Program-made: the position numbers and the translations under genes
Part shown: in pieces, positions 1-64,000 of the stretch
How positions within the stretch are numbered: the first letter of the stretch is position 1
Layout of the letters: every line of letters begins with the position of its first letter
The notes under the pieces: model-generated
The model's input: only the letters and a program-made list of their open reading frames with translations
Told to the model about the DNA's origin: nothing
Database searches by the model: none
Source: Amphiscolops sp. MND2022
Lineage: Eukaryota
NCBI GenBank assembly: GCA_964187785.1
Contig: OZ076409.1
Span: 21,268,001 to 21,332,000 of the forward strand
DNA length: 64,000 nt
Reading direction: 5' to 3'

Positions 1-874
1 TATATATTTTCAACACTTTCAACTAATATCATATTTCAACATATTTTCAACTAATAACAACTAGTTTTCAAATAGTTTTTTCTTTATCGAAAACATTATT
101 TTTCTTCCTTACATGCTGATGATACGTATGATACTAGTGGAGTCTCTCATAAATTTAGAAATGTTTTCAGGACAACCAAAGATTTTTTTTTGAATTTTTG
201 AATTACGTTTCGAGTTACTTGGTTTTTTCTCTGGAGTTAACGCTTTATCTCATAACGAGACAACCCGGTAAAATAGGTTTCAGGCACGCAGCTGTATGAT
301 CTCGGACATTTCAAAAAGTCTGTCGGAAGTTTGCAATTTGTTTTTTCTTCTTCTACCGTGACGGTCACTTCTGGTGGCTATCATAACTTTTGAAATTGTT
401 TTCATAATCATTAAGCCAGTATCATCGTTTTTGTGATTTGTTTCTGGTTTCTTGCTTAAACAGGTGTTGTATTTCAGATCGAAATGATACAAAAACCAAT
501 CATCACTCATGCTGGCATCAATTACGTGAAACTCATATTCCTGAACCTCTTGTTCCCGAATGTGTTCCTGCTGGAAAGCAATGACTGTCTTCTTCCCAAT
601 GATCGCAGGAAGGCTACAGATTTCCTCAAGAAGCATTTAAAAGGTTTATTTTCATTTATCAAAAACATACATACTACGTTTTGAACAATTACGTTTACGA
701 TCTCTAGTTAGTAACTAGAGATCGTAAACGTAATTGTCCAAAACGTGGTTGTGAGATGTAAGGAATGCACTTAAGCATAGCATTGTAGTTGATCGTTCGT
801 GGCACGTTTTGATTCATGATTGTTGCAGGACTGAACGTAAACTTCTCTGATGTATACAAGCCCCATGGATCCAG

Positions 875-1447
875 CAATTCCAATCTCTTTACCAGTTACT
901 TGATTTGCTTTGACAGAGAGAACTCAAAGATATTCCAAAGTGTAAAGATCTCTATGAGATTTATTACCAGTCAACTTTATGTCTTTTCGTTGATCGTGCG
1001 TTGACGCCATACAAATTGAAACTGGATATTTTACTCAGACTTTTTGAGAAGTGTGAGCTTCTGTCTCCATTTTATTACATGACAGAAGGAACTGAAAAAA
1101 GCCACCACACGGCAGCCAAAGACTACAATACGAAGACAATGCGTGATGGTGGCAATGATGCTTGGAACATGTCATCCAGTTATCTCGATATTCAGTTTTC
1201 CTTCTACCGTGCAATTGATTTATAATCTTCAAAGTCTTCGACACTTGAATCTTACCGGAAGTTGTATAGAAAAACCGACGTGACAAAGACGTATCTTGAA
1301 ATTTGCTGTGAACCCATTCCAGAACCGGAACTTGACTATCTTAGAACTGAAGACATGTTTAGAGGTATGCACTTTGTCATTCTTGGAACATATGGTCACC
1401 TGAAAGAAACTCAAGCGAGTCGTGAGAAGAAGATCACTGGAAATGGA
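875..1447 (+). repeat. 573-bp copy of 3335-3907 inserted into the transposase 5' exon
   Basis: Appears base-identical to 3335-3907 (offset 2460), including both nonsense codons. Confidence 0.95.
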
Positions 1448-3814
1448 CGTATTCAATTTATTGATAATATCTGCACCTCCATCATTGATTCCCTGGACGA
1501 CTGAAAGAGTTGGCTATTTACGACAATTTTTCCCTTCGTTGCCCATTCCAGGCTCAACCTCTTTTTTAACAATTGACACTATTTTTTCACAACAGTCATT
1601 GGAAACAGGCGTTTCGCTGCAGAATTTTTGGAGCTCTTCTTTGAAGACTATATCAGAATTAGAAATTGCATTGGGTCATTTTATTGAAATTCTCAAGCAG
1701 TTTTTCACAAGTCAAACTTTGAAAATCAAGAAAAAAAACACCTTAGTTCATAAACTTCTTCATTTATTTCTGCCAAACTTGTTTTGCCTTCAAAGGGAAG
1801 ATATTCAAATGGAGATTCAATGCCTACTTACTCTCAGTAATCCTCAGGATCTTTTAGTCAAAATACGTCGACTTATACAATGCCCTTTCATCAAATCCAC
1901 CATTCTCCCTTCAAGACGTGAACTTCAAGCAATCACATACAAATTGAACGAAGATTTCAGATCAAAACTTACTCCCAGAAGAACCCCCACTAGGTTCCGT
2001 GTTAATCTTGTTACTTTTGTCAGATTCGTTGCCTGCAATTTGTATAACAAGACCAGCTTAGACGGCTTGGGAGTCGACATTTATTGGTGATGCAATGTCT
2101 CGGGGGAAAAAGACGTCGTACGAATGGCCTTCCGAATTTTGCAAAGCGGCATCGAAACTGAGCAATCCTCAACCCATGTCTTCACGTTTGCTGTGTTTGA
2201 GGTGAGTCGTTCAATTTTTAATCTGAAAATTCGGAACTTGATTTCTTTTGTGAGCTACATCAAAATGTTTATTGAGAACCTAATTTTGGTCCCTGTTGTG
2301 AGCTACACTTAATAGTTTAGTGGTAACGCAAATCTAAATTTGGTCCCTGTCGTGAGTTACACTTAAATGATTACTAAGTTGTTGGAAAACCAATTTGGTC
2401 CGTCTTGAGCAGCACTCAAATGTTTTGTTGATATAATTCTAAATTTTTCCCTGTTGTGAGAAACTGGAAGTTGAAATATGAAATTTTGGAATGTTTCCCA
2501 GGGTAAAGATGCGCGAATTAACCTGGAATACAATCTCGCCATGTCAGAAGTGTTTGGACGCCCTGGATGGCTATACAACGAAACAAAGGCCTTGCATGAT
2601 GAAGGTGCTATACTGAGTTGTTCGGGTGATTCACCATTCCAACTGCGTGTTTTAAAAGGTGTTAGCAGTGATGTCTCTTGTCTGTCAAAGATGTGTCTTT
2701 ATGTCAGTGATCCTGCAGATATTTCGAATCCACCACTGAAACAGACAAAAAAAGACACCGCTGAATATAAGAGAGAAATGGAAGGAAGGGGGGTGATTCT
2801 TCCGTCAACTGTCGATTATGCTACTGGCCGAAGAACAGAACTGATCATTGACATCAACGAATGCATCCCAAAAGACTCTCTCATTTTTCTTAAATCCACT
2901 TTCAATACATGGCCTGATTTGCTGCATATGGTTGTCCGTTCAGTCGAAAGTGACTTGAAGTTGCATGTGGACTCGATGTTGCTGTTGAAAGACCAAGCAG
3001 CAATATGTAGACTCGAATGTAACATAACGGAACGGAACGAAATGTGAAACCGCCGAGATTCAAGTTGGAGATCGTTGAAAAACTCTGCAAGGCTGTATCT
3101 CTCAGTTTCAGAGACGCCGAAGTCATAATATCCGACTGCAACAGAATCAGCGACTGCGGCCGATTAGACAGCCCAATTTTTGAAGGTGTGTTTTCATTCG
3201 AAACACCTCATGTCTACAAAGCTGACCAAACAACCTCTACAACGTCTTATAACGTATTGATATCATTGGTTGATGGGTTGGAGACATCTTTCACAAAAGG
3301 AGTGGGTATTTCTGTTCGGAAACTGGCTGACCTCCAATTCCAATCTCTTTACCAGTTACTTGATTTGCTTTGACAGAGAGAACTCAAAGATATTCCAAAG
3401 TGTAAAGATCTCTATGAGATTTATTACCAGTCAACTTTATGTCTTTTCGTTGATCGTGCGTTGACGCCATACAAATTGAAACTGGATATTTTACTCAGAC
3501 TTTTTGAGAAGTGTGAGCTTCTGTCTCCATTTTATTACATGACAGAAGGAACTGAAAAAAGCCACCACACGGCAGCCAAAGACTACAATACGAAGACAAT
3601 GCGTGATGGTGGCAATGATGCTTGGAACATGTCATCCAGTTATCTCGATATTCAGTTTTCCTTCTACCGTGCAATTGATTTATAATCTTCAAAGTCTTCG
3701 ACACTTGAATCTTACCGGAAGTTGTATAGAAAAACCGACGTGACAAAGACGTATCTTGAAATTTGCTGTGAACCCATTCCAGAACCGGAACTTGACTATC
3801 TTAGAACTGAAGAC

Positions 3815-4147
3815 ATGTTTAGAGGTATGCACTTTGTCATTCTTGGAACATATGGTCACCTGAAAGAAACTCAAGCGAGTCGTGAGAAGAAGATCACTGG
3901 AAATGGAGGAAATGTTGTTTCCAATGTAGACATCATCAACAGAAGCAAGCTGAATTTTTTGAGTTATCACTATTGCATTTTACCAAATCGAAATTGTATC
4001 GACGCATTCATTAAAGGTCAACAAGGTAAAGAAAAAGCTGCAACGAAGGCGCTTTCCAATACGATACTCAGTAACTGGATTTACTTGAACGCTGAATTTG
4101 TAATCGCCTGTGTACAGAAGAAGTCCTTGATTGATCCCAAAGATTAT
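3815..4147 (+). CDS. BRCT domain, in frame with the transposase C-terminus
   Basis: MFRGMHFVILG...KKITGNGGNVV...HYCIL...LNAEFVIACVQKKSLIDPKDY matches the BRCT pattern F-x-G-x-x-F...I-x3-GG-x-V...thli...(W/F)-x3-C...Y. Confidence 0.7.
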
Positions 4148-4484
4148 GTTTTTGAAGTAGATGAGTCTGCGAGAGCCAAATTCAAAACGATGAAGTACAT
4201 ATCTATGGCCCCACAATTACAACGTCAATCAAACCCCCTACGACATGGTTCATTAACTTACCACACAGCAATGCGGAAGTACAAGAACGCACTAAAAAGG
4301 CCACCTTGAAGAGAAAACTAGACGACGTTTAATATCTGAAAATTTACTTATTTTATTACTAATTCAGTAAACAAGGTCCCTTTGACCGCTTCATTATCAA
4401 TTCAGTGCATATCTAAAAACTTACTTATTTTATCAGATAAGGTCCCTTTGACCGCTTCATTCTCAATTCAGTGCTATCTACTTG

Positions 4485-7400
4485 ATGAACCAAAGAAAAC
4501 GGCTGCGGCCAGATCATTTTCGCCAAAAAACTGCTGAAAAAGCACTACATTACAAAGTATTGTAAGGAGCAGCAAAAACGGAAAGCAGAAGGTCTCCCTA
4601 CCCGAATGTACCAGTACGGTTAGTCATTACAATGTATGTTAAAAATTGATCGACTTGTAACATTTTGAAAAGTCCAGTTTATCATGCCCGAAACGATAAG
4701 GGAAACTCAATGATTTTGAAAAAAAGTCTAGGTCTCAAACAAAAAGTGTGTTTTCATTCATGTTACTTCTATGTTACAGCAGCTGCAAAAGGCTTGACGC
4801 GGAGGCCTAACTTATGCTACGGCAGAGGTTGTGGAAAGTCATATGTTTACCCTTATGACTTGCGCGTGCACCTTTTGAAGAATCCTCAATGCCAGGAAGG
4901 AGCGAATGTGAGTGCCTGTCCTATTTTTTCCTCTTTAAGAACACATGTTGAATAATTTGATTGACCATTTGATTCTCGAAACGCCGTGTTTTACACGGTG
5001 ACAATGTGGCTGGAACTCCGAATGAGTCATATTATCGTGGCAACTGCTTAGGCTGCAGTTTCTTTGGGCTCCGATTCGTCTAGCAACGCTGACGAAATAT
5101 TCAGGCCAGAAGATTTCAACCACATTCCTTCTGATGTGTTTGGATCTGATTAATTTTTCAAGTTTGCGATGGAAGTTCCCCTCGACTACAAGTTTCCTGT
5201 AGCTCAATTTGAAGGCAACGTTGACGACCATGTCGTCAAATTCAATTCCCTGATGAGACACAGTGTGCCTCTGTTGTGGCGTGGAGGTGTCAACCATTGC
5301 CATGGTTTGAAGCTGCCTCAAGTGGAAGAACTCGCTTTCACTGAAGTTGTCCAAGAGCTTCTAGTCCCCCAGAAGCTACAAGCAAGTGCAGCAACCATCA
5401 ATGTCAAGTCGGCAAAAATTGGAGAAGTAAGTCTTTGGTAGAATTACTTTCAATTTGAAGCTTGTATTTTTCGTAAAATATCTGGAACAACTGCAATTTG
5501 ATCCCTGTCGTGAGCTCATTTTCCAACTTGGACAAGTCTTTGGTAGAATTACTTTGAATTTGAAGCTTGTATTTTTCGTAAAATATCTGGAACAACTGCA
5601 ATTTGATCCCTGTCGTGAGCTCATTTTCCAACTTGGACAAGTTGAACTTGTCGAACAAATGCATTTGAACTATTCTAACGAGCAGAAAGTTGTCCGTCTT
5701 ATTCCCGTCTTAGTCACTTTATGATCATTTCATTTCGGAGTCGTGACCTCAGTCTCGACGATTTCAAGCAGGAGCTCATCAACGCCGACAGAAGCAGCGT
5801 TTACTATCCTTTAAACGCTACAGACATCGCCATGCAGCCAAAGGTAAACAACATTGAATGAGCTCCTTTGATGGAAAACGCAAATCCACTGAAAAACGAC
5901 TTTTCCTTTTCTGTTTTTCACCAACCCCCTGTTTACTAGTAGTTGCGTACAAATTGGACATTGAGGATTTTGTTCAACATAATGCACATTGTTTTGAAAG
6001 AACTTCATCTTATATTGATTTTTTTGTCTTTTCAGTCCATCTACAGCGTGCCAACGATGATAAAAAAGTCGTCAGTGAACCACCTTGTGGACGAGCTGGT
6101 CAGTAAGTCAGCAGAACCGTTCTCAGTAGCGACTTCATACTACTTGCTGATCTCCAACGATGGTTGTCAAACAACTTGGCACACGGACTTCAGTTCAACA
6201 TCTGTCTTTTATACAGTCTTGACTGGGTCCAAGACCTTCTTTCCGGTTGCGCCAACTGAAAACAACATGAAGTTGTTCAATGCCTGGTCCAAACAAGAAT
6301 CCGACGACATGTGAGTTGAATTTTTTCACCAAGGAGTTTCAGCTTTTCTGTTCATCTATTTTTCTATTTTTTGCATCATTTTGCATCACGGGCCATCATT
6401 TTCGTACGTGTTTTCATTGAATTTGCGAAATTTTCAACTTTCAATGCACTATATTGTTTTTGCATTGCCGAAAATTTTAAGAATAGTTGCTTAGAGTTCC
6501 AACAGTTTTCGTTTTAGGCCAACATTTTTTAGATGCCACAAAAGACTGGAGGGGGGTTGCCTCAGGGTTATTCTTAATCCGGGCGACGTTTTCGCCATGC
6601 CGTCTCAGTACATCCATACAGTCCTCACAAGTGGAGACTCTGTGCCAGTACGGGCGAATTTCCTTTCAGAAGGTCATTCGAACCAGATCATGAAGGCGAT
6701 CATTGAAGAAGACTCCGTCAGGGAGCATGAGAAGTTTCCGGGCATGTTGGAAATGCTAGCTATTTTGATGCTCAAAGCATCAGAGAGATGCATGATAACT
6801 CCGGACTGACTTCCTTCGACTTCACAGGGTCATTGAGAATCGATATCAAGAAAGTGAAGCTGTTGCTGGGAGTTGTATTTTTTAGTTCACAATCGTTTCG
6901 AATCAAACTAAGTGATCGAATTAAGTATTTGTATAATGAAGCCGTGTTGTGACTCACAACAGGGATCAAAACTAAAATTGGTAATCATCAGGAATAATGT
7001 TGATGATGACGTTGTGGCTCACGACAGGGACCAAAATTAAAGGTGGTAATGATTACCAATTTTAATTTTGGTCCCTGTCGTGAGCCACAACGTTATCATC
7101 AACAATATTTGTTGATGATCAACAAAGTTGATCAAATAGCTTAGTGAGTTATCACGAGTTTTGTTTCAGATTTGCCCCGAATTCAGCAAGGAGAAACTCG
7201 TTTACAATATTTGCTCGCGCAAAGACTTCGTAAACGATGTTTGTGTCACCGCTTTCACGGAAACGGCCTCAAAAAAGGCATATCTTTTTTGCCCCAAGCC
7301 TTGCTTCAGAAGGAGGAACTGGTATACGAACGAGGACGGCGTGAAGGTCCACAAGGAAGCAATTTCTGAGGAGCGCCTCACTTTCTTGTGCCGAAGACCT

Positions 7401-7801
7401 GATGTTGACGAGCCGAATCGTGATGTTTTATTCAGCTATGAGGAAGCCATCACGTATGTTCACCCGCGACCGTCACAAACTGTCAGAGGTTTGCACAAAT
7501 TGCCGAAAAGAAAAACCCTCGTTCAAGACAGTGGTAAGTTTGCCTATTTTAGTTACATCCTGGTTGTTTCGTCTTAATATACATAGTGGTAATGTAAGTG
7601 ATAACATTCAACTCAAAACTGGTCACCTGGTTGAACATCCGTAAGGCTTACATTTGATTTTCTTATTTCCTAAAAAGACTTCAAAATGAAATTAATGGAG
7701 TTGTAATCGAATTCAATGTTTTTGTTTCAGAATTCAGACCATCTACTGATCGTTACGTTGCTTCGATCATGAGCCACCATGTCCCTGCATACAACTTGTA
7801 G
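4485..7801 (+). CDS. Spliced C2HC zinc-finger + JmjC (KDM2/KDM7-like) histone-demethylase-family gene, possibly damaged
   Basis: Exons ~4780-4907 (CYGRGCGKSYVYPYDLRVHLLKNPQC), 5163-5426, ~5740-5843, 6036-6310 (YLLISNDGCQTTWHTDFSSTSVFYTVLTGSKTFFPVAPTENN) and 6533-~6806 (LNPGDVFAMPSQYIHTVLTSGDSVPVRANFL); probable further exons 7170-7533 and 7731-7801. The Fe(II) triad H-x-D (6180-6188) and H (6615-6617) is present. The start codon and the TGA at 6807-6809 are uncertain. Confidence 0.8.
5429..5641 (+). repeat. 105-bp tandem duplication in a JmjC intron; each unit carries the 20-bp motif
   Basis: Two near-identical units beginning AAGTCTTTGGTAGAATTAC. Confidence 0.9.
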
Positions 7802-7969
7802 TTGCGTACAGACTGAGTTGTGCTTAAGAAGTTCTTGATCATTGTTAACTTAACATGTTGAACTTTCTTGTCTCCGAGTTATTTGTTGTGCTCAGTAAAT
7901 TGTACACTGTGGCTCGGTATAAACTTGTAGATTGAAAAACTGCTCTGGTTTTTTCGAATGACCGTCAAC

Positions 7970-8393
7970 CAGGGGTGTTAAATATTACATTGCAATACTA
8001 TTGCAATACTAATAAAACAATCTTTTGTTATTCTGAATTTTGTTGAAACAATAATTGCAATTATTGTGTCTATGAAAAAGATTGTTTGAAAAACCAATCA
8101 AATCAATTTGTTGATCAAATTAACATCCAAAAATTGTTCGTTGATCATTAGAAATGATTGGCATTCGAGATGCAAGGGCAGTTTTTTTTTGCGATTTTGA
8201 TATACAAAGTATTTATTAGTTTGACTGAAATGTCCGCCAAATTGGAAGTAGATGGTACCCAACGCATGTCTCCGAATTCTTTCCTTATTGTGAAAAATCA
8301 TCAATGTATTGTATTTGATAACGTTCTGGAAATAATTATTGTATACAATTTTATTGCAATTATTGTGACCTAGAATTATTTTTAACACCCCTG
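7970..8393. mobile_element. hAT-type MITE
   Basis: TIR CAGGGGTGTTAAA / TTTAACACCCCTG; 8-bp TSD CCGTCAAC at 7962-7969 and 8394-8401. Confidence 0.9.
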
Positions 8394-8684
8394 CCGTCAA
8401 CAACCGGTATTTTTTGTTCATAGCAAAATCAGCAAAACATTCAGCAAATTATTACGGCAAAGTCCAATTACCTCATAGTCTAGTTAAAATTTTTATTTTA
8501 ACTAATAATTTCATGGTAAAAAAAATTGTTGTTGACCATTATTCAATTATTAGGTTACTATTCATTCAATAAGTTAATGTGTACAATTTACCTTCGATTT
8601 ATAGTGCATTCAAAGTTTGTACAGCCTTGATCGTTTGTAAGTTTGCAACGTTCTGAGTTGTATCAACTGTGTTTTGGACAATTA

Positions 8685-8830
8685 CTGTCGGAAATGTCGA
8701 GTAGTTGTTCCCAAAAAAAGAGGGACATCTACCGTCAGAAATATCGGGTGGTTGTTTCCAAAAAAGAGGGACATTTACCGTCAGAAATATCGGGTGGTTG
8801 TTTCCAAAAAAATTATCAAATACCGTCAAA
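8685..8830 (+). repeat. Tandem repeat, ~46-bp unit, about 3 copies
   Basis: Recurring TACCGTCAGAAATATCGGGTGGTTGTTTCCAAAAAA. Confidence 0.8.
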
Positions 8831-9774
8831 ATCAATCATTGATGGCCGCCGGAAATCATCGGGTCATCGGAAGGGAGTTTCCAATTAACTTCGCCTTTGT
8901 GCTCCCTTGCATCGTATGTTTTCTCTTTCAGTACAAGCCGAGTATGAATAACAGAAGCAAAAGTCTCATTGTTAAGGAGAAAAACAGTGTTTAAGGTTGT
9001 TTAAGAATAGAAAAACGGCCAAAAGTCCCAATTCAGATTCAGTTGTCTGTAACTTTTTCAGTTTTCGTCTGAAGAATTTCAAAGTTAAATTAATGTAAAC
9101 TAGAAGAAAATTTGAGAATAGTTTCCTTCTGACAATTTTACAAATTTTCAATCGATTCCGAAAAAATCGAGCCTGAAAAAGCTCGGGGGATGTTTCCCTA
9201 ATCACAGTACTAGAGCTCTCAACCAATGAAATGAACATGTGGGCCTCAATTAGCCAATGATATCTATTCGTTCGTTTCGCCGGCGGCTGCTGTTTTTCAA
9301 AAGTTGATAAAAGTACTTCAAGTTGACTCAAGTTTGTTATGTTTGCTATAGACCAAGACTCAAGTTATTTCAATTATTCTTGACTCAGCAGCTCGGAGAA
9401 GCAACATGAATACAGGTACCTTTTGATCCCTGTCGTGAGCAAATATAAAACAGAGTTGCTAAACCAAATTTTAAGTTAAGTACCAGCTCTGAGAATCTGT
9501 ACCTGTTGTCAACTACAGTATCCTTCTTTTCTTACGATGTGTTTTCAGAAAGAAAACAACTTTCATTGAATATTGTATTTTGAATACAAAAATAGCACCA
9601 GTTTTATAATGGAATTTATGAACATTATAAAATCACAAAAAAATAATTGAAAATAAAAAACTTATCTCTTGTAGAGCAAATAAATAATGAGTTTTGAAAC
9701 TTTAAAGTTTCAAAAATAGTGGAAAAGTCGTTGAAATCATTTCAACGAAACTTTGAGTCCTTCGGGTTCAGACA

Positions 9775-10112
9775 TTATTTTAGCCTGAGCAGGCATCCTT
9801 GTTTCCTGCAGAGTGGGCACTTCACCCAAAGGGCACGATGAGTGCTTCCCCTGTGAATTTCAGGAATACAGGAATGCAAAAATGTAAAGGACACGCCTCA
9901 AAAAATTGATCAGTGAAAATTATCAGAAAGAAAAAGTGAAAACAGCTTCAATAACAGTTTTTCAAAGCAAAGTTCTGTGAAACTTACCTCTCAAGCACTT
10001 TGATCCAGGCTTGACGGCACTGATTGCATATCGCGTGTTTATCATCGAGAATCCAAATACGCGAAAAAATCTTCTCTCCACAGACAGCGCAAAGCATTTC
10101 CAGTTGGTTCAT
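9775..10112 (-). CDS. Two-exon 66-aa RING-HC-like finger protein
   Basis: Exon 1 10112-9988, GTAAGT..CAG intron, exon 2 9850-9775, giving MNQLEMLCAVCGEKIFSRIWILDDKHAICNQCRQAWIKVLERGSTHRALWVKCPLCRKQGCLLRLK*. Not in the supplied ORF track. Confidence 0.75.
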
Positions 10113-11367
10113 GTGTTTCAGGTGGTCAATAAGTACAATGATTTTTAAAAAGATATATCAGTCTTGTCACACGGTTGTTTGGAGATAGAATGGCCAACAA
10201 TCGGCCCGGGACATATAGAACACATCGTACGAAAGATTTGAACTTTATTTTGTCAGTATCTTGTTTCTATGTACGAACAACTTGCTTTGTTTCATGACTT
10301 GACAACTTGCAATTCCTTTTAATCTTTTCACTAAGCAACCACCTAGTTAATATATAACCTCTGTACCTGTAACAAATAAACGTCTCCACTTATTATTTGG
10401 TTTAGTAAACCAACGCGGTACTGCGGTAGTGCCACTTTCATTCAATTCAAAATAAGATGATAATCAAGATGATTCTTTCATATCAGTTATTATGTCGATA
10501 TAATTGTATTTGTACTTTGCGACCCTGTAGTACCACCTACTAATGTTAGTCAGAAGATTAAGTGTTTTTTCATGAAGTAAAATACTTTGTTCACATGAAA
10601 AGTTTCAATGGTTTCAAAAAATGAAATAAATAATACTTTACAGAATTGAATGACGTACATATGTATGTTTACAAAGTTTATGGAATTAACAAAGTTCATT
10701 CATTTATTACTACTAAAAAAATTAATAACGTACATATGTGGTTTTGATCCCTGTCGTGAGCAACATCAAGTTGTAACAAATAGTCTATACGAATCCGAAA
10801 CTCTGTTTGAGTCTAAAACTCTCTATCAATCTGAAAATCTGAAATGTATATTACCAAATCTCCAAGTACTTAAACGATTATTTAATTACCACTGCAGTAA
10901 ATTTAGAATTGAGGCGTGTTTAATAAAGACAACTGCCAGTGAAGGTGCCACAAGGCTGTTCAGTGAAGGTGTGTCGAAAACTGCTGAGAAGTCCTTACAC
11001 GATTAACTAATTACCACTGCAGGAAAGGGTAGATTTGAGGCATTTCAATTATGACTATTCAAATTTTGTCGATAACCGCAGCAAAGTCCTTACACGATTA
11101 ACTAATTACAATTACGAATTGAGGCTTTCTAATAATGACTTCTGAATTTCTGTCGAAAACTGAAAAGTCGATTCAGTCAAACCTTTTGCATCGATAGTGT
11201 CAACTTGCTTTCAATTCTATTAATATTGTCAACCTTTTTCTTTCGCAATCATCAACTTCTGTTCATCTTAATTTTATAATCAACTTCTGAACTTGTCAAA
11301 AATTTTTGACGAAAAGTAAAATCAGTCAATCAGATTATTCTTTCTCTCGCAATCATCAATATCTATC

Positions 11368-11805
11368 ATGTTCGATCCCGCAGCAATGACAATCAGGTCG
11401 TGTATTCGTCCAATAGATGAACTGATCTCAAACTGTGGACCACCACACAGAAAAAACGTGCGTTTTGCGGACTCAACCACTGTGATGACCAATCAACTTG
11501 AAACATCTCCGACACATCCGAGAGCTTGGAGGATCAAAAGAAGCGCACCTATTCCTGACAACCCACTCCCGCACCCACTCCCAACAACTCCACCCACTCT
11601 AATCTCCGGGAACAAAAAAACAGTAGTTCCGGGAACAAAAACAGTGAGGTTCCCTTTCATAGAAAGAGCTATATCACCGGATGGAGAAGTATCAGAGTCC
11701 GTCATTTCTTTAAAAGACTCGGAAACCAATCATTGTGATGAATACTGGAAACCTGGGGCTCTCGACGACAAGCCGTTTATAATGAACTGCCGAACAACAA
11801 GATAG
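11368..11805 (+). CDS. 145-aa Pro-rich ORF with two RVxF-like (PP1-docking) motifs
   Basis: Clean ATG-to-stop ORF in AT-rich surroundings; contains KNVRF and KTVRF, with RSCIR upstream. Confidence 0.45.
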   Translation: MFDPAAMTIRSCIRPIDELISNCGPPHRKNVRFADSTTVMTNQLETSPTHPRAWRIKRSAPIPDNPLPHPLPTTPPTLISGNKKTVVPGTKTVRFPFIERAISPDGEVSESVISLKDSETNHCDEYWKPGALDDKPFIMNCRTTR

Positions 11806-12510
11806 AATTTAAAGTTACTATTCTGCTCTTCTAGTACAGTTGTCACAACTGCACTAGAAGAGCAGAATAGTACAATAGTGTAAGAAATAAACTGAACCTT
11901 TTTTTGTAAGAAAAGAATTGGACCAAAACAAAACTTGCTCTGATTTTTGCTACCATCCAAGTTATTTTAAAATAAATTAAACAAACATTCTAGAGTTTTG
12001 TTGGGCACTTGAAATGTAGGTTTGCAAATAATGAAGAAACTTCCTAATTTAATTTTTCATTGATTGTATTTACTACTGAATGGGCATATGGGACATCATT
12101 TTGGACAATTTTGTAACATTTGCACTTAATTCGGAACTTTTGTTTATTTGGCAGGTACTTCTTCATTTACTAAAGCCATTCAACTATTTTACATCAAGAT
12201 AATTGCTATTATATAGTTCTGGAAAGGGGTTTTCTATTATTTAATTTCATTAACAATCTTAATACGTGGGAGAGAGCTATTTTTCGCAAAGATTGGGGAT
12301 TATGTTTTCGGTTATAGAATCTGCTAATTAAGGTGATTATACCCATTATCTTAGACATTCAATTGGTCCTTCCAGTCCCTTAATATCATGGCTAAAATAG
12401 AGAATGAACGAAATTCCCATGTAAAATGCTCTGTTTACATGCAGTCCAAACTATTTCTTACAAATAAGGGTTCAGTTCTTTTCTTACACTATTGTAACTT
12501 AAAATGTAAC

Positions 12511-13119
12511 CAGGGCTACCGAAAAAATAATGGATCAAACCATTATTTTTGATAAATAATTTGTTTCTAGTATATTTCCATTCAGATAATTTATTTCTGT
12601 CATTCGAAAAATACCACAATTTATTTCGGAATTTTCCATTATTTTAGAAATAAAATGAAGCTACAAAGCAAATAAAGGCAGACGCTACCGCCAAGGCAGC
12701 TTGCCGTAGGTAGGCTATTGTAAATTTCATTTCATTTTTATTCCATCAATTTCTAACATATGCGAACGGCTCTTTAGCCGTGCAAAACTGACCCAGGGAT
12801 ACTTGAGACATCAAAATATAGCATCAAAACATAGAGATATCAAAACAAAAATAAGCAAGCTTCAAGGTGCATTGTGGTCAAGCTATGATAGCTTGTCCCC
12901 AATGCACCTTGAAGCTTGCTTATTTTTGTTTATTAACAAAACTTTGTGGAATGTAAATGTTATTAATGAAGTAATAAATATGGCTGACAATTGAAATGGA
13001 TATAATTTATTTTTTTTTGCTGAGAAAATATAGTTATTCATGGGCATTAAATCTAAAATAAATCTATAAATTAAATAAAAAAATTGAAAAAAAACTAAAA
13101 TAAATTTTCGGTAGCCCTG
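12511..13119. mobile_element. hAT-type MITE
   Basis: TIR CAGGGCTACCGAAAA / TTTTCGGTAGCCCTG; 8-bp TSD AATGTAAC at 12503-12510 and 13120-13127. Confidence 0.9.
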
Positions 13120-13259
13120 AATGTAACATTGGTTCTAAATTCTGAATGTGGACGAAACAGTTTGGTTTCAGTATCTCAGTATCGGATGCGAATTTTACCT
13201 CCGGGGTAAAATTCGCATCCGATACTGAGATACTAAAGCCAAACTGTTTCGTCCAATCA

Positions 13260-13985
13260 GATTTTAGAACCAACCAACGAGTCGTCATCTGGAAGGACAA
13301 ATTTGATGATCAACTTGCAAAGCGAAAGAAAGATCGGTCGTCTCGATACGAACTTCTAGACCTATTACACAGTCTGAAATCCAACCTGTCAAACTTGAAA
13401 GCGAATGGTCAATGTGTGAACAACTTCTTGACTCAAGGACGAACTTGGTGGACGAAATTGAAGATCTTTCCTACCCACTTGAAAAAGGGATGGAGGAAAT
13501 TGAACCCTTGGTTTCGGCCCAGTTTAATGCCCAAAACTTCGCAACCCTCAGTGAGGAGAATTTGAAGCAAGAACAAAACAAATGCCTGGAACTTCAAGAA
13601 GGGGTTCAAGCTCAGAGAATCTCAATTGGCAAGTTACAGAAGAATATGTTGATGATTGAGGCCTTTTACAAAACCATTCAAAACTCACAGATTCAGAACA
13701 GCACCCAAGATAACGAATCAGTGGCTAGTTTGAGCGACCGCGTGATCGGAATCATGAACAGATACAACGCCATTTCTTCCAACGTGGAGGAAAGACCGCA
13801 ACAACTGTATTTCGACATAGAGGAGTCCTTACAGGTATTGAGATTGTGATTGTTATGTATCCGAAGAAACTGAAAGAACAGCTGAAGAATCTATCGCAAG
13901 TTAGAACAAATCTGGAGGACACCGGTGCCGAAATTGACAAGATCAAGGCCAACGCTGAGCAAATGTTGAAGAGTAATCCTCACAA
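13260..13985 (+). pseudogene. Frameshifted spectrin-repeat (spectraplakin/dystrophin-like) gene fragment
   Basis: Helical heptads LKQEQNKCLELQEGVQAQRISIGKL, LSDRVIGIMNRYNAISSNVEER and PKKLKEQL..RTNLEDTGAEIDKIKANAEQML are typical of spectrin repeats; split over three frames. Confidence 0.55.
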
Positions 13986-14762
13986 TCGAATTTATTATTT
14001 CAGAACAATATATTGTCAATTCATGATATTATTCATTTATTCAATAAAAAATTAATTGATATTTATTGATATTATTCAATGAAAAATTATTAACGTACAT
14101 ATGTGGTTTTGATCCCTGTCGTGAGCAACATCCAGAAAAGTTGTAATAAATAGTCTATACGAAGTTGAAACTTTATCAAACCGAAAACAGTAGTTTATGG
14201 AATACCGATCTTGAATTATTGAACTAAAAACGAAGTTTGGACCATGTGCCTTATCCTCCCTCAGATAAATACTGTTTCTTATCCAACAATACCCCCCCAC
14301 CAAGTCTTCCCAAACAAATGAAAGTAGGTCTCATAATGAAGGGGCGATTGCTTCATTGAACTTGGTAATTTTGGTCCCTGTCGTGAGCACTTCCTGTAGT
14401 CAGATTTACTGTTTATGCGATTTGATACTGTGTATGCGAATCAAGCAGTGTAGTTTTGAGTCGGCGTGTGTAGCTCACCAGTAACAACCCGTAATTACCA
14501 GAACTATGTGTAAATATGAGATGCACAGTGTAGTTAGTCAAATTGCCTAAACTAGTCATATGGTGTAAACTAGTCATTTACTGTACTGTCCAATGGTGTA
14601 AACTAGTCAACGTACGAAGCTGTGTCACATAGTGTAACGTCCTATCAATGCGCGTAATGTGTGACAAGTGTAAAACTTCCAAAAAAAATATTCGCGCTCT
14701 GATTTGACAAAAATCGAACTAGCAGGATTCTGCTAGTTCGTACCGGCATGTGTATCGTAATG

Positions 14763-15694
14763 TTCCCATACATACTCAATGGGCGACAAATCAGGCGAAG
14801 TTGGTGGCCAGGGAAGGGTGCGTATATCGTTTTGTGCCAAAATTTGGTTGGTGATATCAGCAGAATGCGGAGACGCATTATCCTGTTGGAAGATCCAAAC
14901 TTCTGGGTAGGACTGCAAGAACGGAACTACTTCGGGCACTAGGACTACGTCAGTGTATCGTTGAGCGGTTATTGGACCTTCTACAAAAACTAAATTGGTA
15001 CGGTAGTTGTGAGAAATTCCAGCCCAAACCGTTATTCCCCCGATATTTCAGCGATCAAAGTGCAGTTAATTTTTTTTGCATATCGGGTTTTGGGTTGACG
15101 ATAGATTTTGATCCGACCATCATGCTTGTGCAAGCAAAACCTACTCTCATCTGACCATAAGATTTGTTTCCATTGTTGATTCCACCTTCTAGTTTTGTCT
15201 GCAAAAATGCATCGCATTTTTTGTTTTGTTGACTGATTACAGGCACTTTGTGGGGTTTTCTGCATTGTAGACCATATTTTTTGAGTATTCTGCCAACAGT
15301 AAACCTGCATACGGCCCATTGGTTGCCGGACTCAACCGCTGTCGAAAATGGGTTTTCTTTATGGTTTCTAACAATTTGTCTTTCGCTTCGCACTAAGAAC
15401 ATCTTTGGTCGTCCCGGTCTGTGCCCATCTCGAACTGATCCAGTTTATAAATAGCGCTCCCAAGTGTTCTTAACTGTTCGTTATTGATATCCGTATTTGG
15501 TAGCAACTTGGTCAGAAGTTGCACCAAACTTAATTGCACTGATCAATTCGCTTCTTTTTTCACACAAGAAACTGCAACCTCAAAACGTGATAAAGTATTT
15601 GAATTGAATTGGTGGCGTGAATAGTTTAGTTTTTCAGCTTCTGTTCTAGCCTTTTCAAAACTTTGCTCAAAGCGCATATTTATGCTCACCACTG
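14763..15694 (-). mobile_element. Degenerate Tc1 element, 3'-truncated
   Basis: TA+CAGTGGTGAGCATAAA end at 15694; WSDESRF, FQQDNASPH and WPPTSPDLSPIEYVW motifs in broken frames. Confidence 0.85.
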
Positions 15695-15944
15695 TAAGGT
15701 ATAGTACTTAAGCGTCTTTCTCTGTCTCTCTCTACAAGGATTGTGGCTGGTATGGGGTTTTCTTTAGTTGCGGACCACGGATGTGTGTTTTTTCCCCTAA
15801 CATGATGACAGTCATTCCTACACCGAAAGGTGCTCGTGCATGGCAATGTCATCGGAATCGTATGACTGGGATCTGAGTCCGAAATTGACCTGGGATCTGA
15901 GCCCAAAGATCACGAAATGACAAAGTTCGAAAGTTCATAACGCT

Positions 15945-16310
15945 CATGAAGGCAAGTTTGGGTCTCAATGGCTCAACGTGGTTCCTTGCATGAACCTAGG
16001 ACTGAAACTTGATGATCAGCAACTTCGAATTTCAATTGGTTTGCGCCTCGGTGCCAACATCTGCGTTGAGCATACGTGCCACTGTGGTAAAAGGGTTGAA
16101 CGGGACGGTTTACACGGTCTTTCTTGCACCAAGAGTGCTGGTCGCTTCTCACGTCATGCTACTCTCAATTCTCTCATAAAGCAGACGTTGGAAGTCTCGA
16201 CTTGCCTTCAATGCTCGAACCACGTGGACTCTACCGAACTCATGGCAAACGCCCGGACGGTGTTACCATGTTTCCTTGGTAATTGGGTAAACAGCTGTTG
16301 TGGGATGTGG
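15945..16310 (+). pseudogene. Fragment of an RLE-type (CRE/NeSL-like) non-LTR retrotransposon C-terminus; second copy at 18815-19185
   Basis: WLNVVP..LRLG..CHCG..DGLHGLSC..RFSRHATLN (CCHC finger and RH motif) followed by EPRGL..GKRPDG..PW..WDV in a shifted frame. Confidence 0.75.
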
Positions 16311-17063
16311 GGCAGGGAAATTTCGTCACCAGCCATTTGGGCGACAAAAATTTCTACCCAATTCGGCGACAATAATGTCGCTCAAATGTCCCGTCAATTT
16401 TGTGCCCTAAATGCCGATGCGAAGCGAAGTGGAGCGACGTGCAATATGGCCTTGTGTAACGTCAGGCAAGGACGTTGCAGAAATTTTTGAATATTTCGAT
16501 CAAAAATTCGAAATGTGCGGTATCAAACAAGCACATTCAACATGGCCGACCCGGCAGGTACGAAAATCGTAGAGGAAGCAAAATTAAGGCAAAACACCAC
16601 CCAGAAGACCCCAGCCCCGACCCAGGAACGTGAAAGTCAGCGATGTCATCACCCAGAAGGCGAGAAAATCAGGAATTGTGCCATCTGACAGCAAAAAGAC
16701 AAGGTGTCGGCAGAAAAGTGCCAAATGAGACCAATGTGCCCCGAAGATGAGGAAAGTTGCCGGAAGCCAAACTGACGATCAACCCTGAACTGTAATGTTA
16801 TTGGGGCTTATCCTAGTGATTTATTACCGTTTACGGAGTGTTTGGATGATATTTGATCTACTAGATCTGTATTTTAGAACTTATTCTCCAAATACAATGT
16901 ATTTCAGTTAGACACCTTTTTAGACCTCGGAAGTATGTAGCAGGTGGCAGGAATGTATGTCAGTAACCTAGGATACGTTTTTACAGACTTGTGGGGCGTT
17001 TCCGGACTTTGAGAGTGCCGGCACGTCGCCTCGGAGCTCTAACTAGAGAAGCCTCCTTAGACG

Positions 17064-17623
17064 GGTAAATGGTCACTTGGCTTAATGCCATTTGGCTTAA
17101 AGTCATTTGGCTTAATACAATTGGTCACTTCGCTTGGTTTTTTTATGCTAAGTGTCTCGGGTATTGGTCACTTGGCTTAAAGTCATTTGACTTAAAACCA
17201 CTTAGTTGAAAACACGTGGCAGATTTTGTTGAATTTATCTTTATAATGTAGTCAGTGTATTATTATAACGTTTATCAAGTACCCCTCGGATATGTCCCCA
17301 TTTCCTCTTGTGCCCTGCGGCCCCTTGGGGCCGCTTATATTCCCATCTTATTAAGCGAGGTCAAGCAGGAGCAAAGACTTAGCGGGAACGAAGATCGTGT
17401 AGCGATCGTAGTGGGAGCTGGTCTTTGCGACGGTGAGGGCGAGCGTGCATACACCGCATATGTTCCTCATTATGATATTTCCGGGAGTTGACATATTTAT
17501 TCCTTGAGTTGAAATGGAGTTGGCCTAAATTTGTGGTCACTTGGCTTAAAATTTTTTAAGTCAAATGACTCGACGAAAAAATTAAGCCGAATGGTATTAA
17601 GCCAAGTGACTGGAAGCCAAGCC
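17064..17623. mobile_element. GG..CC-terminal MITE (MuDR-like); second copy at 19955-20508
   Basis: Inverted ends GTCACTTGGCTTAA / TTAAGCCAAGTGAC; TSD CTTAGACG on both sides. Confidence 0.75.
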
Positions 17624-18564
17624 CTTAGACGATAGAAAAGCCCATTTGGAGACCATTTTGGGATCAAAAACTAGTGTCTAGGGATGTAGTAAGACAACGG
17701 TCTCCTGTTTAAGCATCCTAAGCCTTGTCCCTCTTCCAAGATGTACGCAAAAAATTGAAGGGGGACCCTTTAGGGAAAAAAATTTCAGAAAAAAGTCTCG
17801 CAGTGCCGATAAAAATGAAATGGGGGATCCTTTGGTCTCGCCCGGTATGGTATGTTACGCGGAAAAACAGGAAAAACCTTTTTGGTTCAGTTTGCTAGGC
17901 CAAATAGTGCAATTTGATGCAATAATATTTTGTAGAACAATTTTGGTCAGTTCGTGTGGATAGAAAATGTCTCTATAATAGTCGCGTTTCACTTCATGAA
18001 GCGCCGACTAAAAATGGAACAAAATGGCAATAAAGTACCTAAATTTTTTTGCACATGACGAAGTCAATGTGCATTGCAGTCCAGCTAAGTAAGTTTTTTT
18101 TCCACTATAGTCAACTTCATTGGTCAACTTCCACAGTATTCTGCCAACAGTAAACTTGCATACGGCCCATTGGTTGCCGGACTCAACCGCTGTCGAAAAT
18201 GGGTTTTCTTTATGGTTTCTAACAATTTGTCTTCCGCTTCGCACTAAGAACATCTTTGGTCGTCCCGGTCTGTGACTATCTCGAACTGATCCAGTTGATA
18301 AATAGCGCTCCCAAGTGTTCTTAACTGTTCGTTATTGATATCCGTATTTGGTAGAAACTTGGTGAGAAGTTGCACTAAACTTAATTGCACTGATCAATTC
18401 GCTTCTTTTTTCACACAAGAAACTGCAACCTCAAAACGTGATAAAGTATTTGAATTGAATTGGTGGCGTGAATAGTTTAGTTTTTCAGCTTCTGTTCTAG
18501 CCTCTTCAAAACGTTGCTCAAAGCGCATATTTATGCTCACCACTGTAAGGTATAGTACTTAAGC

Positions 18565-18606
<42 letters not shown>

Positions 18607-21048
18607 AAGGATTGTGGCTGGTATGGGGTTTTCTTTAGTTGCGGACCACGGATGTGTGTTTTTCCCCTAACATGATGACAGTCATTCCTACACCGAAAGG
18701 TGCTCGTGCATGGCAATGTCATCGGAATCGTATGACTGGGATCTGAGTCCGAAATTGACCTGGGATCTGAGGCCAAAGATCACGAAATGACAAAGTTCGA
18801 TAGTTCTTAACGCTCATGGAGGCAAGTTTGGGTCTCAATGGCTCAACGTGGTTCCTTGCATGAACCTAGGACTGAAACTTGATGATCAGCAACTTCGAAT
18901 TTCAATTGGTTTGCGCCTCGGTGCCAACATCTGCGTTGAGCATACGTGCCACTGTGGTAAAAGAGTTGAACGGGACGGTTTACACGGTCTTTCTTGCACC
19001 AAGAGTGCTGGTCGCTTCTCACGTCATGCTACTCTCAATTCTCTCATAAAGCAGACGTTGGAACTCTCGACTTCGACTTGCCTTCAATGCTCGAACCACG
19101 TGGACTCTACTGAACTAATGGCAAACGCCCAGACGGTGTTACCATGTTTCCTTGGTAATTGGGTAAACAGCTGTTGTGGGATGTGGGGCAGGGACATTTC
19201 GTCACCAGATATTTGGGCAACAAAAATTTCTGCCCAATTCGGCGACAATTATGTCGCCCAAATGTCCCGTCAATTTTGTTCACATAGCCCTAGTGCCCTA
19301 AATGCAGATGCGAAGCGAAGTGGAGCGACTTGCAATATGGCCTTGTGTAACGTCAGGCAAGGACGTTGCAGAAATTTTTGAATATTTCGATCAAAAATTC
19401 GAAATGTGCGGTATCAAACAAGCACATTCAACATGGCCGACCCGGCAGGTACGAAACCCGTAGAGGAAGCAAAATAAAGGCAAAACACCACCCAGAAGAC
19501 CCCAGCCCCGACCCAGGAACGTGAAAGTCAGCGACGTCATCACCCAGAAGGCGAGAAAATCAGGAATTGTGCCATCTGACAGCAAAAAGACAAGGTTTCG
19601 GCAGAAAAGTGCCAAATGAGACCAATGTGCCCCGAAGATGAGGAAAGATGCCGGAGGCCAAACTGACAATCAACCCTGAACTGTAATGTTATTGGGGCTT
19701 ATCCTCGTGCTTTATTACCGTTTACGGAGTATTTGGATGATATTTGATCTACTAGATCTGTATTTTAGAACTTATTCTCCACATACAATGTATTTCAGTT
19801 AGACACCTTTTTAGACCTCGGAAGTATGTAGCAGGTGGCAGGAATGTATGTCAGTAACCTAGGATACGTTTTTACAGACTTGTGGGGCGTGTCCGGACTT
19901 TGAGAGTGCCGGCACGTCGCCTCGGAGCTCTAACTAGAGAAGCCTCCTTAGACGGGTAAATGGTCACTTGGCTTAATGTCATTTGGCTTAAAGTCATTTG
20001 GCTTAATACAATTGGTCACTTCGCTTGGTTTTTTTATGCTAAGTGTCTCGGGTATTGGTCACTTGGCTTAAAGTCATTTGACTTAAAACCACTTAGTTGA
20101 AAACACGTGGCAGATTTTGTTGAATTTATCTTTATAATGTAGTCAGCGTATTATTATAACGTTTATCAAGTACCCCTCGGATATGTCCCCATTTCCTCTT
20201 GTGCCCTGCGGCGCCTTGGGGCCGCTTATATTCCCATCTTGCTAAGCGAGGTCAAGCAGGAGCAAAGAGTTAGCGGGAACGAAGATCGCGAAGCGATCGT
20301 AGTGGGAGCTGGTCTTTGCGACGGTGAGGGCGAGCGTGCATACACCGCATATGTCCCTCATTATGATTTTTCCGGGAGTTGACATATTTATTCCTTGAGT
20401 TGAAATGGAGTCGGCCTAATTTTTTGGTCACTTGGCTTAAAATTTTTAAGTCAAATGACTCGACGAATAAATTAAGCCAAATGGTATTAAGCCAAGTGAC
20501 TGGTAACCCTTAGACGATAGAAAAGCCCATTTTGAGACCATTTTGGGATCAAAAACTAGTGTCTAGGGATGTAGTAAGACAACGGTCTCCTGTTTAAGCA
20601 TCCTAAGCATTGTCCCTCTTCCAAGATGTTCGCAAAAAATTGAAGGGGGACCCTTTAGGGAAAAAAATTCGAAAAAAAGTCTCGCAGTGCCGAAAAAAAT
20701 GAAATGGGGGACCCTTTGGTCTCGCCCGGTATGATATGTTACGCGGAAAAACAGGAAAAACCTTTTTGGTTCAGTTCGCTAGGCCAAATAGTGCAATTTG
20801 GTGCAATAATATTTTGTAGAACAATTTTGGTCAGTTCGTGTGGATAGAAAAAAGTCTCTATAATAGTCGCGTTTCACTTCATGAAGCGCCGACTAAAAAT
20901 GGAATAAAATGACAATAAAGTACCTATTTTGTTTTTGCACATGACGAAGTCAATGTGCATTGCAGTCCAGCTAAGTAAGTTTTTTTTCCACTATAGTCAA
21001 CTTCATAGGTCAACTTCCACTATAGTCAACTTTAGATAAAAGCCAAAA

Positions 21049-21117
21049 CCCCAGGGAGATTCGAACCTGCAGCCTCCCGGTTGCACGGCATAAGAGTTGA
21101 CCACTGTGCCATAGGGA
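21049..21117 (-). ncRNA. tRNA-derived segment inside the HINE (second copy 28928-28996); not a canonical tRNA gene
   Basis: A-box TGGCACAGTGG and B-box GGTTCGAATCT at tRNA spacing; the anticodon stem pairs poorly. Confidence 0.65.
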
Positions 21118-24100
21118 CGTTATTGAACAAAGTTGAACTGTTGAATATATACGCATGCGATTAAAATAATATATATACGCATTTTTCTTCTTCTTCTTCT
21201 GTTTTATCGCCTTGCGGCATCAGTATCGGTTCTGTTTGTCTTCTTCAGTAAACTGAGGGTTTTGCATTTGTTCGTTGCTTGGTGTCTTGACATGTTTGTA
21301 AGCGCTATCAGGGAATCGCATCTCAGGCAGACTCCTTTCTTCGGGACATATTTTCGAGCTGAAGGCAAGTCTTTCTGTGATGTTTCGAGGCACTTTTTCA
21401 TGTGGTTCTTCAGTGTGGCTTCTTGTGTGAAAGTCTTGCCGCATTTCTCGCATTGAGTTTCTTTTTGTTGCGAGTCGTGAAGCCTTTTCCTGTGTATAGC
21501 TAGGCCTGCTTTGCTTCTGCACACTTTGTCACAAATCTCGCATTGAAGGGTGTTTTCGATTGGTGTTTTCGTCGATTCCCTTCTGTCTCTGATGATTTCA
21601 TTGGGTTGGATTACGTGGTTGTGGCCTTGCTGTCTCTCATATTCTTCGAGGTGTTTTACTCTGTTCCGTACGAGCGCTCTCCACTTGGTTCGATCGGTTA
21701 TCAGGTGTTCAATATTGTTGGGATCCTCGCCGGCTTCATTGATAAGTTTGCGCCAGTATGTTATGGTGTTTCTGTGTGGGAGTTTTTTCGTCTTATTCTC
21801 TTCTTCTAGTTTGCTGTACCATCCTAGCACTGCCTGTTTCACCAACTTGTCATCGTTCATTCTCAGAACGTGGCCCATTCTTAGGAGTAAGCTTTATCTA
21901 TCTTCGTTCTGAGAGATGTTACATTCAGTTGTTCTCTGATGTCCGCCATATTTAAGTGTTTCTCTTCCATCTGGGGTAGAGGTTGGCCATTCTTATCGCT
22001 CCAGATGTATCTATATCTCTTGTCCATGAAAGTTTGCATCCTTTTGATCTCTTTCAGCTTGAACGGGCGAACCGATGCATTGAAGAGCATAGTGCTCTCT
22101 ATGCAGGCTTCCACTACTTTGGCCGGTGTTCGCTTGGTCAGACGACATTTCAGGAACCTCCTTTTGATGGTAGCCCAGTTCTTTCCCGCCCTTTGGATGC
22201 GTTTCGTTGTGTCATTATTGTTCTCCATCCACGTTCCAAGCATTCGAATTTCTGTGTTGTTCTTCTCGTCGCCAAAAACCATTTTCTCCTTTTTGTCTAA
22301 GTTCGTTTGTTCTTCAAACTCGAGGAGACATCTTTCCACTATCCTCTTTCCCCCTTCTACTTCATCGTTGTGACCGATTACTGTTGTATCATCAGCGAAG
22401 AGAGAGAGAGCGTGAAAATTTTTTGGCTTGCATCCGAGTTTTGTTGACCTCTGCGTTGTGGAGGAAATCTGTTTCCTTGTAAATACGACCATCTGATCCC
22501 GCATTGTTTTCCATTTTCCCTAGCAGCTTCCTCCCGCTTGCTCTCTGCTATGCGAATAGCTGCTTGGTGATATATGTTGAAAAGTGCGGGTGAGGTAGCA
22601 CACCCTTCCCTCAATCCTCTTTCTGGGTAGAATGCTGTACTCACACCCTCCGCACCTTTGACCTTGTAGCTCGTGTGCTCGTGGAGGTCCATTAGTTTGT
22701 TTATTATGTTCTGTGGCAGTGAGTATCTTCTCAGCAGGGCCCAGAGGATCGGCTTGTTTACTCGAGGGTATGCCTTCCTCAGGTCCAGTAAGATGGCTTC
22801 TGCGTTGTTCGTGACATTTCTCGACCTTTGATACTGTTTGATGTCCTCATTTATTCTGACCAAAATCTGTGTGGCGTCTGCGGTAGAGCGGTCAGCCCTG
22901 AAACCTGCCTGGTTCTCATCGAGAAGGCTGAGTTGCTCGGACCATTCTCGTATTCTCGTGGCAAGGACTCTGGCCAGTATTCTGCTCATAATCGGCAGTA
23001 GACAAACTCCTCTATAGTTGTTCATGTCCTTTTTGTCACCTTTTTTATAGAGGGCAATTATTTGTCCGACTTTCAATGATGCCGGCCACTCTTGAGCTCT
23101 ATCTTCTCACATGCATTGTCTTTTCTGGATGATGACTCGTTTGACCTCATCGTCGGCCTGTTTGATGAAGCGAAGTCTTATTCCATCTTCACCTGCCGCC
23201 GAGTCTTTCATCTTGTTCATTTCCGCTATTATCTCGGTCGCGTTCAGGCTTCTCGATACCTTTTCGTTCGCTGCTTTTATGATCTCCTCTCCTACTTGAG
23301 AGGGACTGATTCTCTCCATTAGTGGGGCTATTTCCAGCGGGTCATTTCCATGACGCTCAGATGTTATCTTCTGGAGGTGGTTTTTGAACTCTTCCTCACT
23401 AAAAAGGGGGACACTTGAGCTGTTATTGTAGTTCCTTCTTCTTTGGAGGAGGTTGAGTGTTGCGTACATTTTCCCGATCTGTCCTTTGGCACACGCCTCT
23501 TTGCACTCCTCTGCCAGTTCGTTCCACCATTCTTCTTCCCACTCTCTGATTTTCCGTTTGTAGATTTTTCGATACGACTTGATCCTCTGTTTCAGGTTTT
23601 CCATTCTGTCGAGGTTATTGTCCGCTCGGTTCTGATTCCGTTCTTTCAGCAATGAAGTCAGTTTCTTTTGAAGTTCTCCGTGTTCATCGCTGTGTCTCGA
23701 CATCCATGGATTTATCTGTCTGTTGCGGCGGCCACATACTTTGGCAGCAGTTTCTCCAATCATTCTCTGCAACTTTTTCCAGTCCTCTCTCTCGGTTTCC
23801 GTCATCTGCTCGTTCTCCTTCTTCGTTTCCATTTGGTTTTTCGATGTTATGTTGGGGTCACGTAGTTTTTCCCAGTCAATGTTTGGGCATCGCTTCTTGA
23901 AGAACTTCCGTTTCTTCGTACTCAGAAATTCAGGTGACATTACGATCATCTTCGCGTTGTGGTCGGAGAGGTTTCGGTGGTTCGCCGTTGACATTTTGCG
24001 AATTATTTTCTGTGTGTCTTTCCATCGCGTCGCAAAACCGTCCAGCTCGTACCACCTCTTTACACTCTTGTTAAACCACGTGCCTCTGAAATTATGCTGG

Positions 24101-24726
24101 TACTGCGAGTTTATGCAGACGAGCTCGTTCTCTGTCAGCCAATCCAGAAGCTCTAGGCCTTGTGCGTTGGATGATCGTAGGCCAAAACGGTTTTCTTCCG
24201 CAATGTGGGCGTTGAAATCGCCGCCCATCAGGAAGAATTTTCCATTTCCGTGTGTCGTCATTATTCTTTCTACTCCACTTCTCAGATTCTCCAGATCTTT
24301 CTCATAGTTTTCCGATCCAGCCACTGGTTGGTAAACTGATAGAATTAACGAGTGTTCTAATTTTATCCCTGTGACTCTTTCTGTCGCGAACCATTTGCGA
24401 CCCTGGGATTCCCATAAGGCGTACATTTGTTCAGACAGGAGTACTGCCGTTTTTTGGGAGTAGATCAGGTAAGAGATCTTTTTCTCGTGTTGGTACGAGC
24501 GTATCCCTTTGTCGCGTGTGTTCAGTTCACTCAGGAGAGTGATGCTCCATTTCTCTTCCATGCATCTTTTGACTTGTTCTCCGAATCTGCTACCGAACAG
24601 GTTCGCCCTGTTCACATTCCAGGTGGCTATTTTTATCTCTGTTCCCTCTAGTTGGTTTATTAAGGAAATCTTTCGCTTCTCTCTCTTTATTTCTCTTCGT
24701 TGTTTCCTTCTACAGCTCGTGTGTCC

Positions 24727-24750
24727 CGGCCCTGGATTGCTTTCAATGTC
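24727..24750 (-). other. 2A-like ribosome-skipping motif DIESNPG/P
   Basis: ALETDIESNPGP lies in the LINE ORF just upstream of the APE domain and matches D(V/I)ExNPGP. Confidence 0.8.
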
Positions 24751-24917
24751 TGTTTCCAGAGCAGAACATTTGTAAACCCTCTGATGTGTTCGGTTGACAA
24801 ACGTTGCCGATGGGTTCGCCTGTTTTCTTTTTGAAGAGGTGGACTGGTCGGCTAATCCAGCTACCCTCTGTTCCGGATAGGCTCTTCCAGTTAGTACCTG
24901 GTATGTGCCCCCCAGCC

Positions 24918-24986
24918 TGAAATTCTTTTTGTCGTCAGAGACGTCCACTAGGCACCATGCGAGGAGGTTGAATTTCATCGCCCAGC
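24918..24986 (-). ncRNA. HDV-like self-cleaving ribozyme at the LINE 5' end
   Basis: P1 GCUGGGC/GCCUAGU (G1-U wobble); P2 UGAAAUUC/GAAUUUCA; P3 ACC/GGU; L3 UCCUCGCAU; P1.1 GG; P4 CGUC/GACG; J4/2 CAAAA. G1 is the first base inside the TSD. Confidence 0.9.
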
Positions 24987-25078
24987 TATATATACGCATA
25001 TTAAAATAATCGATGTCTTCGTCATGTGTTGCGAAGCACCGCTTCGCCTCTGTTCCAATATTTTGCTCTGTTTCCGAC

Positions 25079-25278
25079 NNNNNNNNNNNNNNNNNNNNNN
25101 NNNNNNNNNNNNNNNNNNNNNNNNNNNNNNNNNNNNNNNNNNNNNNNNNNNNNNNNNNNNNNNNNNNNNNNNNNNNNNNNNNNNNNNNNNNNNNNNNNNN
25201 NNNNNNNNNNNNNNNNNNNNNNNNNNNNNNNNNNNNNNNNNNNNNNNNNNNNNNNNNNNNNNNNNNNNNNNNNNNNNN
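25079..25278. other. Assembly gap (200 N)
   Basis: Run of N. Confidence 1.
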
Positions 25279-27026
25279 AATGGATTTCTCTCAAGAAAGC
25301 ATACCGCTTAAATTCATTCCCTTTTTATATATAAAACCAGTGGCGAAGAAGAACCATCTGAAGATTGGGACTCGAGCTGCTCTACGGATACAGAAAAACT
25401 TGTGGCAAGGATTGAATGAGAGGTGAGAAGCCCTGTACAAACTGACGGCAGAGTGAAGACTCAGACATATGGAAGAAGAATTGGTTGCTGGCCCAAGCTC
25501 GGCACCTTAGATGACGGCCACTAGTCCCAAATTTGACAGCAAATATTTTGACTAATGTATCTGCTACGCTCCGCCAAGGAAAACTCCAAAAGGAAGAATT
25601 GAATTGTGCAAAACGCCAAGGGGACCGTTTCATGAGACCCCGTTAATGCAGCCCAATACTATAGATTTCCGAGCTTCCTACCATATCCAGAACAACATTC
25701 CGTATGAGGACCTAAGCACAAAGCGCTACACAGGATGTCTGGTATGTGGACGATCTGTGGATGCGATCAAGAGAGAAAACACGGATTGTTGATGGCAAGA
25801 TCAAATCCAAGAGACGAGCCGGAACTCATAACCAAGCTTATATGAATGGTCTGAACGCGGGATCTTTTTTGTCCTTCAACCGGCTGTGTTGCAGGCTGCC
25901 TCCTGTGACGGGACAAGGATTACAACTACAGCTAGGGGCCAAGAGATAGGGCCACAAAACCAATCTACTAACATCGGGAACTGGTTAGCATTCGGTTAAA
26001 CTATATTTCAATTTTTTAAAACATTTTCACTCACTCAATTGCTATTTTATTAGTCTGTTAACTTTTGTTGGTGATCGATTTTACTATAAACGCAGCGCAA
26101 AGATTGATAACTGTAAATTGAGATTAGAATACTATGCAGTATAGAGAAAACGTGTTCAAATGCACAAACGTCCTTTTACAGCGTCTTAGCTATTTATTCA
26201 ATGACCAGACAATAACAGCACAGTATTTGTTGTATTATTTTAAAGGATTACTCCAATATGCCTGTTACGGCTAATTGACTCAATAAAACTGCTACTCAGA
26301 TGAAGCTAGTCAAACGGCCGGTCCGGTAATTTCATCTCTCCGTTAGATATAATGTTTTGTTTGACTAATAAAAGTACGCCTTTGACCATAGAGTGTCTAA
26401 ATTGCCTCCTTTCAAGTGCTATTATGGTTTAAGGACAGAGAATAATAGTTTGTTGCTTGTTGATGCTGTTTACAATATACCAGTCTTTGAACCGGTTCTG
26501 GCAAAGACTTTACAGCCAACCTTGTGTCAGAAGGCTAATTCAGGCAGTTTTAGCGTGATGGCCAAAACATGTAAAATCCATGCTAAAATTAATCAGATGT
26601 TCACAAAGTTACTTGTGTAGGCACTTGCTTAGGTGTGTTGCCGCATAATTCAAATATCCTAGTTACAGTTGTTGCTTTGAAGCTTATAATTGTTTACGGT
26701 CGAAAGACATAGTTTCTTCGAAAACGTTTGAACCGCTCTGAATTGAATTCCTTGAAAGCTTTGATGTACTTGATATTGTTAATCAAGTGCAATACCAAGG
26801 TGCTGTTGATGATAATCACATGTAACCTAGGAATGCTAAAGTTGCTGAAGTTGATAGATCCTGTTTAGTAAAACATGTGAAAAATGTGAATGTCACTCCT
26901 TGACGACTATATATACCTGTATTTCTCCTGAGGAGGACAAAACTTGATATACCCTACTGACGTTAACACACATTGGGAAGTATATCTTTTCCCATATAAT
27001 TCAACTAATAAGATCCGAGATTCTTC

Positions 27027-27590
27027 ATGCCTACAACAAGAAAGCAGAAAAGCAAAGCTAGAAACTCTAGAGAAGCCGATATGTTGTCTGACATACAAAA
27101 CATTGATATTATGTTAGGTAGTAATCACTTAGCTATAGAAGAAAGCGAATTCACCAACTCAGTCAGACGGCCTGAAAGCCCGCGTTACAAGGGAACAAAG
27201 AGGCAAGTTCACATTCAAACTCCAGAGAGAACGAAACTAGGGTTTTTTTCGGTCATGGTTGGAAATCTGGCGGAACTGCATTGAGTAGCGAATTCAGTAG
27301 GTTATCAGGAGAACTAAACTAAAGAATCTCTCGAGAGATGAATGGACTAGTAGTGTTAGTAGTCAGATCCAGAGAGCAATAAGTGAAGTGATCAACGAAC
27401 AGGTTTGACCCCAAATTCAAGGTTCACTAAGAGCCAGTTCGAAACAAATGACTCAAAAGGGATGGAGCATCCCGCTCGAGAGACCGGAACGAAGATCCGA
27501 GGAAACACTTTGTCGGAAAGCCGGAAACAGTTCTAGGAATGAGCTCCTCTTTAACCTAGTTTGCGAGAAGGATGAGGAGGAAAATCATAA
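27027..27590 (+). pseudogene. Decayed coiled-coil ORF, possibly a retroelement gag N-terminus remnant
   Basis: MPTTRKQKSKARNSREADMLSDIQNIDIMLG followed by broken helical frames; no diagnostic motif. Confidence 0.3.
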
Positions 27591-28824
27591 CAGTACAAAA
27601 GTTGCATCACAACGTGAAGATGTTGAAATTGTTCGACTCATTTGGAGTTCTTTCTGAAGTGTTTTTGTAGCAAAACACTGCATCGTTTTTCCGAAAAAGC
27701 ACTGCATAGCTCGTTGTATAGTTGTTGATTGTGTTGAAATTTGGAATAAAATCTCGCGGAAATTGTAAAGCAACTGCATCAAAGACAACAAAAATTAACG
27801 AAAGCTCACTGAAACAACCAATGTTCCCATTGGTTAGGGTTTTAGGTAATCTTGTACTCGAAGTTTATCGATAAATTGACAAGAATTGAACAAAAATGGT
27901 GAAAACCGTACAAGTTTCGAATTTTTGTCTTTTTCGATGTCAATTCGAGACATTTTTCATTTGAAAAGCAGCTATCACTTCTTCACTAAGCATACTGGAC
28001 AACCTGACCTTTTCAACGTACCAATCCACGGAGTCTGTCGAAGTTTTGACAGAAATTGCTTAAAAACTTTGAAAAAAGGAAAGTTTTGGGTTTTTGGTTA
28101 TTTTCGGTGCCACTTTGAGACATTTTGCATTCGCATAACTGCAATGAACTCTTCGGAAAAGCCTACTGGACAACAATATTGTTTCTTGTTGACCAATATT
28201 CCAATCCACGAAGTCTGTCGAAAATTTGACAAAAGTTGCATAAAAACGTTGAAAATCGGGATTATTTTGGTTTTTTGTCACTCGGTGTGAATTTGAGATC
28301 TTTTTCATTTAGAAAACAGCAATATCTTTTCATAGAAGACTATTGGACAACCAACGAATTGGTACCTTGTTGAACGTTTTCAATATTGGAATCCACGATA
28401 TCTATCAAAAATTGAGACAAAAATTGCATTGAAACGTTCAAAAAAATTGCAGTTTTTCTCGTTTTTGGAGTCGATTTTGGGTCTTTCTGGGGTCCTTGGA
28501 GTTAACTAAAAAAATCAAGAATCAGAAATCTCCACAAATACATATCGCACGAAACTAAACTTATGTGAGTTGAATTCTATGGGTAACACCCTTAAAGTTA
28601 AATGTAAATTTGGTGCTTGGCAAATTTTGTGAAAAAAAACTCGTTTGATTTAAATATTTTCTTTTCCCATTTGGAATATGGGCGGAAAATAACAATATTT
28701 AAAGACTCGAAGAATCACCCGACACTAGTACAGTTGAAAAATTTGTTTCTTGTGCTGGGAGCTTGTTGAGAGAAAAGAGTCACCGATCGAAGTTTCAAAA
28801 GCTCAAAATGTAAGAAATTGCAGC

Positions 28825-29113
28825 TTTTTGCACATGACGAAGTCAATGTGCATTGCAGTCCAGCTAAATAAGTTTTTTTCCACTATAGTCAACTTCATAA
28901 TGAGCGCCTTTTAGATAAAAGCCAAAACCCCAGTGAGATTCGAACCTGCAGCCTCCCGATTGCACGGCATAAGTGTTGACTACTGTGCCATAGGGACGTT
29001 ATTGAACAAAGTTGAACTGTTGAATATATACGCATGCGATTAAAATAATATATACGCATATTAAAATAATCGATGTCTTCGTCATGTGTTGCGAAGCACC
29101 GCTTCGCCTCTGT
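28825..29113 (+). mobile_element. Intact HINE copy (empty-site equivalent of the RTE insertion)
   Basis: SubTIRs at 28831-28842 and 29077-29088; hairpin at 29091-29107; internal tRNA-like segment. Confidence 0.75.
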
Positions 29114-32100
29114 GTAAAACTTAAATTGGCTGAGCCAAAGTTTTCCTCTAAAAGGCGCCGCTTGAGCGATGAGCGTTTTTTGGAAAAACCTAATTCACTG
29201 CTTATGCTGAAAAGAAGGAGTTAAAAACTGTAAATACCGCACAATGTATAAGAAGACCACGCTGGCATCGCACTTATTTCACTGCTTATAATGAAAAGAA
29301 GGAGTTAAAAACTGTGAATACCGCACAATGTATAAGAAGACCACGCGTGGTATTGCACCACGCTGGTATCGCAGTTGTATGAAAAAAATTATAGAAAAAA
29401 TCGAGAATTCTAGAAAACACTGTTGTGCCACTACTATAAATTCGGCGAAACTGAAACTAGTTTGTGTAATAATTTAATTGACTACTCTGGAGAAAACTAC
29501 TTTTAGTGTATGAAATTGGAGTAAAGCAAAAGAAACGCAGGCTGATCAAATGATTTTTTCCTGGAGAAAAACAATCGTAAATCGCAGTTATTGATATGCA
29601 GTTGACGTTTTGTTAGCTTTTTATTTTCATTCAACTTGTGGTCACTGCAAAGAAGAGTTGAGAAAAAAGTTCTCACCTGAAAAATCGTCGATAAAATTCA
29701 GAAAATGGCACTTTGCAGTATACTGGAAATGATCTTTTTCCGATCTTTAATCAAATCATAATTTTGAATTGCCTGATAAAAACAGTTACGGTAAAAAGTA
29801 ATGTACTGTAACTGTTGTGTACACAGGACCTAATAAACAAAGTGGATAAATTAAAATGAATAACACCTTGCTGGTTTATAAAGGAAGCATGCGGACAGTT
29901 GAGTTTTCAATACAATAGTCGTTAGTCTCCTAGCTTATGACGTTTGTTGAGGCGTGAAACACCAGATTGAGTTTTCATACTCTTATGGACAGTGTAGGTT
30001 TCTGTCTGGTTAAATTGCATGTCCTATAGTGGAATAGAAAACTTACAATTGACAACAGGAAATTAAAACAATCTTGGGAAACGTTCCTCGCTCTGGGGGG
30101 TAAGTAAGTCTACCCGATAATGTCCTGGTGTACAAGTGTTAGGGGATTAGAAAAAGTCCTTCAGGGACTAATTTAGTTTAAACAAATGACCAACCATTGA
30201 GAGGCCAATTGTGAAGTTTCGTGTAGAAATTCTTATACTTCTTGTGAAGTTTCTAATAATTTCTTGTAAAGTTTCTTACAATTCTTGTAAAATATCTAAT
30301 AATGCCCTAAAATAATTACGCTCAAAAATCAAGGCAAGCTTATGCCATGAGAAGACTACCTGTGCGATAATTGCAATGGCTTCCATGTTATCATCGTATC
30401 ACGAAACGACGTAATATGGTACGTTTGATGTAGTTGCCCCTCCAGAGTCGAATTATTTAGAATCGAAAATTATAACGTTATAATTTTCGATCCTGTATAA
30501 TTCGATTCTAAATAATTCGACTCCAAATAATTTTAAAATGAAGTACTTCATTTAAAAATTATATTTCAAAATCGGTTGTACGACTTGGCCTTTCTCCTCC
30601 AGATCGGCCTTCGTCAAAATCTGCTGCTGGACTGGTAGTGGCTCTGCTTCCCTTCGTTCCTGCATTTAGGGCACTATATGTTTGGTGTAATAGTAATGAA
30701 TTATTCACCTCTTTCGATCTTAGACAAAATCAAGTCACGATTAGATCCTACATAAATCCACTCTGCACAGCAATCCCGTTCCATACACACGAATGCAGGT
30801 CACGTCCATGTTATGACGATAATCAAATGTTTAAAATAATTTTTCACAGAGAAGCCCTTTTTCCCTCAAGGTCTGTTTTTTAACATTTAATTTTCCTCGC
30901 ATGTTCAACACTTCAAGTCTCTACTTGAGCGATGGAGCTAAATACATGAATTATACGGAAGCTGCAAATTTAGCGGAAATTTGTCAAAGTTGGAATCCTT
31001 TCAACGTGCGATATCAAAACTTGTCTCCTCTGTTGCTAGTCCAAATTTTGACTATTTTTGGCATTTCAGCAAAGAAACAACAGAAAATCAGATTTCCACT
31101 TTCTTGCCGACTAAGAAAAACAACAATTCTAACACTTTCAAACGAAGTATACATTGTTAAAGCCAACTTCCTATCCAGAAGTCTTTTTTTCGAGAGATTC
31201 CTAGATGTTATGCAGATTTGATGGCATTTAATTTAGACTCTTTTTTGAATTTAAACTTTTTTGTACTCGCTGGGTAAGATTAGCAGTAAAAACGGTCCAT
31301 GATAAATTTTTTGACGAAATGCTGACTGATCATGCCATTTCATAGTCTAGAGAACAGCTAATTGAATAATTTGCATGATAAATGTGAATCCAGTTTTTCA
31401 CCGAAAAATGTTACCATAGTTGGCGCCAAGTGAGCAATAACAAAACTTGCAATTGACATTTTTAATTTCATAATCAGATCTTGCAATACTGAAATAAGCC
31501 TCACAAAACCACAAAGTAGCATAAACTATCTTTAATTAAGACACCAAATTTAGCTCTCATCAAAACCCCCAACATTTATTACTTCGAAAAGAATGTTCCG
31601 CGAATTTTCATGCTTATTAAATAAATCTAGGTAGGTTCCTTGGACCTTGATTCCTATCCCCCCAAGCGCCCGCGGGGGAAATAAGAAACAACATTCAAAT
31701 ACCATTAATGACGATCTCGTTTCCACTGAAATTTCTGTCGACATAATCCTATCTGTTACATTGATTCAATAGTTGAAAGTTGCTCATTTCGTTTATTGCC
31801 GAAAAAATTTGCGTTAAAATAAGACCTTTTCTATTACAATTTTACCTTGTTCCTTGCGTGAATTTTTGCTTCTTTTGTGAGCAATTATCAAAAAATTGGT
31901 ATAATTTTTTGCTGCACGTGTCGAAACAACTATAGAAATAATCCTCTAGGTATTTGTATACAAATCAATTTCTTTCATCCGCCCAAGAAGTTTTTTCAAG
32001 CATAAAAGTTGTTTTCGTGTTGGGGGATAAGGAATAAGGTGTACCTGCGGCAGGGGCGGGCTGGTTTTTGGTGGTTAAATTAGAAACATGGTCCGGTTCT

Positions 32101-32508
32101 TTTAGTCAAAATTTGAAAATGGGAAACCCGATTGCATTTTTCCATGCTTCGTTCTTTTGACAGTTGGAAGCTACATAATTCAAACTAGCAATGATGGTAA
32201 AATTTCACCGGAACCTTCAAAGAAGAATTTATGTGACCACCCATCTGCTGGTCAAAGATTAGTCCTCGCTACACCTGATTCCCATCAATGATTCATACCA
32301 TCTTTGCATGTAACATGCAAACTGTTGAAACTCCTCTAACAACATCTTTCCAAGCAATTTTTGTCGCCTTTCCTCTTTGTTTCTTATATTCCTTTTCATA
32401 TAAGACCTCGCTCTTTGAGTTTTCCCTTTCTCTTTTTTAAAAATACAACTTCTATTTTCAAAATATTTTCATTCTGGAACTATTGCATAGTTTGTGAAGA
32501 TATCGAGA

Positions 32509-32720
32509 ATGCCTCGCGTTGCTTTGATTGCTACTTTTCTTTCTATGGTTCTGGCAATGAAGTCCATCGTTTTTTGTGCCGGGGATGAATCATCCTATGA
32601 CTTGCTGGCTACCCTTATGGCTCAGTTTCCTCTGGATGAGCTGGTCTGGTTGAACACTCTGGAAAAAACTGGATTCCTTGATATTGACCCAACTTACTCG
32701 GCATCAGCACAGGGATGTTC
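32509..32720 (+). CDS. Candidate signal-peptide first exon of the adhesion GPCR
   Basis: MPRVALIATFLSMVLAMKSIVFC is signal-peptide-like and the ORF ends TYSASAQG (discoidin-start-like); no good splice donor was found. Confidence 0.3.
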
Positions 32721-33659
32721 ATAACACTTTTACAATAATTTTTCATTTCCTGAAATCCTTTACAAATTTTTTTGTATTATATACAAACCTCATGATACTT
32801 CTTAGCTCAATCGACTAAAATTTAGATTTTTTCAATGCATTTTTCCATGAAGCTGTTTTTAGTTACACAGCCTAAACGCAATCTAAGTTCGGGGTGAGGT
32901 CTAGAAGAACACTAATGCTCATACCTTGCCCTTTTTGGATGTTTTTATTTAGAAAACTTTTTTGTAATATTTTATAATAATTTTGTATCATAATATTAAA
33001 CTACCCTGGTTGAAAAAAAAACAATCCTTGCACAAGATCCTTGCATTTAAGACATTCTTTGGTAGATCTTGCAAGCAGGGCTGTCGGCGGTCATAAAAAG
33101 ACTGTAATCGGTTAACCGATATTTCCTAATCGGTGAACCGGTTAACCGAACGGTCTAGAGCTTTTCAATGAAATTTTTTTGCAAACAAACACTTGAATTT
33201 TAATATTAAAAGAACGTGCAATGGAAATGAACAGTACATGAAGTAAAAGAAAAACATTGAAACTTTCATAACATAACGAAAACCAACGAAATAGGCAAGC
33301 TAATGACCTATTTTTTTCACTGAGGGTAAATAAGAATTTAGACGGCAGAACCAAATCATGTTTGCATTTGTAGAAAGGAGAGCCATCCGGTTTTCTCTAA
33401 AAAGTAAACCTAATCGAGAGAATACTCTTTCTGCTGTGGTGCTTGTTGCTGGAATAGCCACGTAACGTCTAGCCAGTAAAAAAGTCTTCAACCTCGTATT
33501 TCAATATTGTCTACAAGCTAATTTCGTAATTTATACTTGGTTGTGTTTTCAATTGTACACCAGCGAGTTGTCGGCCTTCACAAATAACTCTCACTGTTCA
33601 GCCTGATGCCTCTCTATTAGCAGAAACAAATAAATTCTGGGGTCTTTTTGGTCCTTTTT

Positions 33660-36600
33660 TGTAGGATTTTTGACTTTTCGCTCATGTTATGGTGTTTATT
33701 AAATTTTATTTCATCAGCAAGGTAGATTTTCCGGGGGTGATATCGTATAAAAGTAAAGATTACAACAAGTACTTCAAGTACCTCGCACTATTGTTTAATG
33801 TCAATAATATTGTCTTTAGCCCCGCGGACAACCAAAATAACCATTCTTAGCTGCAATGAAGCGGCCGCGCAACGTATTAATGCAGTAATACGGCCGCCAG
33901 CACTCAGAACTATGTATGAAAATTCTAATCGAAAAGAAACTTTGACATCGAATTTCTCGGCAACTATTACTAATACAAGAAAAATTAAACCACCGAAATG
34001 TTCCTATTTGACCTGACTACGTGTTGGGTAAACATTTAAGAACTTTAAAACAAAGTATTCGCACAAAAATTGAACCTAAAGTCATCATTGACTGAGAATA
34101 GAGATTTAGCCAAATTGCTATGTTAATACATGTGTTTGAGGGAAAGCGAGAGTGAAAACTCCGCCGTGTGCGTGAATAGCATAGAATGCAACTCAGCTAA
34201 GCGTGTCAGAAAGCGAAAGGAATGAAATTAAGAACGCGCTGTGAGTGGCTGTACGCATAGCTAATAAGAAAACGGCCGCCGCACACTTTGGAATTATCCC
34301 CTCTCTTAATGCAAACTAAAAATCAAAACGCGATTTCTCAAAGATGAAAAAAGATAACAACAAACGGTTTTCAGCATTCGAAAGCCCATCCAAAGGAGAA
34401 CTTAAGTTGAGAATATGAGCGTTGTGCGACCCCGGGAACATATTGGGGGGGAGCTTTGAAAAAGTGTGCGTATAAAATTTTGACGATTTTCCAAAAATGA
34501 GTTTCCTTTAAAAATTTCGTGTGATCGTTACAGTTGTCAGAAAATGTTCGGATAAGACTTAAATTAAAGATAAATGAATGCCCTAACTTGTGTTAATTGG
34601 AAAATAAATAATATTCAGCAGTTTTGGAGAACTGAGCCAGCAAACGTTAAAAACAGCCCTAAAATGGCCTAAAAAGCCGTTTTTCGCATGTTATCGCTTA
34701 GTACTCAACGAGTAAGCGAACAATAGCCGCGCCCTTCACAGCGTACTTGCAAATTGAAGCGGAGGAGTGAATAGAATAATAAATAGAGTGCTGCGGCGCG
34801 CTAGCGAAGAACCCCCAAGAATTTAAAGTAGTGAATTTTTGTTGCCAGTACTGAAATCGACTTACCAAAATGCTAACCCCCCCGCACGTTTTGGGCGATA
34901 TCGAGCTGAAACTTTCAGGGTAGACGCACAAGAGTCTGGCGCACAGCGTTTAGAGAGAGCGTTTTTCCGAAAAATGACCTGGTGTCGAGATATTGACCTC
35001 TAAAGTTGGAGGTCAGGTCACGAAAAATCGAAAAATGACCCCTTTCAGAAAAAGCGTCACCAAACTTTGTTGAAACAAGATAGAGACCTCATCTAAAGTG
35101 CAAAATACTCCTAATGGCTTGGGCTAACGCTGTATATATGCCCCCAGCCTGTATTTTTCAAATTGATTGAGTACTAGCACTCCAAAGTTGAGATCTGCGT
35201 GAAAACCCACGGGTGATTTTTGACTACCAAACTTTAAAGGCGTTTTTCACCATGAAGACGTTGAAATAAAAAGAAAACCATGGAATAAGCTTTTGTAGCT
35301 CTTGAATTGTTTTTTAAAATGGTTCTTGGTTTCAGCCCCCCGTGATCGGAATACCTAGCTTTTGCCCTTAGAAATTGTAACACGAAAATCGACTTTTTTA
35401 GATATGAATTAAAATCGCCTTTTAGGTCATTGTAAATAGTCGGAAATTGTTTCCTTCAGCCATTTTTAGCTGAAGAGAGTTGTCAGGAACCGCGTGAGAA
35501 AAAGAGACCTTGCAAAAGGTGCAAATGTCAATCAGTAAGCCGAAGTTCAAGTCGTGCTTACAAAAGTGGGAAACACTGAGTCAGTAGCACCACCCCTTGA
35601 ATTCTATTGAAAACGAAGTACAACCATCAGTCATGATTGACAAAGAGGTGGAACTAGGACCGACTCGTGCTGAGAAAATGTACTTCTAATGAATTTTCAG
35701 TACCGAAGTAGTAAAAAACTGTATTGCTCAACACTTAGTCAGAACCCGAAAAGGGAAAGATGATAAACTATGAATAATGATATGACTAAACTGCCGAAAA
35801 AGTAACTTAGGCCGAAGTGTGTGCCATTTTAGCGACACACAAAGTGAGTTGAAAACTAGAGAACGGTTTGCTGCTTTGCGTCCGATAGTATCCCGCATCA
35901 GACGCCGGACTATCGAAATTGCAGATTTACTTCGTCTGGCCGGTTAGCCCGTGCCTTCAGCCTAACAACCTGAAGTTGCCTGATTTGTTGCTACCCCGCT
36001 CTTCGCTAGTACGGATTTCGACCCGGGAGTAGGGTGGACTGCTGGTCTATCGTATTACATGTAAAAGAGGCTAAGTGGGCTGATAATACACGGTTGAGCC
36101 TAAGTGGGCTGATAATACACGGTTGAGCCTAAGTGGGCTGATAATACACGGTTGAGCCTAAGTGGGCTGATAATACACGGTTGAGCCTAAGTGGGCTGAT
36201 AATACACGGATTGTTGTTTTTTTCACTCCAAGACCGATAGAGATTTTGCGGCGAGTTGATTCTTCCGATATCTTCGATATCACCCCCATCCTTACGGATA
36301 CAAAAACTTAACCTTGCTGAAATTCTTGTATACTGTTCTCTTGTGTTATATGCATCCTAATATGCCTCCTAATATACTCAGTAATATTCTCCGCCATTAT
36401 CGATGTTATTATATTATTCATTCTATTATATGTGGATGTGAAATTGTATTTGTGTCTATTACTCGACTTATTAATTTGATGTATAGTAATTAAAGTTCAA
36501 CCTGCTTCTTTTCATCAGCGAAAAGATAATTTCAAAACAGTCCAAGAGTAGCGAGACAAACCCCTGAAAGAGGGAAAAATAGCAAAGTTGTAAAGATCGT

Positions 36601-36790
36601 GATTTCCTTGTCACACTTACCCCCACCGCCTTCGATTAAGTTGATTCGTCTCTTCTTCGGAGTTAATAAAAATTTATGTAGATACTCAGCCAGTCCTTGT
36701 CTCGTGCATGGTACCTACGGGTTTAATTGAGTTGTAATGGAGCTATTCTCAACAAATAGTTAAAGCTACTGGAAAACTAAAAATCTTACA
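33660..36790 (+). repeat. 5' LTR (TG...CA)
   Basis: Colinear with 44601-47731; contains 5 x 29-bp tandem repeat at 36071-36209. Confidence 0.95.
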
Positions 36791-36791
36791 T

Positions 36792-36809
36792 TGGCGCTAA
36801 TGGGTGGGC
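36792..36809 (+). promoter_or_regulatory. Primer-binding site (resembles the complement of a tRNA-Asn 3' end)
   Basis: TGGCGCTAATGGGTGGGC begins one base after the LTR; tRNA identity is tentative. Confidence 0.7.
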
Positions 36810-36895
36810 CTTCTTTGCGTCTTTGTTAGTTCCTCTTTCTTTGCTTACTTCTCTCCCTTATCTTCCCTTCACCTTTTTGAGTTGCTGAACCCTTC

Positions 36896-38239
36896 TTGAC
36901 GATGTCTGGAGACGACGACAACGATCAGCAGATTTCCCCCGTCACCCAAGAAGATCCCAACGGCACCCATACTCCCGTCACAGGTGGTAGTAAGCCTCTC
37001 CTCAGTAAGTCCACTAAATTTTCCTTCGTAGGATTGGCCGACGCGGCAAAGGAGCGTAAACAAACCGCCTATAAACGAATGAAAGAAATGGAAAGAGAAC
37101 TGAAAAGATTCAAATTTGAAGAAGAATTAGATTCGGACGACTCCATGGTTCTTGAAAATGAATCCAAAAGAAGACAAAAACTTTTATATGAAAAGTCGCC
37201 AATAAAACCAGAAAAGTTCCCCGGCAAAGATTACAACCGCTGGGAAAGCTGGGTAAAACACTTCAAAGCAGTTGCTAAAGCAAATGGGTGGAATGATAGT
37301 CAAAAAATTGCAGCAATACCTACTTGTTTAACATCGTGGGCTATTGAAGAATTTGAAACTGTCCCCCAAAGATATATTGAAAAAGAACCAGGTTCTTATC
37401 CCCCACGGTTCGATGAACTACTTGAAATTTTGAAACCCAAAATGCAGCAATATCGCGGTCAGCGAGCTACCCTGTCGGAATTTAAAGCAGTTAAACAGTG
37501 GGAAAATGAAGACCTAAGAGACTACTCGAGAAGAGTGCGTCAACTCGCTGATATAGCCTTTCCTGAAAAATCGCTCCGGGAAAGAGAAAGCGATATGAGA
37601 GATCAATTTATTGAAGGGCTTTTTGATTCGCGAATACAACTTAGTTTGTATGAAGACGAGCGTGACCGTGATTTCGGGGAAACTTTGCAAAGAGCACAGG
37701 AACTCGAAATAATCCACAAGACTCACGAATCAAAAAGAGAGCGAAAACTGGATAAATTGCGATATTCATACGACGAATACGAGGATCCCGATCTAGTGAG
37801 AGCTGGCTATTCGAGTAACAACCAAATCGAAGAAAAATTTGCCGCCCTTCAAACATCTTTAACCAATGTGGCAAGTCGCTTTGATCGCTTCGAAAATTCC
37901 ATCTGCCAGCAGATATCCAAGCGAACCGATCAAATAACGAAAAACTTAGAACAAAGTTCCTCGAAACAAGTCGAAATGATGACCAGACAAAACGAAATCC
38001 TAATGCAGGGTATGAAAGACATGTCATCTGCGATCGTAGGAGCGTTAGGAAGTTCGCAACGGCCGGTTGGTGGGCAGCCTCAGAGTTGGCAAGCTCCCCG
38101 TTTTCAAACCCCTTTCAATACTAACTATCGCGCGCCTCTAAATAGGGTAGGATCGTCGGGTCAGCTAAATGTTTCGCACCCTTCCCCCGAAGAAGCGGAA
38201 TGTTTTAATTGTAAGGCGATAGGTCACTACGCTAAGTAA
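36896..38239 (+). CDS. gag: Gag with a premature stop inside the CCHC knuckle
   Basis: Capsid-like PEKFPG..WESWVKHFKAVAKANGW; knuckle CFNCKAIGHYAK*CP. Confidence 0.9.
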   Translation: MTMSGDDDNDQQISPVTQEDPNGTHTPVTGGSKPLLSKSTKFSFVGLADAAKERKQTAYKRMKEMERELKRFKFEEELDSDDSMVLENESKRRQKLLYEKSPIKPEKFPGKDYNRWESWVKHFKAVAKANGWNDSQKIAAIPTCLTSWAIEEFETVPQRYIEKEPGSYPPRFDELLEILKPKMQQYRGQRATLSEFKAVKQWENEDLRDYSRRVRQLADIAFPEKSLRERESDMRDQFIEGLFDSRIQLSLYEDERDRDFGETLQRAQELEIIHKTHESKRERKLDKLRYSYDEYEDPDLVRAGYSSNNQIEEKFAALQTSLTNVASRFDRFENSICQQISKRTDQITKNLEQSSSKQVEMMTRQNEILMQGMKDMSSAIVGALGSSQRPVGGQPQSWQAPRFQTPFNTNYRAPLNRVGSSGQLNVSHPSPEEAECFNCKAIGHYAK

Positions 38240-38265
38240 TGTCCAAGTCTTCCGCAGTTTAATTC

Positions 38266-38309
38266 TTTAAACTACCGACAGCCGAGTATGCAGTAGCAGG
38301 CTCTACTCG
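38266..38309 (+). promoter_or_regulatory. Probable -1 ribosomal frameshift signal
   Basis: In-frame slippery heptamer T TTA AAC (38266-38272) followed by crossing stems AGCC/GGCT and GAGTA/TACTC. Confidence 0.65.
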
Positions 38310-38564
38310 CGCTTGGGATTCCATCCCTTCCCCAGCTGCTACAAATTTTCCACAAACAAATCAGCGTGTTCGTTCTAGATCTAGGAGTAACGATAGCCGT
38401 TTGCGACAGCGCAATCGCAGTAGGCGGATCGACCCCGAAACTTGGAAACAAATGTGTGATGAGTTTGGCCCGGGAGGTTTTTTCCCAAAAGAATCCCATA
38501 CCCCTGTTGTAAATGGTCCCCCCATACAAATTTTTTTTAGGATAAACAAGCTGAGCCTGGCTCT

Positions 38565-41453
38565 GTGAAAATTTTGTCCAAGAAAGAGCCAGAATTTCCA
38601 AATCAGGCCCGGTCGGATGAGGTAAAATCGAGAAAATTTACCCATAGTCAATACATTCCAGGGGCCACGCTTTTAATCCCCTATGAAGTCGAAAGCCTAC
38701 GCTGTTGGGCCATGATAGACACTGGTGCGAGTAGAAGTTTGATGAGTTTGGAATTGGCTAAGACTATTGGTAACCCAATAGCCCCCAATCCCAGCCGTTT
38801 AACAGGGCCAATAGCCAACGAGATGCCTACCAAAGGTATCGTAAAAGCAGAAGTTAAAATCGGAATGTGCGTCGCTTCCGATGAATTCGTGGTTGTGGAA
38901 GATCTCTACCCTGAGATCATGATTGGCTTAAAATTCATGATGGAAAATCAATGCTCGACTGACTTAGTCGAACAAAAACTAACGATCCCCAAAGATGATG
39001 GTTTCATCATCAAAGTACCCATGCAAGTCCTAAGCGGTCATGTTCCCCCGCCGGAAGATGACGCATTTGTTTGCGAAATGGTTTCCGGTCCTGACACAGT
39101 ATCAGCGGCCTCCGAAATAAACGAAAAACTCGAACAGGAAGTTGACGAAATTTTAAATTTAGCCACCCCTGGACTCGAGAATGCCGAAATAAAGGAAAAA
39201 TTGCGAGATTTGATTCGTGATTACAGAGATGTGTTTTCACTGCCTTCAGACCCGTTAGGAACCGCTGTAGGAGTAGAGCACCGCATAGACATAGGCGATG
39301 CAAAACCGTTCAAAATCGCGCCTTACAAAATTGCTCCGCACAAACTAGAAGCAGTTCGTGAAGAAATTCGCGAGATGCTTGAGAAAGGAGTGATCGTACC
39401 GAGTAAAAGTCCTTTCAGCAGCCCCATAGTAATGGTGCCTAAGAAAGACGGCTCCAACCGAGTGTGTATAGATTATCGAAAGTTGAATGACCTTACAGTA
39501 AAGGACGCGTATCCGTTGCCCCGGATCGGTCAAACGATTGAAGCACTGCAAGGGGCGGGAGTCTTCTCGTCTCTCGATTTAGCAAGTGGCTATTGGCAGA
39601 TTCCAGTCGCGGTCGAAGACCGGCACAAAACGGCATTTTGTACTCCGGATGGAGGGTTATATGAGTGTTTGAAAATGCCTTTTGGCTTAACGAACGCCCC
39701 GCCAACTTTCCAACGGAACATGAAAGACATTTTTAAAGAAGATCTATATAAACATGTGCTCATATTCCTAGATGATGTATTAACGTTTAGCAAAACTCCA
39801 GAAGAACATTTGGAGCATTCAGAAAAGGTGTTTATAGTTTTGCGCAAAGCCGGTTTACGTCTTAAACCGAAGAAATGCAACTTATTCCGCACCGAGGTCC
39901 ACTATCTAGGTCATGTGATTAACAAGGAAGGGATCCAACCGGATCCGAAAAAGTTAGCGGCTGTACGCGAATGGGAGCCTCCGATCGACGTCACCGGAGT
40001 TCGCTCATTTGTTGCCTTTTGCAACTATTATCGGAAGTTTGTCCAAAACTTCGCGGAAGTGGCTAGGCCACTTTATTTGTTGACGAGCAAAGGATTAAAA
40101 TTCACATGGACCGAAGAACATGACAAAGCGTTCCGAACGCTGAAGAAAAGATTGTTGGAAGCTCCAATTTTGGCATTTCCAAATTTTGAACTTCCGTTCA
40201 TTATTGATACCGATGCTAGCGATACGGCGCTCGGCGCAGTTTTGTCGCAAGTGATCGATGGGATAGAGTATCCAATTGCCTTTGAGTCGCGAGTTCTAAC
40301 TAAAACGGAGGTAAATTATGCAACAACCAAAAGAGAAGCGCTAGGTGTAGTTCAAGCCGTCCAGTGGTTCAGACCGTACATTTACGGATCCAAATGTATT
40401 ATTCGCACAGATCATGCAAGTCTTCAATGGTTGTTTAGGCAAAATTCGGATGGAATGACTTTTCGAATGGTTCAGAAACTTCAGGAGTATGACTATCAAA
40501 TAGTACATCGTCCAGGTGATAAACATTGTAATGCGGACGGCCTTAGTCGACGACCGAATGACGTACCCCAATGGCTCCCCGGCGAAGAAGATGCGTTAAG
40601 GGGACCGATTCCCGAATTCACCGAATTTGATAGTGCTTTGTTTGAAGCCGAACGCGATCTTCGAGCCGCCCGAACCAAAGCTCGTGAGAAATTGGAAAAC
40701 TCAGAGGATGTAGCTCGGCATTTGAAAATGCAAAATTCTCACCCACCTAGAGAGGTAGTCCGTTATCGAGAAGGGGATTTTTTCGAATCCCCCGATTCCT
40801 TAGTTTTGTGTGTATCTGCCGACATGAGAGTAGCCACTACTCCCATGAAGTCGTTTGTGAAAACGTATTCGTATCTACCCCCTCTTGCTGAGTCGGTAAA
40901 TCGTGTTGGAGGTTTTATAGTGTACCAAGATGTTGAAAAAGGACGTTATGTGTACATATTGATCACCAAGCATTGTAAAGGAGAAGTTGCCAAATACCAT
41001 GTATTAAAAGAAAGTCTATTGAGAGTGAAAGAACATGCTAGTTCCCACGGAGTTTCCAAACTTGCAATGCCTAGAAAAGGTTGCGTCGACGACGAACTAG
41101 AATGGGTGAATGTAGCTGTTTGTCTAGAGGTTGTGTTTCAAGATTCGTATTTCACGATCTCTGTGTATACACCGAGAGACCAAGAGCAATTGTACCCCTC
41201 GACTTCGGCAAGACGAGGTACCTCGCGTTCATCAAGTGTAGATTCCGCCTGTTCCGTTGTCACCCCTGAGGAAATGTTAGTATCAGAGCAAGTGGGGGGG
41301 CATATCTCATGGACTGGATCAGACAGTGACGTAGCGTATGGTCAGAGAATGGATCGTAGTGTGGGACTACTATTCCGTGAAATGGTTAGACGTGGAATTC
41401 GGATAGATGGTACATTAGAAGATTTAGGGCCAAACCCCATCCCCCGAAAGTAA
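38565..41453 (+). CDS. pol: Pol: aspartic protease, RT, RNase H and macrodomain
   Basis: IDTGAS; SLDLASGYWQ, MPFGLTNAP, FLDD; TDAS..E..TDH..NADGLSR. Confidence 0.95.
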   Translation: MKILSKKEPEFPNQARSDEVKSRKFTHSQYIPGATLLIPYEVESLRCWAMIDTGASRSLMSLELAKTIGNPIAPNPSRLTGPIANEMPTKGIVKAEVKIGMCVASDEFVVVEDLYPEIMIGLKFMMENQCSTDLVEQKLTIPKDDGFIIKVPMQVLSGHVPPPEDDAFVCEMVSGPDTVSAASEINEKLEQEVDEILNLATPGLENAEIKEKLRDLIRDYRDVFSLPSDPLGTAVGVEHRIDIGDAKPFKIAPYKIAPHKLEAVREEIREMLEKGVIVPSKSPFSSPIVMVPKKDGSNRVCIDYRKLNDLTVKDAYPLPRIGQTIEALQGAGVFSSLDLASGYWQIPVAVEDRHKTAFCTPDGGLYECLKMPFGLTNAPPTFQRNMKDIFKEDLYKHVLIFLDDVLTFSKTPEEHLEHSEKVFIVLRKAGLRLKPKKCNLFRTEVHYLGHVINKEGIQPDPKKLAAVREWEPPIDVTGVRSFVAFCNYYRKFVQNFAEVARPLYLLTSKGLKFTWTEEHDKAFRTLKKRLLEAPILAFPNFELPFIIDTDASDTALGAVLSQVIDGIEYPIAFESRVLTKTEVNYATTKREALGVVQAVQWFRPYIYGSKCIIRTDHASLQWLFRQNSDGMTFRMVQKLQEYDYQIVHRPGDKHCNADGLSRRPNDVPQWLPGEEDALRGPIPEFTEFDSALFEAERDLRAARTKAREKLENSEDVARHLKMQNSHPPREVVRYREGDFFESPDSLVLCVSADMRVATTPMKSFVKTYSYLPPLAESVNRVGGFIVYQDVEKGRYVYILITKHCKGEVAKYHVLKESLLRVKEHASSHGVSKLAMPRKGCVDDELEWVNVAVCLEVVFQDSYFTISVYTPRDQEQLYPSTSARRGTSRSSSVDSACSVVTPEEMLVSEQVGGHISWTGSDSDVAYGQRMDRSVGLLFREMVRRGIRIDGTLEDLGPNPIPRK
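40755..41170 (+). CDS. TARG1/OARD1 (Poa1p-like) macrodomain within Pol
   Basis: YREGDFF..SLVLCVSAD..RYVYILITK..YHVLKESL..HASSHGVSKLAMPRKGCVDDELEWVNV..LEVVF..ISVY parallels TARG1 GDLF..HCISED..YYLITK..LSMPRIGCGLDRLQW..IEEVF..ITVY. Confidence 0.88.
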
Positions 41454-43089
41454 CATTAGAATGGAGTTGTCCAGAAGCGTTAGAACTTTGGAGTAATTGG
41501 GATCAGCTAGCGCTGGCCAATCGAGTCCTTTATCGAAAATGGAAACCTAGCAATCGTGAACGTGAAATATGGCAGGCTGTAGTTCCTTCGACTATGAGAG
41601 CCGAAGTGTTACACCAGTTACATGACTCCCCTCTTAGTGGAGGTCATTTTGCAGCCGAGAAAACGTTATCAAGGATAAAACAGAGATTTTGGTGGCCTGG
41701 TCTCAGGTCAAGTGTAGAAAAGTACATTGCAAAATGCACGCGTTGCGCGGCTAGATCAACGGCGGGAAAAGGTCGAAAAGCTAATTTGCAAACAATTGAA
41801 GCAAAGGCGCCGTTTCATATTGTCGCAGCAGATATCTTGGGACCCGTAACGCTAGCGAAAAAGTCACAGGCGCGATACATTTTAGTCATATTGGATTTGT
41901 ATACAAAGTATGCGGTTGCCGTTCCTTTGAAAGACATGACGGCTGGCTAAGACGGTGGCCACGACTTTAGTCGAAGAGTGGATTTTGAAATTTGGGGCTC
42001 CCGATACTTTACATACGGATCAAGGAACTAACTTCAACAGCGAAGTAATGAAAGATATTTGCCAAGTTTTCATGATCGATAAAACTAGGACTTCTCCATA
42101 CCATCCCCAAGGAAATGGTCAAGTAGAAAAATTCAATAGAGTGATTGCCGATACTATTTCTAAGTATTACGCCGAAAAACCGCAGGAGTGGGATCTCTAC
42201 TTACCCCACGTCAATTTTGTGTACAATACCACCGTACACAAGACTCTCGGTACGACCCCGTTCTCGATGCTGTACGGGAGAGAAGCACAATTTCCGATCG
42301 ATTTGTTCTACCCGAAACCTCCTGGCGACCCCCGTTTAGAATTAGGTAGGAGCTGAGTTGAGTGATAAACTATTCGAAGTACATAGTCATGCGCAACTGA
42401 CTATGGGGAAAGAACAACGTCGTCAGAAGGATTATTATCAGAAAAAGGTCCATGGAAAAAGTTTTAAAATAGGAGACCGAGTGTGGTTATTCGAGCCATA
42501 CAAAGCGAAATCCCGAAAATTCCATCTCCCTTGGCACGGTCCATACGAAGTATTGAGTCAGACAAGTGAAGTGAACTATCAGATTTGCAAGCCAGGTTGC
42601 CCGGAAAAGTGGCAAAATATCCATTTTAATCGTCTTAAACCGTATCTTGGCGAATCCCTCCCGAAACGATCCGAACGAGTGGCGACAAAAACGCTACCGA
42701 GTTATGAAGAAGTCGCAGATGAATCCGATTCATCCGACCAAGAGACCGAAAATAGACCGTATCATGTGTTCCGCCCTACTTCGGCGGAAATCCAAGCCAA
42801 TAAAAACCGGCCGCACGTGTCATTTCATGACGTTCCCCGCGTGATAAGCGCCGAAAACGACGAAGAGGTTTCTCTGATTAATCGTCCCTTGTTTATAGAT
42901 GCCCCCGAACCGTCAAAGGAATCATCATTTCCTGTTTATGAAGAAATAAACGAGAGTAGAAATACCCCGCCATCTTCAGATGAGGACAACGAAAGTGACC
43001 GATCAGATTCGCTGATGATAGAAACGACACGGAATCGTCGACCGCCAGGGCGCTTTTGCATAGACGAGTACGTGGTAAAGCCAAAATAA
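41454..43089 (+). pseudogene. Integrase (HHCC, D-D-E, GPY/F) broken by stops and frameshifts, with an acidic tail
   Basis: HDS..GGH..CTRC; ADILGP; HTDQG; QVEKFN; WHGPYEV. Confidence 0.92.
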
Positions 43090-44587
43090 CATTAATGTCT
43101 TCGGGTGATGGTCAGGTGAGTTGAATCATCCGAAGTAGCGAAGCTCATCATTCGTTTAGCCGTTCGCGAGCATGACTAATTGAATGAACTGTAAGCTCGG
43201 ATAGTCAATCAGGATGTGATGAGTTCGAAACGTAGTGTCATCCGTGTCGCTACCGGCTCTCCTTCATTTAGTTTGCCTTAACCTAATTACCTCAGTCAGT
43301 AGAATTGAAAAATTGTAGTAATCGCCCCTACAATCAATTCGAATGACTTTTTAAAAAATTATTACCGTATTTAACCTCTATCTGTGTTTCGTGTTGTCGG
43401 AAAAAATTTTTTCCATGCTTGAATAATTCGACTCGCTAGTATAGTCGAAAGATAATGCAAATGTAGTATTTGTGTTGACGTAATCGGGTACCGGCGTGAA
43501 AAGTAAGAATTCGTTTGGAACCAGCGTTGAGGATTGTCCGCCTAGGTTCGCGCGAATGACCTTTCGTAACTACGAAATCGCAGAAATGACATGTCAAAAC
43601 AATATCGCTAACCAAGTCTCGGTATGTTATCTGAAGAAGATCCAGAAGAGAGACTATCCCCTCTTCCTGAAAATATTTGAGTTCCAGTCGTACCCAGTTT
43701 CGGACACGAAAGATTTGCTAAGGGGGATTGCAAGTTTATTCCGTTGTACTGACTCTGTAACCTGCCTCAGGTAAATTCAGCGAAGTAGTCTGCTTCTCTT
43801 CGACTACTATTCAGAAAAGTGAAAGTATTCTTTTTCAGTAATGTATCACAATTTTGGGTGTGTTAATATTGTTTGGAATGTTATATATGCCGGCCAAAAG
43901 AACAAACAACAACTTTGCTGATCCTGGAGAAAGAAGTGTGTTTCGACCTCAGCAACAAGACGACAATGTGTCACGAGATGATCCGAATGTTAATTTTGTG
44001 TGGATGAAGCCTATCAGCGCGATTACAGAACCCTACACGTGAGACGAACCTTTTCACAATGATAAATTGTACCAAGATTAAATCTGCATCCGTCAAATCC
44101 CTCCCTATATTTATTTGCCCCAAAGAAAAGCTCAAAAACTATTTTTTCCTTGCTTGGACAGAAAATTAAAGTAAATAATTAAATAATAAATTCTCGGGAA
44201 TGAATTAAGAAATCCAGTCAGTAAGAATTTAAATTATAAAAAACGAAGAGAGAAGTTGTTTTTAAGTAAGTCACCCTTCCTGTTCCAAAAACTTACAGTG
44301 GATTGAAAAAGATGAAAATTGTGATAAAGAATGAAAATTTTGATGAATTTAATGTATTTTAAGGAATAAAGTGATTTTGTCTTTAATTAGGAGGATTGTT
44401 AATAGAGTGTGAGTGATTTTATATTGTTATCATTGTATTTCAAGCACTTGTTTACAAAATAAAAGAGATTAAGTTGACGAAACAAGGCTACATTACAACC
44501 TGACTGGACTACGAATTAACGAATCAGAACGCCCCTACTAAAGGAATAAAATTTGAATAAACCAACTACTCAGGAGAGTAGTAGTCC

Positions 44588-44600
44588 AAGTGGGGGGGAA
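44588..44600 (+). promoter_or_regulatory. Polypurine tract
   Basis: AAGTGGGGGGGAA directly before the 3' LTR. Confidence 0.85.
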
Positions 44601-47600
44601 TGTAGGATTTTTGACTTTTCGCTCATGTTATGGTGTTTATTAAATTTTATTTCATCAGCAAGGTAGATTTTCCGGGGCTGATATCGTATAAAAGTAAAGA
44701 TTACAACAAGTACTTCAAGTACCTCGCACTATTGTTTAATGTCAATAATATTGTCTTTAGCCCCGCGGACAACCAAAATAACCATTCTTAGCTGCAATGA
44801 AGCGGCCGCGCAACGTAATAATGCAGTAATACGGCCGCCAGCACTCAGAACTATGTATGAAAATTCTAATCGAAAAGAAACTTTGACATCGAATTTCTCG
44901 GCAACTATTACTAATACAAGAAAAATTAAACCATCGAAATGTTCCTATTTGACCTGAATACGTGTTGGGTAAACATTTAAGAACTTTAAACCAAAGTATT
45001 CCCACAAAAATTGAACCTAAAGTCATCATTGACTGAGAATAGAGATTTAGCCAAATTGCTATGTTAATACATGTGTTTGAGGGTAAGCGAGAGTGAAAAC
45101 TCCGCCGTGTGCGTGAATAGCATAGAATGCAACTCAGCTAAGGGTGTCAGAAAGCGAAAGGAATGAAACTAAGAACGCGTTGTGAGTGGCTGTACGCATA
45201 GCTAATAAGAAAACGGCCGCCGCACACTTTGGAATTATCCCCTCTCTTAATGCAAACTAAAAATCAAAACTCGATTTCTCAAAGATGAAAAAAGATAGCA
45301 ACAAACGGTTTTCAGCATTGGAAAGCCCATCCATAGGAGAGCTTAAGTTGAGAACATGAGCGTTGTGCGACCCCGGGAACATATTAGGGGGGAGCTTTGA
45401 ATATAAGTGCGTATAAAAATTTGACGATTTTCCAAAAATGAGTTTCCTTTAAAAATTTCGTGTGACCGCTACAGTTGTCAGAAAATGTTCGGATATAGCT
45501 TAAATTAAAGATAAATGAATGCCCTAACTTGTGTTAATTGGAAAACAAATAATATTCAGTAGTTTTGGAGAACTGAGCCAGCAAACGTTAAAAACAGCCC
45601 TAAAATGGCCTAAAAAGCCGTTTTTCGCATGTTATCGCTTAGTACTCAACGAGTAAGCGAACAATAGCCGCCCCCTTCACAGCGTACTGGCGAAATGAAG
45701 TGGAGGAGTGAATAGAATAATAAATAGAGTGCTGCGGCGCGCTAGCGAAAAACCCCCAAGAATTTAAAGTAGTGAATTTTTGTTGCTCGTACTGAAATCG
45801 ACTTACCAAAATGCTAACCCCCCCGCACGTTTTGAGCGATATCGAGCTGAAACTTTCAGGGTAGACGCACAAGAGTCTGGCGCACAGCGTTTAGCAGGAG
45901 CGTTTTTCCGAAAAATGACCTGGTGTTGAGATATTGACCTCTAAAGTTGGAGGTCAGGTCACGAAAAATCGAAAAATGACCCCTTTCAGAAAAAGCGTTA
46001 CCAAATTTTGTTGAATCAAGCTAGAGACCTCATCTAAAGTGCAAAATACTCCCAATGGCTTTGGCTAACGATGTATATATGCCCTCAGCCTGTATCTTTC
46101 AAATTGATTGAGTACTAGCACTCCAAAGTTGAGATCTGCGTGAAAACCGACGGGTGATTTTTGACTACCAAACTTTAAAGGCGTTTTTCACCATGAAGAC
46201 GTTGAAATAAAAAGAAAACCATGGAATAAGCTTTTGTAGCCCTTGAATTGTTTTTTAAAATGGTTCTTGGTTTCAGCCCCCCGTGATCGGAATACCTAGT
46301 TTTTGCCCTTAGAAGTTGTAACACGAAAATCGACTTTTTTAGAAACGAATTAAAATCGCCTTTTAGGTCATTGTAAATTGTCGGAAATTGTTTCTTTCAG
46401 CCATTTTTAGCTGAAGAGAGTTGTCAGGAACCGCGTGAGAAAAAGAGACCTGGCAAAAGGTGCAAATGTCAATCAGTAAGCCGAAGTTCAAGTCGTGCTT
46501 ATAAAAGTGGGAAACACTGAGTCAGTAGCACCACCCCTTAAATTCTATTGAAAACGAAGTAAAACCATCAGTCATGATTGACAAGGAGGTGGAACTAGGA
46601 CCGACTCGTGCTGAGAAAATGTACTTCTAATGAACTTTCAGTACCGAAGTAGGAAAAAACTGTATTGCTCAACACTTAGTCAGAACCCGAAAAGGGAAAG
46701 ATGATAAACTATGAATAATGATATGACTAAACTGCCGAAAAAGTAACTTAGGCCGAAGTGTGTGCCATTTTAGCGACACACAAAGTGAGTTGAAAACTAG
46801 AGAACGGTTTGCTGCTTTGCGTCCGATAGCATCCCGCATCAGACGCCGGACTATCGAAATTGCAGATTTACTTCGTCTGGCCGGTTAGCCCGTGCCTTCA
46901 GCCTAACAACCTGAAGTTGCTTGATTTGTTGCTACCCCGCTCTTCGCTAGTACGGATTTCGACCCGGGAGTAGGGTGGACTGCTGGTCTATCGTATTACA
47001 TGTAAAAGAGCCTAAGTGGGCTGATAATACACGGTTGAGCCTAAGTGGGCTGATAATACACAGTTGAGCCTAAGTGGGCTGATAATACACGGTTGAGCCT
47101 AAGTGGGCTGATAATACACGGTTGAGCGTAAGTGGGCTGATAATACAAGGATTGTTGTTTTTTTCACTCCAAGACCGATAGAGATTTTGCGGCGAGTTGA
47201 TTCTTCCGATATCTTCGATATCACCCCCATCCTTACGGATACAAAAACTTAACCTTGCTGAAATTCTTGTATACTGTTCTCTTGTGTTATATGCCTCCTA
47301 ATATGACTCCTAATATACTCAGTAATATTCTCCGCTATTATCGATGTTATTATATTATTCATTCTATTATTCGTGGATGTGAAATTGTATTTGTGTCTAT
47401 TACTCGACTTATTTATTTGATGTATAGTAATTAAAGTTCAACCTGCTTCTTTTCATCAGCGAAAAGATAATTTCAAAACAGTCCAAGAGTAGCGAGACAA
47501 ACCCCTGAAGGAGGGAAAAATAGCAAAGTTGTAAAGATCGTGATTTCTTTGTCACACTTACCCCCACCGCCTTCGATTAAGTTGATTCGTCTCTTCTTCG

Positions 47601-47731
47601 GAGTTAATAAAAATTTATGTAGATACTCAGCCAGTCCTTGTCTCGTGCATGGTACCTACGGGTTTAATTGAGTTGTAGTGGAGCTATTCTCAACAAATAG
47701 TTAAAGCTACTGGAAAACTAAAAATCTTACG
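44601..47731 (+). repeat. 3' LTR (terminal CA mutated to CG)
   Basis: Colinear with the 5' LTR, with scattered substitutions. Confidence 0.95.
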
Positions 47732-47971
47732 TTTTTTCTATGTATATTTTTTAAATGCTGGAATAGAGAGCCGTTTTCCGCCGAACGGGAAAAATTTTTT
47801 GTTGGGACACAAAGTGCACGTAACTTTGACATTGTTGTTCTTCGTGAAGTACGACCAAATTAATGACTTGTCACCCATATCTGCAATTGTTTGTAACCTG
47901 GGTAAAAATACAATAATCCCTGTTAAAAGCTGTTTAGGTATGGCGTACGTAGTGAAAACTTTGTATAAATA

Positions 47972-49075
47972 CAGTGTAGAACGCTGAACGTTTGCAAAAC
48001 GATCATCATTTTTGTTTTCCAAAATCAGCGTGCTTTCAGCATCTCGATTTTGATTGGCTAAACGAACAAAGTGAACATTCAAGTTTCCCAAAATAGACAT
48101 TCAAAATTACCGTAGGTTTGCAATAAGCATAAGGTGTTTTATTACCTTGCCAAATTAAACAAAAAAGCCTCCAAAAAAAAAGAACATTAGTTCAAGAAAG
48201 AAAGCGCATTTGCGATGCTCATATGAGACGTGAAGACGCTGAAGAAAACACTGTCAAAGCAATGATTCGTACAATTTCTGCAACAAATGGTAAATTATCT
48301 GTGAAAGAAGGTGAATCAGATAATATTAAAGTTACTTCCGAAATTAAATCGAAAACTGGAGAAATTATTTCGGAAAATTGCACTCTAACTCTACCAGAGA
48401 TCAACGTCAGGCTCCAAAAAGAACTACCATTTGAAGAAAAATTTACGACAAAAATATTCGAACGAATCTTGAACGGTCTTTTTTATACAGTTAAAGATAC
48501 CGTAGTTCATCCTTATGAAGGAAATTGCCGAAGAACAAAAGCTGCCCGCGAAGAATACGCTGATTTTTTTCTTGAAACAAGAAATTTGACTACTCATCAT
48601 AATTTACTGACGAAAAAAGATTTAATGTCTGCACAAATTGAAGAAAAGGTCCTTCGTTTCTTTTTGACAACGCGCTGTGTCATAATGTAGATTTCAATTA
48701 CCTACCGGATCATAATAATATGCAAAAATTGCCACCATGGTCGCTAATGCTAAACCCTTTCGAAAAAGTTTTTGCAATTTGGAAATTTGAAACTAAACGA
48801 AATCTTGCCGAGGCCGATGTAAGGAATGATACAATGGCGAAAAACATTTTGAAGAGGGAAGGCCTGATTGCTCTGGCAGTCATAAATCCAGCAAAATGTT
48901 GGCAATTTTATAAGCACTCATTATTGTTCCTTTACAAAGCAATCCGTGAAATTGATTTGTAAAATTGTATGTCGATTTTTTAAATTTGAATGTCTATTTA
49001 ATGAATTCAAGCTTTCATCCGCTTGGCTCAGGAATTTTGAAATATCATTTTGCAAATTCTCAGGGTCCTACACTG
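47972..49075 (+). mobile_element. Internally deleted IS630/Tc1-like element nested in the hAT 5' region
   Basis: TA-CAGTGTAG..TTTGCAAAA TIRs at both ends; LPPWSLMLNPFEKVFAIWK motif at 48720-48790. Confidence 0.85.
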
Positions 49076-49660
49076 TAATTCGCAGTGCAGACTGTTGAAC
49101 ACTTAAAATTGAGGCAGTGCGTGTTTAAATAAGGCGGGACGAAATTGATGGGCAAACGAAGCAAATAAAATTGTAAGCAATGAAAGCTTGAGTGAATGAA
49201 AGGATCTTCATCCAGACCCATTACAAAATAAATTTACTTGCATACGTCAACATCATGCAAGCACATAACAAAAATGTATTTGATTTTCACTTCAATAATA
49301 TAACTAAAAAATTTTTCGGTTAACCGGTTATGGATTTTTAACCTGTTGCGGACTTCATAACTGCCGACAGCCCTACTTGCAAGTAAATGTATTCCTTGCA
49401 AGAATCTTACAAAATTAATTTCTTGCAAATTCTCGCAAGGTCTTTGCAAGGAATGCATTTTAGGCAAGGACCTTTTAAGATTCTTTCAAGATCCTTGCCA
49501 GAAGCGCATTTTTCGCAATCAGGATAATTGCTCTATTCATAACAATCAAATAAATCAACTTTCCTTTTTTCTATCTTTCTTCCACAAACAATCTATATTT
49601 CCAAATATTTTCTGTGAACCTATTCAATAGGTCCTATTGTTCATCTCTGATGCAAGATAG

Positions 49661-52600
49661 GCTGGAAACTGTATACAAACTAGCTACATTGCAAGTGAAG
49701 GTTCAACGGAGCCCGTGGCACCTTTCATTTGGAGGGTACAGAGTGAAGATATCAACCTGTTCACGTTTCTCCAGATAGATCTCAAAAGACTGCACCAAGT
49801 GACAAAGATAGTCACTATGCTACCAATTGTCACTCATTTATCCATAGGGGGTGATTACGATTTTCTGCAACACCAAATTAGTTTCTCCAAAGTAAGCAGT
49901 TATCTGAAAGTAACTATTTTCTGTCAAAGAAAAGTAATTAAAAGAGATCAATGATTTTCGCTGTTGGAGGGCGATTTTGTTAGTGAGTTCAAGAAAAGAT
50001 AAAAATATCAAAAATAAAAACATTTGATATGAAAATTAGATAATTTATCAATGTTAGCTGCAAGACAATTTTATGGCGGACCCAAAAGGAACTCAAGGTA
50101 TTTGGAGGAGACCGGTTAGCAAATCAATGCTTAGCAACATATGGTTCCATGCAATTACATGCGTGAAAATGAATTTATGAAATAATTGTATGGACCAATG
50201 GATCAATTCTTGTAAAAAATGTATGGAAACTTACTTTGAGTTGGATCTCAAAAACGTCCACACTTCCGCTCTGTTGTAATTTGCTAATAGATCTAGAATC
50301 TTACATGGTGATGCATTTTCCTTTGATTCCTTTAAAGAATCTTGCAAGATGCTTTCATATAATACAGCCCTTACAGGATCCTTGCAAGCAACTCATTCCT
50401 TTCGGAAAGCTCGCAAGAATTTTGCGAGGAGCGTGTTTACTTGAAAGATTCTACAAACTGCTACATTTACCTCCAACATCCTTGCAGGGAATACATTTTG
50501 CTGACCCGGGCAGCCAAGATATCTTTAAATTGTTTGTTTTGGTAGGATGGAATAACGTGGACTGACCGAGAATCCCTAGTTTGTGGGTGGGAGAATCAAG
50601 GAGACACCAGGCGGGAAGTTCGTTTTATACGATTTCATTTTGCAGTTACCCACTCCATTCTCGGAAATGATTTCAATTTTGTTCAACTTGCAGTTGCCAG
50701 TTTTATCCTTTTCGGTCAAGAGATTGATGCCCACGATGACGTAACCAATTTCTACGTCACTCATACCTGTCCCGGATTCCAGGTGGGTCAAAAAAAGGCT
50801 TCCTTTATATTTTTGGAAGAAAGATTCCATAAACCGCCACAAAACTAGTTTTTGAACTAGCATATTTTTGGGCTTGAATCGATCCTAATATATCGTCAAA
50901 GTTTCAATTTTGAACATGCTTTAAAATTTTGATTTTACCGAGATTCTTTCAGTCGGATAGATTGATCAGGCTGAACGATAAATTAATAATATCAGAAAAC
51001 TTCGCAGTTGGAGCCGCAAGTTGACCACAGATCATGATCTTGTAACTCAAATAATAAGTTCTCTTTTAGACGAGGTTAGATATGGATTCCATGGACCCAG
51101 CCTACCAAGAGAGTAACTGCAATCTAGATGTAGTCCAGGTGGAAAAGAAAAAGTTCTTCGCTCGCAAATGGGCTGCGTACACGTTCAAACGCAACGATGT
51201 TGCACAGTGGAACTCATACAATCTCAAAGTTCACCATATTGCACTTTTCAACAAGTGCTCAATTGAACTCTACTTCCAAGTGTTTCAATCTGACTGGAAT
51301 GGATATTACAAAGCGACCTTAACCACGTTTCCTGCTATCTCTGCAAGTGCTCACTTTGAGGTTAGTCATGACTGTAGCCATTATAAACATCATTGATGTA
51401 GTCATAAATCGCTCTCAAATTTTTCTGCTTGAAAATCCAGACGTTCCTGTTTAAACATTTTGCTGTGGAACTGAAATGTCTTATCCTTGGCAAGTAATTT
51501 TCTGCTTACTGAGTGACTTCCATATTGATTATCAATCTTCCGCATTACCAAACCAGAAACAAATATTTCATCTGAAGTACTGTGCTAGATCGAATCTTTT
51601 GAAACAAAATGCCCTCCTCCTCATAAGATTCAGCGATACTTTCCGCTCAGAACTATTTTGGCGACAGCATACATTGTAAGGCTCGAGTGCAGCAGATATA
51701 CAAAGACATCTGTGCAAAAATCTTGAAAACTAAAACTTTAACACTTTTTGGATCATCTGGCTCACTTCATTTAATAACTTTTAGGCGACCTCATACGCCG
51801 TGATTAAAAAGTATACTAAGTTGCTAGCTGTTTTGTCGTTGAACTCTGCAGTTCTTCATCCCGGAGAAATATTCCGAAATTCTATCAAAATGCACGAACG
51901 TGTCAAAAAACTTGAAATTTCATCTTTTTGGGTACTTTGAGTCATAGAAGAATCAGATTTTTTTGAAGTATGCAATTTAGCTAACTATTACGACTCTCAA
52001 CTCAACCTCTTCAAATCCTCAAAAACAAACAAATGTGTACAAGTCAAAAATAGACTATAAAACGAGACGCAAGCCGAGCAGTGGGATATTTTCCACCCCG
52101 AAAAACATTTTTCTAAGACTCGAGCGTGAGAGTTTCCACAACTTTTAATTAAAGCATTCCTTTCTAAAACACTACGTAAAATTTTCCAGCAGAAAGAATA
52201 GGTTATACTCCGGTGTAAAACTTGTCAAGGCATAGAAGGGGATTGTCGAGAGCCCATTGAGTCCGAGAGATACACTGATTGTCGAAACTTGTATAATACC
52301 GCATCACGTGCTTAGCGGCACAAAAAAATCTTGTTTGTTGATTTGTTTTTCCTCACGAGTTGGTAACCAACGACAAGAAAAAAAGAAAGTTTATTTATTC
52401 AGATGCAAAAGTATATATATATACATTGATAGCATCTATAAAGGAGAGAGAGAAAAAGCTTATACAGCTCGTCGAGTCTCTGCCCTGCGCATCATTTATG
52501 CAGCAACCTAATATAAACTTTTCATAATTTGTTATCACGTGTTTTATGCTTTACCTCTGATGAAATATGAAAAGAGAAAAGTATGCTTGAGTAGCGGAAT

Positions 52601-55600
52601 GAAGAAGCAACAAACGTTTCAACAAACAATACAAATGAAAACCAATTTTTTCATGTCCTGACTGCCTCTTATGTTCAAATTACAGATAGTTCTGAGATAG
52701 CGTTTTGTTTGATAATAAGTTAAAGTGGTGAGGTTAGATGGAAGCAGATCCAGACTAGACAACCAATTGTAGCTTTTGCGTAGAGTGTTTTTGAACGATT
52801 TACTTTTCATGACTGCTCAACTGTGAGTTATGGGTAGTCACCTTTTCACAGAACGTCGAGTATCATACAGATCCGATCATCCATTTTATCTCGTAAAGCG
52901 AGCCGAGATTTTGATCCCAAATGAATAAAGATTTCGCGAAAAAATTCAATATTAAACATGTCGTAAATTGTCAGAATTTTCGTTTATTTGTAAGCATCCC
53001 TCATGTTTTCAAACTTTCTTCGAAAGAATACCACGCTCAGCTTGGTCAATACTTTCCAAATTGCCTTTGTGGGCACTCCGAAGAATAAAAAACCATAACT
53101 GATGATACTTTTAGCATAAAATATATAAAAAGCTTTAAGACATTTCTTCAGCTAAATATACCTGACTCTGTACATCAGTCCGCAGAAATTGTCCAATGTT
53201 TTTTGCTACGTAGCTGATAATTTTACAAATATTGAGCTGAGGGTCCAAATGAACCCCTAAGTGTTTGCAGTGAGGTTCATCAGGGATGATGATGATATCA
53301 AGTTTCAACCCTTGAGGTTGGTCGATACCAAACGAAACAGTTTCACATTTTGAAGAATTGATGGACACTTAGTTGCTAGCAAAATAATTTGTCATTTCAT
53401 TTTATCATTTTAAATCGTTCTTGAATTTTGTTTACCGGATTGGATCAAAGAAAAATTTTTCGCAAAAGTTGCGATTTGTTTTTCCGTTGAACAAACAGCA
53501 GGCAGGTCATTGATATAAACTAGAAAAAGGAAAGGTCCCAAGATGGAACCCTTAGCTTCACCAGTGACAACAGGAAATGTTTCAGTAGCTCTTTCATTAT
53601 CAAATACACATTGCCATCTCTGTGTTATGTAGTCACTCATGAGATGGAATATAGGTCCTCTGAAGCCGTATTTGTACAATTGGTCGAGTAAATTGAGAAT
53701 GATCCAAGGAATCAACAGCTTTTCTGAGATCAATGAAACATGTTTGACCCGTAAATTTTCTGCCAATTACATCACGTATGAAGTCGGTTTTTTCGCTTAT
53801 TGCATGAACACACGAATGATTAAACCGAACACCGAACTCTACTGGAATAAAACAGGATCATTCTTGATCGTTTGGAATTGTTTATGAGGATCCCAAAATC
53901 TATTTCTTTTCTCTTTGAATGGGACACTAAATGCGCAAAAATTTATACGTGCATAAGCGACAAAAACTATTACAGGTGTTTCCTTAAGTCGGCTGCTGTT
54001 TAACTGTCCTTCAATTCACTGTCCTACAATAATTTTCAATTGAATACGAAATCAACCTACCAAACGAAAGTGGTTCTGAACACGAAGACAATTTTGGTTC
54101 ACGACACTAAAATGAAACTGACCTTTTCAGTGAACTTTTCAATGACATTTCCAAAAGAAATTTTATAGCAGCATTTCGAACCAAAGTTTGCGATTGGTCA
54201 AAATACTTAAAAGAACTTTCGATATGTCTCATAAGCCTTTCAGAAAATGCTGAGATTTTCTCAACTGTATGGATAATGATACCTACGAAAACTTCCAAAG
54301 AAGATTTAGAAAAAAAACAACAACGAACGTTCAGCTTTCTCTCTTCGGAAAAAAGCCAAAGAGGAATTTATTGTCTTCCTTCCAGAAAAAGTACTGAAAG
54401 TTGTTTTGTTCATCGTTACCTTAGTTGCCATTGGAAACTACGGAATTGCCAAAATTTGGGAACTTTTGAAGTGTTAGCTGTTTTGGGGCATTTTAGAGCT
54501 TTTTTGAATATTAAACAAGGGGTTCATCTACAAATTGTGCCAAAAATATTCTATCCATTATAGAACTTTGTGTATTGCAGTACCCCACCCCCAACGAAAC
54601 ATCCATACGGAACAAACTTTCATCGAAGTGTTGAAAAGTGAAAATAGGTTTCTTGTACTTTTTTGTTCATAGAAAGCTTCTCTCAAACAATATTTTTCTG
54701 GTTTGCTACTGAAAAGTTAACAAAGAATCTGTTTCTACTCACAGACAAAGATGTTCATAAAAATGAAAACACTAGAAAATTATTGAGAAGTAGCGTTAAG
54801 TTAGTCACAATTTCAAAGAGTTTACGATAGCAGGAATATTATTGAAACCTCGAGATGTCAACTTTTTTTAGTAAAATTTTTGTTGTCATACTGAAAAATT
54901 CAGATATTTTATTCGGCAGTGAGTATATGCCGACGACAATTGAACTCTGCGATGGAACGAGCGAGTGGTACTTATGCATTCGTACGCTGACGTCATTGAG
55001 ATGAAGCGAGTGAATGTTCGTAATTATGCTTTGGTACGCTTAGTTATTGAGTTGAAGCGAAGGAGTGTTAATTATTCGTTCGCCGAGAGCTTCGGCTGCA
55101 TTCAAATTCGAATGGGAATGCGAAACTTCGTCTACGCTTAGTAGTTATATTTGCTTGAATAATGATTAAACAGGAGTGTATTGGTACTCCAGATATGATT
55201 CTATTATTAATGAAAGACTGAAGCAGAAACAATAGTATGCCACGGAGGAGCCTATTTTTGAAATAGATCTCTGCATATTTTGAACAAAACGCATGTAATG
55301 CCTCTCCTAAAAAGCATGTTGGATGAATTTTTGTCTCCACGTGGAAATCTATGAATATCCTAACTATTCAAAAGATTCGATAACGTCTCAATTGTCAAAA
55401 GTTTGAATCTTTTGTCTTTCTCGGAGTCATTGCAAGGTTTTTGACCCGTAAACTCCACACTGCCCGTCGGAGAGTTCATGTAGTATTAGAATATCTCTAA
55501 TTATTCAAAAATTGTACACAAACTGACTGGAGTAATTAAAATACGGACTTCCCGCGACAGGACCCACAAAAAGGCGGATTTGTGGATTAATTTAGAGGAA

Positions 55601-58600
55601 TTTTTCACCAGAAAACCGGTTGTTCTTTGTAACAGCGTATGGCTATGTTATTCATAACTGCAGTCTCTGGATGATTCAGTCTTCGGATACGTTCAAACGC
55701 TTTTCAAAAAATGCTAGTTTTTCCTATTGAACATTTGCAGATTCTCTGACCCACGAAAAAGAGCTAAAATTGCATGAAGTTATTGGAAAATTAGGTGTCG
55801 TTTTGGGGTTTGTTTGTATTTCCCATTATGAAATATGGGCCGAAAATAACAATCAATTTAAACATGAAATCAACATTTCCGGTCGGTCGTTTCTTTTACG
55901 CTGGTTACATGACATTTCGCCCTATACATTTTCAACCTATGCAATTTCAACCGTTGCCATTTCAACCGCTCACAATTTCAACCTATTGCATTTTCAACCG
56001 TCCGCAATGTCGACCTAAACTAATTTGGCTAATGGATCCTAATTAGTTACATAATTATTTTGGTGGTTTTATCTCTCATACATTTTTAAATTCAAACATG
56101 CTAATTCTAACGCCAGATTTGATACGTTTTGACTTCCTTCACGAATAATTACCAATATTTAAGGCTGTTTGAATCATTCGTAATTATTGTACTGAATTAA
56201 AACTAAATAGCCAAAATTAGTTTAGGTCGCAATTGCGGTCGGTTGATATGGTAACGGTTGAAATTGCATAGGTTGAAATTGCATTGGATGAAATGTCCTG
56301 ACACCTTTACGCTTACGCACGTTTTTATTTTTCATACATATTCACTTGTATGACTTCAATTGTAGAAATTCTAATTTTTAGGTTTGGAACATGGCAAAAC
56401 CAAGAAACACCGCGACTGAGATTTTTTTTCCCATGCGAAACATGGGCGGAAAATGATTGCTTTTGTATGCTCTCCTTCTCAGTTAATATCTTTATCAAAT
56501 CAATCCTTCTTAAAATTGAAATTGAAGGGTTCTGATTTAGTTTTTACTCATTTTGCCCTAATATTTTCACTAATTTCTCATAAAATTCGGCCGTGGTGGG
56601 GGACAGGAAAAAACCTTTCATGGTGAAACACTCTGGATAATTCTGTTCAGGTGATCGACGATGGAATGGATTCAGGAGAATACTTCATCGCTTCCAAAAT
56701 TGGCAATGTGTTCGTCTCGGCTATTTCTTATTCCAGAGACCCTGACATGAGTCTTTTATCCCAAGTTGCAGATATGAAAGATGCTTGTGATAAAGAAAGA
56801 AAAGCCTTTTTGTTGAAATCCGAGGATATAGATTACTTCCAAATGGGTGATACAAACCCACTAATTCAATCTGTTATTTACTTATACAAAAACGCTTGGT
56901 TCCAAAGAGATATCTCGGATGAAATTTATGGCACTGTTTACCACAATGACAATCCAAGGTGCATTTCTGTCAATTCAAAAACAAACTTCATCGAAAACAA
57001 CCTTTGTCCTGAAAATGTGACCTTGACTGGTCTTCTGTGCTATGCCACCGAAGGTCAAATATTGGAGCTGAAACTGGAAGCGATTAGTTGCATCGATACG
57101 GACCCGACTAACAGAATGATTTCGATAGAATATAGACTGCAAGCAAATATTGTTGGATGTCTGAACAACCGAATCGTAACGTGTATGGCGGTGTACCAAA
57201 ACGGAAAAGACGTTCCAGGAACTATGAGTAGTCATGTTTTGACATGCAAAAACAATGTGACATTCGATGTTATTTTAAAAGCTGAAGATCCATATGCCTT
57301 TTTGATGTGCACAGGAATGAAATATTTCGAAACTGCTCTTTCACCAAACATAACTGTTGTGGAATATTTGCCAAATATGGAACCTACGCTGAGGGTACAT
57401 AACAGTACTGTTGCAGGGACCTCGAACAATAAAATTTATCTGGACCAATCAGATTACTCTAGCCCTTTCGATGTTATTTTAGTGTCAGAAGGATTTCCCG
57501 CTCCTGAGATAGAATACAGTTTTGAGAAAATGTTCGAAAACCCGCTACAAAACCAAACTACAGAGGAGTTATCTGATAAGCAAGCTTTTTGTTTTTCCTC
57601 CCAGCAATTTCCAATCGCTGTGAATATAGTCAACAGAGTTAAACTGACATTCGACCCTCTTGAGCCTAAACATTCGGGGAAATATCATGTTTTCATTCGA
57701 CCCGCATTCAATGGAAGCTCCATACCCCCACCCACTTTCTTTGAATTGGTTCACCCCTTCAGCATACAGTGCTCACCCACTTGTCCTAATAAGGTATATT
57801 TGGGACCTCACTTCAAAGTTCAATGCGCGGTTAATCATCATCTAATAACAAGAAATGACCTTTTTGACACCAATGACCAAATGCCCCTGAACATAACAAT
57901 CTCTCGTAAAGTGACCTTTTTGACTGGAAAAGCACTCTCCGCTTTATCAGATGAAATAAATCCATTAGAATTCAACACCGCTTTGGGGTCTCGGTTAGCA
58001 AAACAGAAACTGCGAGATGAATCATTCAAAGTAGATTCCGAGAATCGGAATCTATCATTTGATTTTGTAATCTACTCTGTCCAAATTTGGAACAGTGGTC
58101 GATACGCGATACAAGTTGTACCAGCTGATGAGATTCACTGTTTCTACCAATCGCCTTACGAAAACTGCTTACATGCGCCCTCTAGCGGAGACTCTCTTTG
58201 TGACGAGTCAACGACAGCCAATGAAATTCAAGTTCTAGTAAACCCAGATGACAAGGGTTTTGCGGAGATTGAAGCGGATTCTTGCGGGCCTTACACTCGA
58301 GCACTGTTTTTCCAGAATGTAACCAATCAGAACGGAGATCAAAATGACTTTGCGTTCTATTACAACTTGTGCCCGCGACCTTCTCCGGAGTATAAACCTG
58401 AAAAAGTGTGCAGTAAAAATGGAGGAGAGTTCCAACTACATGAAACTGACTTTATAACCACATTCATGTCAAGCACTTCCAATATACCAGACAAATACAC
58501 ACTTGAATACCTCTGGATGGCCTTGTTTCATAACGTAAATGTGTCTTTAAGTCAAGTAAAAACGACTGGAAATTTAAGTTTTCCCAAGGTTTACACCTTC

Positions 58601-61600
58601 TACAAAGGAGAGCCAGGTATGCTACAGCTTTCATTTTTAAAAATGGACTATCCTGAAACAGAAACAAACCTTGTTCTTTGCAAATACAGACGTGGAAAAG
58701 CATGGAATATGGCAAATGATGGTGGAAATTGTACGTACCAAGTAATTGATCCTCACGTTGGCACGAGACAACAAGTTCGTCTTTCAATCCACGGGCAGCT
58801 GCCAATTAACGCCAAATGCTCCAGTATTCCTGCTGGACTTTTCCCAGCTACGGAATTTTTTGGTGTTTCCGAGGATACAGGGATCCTGTACGCACTGCCC
58901 TTTCCCAATAACTTAGCTGTCGGGTCCTTCTTCTGCTGTCAAATATACCCTTCGCAAATGATCGGAGAAGAAAATGATTCAGATTGCTTTCATTTCAATT
59001 TGACAGCCCAGTTTAAAGACATCAACGTTCAACCGGTTCCCAAGAGCAATTCCCTTTGGTGCAAAGATTCGGAAAACGAAACATTCTCGTCTCAACCTTG
59101 TTATCATACTAAAGTCGAAGTTGAATGTTGTTTCGTGGCGAACCCGATCCTTCATTGCAATTGGTCAATTTCATTAGGAAGACACAGTCACATCGTTAAT
59201 GGAGAAGATGGAATTTCATGGACATTAAGAAGCACCGAAAACCCTCGGTGTATGAACCCCGAATATTGTTCAGTCTTGACCTTTGACCCGCTGCTAGAGG
59301 AACACCAGGGGCTGTACCACTGTAGCTGCTTTAACGGTTTGGAAACAATGAAAATGCCGGAACAGCTTTTGCGAGAACCAGGCAAAACATACTCTCAGAA
59401 TATCAAAATTGCAAGTCGCCAGTCGCAACCAGCAACCACAAGGGAAAAGTCCGTTTCTCTGGAACTTGTATGCGCGGAAACCCGAAAGTTTTCAGCCGTG
59501 GTTAAAGTCAGCGGGCTGCCGGTGACTGCTGATGTCTTTTGTAGAAGCGATGAAGAAGCTAGGTACACGAAGTGGCCCCAAAACAAAGTGAACGTCGTTC
59601 GTCAAGTCGAAAAATCAGACGAGGTCATTCACGTCGACCTAACAGGTGTCACTAGAAGGTACGACTGCTTCATACAATACACGAACGATTTAGCCGAAAA
59701 CCCTCTAAGAGTACGACTCCCATTGCAACATATGTATGTTACGGGCGAAATGAACTTCCGACAAGATAACTCTTCTGAAAACTTCAGATCCGAGCCTGTC
59801 AAAGTTTGCTGCGATGTGTGTGCATTCCACTTAGACCTGCCCAGATACCTTCGTATCAAATGTTTCTTGGTTGAAACTTCAGAAGAAGTTCCTCTCCAAG
59901 AGAATATGCTGTTCACGTTCAATATCGAGGGTAACAATGCTTCAAAGTGTGTACAACTTGTTGACATTCAGTGGAAAACGTTTGAATGCAGTTGCACAGC
60001 GGCCGGAAATTACGAAAAAAGTTTGGTTTTTTACGCAAATGGAGAAGTAGAAGAGTTTAGAAGAACGGCATCGCCTAGAACAGGAATCACACAAAAAGTA
60101 CCTGACAGCGTAATTGAAAAAGCTGCAACAACCTCAAACCCAAAGAGCGTTGAAGTCGAAACTACGACCTATTGGAAAACACAAAGTGCTATACTTGCTG
60201 AAATATTAACCAAAGCTGCTCCTGGTAAACGAGAAGGTCGCGATAAGACGAAACCTTTGACCTTCACAGAAATGCATGATTACATGACGAGATTGGAGCA
60301 TGTTGTAAGTGGCATGGAAACCCTTTCAGATAGGGATGCTGACATAGCTTTGAGTTTTATGGATGAAATCAAAGGTGCTAATCTGACCTTCGATAACAAC
60401 GAAGATGATACCCAAAAAATTCGTGAATGGGATAAAAAGAAAGCATACCATGACACTCTGGAAGCTTTCTGTTCGCAAATCTATAACGTAACTAACAAAA
60501 TCATGCAACGAAACAAAATCTTGCGAGGAAATGAAGAAAAATTGGCGGAGATTGTTAGCAAGATACAAAGCACTTATCTTCACGTTGCCAGTCAGTTAGA
60601 CACAGATGTAACGAACAACCTTACATTCGAGTTTGCTGGTGGAAATTCTAACGTCTTCCTCATGAAAATTCCAGAAGACGGCGAAAATCTGAAAGAGGCA
60701 CTGAGTTTGGATGTTATTGATCACAATGGTGTGACTCAAGGAGTCATTCAAAGTAAGTTGCCATGTTGCTTGCCAGCAGCGGTGGCACGTTTAACAATCC
60801 AGTCGAAATCTGTTAGTCATTTACGAATCCACGCTTAAAAGTCTTCCGAAGAATAAGCCCCCATCTTTTAGCCTTGTTAACTATCCACCCCATAAAAAAC
60901 TTGTAAATCCATAAATAAATCCACACACTGCTTGGAAGCCGACGCTGTAATTGATTAGGAATTTTAATATCATAAATTTTTTCAACATCATTCTACTGTT
61001 TTTCAAATTTTCAATTTTCAGGGGTTTTTATCCCGGAGCAGGTAGCAAGAAATTTATCCAAAGGATCAAGCCTAGCAATCACAATTTTTGACTCCGACTC
61101 TGGAAACTCCGAGAAGGTTAAAGACTTCATTACAAAGGAAGATTCCTCTGAAGCTTCACAGAAGAAAGAGAAAACAGTTACGGAAGAAGTGAACGTGCAA
61201 TTAGCTCGAATGACTGATATGATCGTTGTCTCCATTCAAGATGCGAAAGGCAACAAAAAGTCTGTAGCTGTGGACTATCATCTCACTTTGTACAAGTCAG
61301 ATGAAAAATCGTGGCAGAAAGGTTGAACTTTAATGAACTTTAGTTACTGAAATTAGGGTATTTTCGATATATTGTACAGTTGAGTTAAAACTATTCGTCG
61401 AATTCTTTCAAAATTACATATTAAGTTTCATTTGCTCTATGGGTCTAATTGAATATTTATTTCCAGTGGCTTCGTCATCATTTCTCGTCCAAAAAATATT
61501 TCAGTAAAAGCAGGCAGAAATAGATAAACTTTTCCTCTCAAAGTACATACCTTACTTACTGCACCCGATAATTCTAATGAAATAATATGATGTTGAGAAT

Positions 61601-64000
61601 CCTATTTCAGACGGAGTATTGATCGAAGTTGAACATTTGTGTGTCTATTACAATGAAGACGAAGGACAATTCACAACACAGGGGTTGCACTTGAAATTCT
61701 CAACTGCTGCCAATGTAGTCTGCGAGTCCAGTCACACAACTCTCTTCACTGTTCTCGCCAGAGTCACTTCCGTCAAAACGGACACAACGCAAAAAGTAAA
61801 CATGCATGACACACATAAAATTTTCACATGGAAAACATTTTTCGACAAAAAAACAAGTGAAAAAAGGAGCCCTTTCGATATGAAATTCGTTCAGTTCTGT
61901 AAAGATTTTCAAACTAAAATTCGATTACCAGAAAACTCAACACAAGAAAATCCAACACAGGAATCTCAACACAAGAAAATTCAACACAGAAAAATCAACA
62001 TACAGCCTTGTGCATATTAGTTCGATCACTCTGTCAAATTAGCTTTTGGCTTCAATAAAAACGGATTTGAGACAAAATTTATATTTAAACAGAAAATAAA
62101 ACAAACTACAGGAATCAAGGATTGGCTCAGTATCCTATAGGGTATCCACGAGCTTGCAAAACACTCTTTACTCGTCTTGGAAGAGATTCAAACAGTTTTT
62201 GAATAAAACTGTCCGGAATTTCATAAAATTCAATTCCTTCTCAGTTTTTTCCCACAAATCATCCAGTGTTGCACATTGATACCGCTCCAGGCGTTGTTTA
62301 AGAACTCCCCAGCAGTTTTCAAAAAAGTTGAGGTCTGGTGACCTAGCGGGCCAGTCCGGGGCTACCGCAACGCCAAATTTTTGACTTCATTAGACTTATG
62401 GCATGGAGCTTTCTCCTGCTGTAGAACTTGGTCATCCTGCATTAAGGGAAGAATATATGATTTCAGTATGTCAATATAACTACTGGAAGACCAGATGGCG
62501 CCAAAAACCATAACTTTCTTCGAACCTCCAGGCGTTTTTGTCGAAAGATATTTTGTCTTGTATCTTTCCTGTGCCCCAGCTGGACGCCTGACAAACTGTA
62601 TGTGTCTTCCGGATAGTTGTATGCAACTCTCGTCGGAAAAAATAAGTTTGTCCCAATCTTGAGCCGAATTATTTTTCACAGATCGGCACCATTCAAATCT
62701 TGCTTTTGCGTGAAATTTGAATAAAAGTGATTTTCGCGCTGCTTTTAGTCCGTTGAGTCCTTGTTTTATCAAAAAACAGCGGACAGTTGAATGATGCACC
62801 TTGTGTCCATCTGTCCAGTCTCTTTGTAGCTGTTTTGATGTTAATTTTGGGCAAAATCGGGCAAGTCTTACGAGAAACGATCGCGATTTTTGGCTTGTTT
62901 TGGGCGTCCTCCCTGGTCTCCGCAAAGGCGACAGCGTTCCTACCATTCGATAATGCGAAATAATATTGGAAAGTGTTGCTTGTGGTACTAATAGCATTTT
63001 CGAAAATTGCCGTTGGCTATATTTTTCCCGCGTTTTTTGAAAGATCAATTTTCTGACACATTCAGACACTGTTTTGCCTGGCAATATTGCTTTGCTAACC
63101 GCACAGAAATTCAAACTGACAACTTGGTGGAAAGCAACAGTGTATGTGTTGTTAAAATACAAGGAAGTTAAATGTTCGGCGTGAAATCAAAACGTGAAAA
63201 AATTAAATTAAACAGTGTGTGAAAATAGACAAATGATCGAACTATTATCCACAAGGCTGTATTTGCATCCAAATTTTCAGTGAATTCTCGTATAACTCAT
63301 TCGTCATATATAATATATCATTAAATGAGGCATTGTATAACCAAGTGTGAACAACAGTTAACTGAATGTAACAAATTAGTTAATGGAATGAGGCATACTG
63401 AGTAGTTTTCAGTTTTGAACTGAAGTTATTACGAAGTGCGAGAGTATTTTGAACTTTCTTGTATTGAGTTTTCCGTGATTGCGAGAGTATTTTGAACTTT
63501 CTTGTGTTGAGTTTTCCGGACCCCCTAAAATTCGAATGAAACTCAATAGGACGAAACTCGATATATAAAATCAAGTTTTTGAAAATTTTCTATTGAAGAT
63601 TCGGATAAATTTTTTGAATCAGTCTTTTAAAATTGCAAATGGTGTACTGTCGGTGAGATATAAGGAGTTATAGAAAACAACTTGGTACCACTTGTATATA
63701 AACTTCCAAAACTTACGTCTTTTTTCCAAAAGACCAACGGCTTTGAATGGTGTAAGACACGTCTATGCAAGATGACATGAGAGTTGGGTTGTTATCAGGA
63801 GTCAGCGCATTGGGTGACAGACTGGGGTCTGATAGTGGCCAGTGTGACACTGTTTGTGACCTTCGCCTCCCTCCTGTACCTCATGGAGTTCCTTGACCCC
63901 ACAGAGGTCACTCTGCACTTGCAGCTACTCCTCACCCTCGTCTTCTCCGTCTGCTGTTACCACCTCAGCAAGCTCAAGGTCACCTTGATACTCATTGCCA
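49661..64000 (+). CDS. Adhesion GPCR: discoidin (F5/8C) + Ig-like repeats + GAIN/GPS + 7TM; runs off the window end
   Basis: Phase-compatible exons 49661-49891 (FLQIDLKRLHQVTKIVT), 50546-50782 (DGITW..RFIRF), 51070-51360, 56651-60752 (Ig motifs HSGKY, NSGRY, HQGLYHC), 61022-61321, 61611-61795 (CVYY..FTTQG..CESSHTTLF) and 63799 onward (TM1 VTDWGLIVASVTLFVTF; TM2 LHLQLLLTL). Confidence 0.85.
52620..53860 (-). pseudogene. Decayed CR1/L2/Jockey-like RT fragment in a GPCR intron
   Basis: LLDQLYKYGFRG, GSILGPFLFLVYINDLP and KHLGVHLD. Confidence 0.8.
55903..56305. mobile_element. GG..CC-terminal MITE
   Basis: Inverted ATTTCAACC subrepeats; 8-bp TSD TTTACGCT at 55895-55902 and 56306-56313. Confidence 0.8.
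62003..63259 (-). mobile_element. Tc1 transposon, frameshifted, in the intron between GPS and TM1
   Basis: TA-CAGCCTTGTG..TAGTTCGATCA TIRs; FSDES, QQEKAPCH and WPARSPDLN motifs. Confidence 0.92.

Follow-up and report, generated by a model that had tools for sequence, protein, structure and literature searches.

A RAG1-fold, BRCT-fused DNA transposon of Amphiscolops sp. that may direct histone-modifying enzymes to its own copies

The first 14,762 bases of the window, the 64,000-nucleotide stretch of contig OZ076409.1 of Amphiscolops sp. MND2022 analysed here, make up the right-hand half of a cut-and-paste DNA transposon of approximately 27.6 kb, present here as a decayed copy. That the element is a mobile unit is practically certain, and the evidence leans towards a transposon that was recently active, that represents an undescribed RAG1-fold lineage and that carries a self-targeted chromatin toolkit. 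Within the literature searched, the transposase lineage is likely to be undescribed. A family-specific non-coding motif and genes for recognisable histone enzymes suggest that the element marks its own copies to stay switched on.

The 27.6-kb unit, bounded by inverted termini (CATTACGATACAC) and 2-bp target-site duplications (TSDs), transposes as a single piece. The terminal sequence begins CATTACGATACA in three related families, A, B and C, the window copy belonging to family A. The right terminal inverted repeat lies at 14741..14762 on the minus strand (13 bp perfect, 22 bp with two mismatches relative to the left end), and its last base is exactly the end coordinate, 14762, given in the first-pass annotation. 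It is followed by the TSD tt (14763..14764, plus strand), and the identical two bases precede the left end, located 26,440 bases left of the window at contig position 21241560. The leftward extension proposed in that annotation adds 26.4 kb beyond the window start, including a SET gene and a recombinase-like exon. Among family-A end pairs the TSD is 2 bp in 21 of 25, four lack a 2-bp TSD and none has a 5-bp TSD; both family-B pairs examined have 2 bp. The duplicated bases vary (aa, ca, ag, ct, tt, gt, at, cc, ga, ta, tg and cg). Subterminal YAGTCA hexamers (14397..14609, plus strand; five in the last 400 bases, and seven in the first 400 of a young copy) are candidate transposase sites. Besides the full unit, these ends mobilise deletion derivatives, and in elements of 12.2 kb and 7.6 kb they carry unrelated interiors.

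At least 100 further copies of the transposase exon are present in the genome at 94–96% identity over 178–179 of 181 residues (150 scored of 829 candidates), and for 73 of these 100 matches, by manual count, the surrounding open frame runs to 617 codons with no stop listed. All six young copies fetched share their ends and differ in their flanks; they are more than 99% identical over their full length, at 98.9–100% per aligned block. Comparison of two location lists places the JmjC exon approximately 4 kb downstream of the transposase, on the same strand, at 29 of 29 loci (L002 to L030). The co-occurrence of the genes at unrelated loci with common ends and a TSD bears out the earlier proposal of a multi-gene, single mobile element, the cargo linkage being known from this one genome; twelve metagenome contigs of 1.2–5.9 kb gave no convincing cargo match. 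The element has approximately ten genes in 28 kb.

Relative to the young copies, the right half in the window (1..14762, plus strand) is 85–98% identical, mostly approximately 95%. It is broken by frameshifts near 2084, 2107, 3026 and 4294 and by stops at 3371 and 3683, the JmjC gene lacks approximately 0.8 kb of its 5′ portion, and a 573-bp exact duplicate of 3335-3907 is found at 875..1447 (plus strand), a rearrangement seen in the window copy only. All of the parts previously listed were recovered, namely the transposase-BRCT, zinc-finger/JmjC, RING-like and RVxF open reading frames (ORFs) and the repeated motif.

The transposase gene is encoded on the plus strand in two exons. Exon 1 (approximately 816-2201) has a probable start at 816..874, separated by the duplicated block from its remainder at 1445..2201, which includes the region of the first catalytic Asp (near 2076-2090, frameshifted in the window copy). 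A predicted intron with three motif copies follows (2202..2501), placed by its GT..AG ends and homolog alignment. Exon 2 (2502..4309) contains the second Asp (2622-2639), a D-x-x-H motif (2910-2927), the Glu motif (3542-3568) and a BRCT domain (approximately 3812-4150); it has one internal frameshift, two stops and a near-end frameshift in the window copy and is open in young copies. Structure prediction was carried out on a homolog, P0026, that is 31% identical to the exon-2 protein of the element, rather than on the element's own spliced protein. The predicted fold (pLDDT 92) is a RAG1-like RNase H fold with an insertion domain, and its D-D-E triad is also present in a young copy. The top match is RAG1 (Z 16.9, 419 aligned residues, rmsd 4.5), followed by BbRAG1L (Z 16.6), HzTransib (Z 11.6; Foldseek E 1e-6), P element (Z 10.3) and Hermes (Z 7.3). 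In the family alignment the catalytic columns are invariant (D in 33/33 rows, D in 51/51, H in 55/55 and E in 48/48). The BRCT domain is C-terminal family-wide (Pfam BRCT_2, E 5e-4; structural Z approximately 10), in agreement with the RAG1/Transib fold and BRCT fusion first proposed. In phosphopeptide-binding BRCTs the domain is repeated in tandem, and strand 1 is followed by a Ser/Thr-Gly pocket. The BRCT here is single and has a hydrophobic L, I or V immediately before its conserved Gly in 29 of 42 rows, Ser and Thr falling outside the four commonest residues, which leaves the suggestion of a DNA-damage phospho-reader unsupported.

The RAG1/Transib-like designation holds for the fold, but by the usual criteria the element is not a Transib or RAGL: its TSD is 2 bp, its ends begin CAT where RSS-heptamer-like termini begin CAC, and the C(2)C/H(3-4)H zinc motifs are absent. 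The RAG1 ranking also accommodates other lineages of the CMCT clade, because fold alone cannot separate RAG/Transib from them, and the fold lists contained no structure from CACTA, Mirage or Chapaev. The transposase could be a divergent Chapaev, Mirage, animal EnSpm or Transib protein that lost its zinc motifs, perhaps already in Repbase, leaving only the cargo new. As described in Kojima 2025 (PMC12730594), the CMCT clade comprises EnSpm/CACTA, Mirage, Chapaev, Plavaka, ESTA and Lanisha, with CA..TG termini, TSDs of 2–5 bp and, in all members, C(2)C/H(3-4)H zinc motifs that lie between the second Asp and the Glu; the ends and 2-bp TSD of the element fit this description, and TSD and TIR are labile within Transib according to a preprint (bioRxiv 10.64898/2026.08.26.747230). 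This assignment is nevertheless rather unlikely: none of 33 rows has C-x-x-C within 60 residues of the second Asp, H(3-4)H is found among the 45 residues that precede the Glu in 4 of 33 and is not a conserved pair, 0 of 67 family members match a transposase or RAG1 Pfam family at E 0.1, and a sequence search with the family profile yielded no RAG1 or Transib chain at E 10. ESTA does not fit either, the TSD here having variable bases and not the fixed TA given for ESTA in PMC12730594.

Downstream of the transposase lies a multi-exon zinc-finger/JmjC gene (approximately 4504..6882, plus strand; exon structure predicted), KDM2/KDM7-like, with an H-x-D motif at 6174-6191 and the distal His at 6609-6623. 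The young-copy JmjC exon matches KDM2A/PHF8 (E 1e-9), and the exon with the distal His has a weak match to cupin/JmjC. The catalytic residues are intact: the Fe ligands H-x-D...H and the 2-oxoglutarate Thr/Lys are kept in families A and B. Left of the window is a KMT5A-like SET gene (SET E 3e-10; best hits KMT5A, E 9e-7). In families A and B its product has N-Y-R for the N-H-S and F-D-Y for the Y-D-Y of KMT5A, and methyltransferase activity is uncertain because N-Y stands where KMT5A has N-H. The JmjC gene is followed by a 145-codon ORF without an assigned function (7140..7574, plus strand), which families A, B and C conserve in this position (28–33% identity).

The predicted RING gene exists as a two-exon RING-like ORF of approximately 60 codons (9778..10097, minus strand; exons 9987-10097 and approximately 9778-9849) whose third zinc ligand is Asp, its Sina_RING match (E 3e-4) being below the curated cut-off. 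Likewise, the proline/threonine-rich ORF (11368..11805, plus strand) is present with two RVxF-like motifs (11449-11466 and 11638-11652), both kept in the window and young copies; the predicted PP1 motif itself is weak, since one match occurs in 32 of 109 background ORFs of at least 100 codons and two or more occur in 3 of 109, the cargo ORF included. Neither the RING-like nor the RVxF ORF has a significant tblastn match in the related families, and both are therefore regarded as accessory. Broken ORFs that appear coiled-coil-like by eye (13237..14001, plus strand) are common to the young copies, belong to no assigned protein family and have no significant match in families B–D. No kelch or PHD family, as expected of the RAG2-like gene beside a RAGL (ProtoRAG) transposase, was found among 16 element ORFs scanned, several of which have no family at all.

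The family-A motif, TTTGRTCCCTGTYGTGAG, occurs in 12 copies at no more than three mismatches, all within 2285..14387, compared with 0.08 expected from shuffles. These begin at 2285, 2339, 2443, 5497, 5602, 6953(-), 7018(-), 7067, 9422, 10743, 14108 and 14370, in introns, intergenic and subterminal DNA. Two copies form a long palindrome just past the JmjC gene (6998..7104), and four further palindromes lie at 672-750, 11814-11874, 12842-12932 and 13149-13255. The motif proved private to the element, as had been claimed, with 12 of 12 sampled sites outside the window copy in element-related DNA. The approximate coding map covers 37% of the element in family A and 30% in family B, and all motif copies, 24 of 24 and 33 of 33, respectively, fall outside it. 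The genome contains four related families, each with its own version of this non-coding motif of approximately 20 bp and with almost no cross-matches. At no more than two mismatches, own-family counts are 21 in A, 33/32/4 in B, 11/24/10 in C and 10 in D, the variants of B–D having been defined on the same copies used for counting; the sole cross-match is one D-type site in an unassigned copy, and a rearranged copy, C12b, has none of the A, B and C motifs. The family specificity of the motif supports the inference that the element escapes silencing.

The motif could instead be a site at which the transposase or an accessory protein builds a transpososome across 28 kb, or a promoter element, with the cargo acting globally, for instance on host repair or germline chromatin. 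In families A and B the copies are indeed concentrated towards the two ends, at least one is retained in six of eight derivatives examined, and termini and motif both diverge between families; however, derivatives of 368 and 680 bp have clean 2-bp TSDs and no motif inside, many copies lie in transposase and JmjC introns far from the ends, and the subterminal hexamer is a separate sequence, leaving this explanation unlikely.

Considerably less probable is a recombination site for the recombinase-like protein, allowing integron-like cassette shuffling. The recombinase-like exon is located upstream of the SET domain, and recombinases or topoisomerase IB account for 8 of its 50 fold rows (Z 3.1–4.3, 95–113 aligned residues). 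Families A and B differ in the position and orientation of the JmjC block, two direct repeats of approximately 195 bp that each begin at a motif are joined in a 1376-bp derivative, and the left arms of two older derivatives stop within approximately 10 bases past a motif. Yet the junctions of seven of eight derivatives are away from the motif, the exon model is poor (pLDDT 53, with Atlas leads below 0.9) and the R-K-H-R-H/W-Y catalytic set of tyrosine recombinases was not seen in the exon by eye. Tyrosine-recombinase sites typically have two inverted arms, whereas this motif is asymmetric and without them.

The shared core cargo is, on its substitution pattern, under purifying selection: pS is 0.62–0.88 against pN of 0.17–0.50 in 10 of 10 ORFs. 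A transposase that is only 29% identical has homologs of SET, JmjC and orf248 within 13 kb. Passive, Pack-type capture of host fragments with no role, to which the unrelated interiors between the same ends and the RING, RVxF and coiled-coil ORFs, without significant matches in families B–D, would conform, is barely credible and for the core genes largely refuted, these being open and conserved at saturated synonymous divergence and linked to transposases from 29% to 70% identity; it may still apply to the RING, RVxF and coiled-coil ORFs.

In the self-targeting reading, the transposase would bind the termini, excise the element and insert it with a 2-base stagger. At the excision site the most likely partners of the BRCT are DNA ends or repair factors. 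A DNA-binding module encoded by the element would recognise its own family's motif, the best candidates being the C2H2 fingers fused to JmjC and the recombinase-like domain upstream of SET. The element's own promoters and introns would thereby receive the JmjC demethylase, by similarity an H3K9/H3K36-type enzyme, and the SET methyltransferase, by similarity of the H4K20 type, and these may keep copies expressed in the face of host silencing, the part that VANC plays for VANDAL elements. Such motif-directed chromatin control has about an even chance of being correct. Marks of the KMT5A and KDM2 types are frequently repressive or mixed in effect, so that repair or self-restraint, and not activation, could be what the cargo serves. 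More tentatively, and with the odds somewhat against it, the element may be a new superfamily-level branch, zinc-free and BRCT-fused with a RAG1 fold, whose histone writer and eraser are aimed via a tag that co-evolves with its reader in each family.

Little is settled about the ways in which animal transposons overcome chromatin silencing, and of the sequence-specific cases found in print the clearest comes from plants. Should the reading with a co-evolving tag and reader be true, the element would parallel VANDAL/VANC in an animal, with true histone enzymes as its components, and a single genome would hold four natural tag/reader pairs. The near-identical open-frame copies and four differently tagged families offer a direct test system for tag/reader specificity. 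The transposase broadens the structural family that gave rise to RAG1 with a version that has no zinc motifs and a 2-bp stagger, and an enzyme with a natural cargo of 28 kb, as well as sequence-targeted histone enzymes, could be useful tools.

Among known systems, RAG1/RAG1L of RAGL (ProtoRAG; PDB 6dbi, 4wwx and 6b40) is the best structural match across the entire catalytic core (Z 16.6–16.9, approximately 420 aligned residues). Terminal inverted repeats, a multi-gene organisation and a D-D-E order interrupted by a conserved His are further shared features. The element differs in its 10–13% identity, lack of zinc motifs, C-terminal BRCT, CAT rather than CAC ends, larger size and gene number, absence of a detected RAG2-like gene and 2-bp TSD, that of RAGL being 5 bp (PMC7204232). 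Transib (HzTransib, PDB 6pqn/6pqx) has the fold and cut-and-paste transposition with TIRs in common, but not the variable 2-bp TSD, BRCT fusion, large cargo or absence of C(2)C/H(3-4)H. Compared by description with the CMCT clade, the element resembles it in its CA..TG ends and 2-bp TSD and departs from it in the missing zinc motifs; fungal CMCT members carry a TET/JBP epigenetic enzyme, where this element has SET and JmjC (PMC12730594). Phytophthora HarbingerS and MuDR, as cited there, are likewise DNA transposons with a SET methyltransferase gene, in other superfamilies and hosts, and the citing passage speaks of neither JmjC nor BRCT nor a motif system. The VANDAL elements are Mutator-like and their VANC protein acts on DNA methylation, whereas this element has a RAG1 fold and encodes recognisable histone enzymes. 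According to PMC5735166, VANC targets are family-specific, non-coding motifs in the same orientation; the present element is similar to Arabidopsis VANDAL/VANC in having a short family-specific motif in introns and non-coding DNA that changes between related families, is mostly in one orientation and often forms local tandem repeats.

The element is a real, young and giant DNA transposon whose genes recur as one unit. A search of its own genome (1.07 Gb; introns and repeats suggest an invertebrate animal) with part of transposase exon 2 returned 829 candidates, 150 of which were scored; besides the window copy, 100 of these matched at 94-96% identity over nearly the full query, and around 73 of the 100 a 617-codon frame is open with no stop listed. 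When 50 kb was fetched around each of six such copies, all six proved 98.9-100% identical per aligned block, with common ends and unrelated flanks; four are 27.6-27.9 kb long and two are longer through insertions. The termini of this family, family A, read CATTACGATACAC...GTGTATCGTAATG. A terminal pattern of 22 bases matches the genome exactly at 627 sites, among which are inner copies of the left end. In 29/29 loci checked, the transposase match is followed approximately 4 kb downstream by the JmjC exon. A 2-bp target site duplication (TSD) of variable dinucleotide flanks 21 of 25 distinct end pairs (5/7, a further 6/7 and a further 10/11, one duplicate pair having been dropped), while 3 bp fits one of the other pairs, nothing fits three, and 5 bp fits none. 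The first-pass annotation had proposed a multi-gene mobile element, and the recurrence of the genes together at unrelated loci, with shared ends and a TSD, bears this out.

According to predicted exon models, the intact element starts on the left with two unknown ORFs on the minus strand, orf248 and orf276, followed by a further unknown ORF, a recombinase-like exon and a SET exon; the last two probably form one spliced gene. Next come the two-exon transposase, the zinc-finger/JmjC gene and orf145, and after them a RING-like ORF, the ORF with RVxF motifs and, last, coiled-coil-like ORFs. For the SET domain (Pfam E 3e-10), the nearest PDB match is KMT5A/SETD8 (E 9e-7), with N-Y-R in place of N-H-S and F-D-Y in place of Y-D-Y; in SETD8, a Phe at that Y-D-Y position yields a dimethylase. 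The JmjC domain encoded by the young-copy exon matches KDM2A, PHF8 and KDM7A (E 1e-9 to 1e-8). ORF orf248 has 21 unnamed homologs and no Pfam family, and the recombinase-like label is a candidate one, the predicted model being poor. Of the PP1-motif cargo proposed earlier, the ORF itself is present but its RVxF assignment is weak.

The window copy begins 26,440 bases before the window start and ends at base 14,762. The parts named in the first-pass annotation are all present where it placed them, with weak Pfam matches to BRCT, C2H2, JmjC and RING; no Rfam matches were found in window 1-15000. This copy is decayed: it has four frameshifts, two stops in transposase exon 2 and a 573-bp internal duplication, and its JmjC gene has lost the 5′ part. 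A 9.5-kb insertion (about -9,690 to -220, relative to the window start) with long trinucleotide-repeat ends and ORFs of 597, 296 and 253 codons divides the copy between SET and transposase, and related sequence is also inserted in the C4 copy. The block of orf276, orf153, recombinase-like exon and SET is in tandem duplicate at about -20,000 to -9,700. Right of the element, Tc1/mariner fragments (DDE_3, HTH_Tnp_Tc3_2) and a tandem duplication of approximately 2.85 kb occupy 14733-21020. The remainder of the window includes, by eye from translation, a LINE-like reverse transcriptase (21207-25290, minus strand) and a Tc1-like ORF (62365-63186, minus strand), as well as a unit labelled LTR-retrotransposon-like by eye (33660-47733), with 3.1-kb direct repeats of 97.4% identity, and an uninterrupted 1403-codon ORF (56627-60835, plus strand).

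A word-based search found 22 relatives of the transposase, and a profile of seven sequences retrieved 500 representatives at E 0.001, or 156 when the threshold was 1e-30; the best 150 of them are unnamed. Ten relatives that were looked up derive from ENA, Logan or JGI and are annotated as 'hypothetical protein' at most. In a 67-row alignment, invariant columns include D (33/33), D (51/51) and D-x-x-H (54/54 and 55/55), along with two Glu columns (48/49 and 48/48). BRCT_2 is matched by 19/67 family members and transposase Pfam families at E 0.1 by 0/67; a sequence search of PDB with the family profile did not find RAG1 or Transib, which were found by fold comparison only. For the latter, the homolog P0026 was modelled with the 67-row alignment (pLDDT 92) and stands in for the element's own spliced protein. 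RAG1, BbRAG1L and HzTransib chains fill every Foldseek row to E 2e-4, followed by Hermes at 0.016, and a wide fold search ranks RAG1 (Z 16.9, 419 aligned, rmsd 4.5) and BbRAG1L (16.6) ahead of HzTransib (11.6), P element (10.3) and Hermes (7.3); residues 562-701 match many BRCT domains, with Z of 7-10.5. By these ranks the modelled transposase fold is RAG1-like and the BRCT domain is real, in agreement with the fusion proposed from the sequence alone. As a lead only, ESM Atlas ranked unnamed eukaryotic clusters, most commonly from Cnidaria, and RAG1 clusters at 0.78-0.81. The proposal that the BRCT domain is a DNA-damage phospho-reader is not supported: phospho-binding BRCT pockets carry a Ser/Thr, which the transposase BRCT lacks. 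A guess is that it binds DNA ends or repair factors.

The element probably represents its own lineage. RAGL elements are characterised by 5-bp TSDs, CAC termini, zinc motifs and RAG2L (PMC7204232, PMC9435367). On its own, the TSD is not enough to rule out Transib, since Transib TSDs and TIRs can vary (bioRxiv 10.64898/2026.08.26.747230); however, the element differs from Transib in having neither zinc motifs nor sequence-level similarity, which argues against membership. Fold rank does not settle lineage membership, as no CACTA, Mirage or Chapaev structure appears in the fold-match lists. A viral or Polinton reading was dropped because the element has no viral-contig relative in IMG/VR and no capsid or polymerase gene was seen in it. 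Among the papers listed in literature searches, none describes an element that has this transposase or this set of genes, and the terms CMC, Transib, JmjC, Chapaev and Mirage are absent from the review PMC6431247.

Seven copies of a class with approximately 70% identity were fetched from the same genome. Two are TIR-bounded copies of family B (26.4 and 25.0 kb), both with a 2-bp TSD. They share family A's core genes at 28-72% identity, but their JmjC block is inverted and has moved to the left end. Three loci form family C, with gene order as in family A; of the remaining copies one is B-like and the other, C12b, is rearranged and has no family assignment. A further family, D, has a transposase of 29% identity, and homologs of SET, orf248 and JmjC lie no more than 13 kb from it. 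It directly adjoins a family-B copy (G000:C1 about 50,887,900-50,904,300; L153, L154, L175) and carries its own motif. The cargo has been under selection: between A and its relatives, 10/10 ORFs tested have pS of 0.62-0.88, near saturation, and pN of 0.17-0.50, not saturated, and the JmjC ligands are retained. The RING, RVxF and coiled-coil ORFs have no significant match in families B-D, with two exceptions: a short stretch at the N-terminus of one coiled-coil ORF, and a weak sequence resembling the RING exon. Between families, identity is 45-53% for the C2H2 fingers of the JmjC protein, compared with 68-72% for transposase exon 2.

The ends of the element also flank shorter derivatives (0.37-3.4 kb) as well as 7.6-kb and 12.2-kb elements whose interiors are unrelated, and the transposase apparently mobilises foreign DNA, in multiple copies. 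The non-autonomous 12.2-kb family (G000:C1:71175020-71187264, L097 and L098; same-length copies at C1:41309799, C1:74708302, C1:83465845 and C2:28737634) has 2-bp TSDs around an interior of about 10.7 kb, and that of the 7.6-kb element (L102) differs again. A C-type lectin, called by eye from an exon in the 12.2-kb derivative, was rejected when Pfam gave 0 families. Near each end there is a direct repeat of approximately 195 bp that starts at the motif (at 14108 onward in the window, and at 720-915 and 26953-27150 in the young copy), and a 1376-bp derivative is the expected product of recombination between the two. Young copies (e.g., L081, L095) contain an inner left-terminus copy of approximately 92 bp with constant flank, which lies about 9,860 bases in from the left end and separates the recombinase-like exon from the SET exon; the window copy lacks it, and family C has several inner terminus copies as well. 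Long near-perfect palindromes with 1-base loops lie between genes (window 672-750, 6998-7104, 11814-11874, 12842-12932 and 13149-13255), numbering eight in a young A copy, two to three in B and C copies, none in D and one in 66 kb of flanks.

De novo word counts identified one dispersed motif per family: TTTGRTCCCTGTYGTGAG in A, TTTGYTTACTGKCATGAT in B, TTTACGRACTGTSATGAG in C and TTTGGTATCCACCGTGAG in D. These versions align by eye and each is restricted to its own family, with counts at up to 2 mismatches of 21 in A, 33, 32 and 4 in B, 11, 24 and 10 in C, and 10 in D; the sole further match is a D-type site in C12b. All A sites (24/24) and B sites (33/33) lie outside the approximate coding maps. 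In the window, a search allowing up to 3 mismatches finds 12 copies of the 18-base core, every one within 2285-14387, versus 0.08 expected. The A motif has 2596 exact genome matches, and 12/12 sampled sites outside the window copy fall in element-related DNA, in agreement with the private motif of the first-pass annotation. Because all sites of a family change together, a family-specific binding protein combined with local duplication would be easiest to invoke from these sequences.

A plausible, though unproven, cargo mechanism can be proposed. The DDE enzyme would excise and insert the element with a 2-base stagger, an element protein would bind the motif, most likely through the JmjC protein's C2H2 fingers or through the recombinase-like domain that precedes SET, and local rewriting of histone methylation may keep the element expressed. 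Transposons with epigenetic cargo are already known; PMC12730594 describes TET/JBP in fungal CMCT elements and cites SET in oomycete HarbingerS and MuDR elements. The proposed use of motif and cargo would resemble VANDAL/VANC, in which family-specific motifs accumulate in one orientation in introns and other non-coding DNA, as described in PMC5735166.

Follow-up and report, generated by a model that had tools for sequence, protein, structure and literature searches.

As far as the accessible parts of the cited sources go, sequence-specific anti-silencing by transposons has been demonstrated in plants, for VANC (PMC5735166) and for TnpA (10.64898/2026.08.24.746577), and REF6 of Arabidopsis, which has four fingers, is described as a DNA-sequence-specific histone demethylase (PMC12264921). 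The same sources, to that extent, place chromatin-modifying enzymes in other mobile DNA: TET/JBP in fungal transposons and SET in HarbingerS and oomycete MuDR (PMC12730594), and a KDM4-like JmjC in giant-virus insertions of Amoebidium (PMC11244446). Our literature search turned up neither an animal example nor a transposon that combines a finger-guided demethylase with a cognate motif; Repbase Reports or supplements may list such elements. Analyzing a 64-kb stretch of DNA (the window), we found a 20-bp motif belonging to a DNA transposon of 27–41 kb (family F1), and from sequence comparisons we consider it probable that this 20-mer is bound by the zinc-finger/JmjC protein that the element itself encodes; this protein would demethylate histones on cognate copies and probably thereby counter host silencing.

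Scanning the window with the pattern TTTTGRTCCCTGTYGTGAGC yielded 7 exact matches, 10 at ≤1 mismatch and 11 at ≤2–4 mismatches, all 11 located within 2284–14388, and the remaining 49.6 kb gave zero matches at ≤4 mismatches. Three decayed units of a single intron array (2236, 2393 and 2442) raise the total to 14 and the span to 2236–14388; the approximately 14 copies reported by the first-pass annotation thus stand when decayed units are included, the good matches numbering 11 only. Its claim that the motif lies mostly on one strand was borne out (plus in 9 of the 11 good sites; Table 1), as were the intronic tandem units of about 55 bp, which form an array at 2248–2367 with a 54-bp period and about 4 units, and the placement of motifs in a 105-bp duplication. 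The inverted pair at 7017–7036 and 7066 is likewise present, with arms of 58 nt, a third site nearby on the minus strand having been overlooked. Inverted duplications are frequent in the element and are not peculiar to the motif. The extent originally given to the element had to be revised, as the real one is far larger: the left end of the window copy is at G000:C1:21241560, 26.4 kb upstream of the window.

Table 1. Features of the F1 copy in the window (positions of the window; exon limits inferred from sequence).
Feature	Position	Strand	Remarks
Right-hand 14.8 kb of 41-kb defective F1 copy	1–14762	+	collinear with three other copies, about 95–99%
Transposase exon, first putative catalytic Asp	1404–2201	+	frameshift near 2085 here; open in copies B and C
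Transposase intron with 54-bp tandem array	2202–2501	+	motif 2284–2303, 2338–2357; decayed units 2236, 2393, 2442
Main transposase exon, C-terminal BRCT-like domain	2502–4318	+	broken in window copy
Zinc-finger exons: finger 2 remnant and finger 3	4500–4955	+	finger 1 deleted here; present in copies B, C and D
JmjC exons (KDM2A/PHF8/KDM7-like)	about 5154–5426, 6036–6311, 6495–6855, 7170–7534	+	HxD..H ligands
105-bp duplication, JmjC intron	5429–5642	+	motif 5496–5515, 5601–5620
JmjC intron, inverted duplication	6952–7109		motif 6952–6971 (minus), 7017–7036 (minus), 7066–7085 (plus)
Lone motif site, spacer	9421–9440	+	
Motif site	10742–10761	+	flanks common to 14107 and a site near the left end
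Motif site close to right end	14107–14126	+	
Final motif site	14369–14388	+	374 bp inside right end
Subterminal YAGTCAA-like short repeats, second motif class	14530–14610	+	
Right terminal inverted repeat CATTACGATACACATGCCGGTA	14741–14762	-	followed by target duplication TT, 14763–14764

The element has the ends CATTAC..GTAATG and a 2-bp target duplication, found in 25 of 30 paired ends (3 bp in one); related families have elements of about 17–41 kb, the genome holds at least 132 transposase copies, and many element copies are intact and near-identical. The main transposase exon is a 617-aa open frame in most copies, and 875–1447 is an internal duplicate of 3335–3907. Comparison of the transposase with Pfam and PDB sequences returned BRCT only and nothing for the core, the catalytic triad being placed by eye; the spacing of the acidic residues presumably recalls RAG1/Transib. 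An alignment with 14 relatives, inspected by eye, showed conserved GDSPF, CPDxxH, YKLK and TExxEKSxH, and no C(2)C or H(3–4)H motif was visible in it.

Genome-wide, the motif occurs in 2,596 exact copies versus 0 for the control. The alternative that it had been spread by an unrelated MITE or minisatellite was not borne out, since 22 of 22 further motif loci sampled from chromosome C1 belong to the same family, to one of its older subfamilies or to derivatives of it that arose by deletion (one, L020, assigned by a 96-bp match only) and a single copy offers 13 unrelated flank contexts. Of 8 related families in the genome, the most distant at 31% transposase identity, 7 have a variant of their own in the same 20-bp frame. 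F1, F2 and F3 carry 23, 37 and 17 sites versus 0.07, 0.13 and 0.37 in shuffles, and F5, F6, F7 and F8, whose transposases are 31–32% identical to that of F1, carry 8, 12–21, 10 and 9–10 sites in the same frame (shuffles 0–0.7). At ≤3 mismatches, each of the F1, F2 and F3 patterns matched the elements of its own family 14–34 times and those of the other two 0 times; those of F1 and F8 overlap at ≤4 mismatches. In F4 neither motif nor fingers were found, but each of the 5 loci seen is decayed and nested repeats swamped the de novo search, so this absence is uninformative. The nested recombinase/SET elements in copies A, B and D showed no such motif frame. Units of the GGTTTCCACGA type, initially taken as motif candidates for F6 and F8, were rejected, being inverted units of about 95 bp in both and probably a nested small element. 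Relatives of the transposon at 30–70% identity exist as proteins, mostly on short contigs; a metagenome scan with one of them (P0009) found no locus, and the motif was compared within one genome.

The sites lie outside coding sequence, as had been described for nearly all of those in the window: among the 77 sites of F1–F3, the families mapped, none is in a mapped exon, such exons making up 27–37% of the length. Strands split 17/6 in F1, 30/7 in F2 and 13/4 in F3, and all 21 sites of F6 lie on one strand. Conservation ends sharply at 20 bp, the top-base frequency being 0.85–0.92 in the motif versus 0.45, the background level, in the flanks, in agreement with the divergence of the flanks noted earlier; in-motif conservation is partly by construction because the patterns were fitted family by family. 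The introns of the orthologous transposases in F2 and F3 contain arrays of 45 bp and 43 bp, respectively, each with its own motif variant, and these orthologous-intron arrays persist between F1–F3 even though synonymous sites are saturated.

These data bear on whether neutral concerted evolution, through duplication, inversion and gene conversion, might have spread a meaningless 20-mer, or whether the motif might act in RNA. Short duplications and inversions are indeed frequent in the element, sites in introns favor the sense strand, and the direct selection test on motif bases gave only a weak signal: in the 6 old left ends whose alignment extends as far as the motif, 11 of the 239 bases within it are not those of the young copy, compared with 7–17% in the flanks, and variation among copies is 4–5% in the motif versus 5–8% outside it. 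Nevertheless, the confinement of conservation to 20 bp, a frame that outlasts synonymous saturation and a fall to 31% protein identity, an antisense six-unit array in an F2 finger-gene intron, the intergenic position of about half of all sites and a covariation with finger residues that neutrality does not predict make this explanation very improbable. A splicing or RNA role, a likeness to recombination signals and a likeness to Sm sites were set aside on grounds of strand and position.

In F1, F2, F6 and F8 the sites are concentrated toward both ends, as would be expected if the motif were a site of the transposase, or of a TnpA-like protein, that activates a very long element or helps to bring its ends together. 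Precedents exist in the plant Spm TnpA and a MuDR transposase, which activate cognate copies via short motifs (10.64898/2026.08.24.746577, in its available part). We regard such a role as very unlikely. The element carries a separate subterminal repeat, YAGTCAA-like and common to F1–F3, with 7 units within the initial 600 nt in each of these families, 3 (F1) and 5 (F2) in the last 400 nt and 0.4–0.6 per kb inside, and these repeats, rather than the 20-mer, are the likely transposase sites. Among 26 old left ends chosen by terminal repeat, 20 cease aligning before the motif, and six short F4 elements whose ends are intact have no motif frame. Divergence of the motif does not parallel that of the transposase either: F1 and F8 differ at 3 positions with 32% identity, F1 and F2 at 6 with 71%. 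Target duplications are also present at two F1 derivatives that lack the motif (L081 and L082), which is no proof of motif-free mobility because the L082 junction is single-copy.

The cargo consists of a three-finger/JmjC (KDM2/7-like) gene, a gene combining a tyrosine-recombinase fold with SET (SETD8-like) and a third gene (protein L), and the cargo genes are under purifying selection. The JmjC domain matches KDM2A (E 1.4e-8) and keeps its HxD..H metal ligands, in F2 too. The fingers have mostly C2HC ligands and linkers of 12–30 residues; canonical C2H2 ligands and short linkers were not found in them. The domain preceding the SET exon adopts a predicted tyrosine-recombinase-core fold (pLDDT 82) with XerH as best match (Z 9.0, rmsd 3.9, 129 aligned), and the best 26 fold matches all have the recombinase or topoisomerase IB fold, including Ndc10, MrpR and QRICH1; its first catalytic Arg looks replaced, as judged by eye. 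Querying ESM Atlas with this protein gave matches below 0.8 only. For protein L, the predicted structure was poor (pLDDT 44) and comparison with known folds yielded nothing usable, and the cargo frames scanned had no match to Pfam DUF1985/DUF287 (VANC).

By the C2H2 code, in which G is read by Arg, Lys or His, A by Asn or Gln and C by Asp (PMC12264921, in its available part), the helix residues of finger 1 (−1/+3/+6) fit motif positions 17–19 in 7 of 7 families, sites being counted with this triplet left free. Finger 1 is K/N/R in F1 and F3, with GAG in 21/23 and 15/20 sites, and R/N/R in F5 and F8, with GAG in 7/9 and 8/8; it is R/H/R in F6 and F7, with GGG in 12/17 and 6/8, and V/N/R in F2, with GAT in 30/34. 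Two changes are thus matched: where Asn becomes His, GAG becomes GGG, and where Lys becomes Val, GAG becomes GAT. They are the only independent ones because F6 and F7 are sister families. Val at −1 removes a G contact and makes no positive choice of T. Finger 3 was fitted post hoc to bottom-strand positions 13–11 and has three states only, matching clades: Asp at +3 with a central C in F1 (22/23), F2 (35/37) and F3 (15/18); R-S-D-S-L-Q-R with GTG in F5 (5/10); and Asn at +6 with Ser or Val at +3 and ATT in F6 (16/19), F7 (10/10) and F8 (7/10). The finger-3 fit demands the strand opposite to that of finger 1, a geometry not found in the available part of the review on fingers, and finger 2 shows no fit to the code. 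Motif positions 1–10 are equally conserved and beyond the reach of three fingers. Of the two readers initially proposed, then, the zinc-finger/JmjC protein covaries with the motif across families and the transposase does not. The motif is a likely address for the demethylase because its placement is non-coding and its family differences run in step with finger residues.

A host factor, such as an insulator protein or germline activator, exploited by all families and with variants arising by drift at degenerate positions, would account for an old and conserved frame and for a 17/20 match in one unrelated repeat. Yet the positions that tell families apart hardly vary inside any one family, over 12–13 unrelated flank contexts (13 in F1, 12 in F2 and 12 in F3), and they shift with finger residues, and a frame search with 20 loci fetched revealed no clear population of unique host sites, so that we judge a host factor highly improbable.

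KDM2-type enzymes erase H3K36me2, an active mark, and SETD8-type enzymes write H4K20me1, and hence the effect could be self-restraint. The element's proteins might bind the motif for self-silencing or germline timing, or the recombinase-fold/SET protein might be the main reader with the fingers accessory. The recombinase-like fold indeed sits beside a SETD8-like SET, a distant relative (P0097) has both in a single frame, and no other reader is assigned to positions 1–10. We think these possibilities unlikely, as residue-to-base covariation is seen in the fingers only; the high number of near-identical intact elements also agrees better with activation, although it is no proof.

Under the demethylase reading that we favor, the finger–JmjC protein would bind the 3' half of the motif, finger 1 reading top-strand positions 17–19, finger 2 covering the variable positions 14–16 and finger 3 reading bottom-strand positions 13–11, while positions 1–10 would fall to some other part or to a partner, for which the recombinase-fold/SET protein is the first candidate. 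Demethylation of local histones on cognate copies would then probably permit escape from silencing, and the many sites per element might let the enzyme act along 17–40 kb. A finger change would select a matching change at every site, spread by tandem and inverted duplication, and such matched changes may keep co-resident families from serving one another. About evenly balanced, in our estimate, is the wider proposal of an old animal clade of giant transposons with a self-addressed chromatin-editing kit, in which a finger demethylase, with a recombinase-fold/SET partner, reads a private 20-bp label present all along the element, label bases and finger residues having shifted jointly from one family to the next as the C2H2 code predicts.

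If true, this would be sequence-specific anti-silencing in an animal with reader and eraser in one protein, and seven natural orthogonal reader–site pairs in a single genome. Both halves are named, and base-level binding rules are predicted from seven natural variants. It would further explain how elements of 17–40 kb stay active at hundreds of copies, provide a residue-by-base record of protein–DNA co-evolution and be a source of compact orthogonal pairs for epigenome editing.

The analogy with VANC, drawn from the window at the outset, held at the level of sequence: sites are non-coding and mostly in one orientation, form tandem arrays in introns and come in family-specific variants. According to the available part of PMC5735166, VANC of the Arabidopsis VANDAL (MuDR) elements likewise has a family-specific motif in non-coding and intronic DNA in the same orientation, with tandem arrays subject to turnover, different motifs in related families and possible hitchhiker elements. 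In contrast, that source gives VANC motifs of 8–9 bp whose density is needed, a DUF1985/DUF287 protein and demonstrated binding, whereas here the motif is 20 bp and family-unique, the candidate is C2H2-type fingers fused to JmjC with an adjoining SET gene, the reader–motif binding is inferred, and the transposon is of a different superfamily in a probably animal host. TnpA of Spm/CACTA, as far as 10.64898/2026.08.24.746577 was available, shares CA..TG ends, a family-specific regulator and clustered motifs, but its sites are terminal and 7–10 bp, with a transposase-derived HTH domain and host DNA glycosylases, whereas the present sites occur throughout the element and covary with zinc fingers. 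DNA transposons of the CMCT clade have 5'-CA..TG-3' termini as here and target duplications of 2–5 bp, a range that includes the 2 bp found; unlike them, this element shows no visible C(2)C or H(3–4)H and has a BRCT-like C-terminus, a size of 17–41 kb and chromatin cargo. Chromatin-modifying cargo is shared with the elements of PMC12730594 and PMC11244446, none of which is reported, in the available parts of these papers, with a sequence-specific reader and a cognate co-evolving motif. Finally, the JmjC enzyme is, like REF6 as described in the accessible part of PMC12264921, putatively aimed by its own zinc fingers; REF6 is a host gene acting on host loci, whereas the KDM2/7-like enzyme is carried by a transposon and its putative target is the transposon.

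Searching the window for the 20-bp motif, we found seven exact copies and 11 at up to two mismatches, every one within positions 2284-14388, and none in the rest of the window at up to four mismatches. The first-pass annotation had counted about 14 copies; 11 of them are good at this threshold and the remaining three are decayed units in the first intron, and the tandem array, 105-bp duplication and inverted pair are all present as it described. A scan of the 1.07-Gb genome with the 18-letter core yielded 2,596 exact copies versus none for the reversed control. All 22 loci that were picked among the first 100 core matches listed, outside four large clusters, belonged to F1 (the transposon family of the window), to older subfamilies at 72-90% identity or to internal-deletion derivatives, one of them by a 96-bp match only, indicating that the motif is not carried by an unrelated MITE or minisatellite. 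A looser search with the motif frame gave 3,448 matches versus 409 in the control; among 20 further loci fetched from it, two were old F1 ends, five plus a diverged relative represented one unrelated repeat with a single 17/20 match, and the remaining loci matched once within other repeats or by chance. The unrelated repeat (fetched loci L061-L065 near 4990 and L075 near 4994; e.g. G000:C1 10603181, on chromosome C1) begins with TGT, carries a 1415-aa frame on the opposite strand with no Pfam match, has its site ~975 bp from the repeat end and supplies 13 of the first 100 frame matches listed; in a 72%-identical relative, the site is a variant that agrees with the motif of F3, a related family, over its last 11 bases. 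This repeat is possibly a hitchhiker on the motif system, or its match is due to chance.

Comparison of four motif clusters on C1 showed F1 to be a single family, 27-41 kb long, whose terminal repeats are CATTACGATACAC..CCGGTA, with 627 exact termini; across families, a 2-bp target duplication was seen at 25 of 30 paired ends. The transposase search gave 829 candidates; of the 150 that were scored, 132 were 92-100% identical, mostly in a 617-aa open exon. The rightmost 14.8 kb of one copy lie in the window; this copy is defective, with frameshifts, an internal duplicate and deletion of finger 1, and is inserted into a Tc1-like remnant (labelled by eye). The cargo comprises a zinc-finger/JmjC gene with three fingers, whose JmjC domain resembles KDM2A/PHF8/KDM7 and retains the metal ligands, a recombinase-fold/SET gene, and gene L, without assigned identity. 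The first exon of the recombinase-fold/SET gene has a predicted fold like the tyrosine-recombinase core and the second encodes a SETD8-like SET domain; the two are fused in one distant relative. A long (ACT)n poly-Thr repeat closes the SET exon, and in three of the four copies it has received insertions of elements 7-9 kb in size; two of these have tyrosine-recombinase-like frames, and one also has SET and finger-like frames. The left terminal repeat recurs within introns, once more in the recombinase/SET intron of F1 and repeatedly in F3, which could allow shorter sub-elements to be mobile independently. An element of 12.2 kb that recurs at G000:C1:41309799-41322032 and four more places combines F1 ends with a mostly unrelated interior and probably represents a non-autonomous family carrying captured sequence. 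Several hairpins, near-perfect and with loops of 1-5 nt, lie inside the element of the window and are unrelated to the motif. Outside it, the window holds, by eye, Tc1-like remnants, a 2.87-kb tandem duplication, LINE-like and Gypsy-like retroelements, a 1403-aa exon with a downstream GPS-like motif and a Tc1-like transposase. Judged by the genes present in the window, among them a frame that we take to be adhesion-receptor-like, the host is probably an animal.

Positions of accessory features in the window, in F1 and F3 copies and at fetched loci (L-numbers)
Feature	Position
Tc1-like, duplication, retroelement and 1403-aa exon features	window 14763-15444, 15284-19592; 21204-25290; 36881-43089; 56627-62020; 62362-63186
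SET-exon (ACT)n insertions	L003:4400-4950, L004, L006-L007, L015-L016
Internal left-terminal-repeat copies	F1 copies C, D (G000:C1:48865210, 31231964); F3 copies L045-L058
Hairpins in the element	window 673-749, 11816-11872, 12843-12931, 13149-13255

The F1 motif is absent from F2 and F3, families with 67-71% transposase identity to F1, and cross-counts between families were zero at up to three mismatches. With patterns fitted separately per family, F2 carries TTTTGYTTACTGKCATGATC and F3 TTTTACRAACTGTCTTGAGC, at 23 (F1), 37 (F2) and 17 (F3) sites in one copy each, versus 0.07-0.37 in shuffles, and in 13, 12 and 12 mutually unrelated flank contexts. Placement outside exons, as first described, held for all 77 sites in these copies (0/77 in mapped exons), and the sites occupy equivalent introns of the transposase, recombinase/SET and JmjC genes across families. 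Four distant families, F5-F8, at 31-32% identity to F1, have the same cargo and motif frame (F5 TTTTGGTATCCACCGTGAGT; F6 and F7 TTTTGGTTCCAATYRWGGGT; F8 TTTTGGTCCCAATCGTGAGT); neither motif nor fingers were seen in five F4 loci, all decayed, and the frame is thus present in seven of eight families examined. Abundant 420-1260 bp MITEs have F4-type ends and 2-bp duplications (L085-L090); shared CATTACGAKAC-type termini number 3,627 genome-wide. F6 and F8 elements contain 5-10 repeats of a ~95-bp unit whose ends are inverted GGTTTCCACGA (L159-L162, L167-L170, L187-L190); the unit is either a small element nested there or another binding motif. Near an F5 copy, a gene cluster (L152-L154, G000:C1:50.92-50.93 Mb) with presumably polymerase-, ATPase-, integrase- and capsid-like frames is one we take to be Polinton/adintovirus-like.

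Finger 1, interrupted by a small intron in F1, has Arg at +6 in seven of seven families, Asn (F1, F2, F3, F5, F8) or His (F6, F7) at +3, and Lys or Arg at -1 except for Val in F2. When motif positions 17-19 were left free, they read GAG in F1 (21/23), F3 (15/20), F5 (7/9) and F8 (8/8), GGG in F6 (12/17) and F7 (6/8), and GAT in F2 (30/34). As far as the accessible text of PMC12264921 goes, the C2H2 code has G read by Arg, Lys or His and A by Asn, with which the predicted finger-1 contacts agree; since F6 and F7 are sister families, the covariation counts as two independent changes. Finger 3 fits bottom-strand positions 13-11 in 7/7 families (Asp with C, R-S-D-S-L-Q-R with GTG, Asn and Ser/Val with ATT), a fit made afterwards that follows clades and requires a flipped finger. 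Finger 2, facing the most variable positions, may be a spacer, as in other arrays, and the recombinase-fold domain is a candidate reader of positions 1-10. The transposase, which the first-pass annotation had named as an alternative, is a poorer candidate than the zinc-finger/JmjC protein, because motif distance between families does not correspond to transposase distance and F1-F3 share a separate subterminal YAGTCAA repeat.

Synonymous sites between families are saturated and cargo protein identity is still 46-71% (30% in one exon). Of 142 old left ends, 30 were fetched on the basis of their terminal repeat and 26 remained after removal of four tandem duplicates; six of these extend to the motif, where 11 of 239 bases differ from the young copy versus 7-17% in the flanks. 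Direct evidence of selection on the motif is weak. Derivatives of F1 that lack the motif also occur and are at most candidates for mobile copies. The motif is real and family-specific, and its sequence pattern makes a function very likely; it is probably bound by the element's own zinc-finger/JmjC protein, and we lean, judging from sequence, towards such binding having an anti-silencing effect. KDM2-type and SETD8-type activities could also restrain the element, so that the effect may run in either direction.

The literature reached, which excludes subscription journals, Repbase Reports and supplements, held no description of the element and no animal transposon that pairs a finger-guided demethylase with a cognate motif. 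In the portions available of the following sources, JmjC cargo is already known in giant-virus insertions (PMC11244446), and a 2025 meeting report names VANC as the sole anti-silencing example (PMC12859917). The element resembles the CMCT clade (PMC12730594, partial text) in its ends and in the length of its duplication, but the two signature motifs of the clade were not seen by eye, and we therefore keep the element out of it. Plant TnpA, as far as the available text describes it, is terminal and transposase-derived (bioRxiv 10.64898/2026.08.24.746577). REF6 is similar in design to the element's zinc-finger/JmjC protein. The system here would work like the VANC proteins of Arabidopsis VANDAL transposons, to which the first-pass annotation had likened it, as these are portrayed in the accessible part of PMC5735166, yet it is neither VANC nor VANDAL.

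Follow-up and report, generated by a model that had tools for sequence, protein, structure and literature searches.

The window considered here is the whole stretch of 64,000 nucleotides, animal DNA in which a GPS domain and elements of the Gypsy, LINE and Tc1 types are recognizable, and in which the observed/expected ratio of CpG is 0.95. Its left part carries, on the forward strand, a spliced transposase gene broken in several places and, downstream of it, another spliced gene with a JmjC domain.

The transposase gene and its lesions

What remains of exon 1 (1446-2201, forward strand) encodes an N-terminal helical region and the first catalytic Asp, and was delimited by its indels and by tblastn with relatives: the full-length proteins P0070, P0053, P0080, P0118 (55%) and P0034 match 1437-2231. 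A GT-AG intron follows directly before the G-K-D motif (2202-2501, forward strand), recognized from the sequence and from the break in homology, and holds three copies of a repeated 13-bp motif described below. At loci L004 and L006 an intron lies within one base of this position, and acceptor sites occur at the same place at L003 and L007. Exon 2 then encodes the catalytic core, with a predicted RAG1 fold (2502-3682, forward strand; 94-96% identity to the protein P0002, invariant columns, fold match to RAG1 459-1005). Its landmarks are the second Asp (2628-2630), a PDxxH motif and the Glu motif (3545-3556), and the sequence TPYKxK stands where the zinc His pair would be.

A TAA codon (3683-3685) comes next, near the end of the region equivalent to the RAG1 core. 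Beyond it, on the same strand, are a single BRCT domain (3815-4147), which has two insertions and no Ser/Thr phosphate pocket, and a conserved basic tail (4148-4332) with an R-Q motif and a last helix rich in K/R. The BRCT is described from its Pfam BRCT_2 match, fold, dN/dS and pocket column, and the tail from its conserved columns and the identity among loci. An earlier note on this DNA had the frame that carries the catalytic Glu running through a single TAA into the BRCT open reading frame (ORF), and the frame map agrees: the frame 3374-3685 contains the E-x-x-E-K-S-H-H motif (codons 3545-3547 and 3554-3556), the ORF 3686-4309 is in the same frame, and the TAA stands alone between the two. 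The note left unmentioned a second in-frame stop, the TGA at 3371-3373.

Other lesions emerge from four public DNA runs, which contain a relative ~92% alike to the window copy. Compared with the contigs of all four, the window gene has indels at ~2084, ~2108, ~3026 and ~4293. The first two form a +1/-1 pair that leaves the first Asp codon (2089-2091) out of frame; the third is a 5-base frameshift that, together with the TGA, breaks exon 2; the last is a one-base loss that shortens the tail, which in P0002 ends at the stop at 4330-4332. Codon 3683 is absent from the 40 of 470 substitutions listed between run contigs and window.

A 573-bp duplicate of 3335-3907 is inserted in the 5' part of the gene (875-1447, forward strand), 100% identical and with both stops included. 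Since contigs of three of the four runs (X2, X4 and X5) join 870 to 1446 by 29 other letters, the duplicate is an insertion in the window copy and does not attest the stop a second time; being a later copy of the same DNA, it was rejected as evidence that the stop is conserved. The transposase copy in the window is dead: it has the TAA, the TGA, the frameshifts and the inserted duplicate.

The catalytic core

What kind of enzyme did this gene encode? P0002's own model, built from 15 sequences, is poor (pLDDT 52), and its Foldseek list is nearly all BRCT, with no match reaching E 0.001. P0034, a relative of 868 aa that has no introns and is 36% identical to P0002, was modelled in AlphaFold2 with an alignment of 98 proteins (A4), chosen from the relatives by leaving out short and near-identical fragments, and its model is confident (pLDDT 87.8, pTM 0.86). 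Foldseek places RAG1 first for it (E 5e-8), followed by HzTransib and BbRAG1L, with the P element at E 0.009; RAG1 clusters are also the top ESM Atlas matches (0.76), which is a lead only.

In a structural search the best matches are the RAG1 core (PDB 6xny, 6oep, 6cij, 4wwx) and BbRAG1L of ProtoRAG (6b40), with Z 13.4-15.6 and rmsd ~4 over 413-418 residues of RAG1 459-1007. Taken separately, RAG1 gives Z 14.5-15.6 with rmsd ~4 (4.3) over 414-418 residues, pairing residues 103-667 of the model with RAG1 459-1005; BbRAG1L gives Z 13.4, HzTransib (6pqx, 6pqn) Z 10.5-13.8 and the P element Z 8.1. The predicted fold of this relative is thus that of the RAG1 core.

The putative catalytic residues tell the same story. 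In P0034 numbering, D206 is found in 32 of 32 proteins, D287 in 57 of 57 and E617 in 74 of 77, and the DxWGD column is invariant (32/32). By the order of the motifs and the customary RAG1 numbering, these presumably correspond to D600, D708 and E962 of RAG1. The sequences are thus predicted to share the D-D-E triad of RAG1 and RAG1L, with the three nearly invariant acidic motifs following one another as they do there, at an overall identity of 10-12%.

The zinc site is where the family departs from RAG1. According to Kojima 2025 (PMC12730594), the motifs C(2)C and H(3-4)H, located between the second Asp and the Glu, are common to RAG1 and to all listed lineages of the CMCT clade (EnSpm/CACTA, Mirage, Chapaev, Transib, Plavaka, ESTA, Lanisha), which have a RAG1-like core and, in some, cargo genes. 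The present family is without these ligands of ZnC2 and ZnH2: at the expected places CxxC occurs in 1 of 59 proteins and H(3-4)H in 7 of 76, while anywhere between the second Asp and the Glu they occur in 4 and 7 of 39 members, and none is conserved. The Cx2Cx3GHx4C motif of the invertebrate RAG1L tail (CTT1) is found in none of the 56 members having more than 150 residues after the core, and neither P0002-P0004 nor 48 relatives match any Pfam family of the CMCT lineages.

Transib, too, differs from this family in several respects. The two share the fold, a stand-alone transposase gene and a C-terminal tail specific to the lineage; the present protein is about twice as long, has no zinc motifs, carries a BRCT in place of CTT1/CTT2, and seemingly belongs to a large multi-gene element in which the CAC ends and 5-bp target duplications of Transib were not seen. 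Compared with RAG1 and RAG1L, the BRCT and basic tail are again the difference, and no RSS-like ends were found in the window or the loci. With a RAG1/Transib-like fold, and with the zinc and tail motifs missing, the enzyme would work like RAG1 and Transib by its fold while being a member of neither by these tests.

The BRCT domain

The earlier note had placed a BRCT domain at 3815-4147. Pfam BRCT_2 matches this segment with E 1.8e-4 and 22.2 bits (3809-4153 gives E 7.9e-5), and the Pfam family BRCT matches with E 0.009; because both scores are under the curated cut-offs (27.3 for BRCT_2, 21.3 for BRCT), the call is weak when made from the window sequence alone. The assignment becomes firm through the fold of P0034's model, of which residues 712-827 match the BRCTs of MDC1, 53BP1, BRCA1 and XRCC1 with Z 10.3-11.0 and rmsd 2.3-3.3 over 90-102 residues (MDC1: Z 10.6, rmsd 2.5). 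A BRCT cluster is the top ESM Atlas match (0.87, a lead only). The rotavirus protein NSP2, matched by the profile of the region with E 0.002 across a 61-residue gap, was dismissed as a chance match, BRCT being the outcome of the fold search.

Among known BRCTs, the single ones of PARP1, XRCC1, Rev1 and ligase IV and the tandem ones of BRCA1, MDC1 and 53BP1 share the fold with Z 8-11, together with the Gly of strand beta-1, the GG turn and the aromatic-x3-Cys helix. The domain described here differs from them in that it occurs singly, has two insertions, carries Tyr or Phe in place of the usual Trp (47/50), is without the pocket Ser/Thr, and is fused to a DDE transposase.

A fusion kept across the family

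A phmmer search of 1.84 billion representatives gave 199 matches with E<=0.001, most of them 25-40% identical. The Glu motif is present in 75 proteins of alignment A4; in 59 of these the protein extends into the BRCT's first half, and in 48 it covers both, a count in which fused matches are favoured by a query that itself contained the BRCT. The other 16 end 0-140 residues past the motif. One of these ends, that of P0037, is a frameshift, as its cluster mates P0207 and P0198 span the whole BRCT; P0099 (725 aa), which ends 55 residues past the motif, could be a true BRCT-less form.

A scan of DNA with the core motif only gave 11 loci: in eight the reading frame of the Glu motif stays open into the BRCT, two are broken and have BRCT homology downstream, and for one the contig stops first. 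Pfam BRCT lies above the gathering cut-off in 3 of 34 relatives, and 20 of the 34 have some match with E<=0.5.

The open loci L003, L006 and L007 point to purifying selection on the domain: dN/dS of the BRCT is ~0.13-0.15, with dS near-saturated. Amino acid identity among them is 59-74% in the BRCT and 77-80% in the core, and the 44 codons behind the BRCT are again core-like (75-84%); the tail has a Gln column kept in 46 of 47 proteins, plus K/R columns.

The family members come from marine and environmental DNA, and three marine metagenome runs contain related DNA, as does one coded organism. P0002 alone had no match in solved-structure sequences or metagenome contigs, query A3 none in viral contigs and query A5 none in prokaryote genomes, and none of 20 relatives looked up bears an informative name. 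A 48-residue bacterial member of a cluster was treated as unrelated.

The fusion of a RAG1-fold transposase with a BRCT is real and family-wide, and is seen here in a dead copy. We take it as nearly certain that the protein is built as described, that the fusion is spread through the family, that the BRCT is under purifying selection, and that the window copy bears these lesions.

The stop between core and BRCT

Is the TAA a lesion, or does it mark the end of a gene? Among longer proteins, the BRCT ORF found three matches in 648 candidates. The best is P0002, an open frame of 616 residues, 96% identical, which spans exon 2 starting at the G-K-D motif and takes in core, BRCT and tail. Its cluster comprises 216 proteins, of which 40 were read and 15 are listed; among these 15, four span the full length and are 99% alike; the remaining ones have late starts or differing ends. 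Eleven of the 15 reach the stop site: ten have Cys there, and P0009 ends there. P0009 is otherwise an open exon-2 protein, and its end, at the stop codon of the window, is near the end of the RAG1-core equivalent; it could be a natural core-only form or share a lesion with the window copy.

The earlier note had proposed looking for a sense codon at 3683 in other copies, a stop in all of them being the sign of separate genes. Among stored proteins showing the motif, a residue is present at the site in 27 of the 28 other than the window's own (Cys in 16, Ser in 10, Leu in 1), so the stop is not universal, and the shifted-frame proteins P0029, P0035 and P0162 imply TGT at this codon. Judged by these copies, the TAA is a lesion of a dead copy, common to at least one other copy or allele, P0009, and not thereby general.

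That core and BRCT are separate genes, or that a programmed stop yields a core-only enzyme, is highly improbable. Such a reading could appeal to P0009, open up to the same codon, and to the place of the stop close to the end of the core-equivalent region; the 27 proteins that read through largely refute it, the window copy has four other disabling changes, and the duplicate at 875-1447 lends a programmed stop no support.

The element around the gene

The locus is best explained as one dead copy among the many of a cut-and-paste DNA transposon in an animal genome, with a transposase that is a single protein encoded by two exons. Its presumed mobility rests on copy number and decay, because neither terminal inverted repeats nor target duplications turned up: inverted-repeat searches of the window and of L001-L004, L006 and L007 gave no element ends, and none of the eight heptamer-like words in window 1-16000 is paired. 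No RAG2 or kelch match in Pfam was obtained among the ORFs scanned, and the ends of the element were not located.

One may ask instead whether the gene is a domesticated, single-copy host gene for recombination or repair, its broken relatives being pseudogenes or alleles. The missing ends would suit this, as would the conserved place of the intron and, in other samples, exons that are conserved while introns are replaced. Yet clusters of 216 and 128 members with many different truncations, several diverged and partly broken loci among L003-L011, and a window copy that is itself dead and lies amid other transposons make domestication decidedly unlikely.

The downstream spliced gene (4503-7915, forward strand) was traced from weak Pfam matches, translations and run contigs. 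It encodes a C2H2-like finger and a JmjC domain (zf-C2H2 E 0.004, JmjC E 0.011, JmjC_2 E 0.023, all weak) in which the iron-binding residues HxD...H are intact. A single contig of run X5 covers the transposase and 4503-4797, the first exon of the JmjC gene, whose exons are covered in all four runs with introns that differ. A search with one of the JmjC exons gave no longer relative. The gene is probably cargo of the same element, and would encode a putative histone demethylase.

The 13-bp motif TCCCTGTYGTGAG has 12 copies between 2290 and 14387, mostly in introns and spacers, and none in the other 49.6 kb of the window. Its span, together with the JmjC linkage, suggests one element of at least 14 kb, and the copies could be putative binding sites of the transposase. 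At 14524-14530, just past the last copy, stands a CACAGTG heptamer, a candidate right end with no partner within the window. Loci L007, L004 and L001 have interspersed repeats of their own around the transposase gene.

Near-perfect hairpins, with arms of 20-58 bp and loops of 1-5 bases, precede genes of the putative element (window 673-749, 6993-7109, 11816-11872, 12843-12931 and 13149-13255; L006 2071-2166). The span marked by the motif contains further ORF pieces, i.e. a Cys-rich one at 9700-10200, a Pro-rich one at 11320-11802 and a coiled-coil-like one at 13146-13960, the last two with no Pfam match. At L006, an ORF with a PLAC8 domain (5886-6887, reverse strand) is convergent with the transposase gene.

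The window also has a 2.9-kb tandem duplication (15284-21020, 96%) and two 3.1-kb direct repeats (33660-36792 and 44601-47733, 97%). These repeats surround a Gypsy-type gag-pol and, as LTRs, would be unusually long. An open frame of 1403 residues at 56627-60835 has no Pfam match and is followed by an exon with a GPS motif (61586-62017).

What the BRCT may do

RAG1-type transposases vary at their C-terminal tail, which decides the grip on DNA ends. In the present family the BRCT begins after the match to the RAG1 core ends, i.e. at the position held by CTT1 in RAG1L and by CTT2 in subgroup II Transib. According to PMC9435367 and PMC7204232, CTT1 of RAG1L is critical for binding the TIR, and CTT2 of subgroup II Transib is thought to contact ZnB; according to PMC13320883, the single BRCT of PARP1 binds undamaged DNA.

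The reading we prefer, with a probability of about 0.5, is that the BRCT and tail do the job of the RAG1L/Transib C-terminal tail, inside the transpososome. Judging from its fold, the core would cut the ends of the element by chemistry of the RAG/Transib type: a nick, a hairpin on the flank, then strand transfer. The BRCT and tail would grip transposon-end or subterminal DNA and brace the core, whose zinc site has been lost; they would be a module that faces DNA or the transpososome, not a reader of phospho-marks at breaks.

This role is favoured because the BRCT sits at the place of CTT1/CTT2, a conserved basic helix comes next, the domain is confidently placed (the whole-chain pTM of 0.86 fits a fixed position), and the BRCT of PARP1, which aligns weakly (E 0.3) and has the same Leu-Gly at the pocket, binds undamaged DNA. 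Several points count against it: the BRCT of P0002 is only mildly basic (14 K/R vs 9 D/E) and the core is better conserved than the domain; the structural matches tied in Z include BRCTs that dock proteins (XRCC1-Lig3) as well as ones with a pocket (53BP1); and P0009 and P0099 have no BRCT after the core. The confident model, moreover, is that of P0034, a relative at 36% identity, not of P0002 itself.

The earlier note had a different proposal: the BRCT recruits repair factors or targets breaks by binding phosphopeptides or poly(ADP-ribose) (PAR). According to PMC3759693, the phosphate pocket comprises S1655 and K1702 in BRCA1 and T1898 and K1936 in MDC1, and PAR-binding BRCTs, those of ligase IV and XRCC1, rely on the same residues. 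The pocket column was assigned by the beta1-Gly motif, the residue before the Gly taking the place of BRCA1 S1655 and MDC1 T1898. In the family this residue is Ser or Thr in only 2 of 67 proteins and a hydrophobic I, L or V in 54; the column in alpha-2 has Lys in 14 of 52; and each protein has one BRCT, with no tandem. These counts weigh against the proposal.

Binding of phosphopeptides, PAR or 5'-phosphate ends by a canonical pocket, and with it break targeting or NHEJ recruitment, is accordingly an unlikely function, even with a true BRCT fold, a beta-1 Gly kept in 63 of 71, a Ser, Thr or Asn often next after it, and K or R in 18 of 52 at alpha-2.

Perhaps the domain is a docking surface that needs no phosphorylation, in the manner of XRCC1 BRCT2 with ligase III. 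It would bring to the transpososome a host end-joining or chromatin factor, or a partner from the element such as the JmjC protein; hairpin-ended donor breaks and integration gaps would then be repaired, or the element would escape silencing. Z values of 10.5-10.8 to XRCC1 BRCT2 and to the second repeats of BRCA1 and MDC1 are consistent with docking. So are the BRCTs of ligase IV and PARP1 as best profile matches (weak, E 0.09-0.3), the purifying selection on the domain, and the linkage of the JmjC gene on one contig of another sample. A constant host partner, however, fits poorly with surface columns that vary widely across the family, and the flanking ORFs of L001, L003, L004, L006, L007, L008 and L011, on short contigs, include no JmjC neighbour.

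Docking is a tentative possibility, and so is the wider picture that can be drawn from it: a zinc-free sister lineage of RAG1/Transib whose captured BRCT docks a host end-joining or chromatin factor and couples cutting to repair, possibly in an element of at least 14 kb with a JmjC demethylase. If true, the element would have solved independently the hand-over problem posed to RAG in V(D)J joining.

Outlook

Has such a protein been described before? In the open full-text literature on transposases, RAG1 or Transib with a BRCT or with zinc loss, the titles and abstracts listed mention no such fusion. The main text of PMC7204232 and PMC12730594 does not contain the word "BRCT", and none was noticed in PMC9435367. 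The family could be filed in Repbase or in the supplement of a paper under another name.

A lineage that lacks the zinc site shared by the others and carries a repair-type BRCT at its tail adds breadth to the family that gave rise to the antibody-gene recombinase. How breaks are handed over to repair is still poorly understood, for RAG and for transposases alike. Near-identical open copies of this transposase exist, which makes the matter experimentally tractable: the BRCT can be examined for DNA binding, as the preferred transpososome role would have it, versus the handing of breaks to repair.

Follow-up and report, generated by a model that had tools for sequence, protein, structure and literature searches.

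The window, as we call the whole 64,000-nucleotide stretch of DNA that was analysed, contains a LINE whose single ORF encodes an APE endonuclease domain, an RT (reverse transcriptase) as well as C-terminal C2H2 zinc fingers (Table 1). The LINE occupies the minus strand, a location that the coordinates of a first-pass annotation had implied and left unstated, and is bounded by TSDs. Its boundaries are confirmed by an empty site at approximately 28985-29115, in a paralogue of the repeat that flanks the LINE, where the target is present once and is one TA shorter. The window copy is broken: its frame is interrupted by a stop (23109-23107) and, near 22400 and 21890, by frameshifts, and another stop lies at 21206-21204, at the end of the C-terminal region. 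DNA contigs of run X1 differ from the window copy at its stop and frameshift sites, and protein P0446 represents an intact copy of 1,254 aa that, aligned in three pieces, is 96-98% identical to the window copy. An RNase H domain was found neither in P0446 nor in the C-terminal region of the window copy. Matches in a PDB search were confined to L1 and R2 proteins and zinc fingers; no relative of the LINE was found among viral contigs, and the atlas leads named no LINE clade.

Table 1. Coordinates of the LINE and its features in the window
Feature	Position	Strand	Remarks
LINE, single ORF, APE-RT	24986-21183	-	3,804 nt, between 13-bp TSDs
TSD, 5' copy	24987..24999	-	13 bp, ATGCGTATATATA
TSD, 3' copy	21170..21182	-	13 bp, ATGCGTATATATA
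HDV-like ribozyme fold, nested double pseudoknot	24918..24986	-	descriptor match; fold in L001; probable compensatory changes in sister lineage
Predicted ribozyme cut	5' of G24986	-	modelled
P1	24986-24980/24953-24947	-	7 bp, G1.U
P2	24977-24970/24925-24918	-	8 bp
P3	24968-24966/24956-24954	-	3 bp
L3	24965-24957	-	UCCUCGCAU
GG for P1.1	24946-24945	-	
P4	24943-24940/24936-24933	-	4 bp
Candidate catalytic C, J4/2	24931	-	ACAAAAA
First in-element AUG	24976..24978	-	J1/2-P2 junction; element nt 9; in frame with long ORF
Leader, 83 codons	24730..24978	-	ends in 2A-like motif
Second leader element	24828..24875	-	(C/G)G(G/C)AAC, purine/pyrimidine stem, AGCC loop, AAAAA; alignment with L001, L003
2A-like octamer DIESNPG/P	24727..24750	-	codons 77-84; skip predicted at 24730/24729
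Lys/Arg-rich stretch	24637..24729	-	K+R 33%; start of protein if released
APE endonuclease domain	23950..24636	-	limits approximate; Pfam PF14529, E 3.5e-6
Reverse transcriptase and thumb	21893..23280	-	limits approximate; PF00078, E 3.3e-19
C-terminal region	21204..21893	-	C2H2 zinc fingers
(GAA)n tail	21183..21199	-	tail of same type in L001

Ribozyme fold, start codon and second hairpin

The first base inside the TSD also starts an HDV-like ribozyme fold. We used a descriptor of such ribozymes (G+1 paired with U or C, L3 starting with U-(C/U)-C, GG after P1 and C-N-R-A in J4/2), which matched once over both strands of the 64 kb, starting at 24986, where G1.U, UCC, GG and CAAA are all in place. 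P1, P2, P3, P1.1 and P4 are present as a nested double pseudoknot. In 40 dinucleotide shuffles of the window the descriptor matched once in total, and the complete fold that the first-pass annotation had placed directly inside the TSD was thus borne out. Rfam models gave no ribozyme match in the window or in L001-L003, and the nested folding energy at the ribozyme was unremarkable (z 0.04), as a pseudoknot would lead one to expect; a library match is in any case not a structural requirement.

DNA reaching the 5' end was at hand for two relatives, L001 and L003, the 5' end of another (L012) being unusable. L001 has the complete ribozyme fold with a P1 of 6 bp. L003 has P2, P3 and 5 bp of P1, has C in place of G1 and did not match the descriptor, with or without mismatches. 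For protein P0421, from a sister lineage that is 36% identical, back-translation permits 18 of 18 P1/P2/P3 pairs in the window register, a number reached by none of 500 shuffled P0421 peptides, and Met stands at the same place. Three of these 18 pairs are necessarily changed on both sides; since shared ancestry explains the unchanged pairs, it is these double changes that carry the information. As modelled, the fold would cleave itself at the first base of the LINE.

The beginnings of other copies agree with a fixed 5' end. Copy counts and 5' junctions were taken from database proteins, 15 of the 27 members of the window copy's cluster being examined, and the listed contig pieces of the three DNA runs span none of 24877-24986. 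Four distinct flanks (window/P0438, P0433, P0435 and P0437) meet the LINE right before the residues W-A-M. The codon preceding W-A-M is always one for Ser or Gly at these junctions, which matches the expectation if every copy begins at G1. Leader residues 1-22 are alike in 10 of 11 listed starts, two of which are the window's own copy, and the remaining one differs by L10V.

The first in-element AUG (24978) lies within the ribozyme, and from it the frame is open for 83 codons to NPG, with Pro84 at 24729-24727, as had been read initially. Across the first 60 codons of the leader the other two frames contain 5 and 1 stops, and the chance of a shuffled leader staying open is 0.07-0.14. L003 has its AUG at the same position in the DNA, and P0421 and P0426 probably do so as well, judging from their peptides. 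L001 differs in that its P2-junction AUG does not read in the frame of the ORF, the in-frame AUG being located within P4.

Leaders of at least 60 aa occur in 46 of 77 relatives among the matches listed. The peptide encoded by the ribozyme core is recognisable in the leaders of 25 relatives and is read there in three phases (14, 6 and 5 leaders), which were deduced from peptides, with L001 and L003 as calibration and DNA for three elements in all. A Met, which in a database entry may be a GTG or TTG picked by the gene caller, stands at most 9 residues upstream of this peptide in 19 of the 25 leaders, which come from relatives that are not independent of one another. Reading of the ribozyme in three phases implies that the leader is constrained as RNA and not as protein, and a frame that stays open while its phase varies is to be expected of a leader that is translated and then discarded. 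The earlier proposal that RNA structure constrains the leader therefore holds for its front two thirds, where the phases vary, but not for the last ~12 residues, which are conserved as protein. A signal peptide was rejected as a trait of the family, as a mean hydropathy of 2.0 is reached in only 2 of 49 cases, the window being one of the two.

Between the ribozyme and the 2A-like motif, the window, L001 and L003 have a second element in common, absent from the first-pass annotation, that consists of GGCAAC or CGGAAC, a stem with an AGCC loop, and AAAAA. The stem has 13 bp in L001 and 11 bp in L003, with four pairs that differ on both sides, and is interrupted in the window copy. Fold z values are -2.3 and -1.9 for L001 and L003; the window segment, for which another structure has the lowest energy, gives -1.5. 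Covariation at the residue level gave the same pair of the second hairpin in 28 of 32 rows, one row being mis-parsed. The upstream GGC could pair with the GCC of the loop. Among the matches listed, the 46 long leaders read the element as an FFWQ-like peptide in 39 cases, in another frame in 5 and in neither in 2 (loose patterns, checked by eye); the third frame contains a stop in L001 and L003. A short upstream frame of ~55 codons begins at the out-of-frame P2-junction AUG of L001 (132-300) and covers the second hairpin in the frame used by another subfamily for its main ORF.

Four proteins (P0425, P0442, P0440 and P0277) carry in-frame internal deletions with the 5' leader and the 3' end retained. 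At least the first 56 codons, and with them both RNA elements, are kept in all four, which suggests a role in cis for the ribozyme and the second element, although joins show up as proteins only when they are in frame. P0425 and P0442, encoded on contigs of differing length, have one join in common (leader codon 56 to the pre-RT linker), which suggests a mobile derivative that lacks APE. P0277 contains the leader twice. Splicing was considered as the origin of these copies and set aside; GT-AG was not seen at the deduced joins, as judged by eye and without their DNA.

The 2A-like motif and the placement of the family

The leader ends in DIESNPGP, an instance of the canonical core D(V/I)ExNPGP, for which 100 shuffles of the window gave no match; P0433 and contigs of run X1 carry I78V. 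Upstream of the core the window reads C-S-A-L-E-T and departs from the class A context, with Cys, Ser and Thr where Leu6, Leu7 and Gly/His11 stand. P2A and F2A require Leu6, Leu7 and Gly11, and other active contexts exist, according to the accessible parts of the literature.

The search with the RT listed 120 of 186 relatives, 82 of which extend 30 residues or more upstream of the APE motif. NPGP lies 37-89 aa ahead of that motif in 77 of these 82, among the matches listed; the remaining five, again among the matches listed, have HPGP (two) or an N-terminus that begins too late for the site (three). The core is TIHPNPGP in 51 of the 77 motif-bearing relatives, p12 is Thr in 73 and Thr, Gly or Ser in all 77, with Asp in none, and Leu at -6 is retained in 74 of 76 (all among the matches listed). 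At the level of sequence, TIHPNPGP differs from the canonical octamer at two core positions. More distant members have the canonical octamer, as HDIETNPGP in P0257 and P0258 and as YDIEKNPGP in P0426. Inside the family, P0261 and P0268 have no intact NPGP, and the motif was not seen in those called proteins that were examined from the next relatives outward, including a cluster with Polarella glacialis proteins, whose N-termini may be incomplete. Taken together, the comparisons support the view that the ribozyme, the AUG and the 2A-like motif are conserved features and did not arise by chance.

By analogy with known 2A peptides, the chain would separate at Gly83/Pro84. The accessible text of PMC3708506 states that a 2A motif alone is insufficient, that little or no activity was seen for many of the 2A-like motifs assayed from LINEs, and that E-to-H in a Crack element led to very low activity. 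In the available part of PMC12846837, natural viral p12=T (88.5%) and p14=H (>95%) are each active singly; a test of T and H combined in one 2A motif was not found in the literature. Two 2026 preprints (10.64898/2026.09.24.754024 and 10.64898/2026.06.17.732966) report, in the parts accessible, hundreds of retroelement 2A peptides in their supplements, and these surveys used one-substitution searches, outside which TIHPNPGP falls.

The APE domain does not follow NPG/P directly, as had been annotated at first; it begins ~33 residues past the skip site, behind a basic stretch. Lys and Arg make up 33% of this stretch in the window, with a median of 50% across 49 proteins, and it may serve in RNA binding or nuclear import.

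In the RT tree, the 2A-bearing family forms one branch (100/99), which is joined to unnamed protist-type LINEs (94/93). At the base, RTE, RTEX and Jockey/CR1 references stand on long branches with no order among them, RTE and RTEX being represented by one stand-in each. Each reference RT is one locus, assigned to its group by visual comparison with RTclass1 entries; for I-group RTs, Jockey- and CR1-like LINEs of genome G001 stand in, and the tree contains no Ingi sequence. The family profile scored 97 bits against the RTE locus L004, 92 bits against the RTEX-like L005 and 54 bits against Jockey-like loci. AU tests, run with LG+G4 only, rejected joining the family to PQG-type LINEs (Jockey-/CR1-like stand-ins; p 0.03) and retained RTE+RTEX (p 0.2). 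The family RT has NYRG and GLREG, whereas 8 complete Ingi entries have YRP/CRP and G(L/V)PQG, and the I-group motifs YRP.SL and G(L/V)PQG were not found in it. By eye, RT and thumb motifs resemble those of RTE among the RTclass1 entries, and the intact copy P0446 has the RTE-type arrangement of a single ORF with APE and RT and without RNase H.

Based on these sequence comparisons, membership in the RTE group (RTE/RTEX) is likely and membership in Ingi unlikely; the family is a lineage of its own that leans to RTE/RTEX, and the label "RTE" is only roughly right. The first-pass annotation had spoken of an RTE LINE. This agrees with the leaning to RTE/RTEX and the lack of Ingi motifs and RNase H, but is too firm for a family on its own branch. 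In the RT phylogeny that it had proposed as a check, RTE versus Ingi/Vingi, a PQG-type grouping was rejected with the stand-ins (p 0.03) and no grouping inside RTE emerged.

The protist-type sister LINEs (P0296, P0305, P0308, P0310, P0311, P0317, P0352, P0375 and P0376) carry RNase H in two positions, either after the RT or between APE and RT (P0308, P0352 and P0375), and P0305 also has an OTU protease domain. L012 lies on contig C38 of G001, which is 353 kb long and carries several eukaryote-type LINEs in a genome titled Bacteroidia MAG, so that C38 is probably contamination.

Proposed route of expression and its alternatives

We propose that the LINE would be transcribed inside a longer RNA, from which the HDV-like ribozyme would cut at the first base of the element and thereby set the 5' end of new copies; what is observed for this step is the fold and the fixed 5' end. 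Almost no 5' UTR would remain, and ribosomes would start at a site within the ribozyme (AUG 24978 in the window copy) and read across it and the second hairpin, which would make the leader sequence a by-product of RNA structure. As in known 2A biology, the 2A-like motif would then free the leader, and the working protein would run from Pro84 through the basic stretch and APE to the RT and zinc fingers, regardless of the site of initiation. As a whole, from the cut at +1 to the enzyme released at Pro84, we rate this sequence of events slightly above an even chance. Ribosome entry on the uncapped RNA would most likely depend on the ribozyme together with the second hairpin. By standard rules, an AUG that sits in a folded ribozyme, 8 nt away from an end without a cap, makes a poor start. 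Ruminski 2011, the primary paper on RTE 5' ribozymes, may describe start codons inside RTE ribozymes.

A bolder version, in which a widespread LINE lineage would have combined, independently of L1Tc, a ribozyme, a ribosome-loading pseudoknot-like hairpin and an active 2A of a new type, LxT(I/V)(H/E)xNPGP, is possible and in our view rather doubtful. If this three-part cassette were true, it would give the enzyme an exact N-terminus even though the start within the ribozyme is only loosely set, and the family would represent a second origin of the ribozyme-2A pairing.

Several other readings of the same region deserve weight. The 2A might act mainly as a throttle, at which ribosomes pause and often drop off, so that this LINE, which has no ORF1, makes less APE-RT, leader removal being secondary. 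Such a function has been proposed for single-ORF LINEs (accessible part of PMC3894237), 59% of tested ORF2p-type 2A peptides lowered protein abundance according to the available part of 10.64898/2026.06.17.732966, the 2A motif of the family is non-canonical, and all sequence evidence is compatible with it. A throttle leaves unexplained, however, why the frame is kept open into the ribozyme over three phases, and it is compatible with the route proposed above; as the main function we consider it unlikely. Alternatively, protein could come from uncleaved, capped host read-through RNA by scanning to the AUG, each RNA being either translated, with the ribosomes unfolding the ribozyme, or cut as template. 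The overlap of the ORF with every ribozyme helix, the position of the AUG too close to the cut end for normal scanning and the flank-derived in-frame starts called in P0433, P0435, P0437 and P0438 speak for this. Yet host AUGs upstream would usually be reached first, the second hairpin is left without explanation, and LINE HDV-like ribozymes are reported to support IRES-like translation (accessible part of PMC6765202), and we regard such a source of protein as quite unlikely.

That NPGP has lost its skipping activity, in this subfamily or across the family, and persists in a structural or pausing role on a protein that retains its leader, would accord with the atypical upstream context in the window, with the canonical Asp in 0 of 77 representatives among the matches listed and with the weak or inactive LINE motifs in the available text of PMC3708506. 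This reading is improbable in view of NPGP being invariant in 77 of 77 motif-bearing relatives (among the matches listed) while the sequence upstream shifts frame, and of three more distant lineages that retain the canonical octamer. The second element could also cause frameshifting through a U7 run, a 6-nt spacer and the stem, or contain a TATA-like box and act as an internal promoter, since in L001 and L003 U7-GGCAAC precedes the 11-13 bp stem and TAAAAA follows it. The window element has no U-run, however, a -1 shift would leave the P2 AUG of L001 out of frame, and the covariation of the stem points to RNA rather than to a DNA promoter; both variants are thus very improbable. Lastly, the LINE might belong to the Ingi clade and have inherited the ribozyme-2A pairing together with L1Tc, given the same 5' order (ribozyme, short peptide, 2A, APE), the C2H2 fingers and trees that contained no true Ingi sequence. 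The NYRG/GLREG motifs, the absent RNase H and the (GAA)n tail argue against such descent, as do the profile scores (RTE 97 and RTEX 92 versus Jockey-type 54 bits) and the AU rejection of PQG-type joining (p 0.03), and we find it scarcely credible.

The preferred route, with cleavage at +1 and 2A release, can be set beside known systems, as described in the accessible parts of the cited papers. The closest form is that of L1Tc/Ingi in trypanosomes, which likewise have a single APE-RT ORF, an HDV-like ribozyme that cuts at +1, as predicted here, and a 2A behind a short N-terminal peptide (PMC3185411, PMC3383444, PMC4035085), as well as TSDs of 12-13 bp, C2H2 fingers and a structured region downstream of the ribozyme, a proposed IRES in L1Tc. 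Unlike in the window, the L1Tc ribozyme is described as part of a 5' UTR that doubles as promoter through it, whereas here the ORF overlaps the ribozyme; the window LINE also lacks three features present in L1Tc, namely RNase H, a poly(A) tail and the RT motifs of the I group. RTE LINEs with 5' HDV-like ribozymes resemble it in the cut at the exact 5' junction, predicted for the window LINE, the single ORF and the microsatellite-type tail (PMC6765202, PMC3774820) and, by eye, in their RT and thumb motifs. For RTE, however, the available text of PMC3708506 reports no 2A, and in contrast to the RTE reference L004 the window family branches apart with protist-type LINEs and has several C2H2 fingers.

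PMC3708506, in its accessible part, reports 2A in Rex1, L2, L2A, Crack, CR1 and Ingi. The first five share with the window LINE an N-terminal 2A ahead of APE and a single ORF without ORF1, with the 2A at 40-80 aa versus 83 here; ribozymes are unmentioned in that text, and the motif is GD(V/I)ExNPGP versus mostly LxT(I/V)(H/E)PNPGP in the family, a difference through which the probes of that study would miss the window family. R2 is alike in that an HDV-like ribozyme frees uncapped RNA for which IRES-like translation is proposed (PMC6765202), and unlike in its site specificity and restriction-like endonuclease; 2A is not reported for it in the parts of the sources available. Each part has precedent; no published account was found of their overlap in a lineage outside Ingi, of the second hairpin or of TIHPNPGP. 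A ribozyme-2A family of this layout and its motif strings were likewise not found in the literature, with Repbase, Dfam and subscription papers outside the scope of the search. By its sequence, the layout is a trait of a large unnamed LINE family, with a similar form known in L1Tc.

The accessible parts of PMC3894237 and PMC6765202 raise two questions: by what means LINE RNAs that a ribozyme has left without a cap undergo translation, and what 2A is for in LINEs. Here, ribozyme, start codon, second hairpin and 2A-like motif lie within ~260 nt, with more than 100 natural variants and one intact copy, so that the link between cleavage, initiation and skipping could be addressed in one small reporter.

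Neighbouring sequences

Sequence rich in (GAT)n adjoins L001 (1-121), L002 (1-300) and L012 and likewise the N-termini of P0421, P0433, P0435 and P0085, hinting at a target preference of the family. In the window, a 200-N gap (25079-25278), 92 nt upstream of the LINE, hides further upstream context. On the other side, ~65 nt past the 3' end of the LINE, a tRNA-like stretch with A-box- and B-box-like motifs, recognised by eye, lies at 21118-21050 on the minus strand and is present also in the empty-site paralogue (~29000-28930, minus strand); ARAGORN and Rfam made no call on it. The repeat that hosts the LINE has very high read depth in runs X1-X3 and may for this reason be a SINE.

The window also contains a tandem duplication of ~2.87 kb (units 15284-18134 and 18135-21027). 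Each unit has a frame of 189-196 aa that looks, as judged by eye, like the C-terminal part of a LINE of the restriction-endonuclease type, the first of them without a Pfam match. A Ty3/gypsy element with a gag-like frame, protease, RT and RNase H spans ~33660-44900, with long direct repeats at 33660 and 44601. Finally, an uninterrupted frame of 1,403 aa (56627-60838) has a weak Ig match, and the atlas offers an adhesion GPCR as a lead for it.
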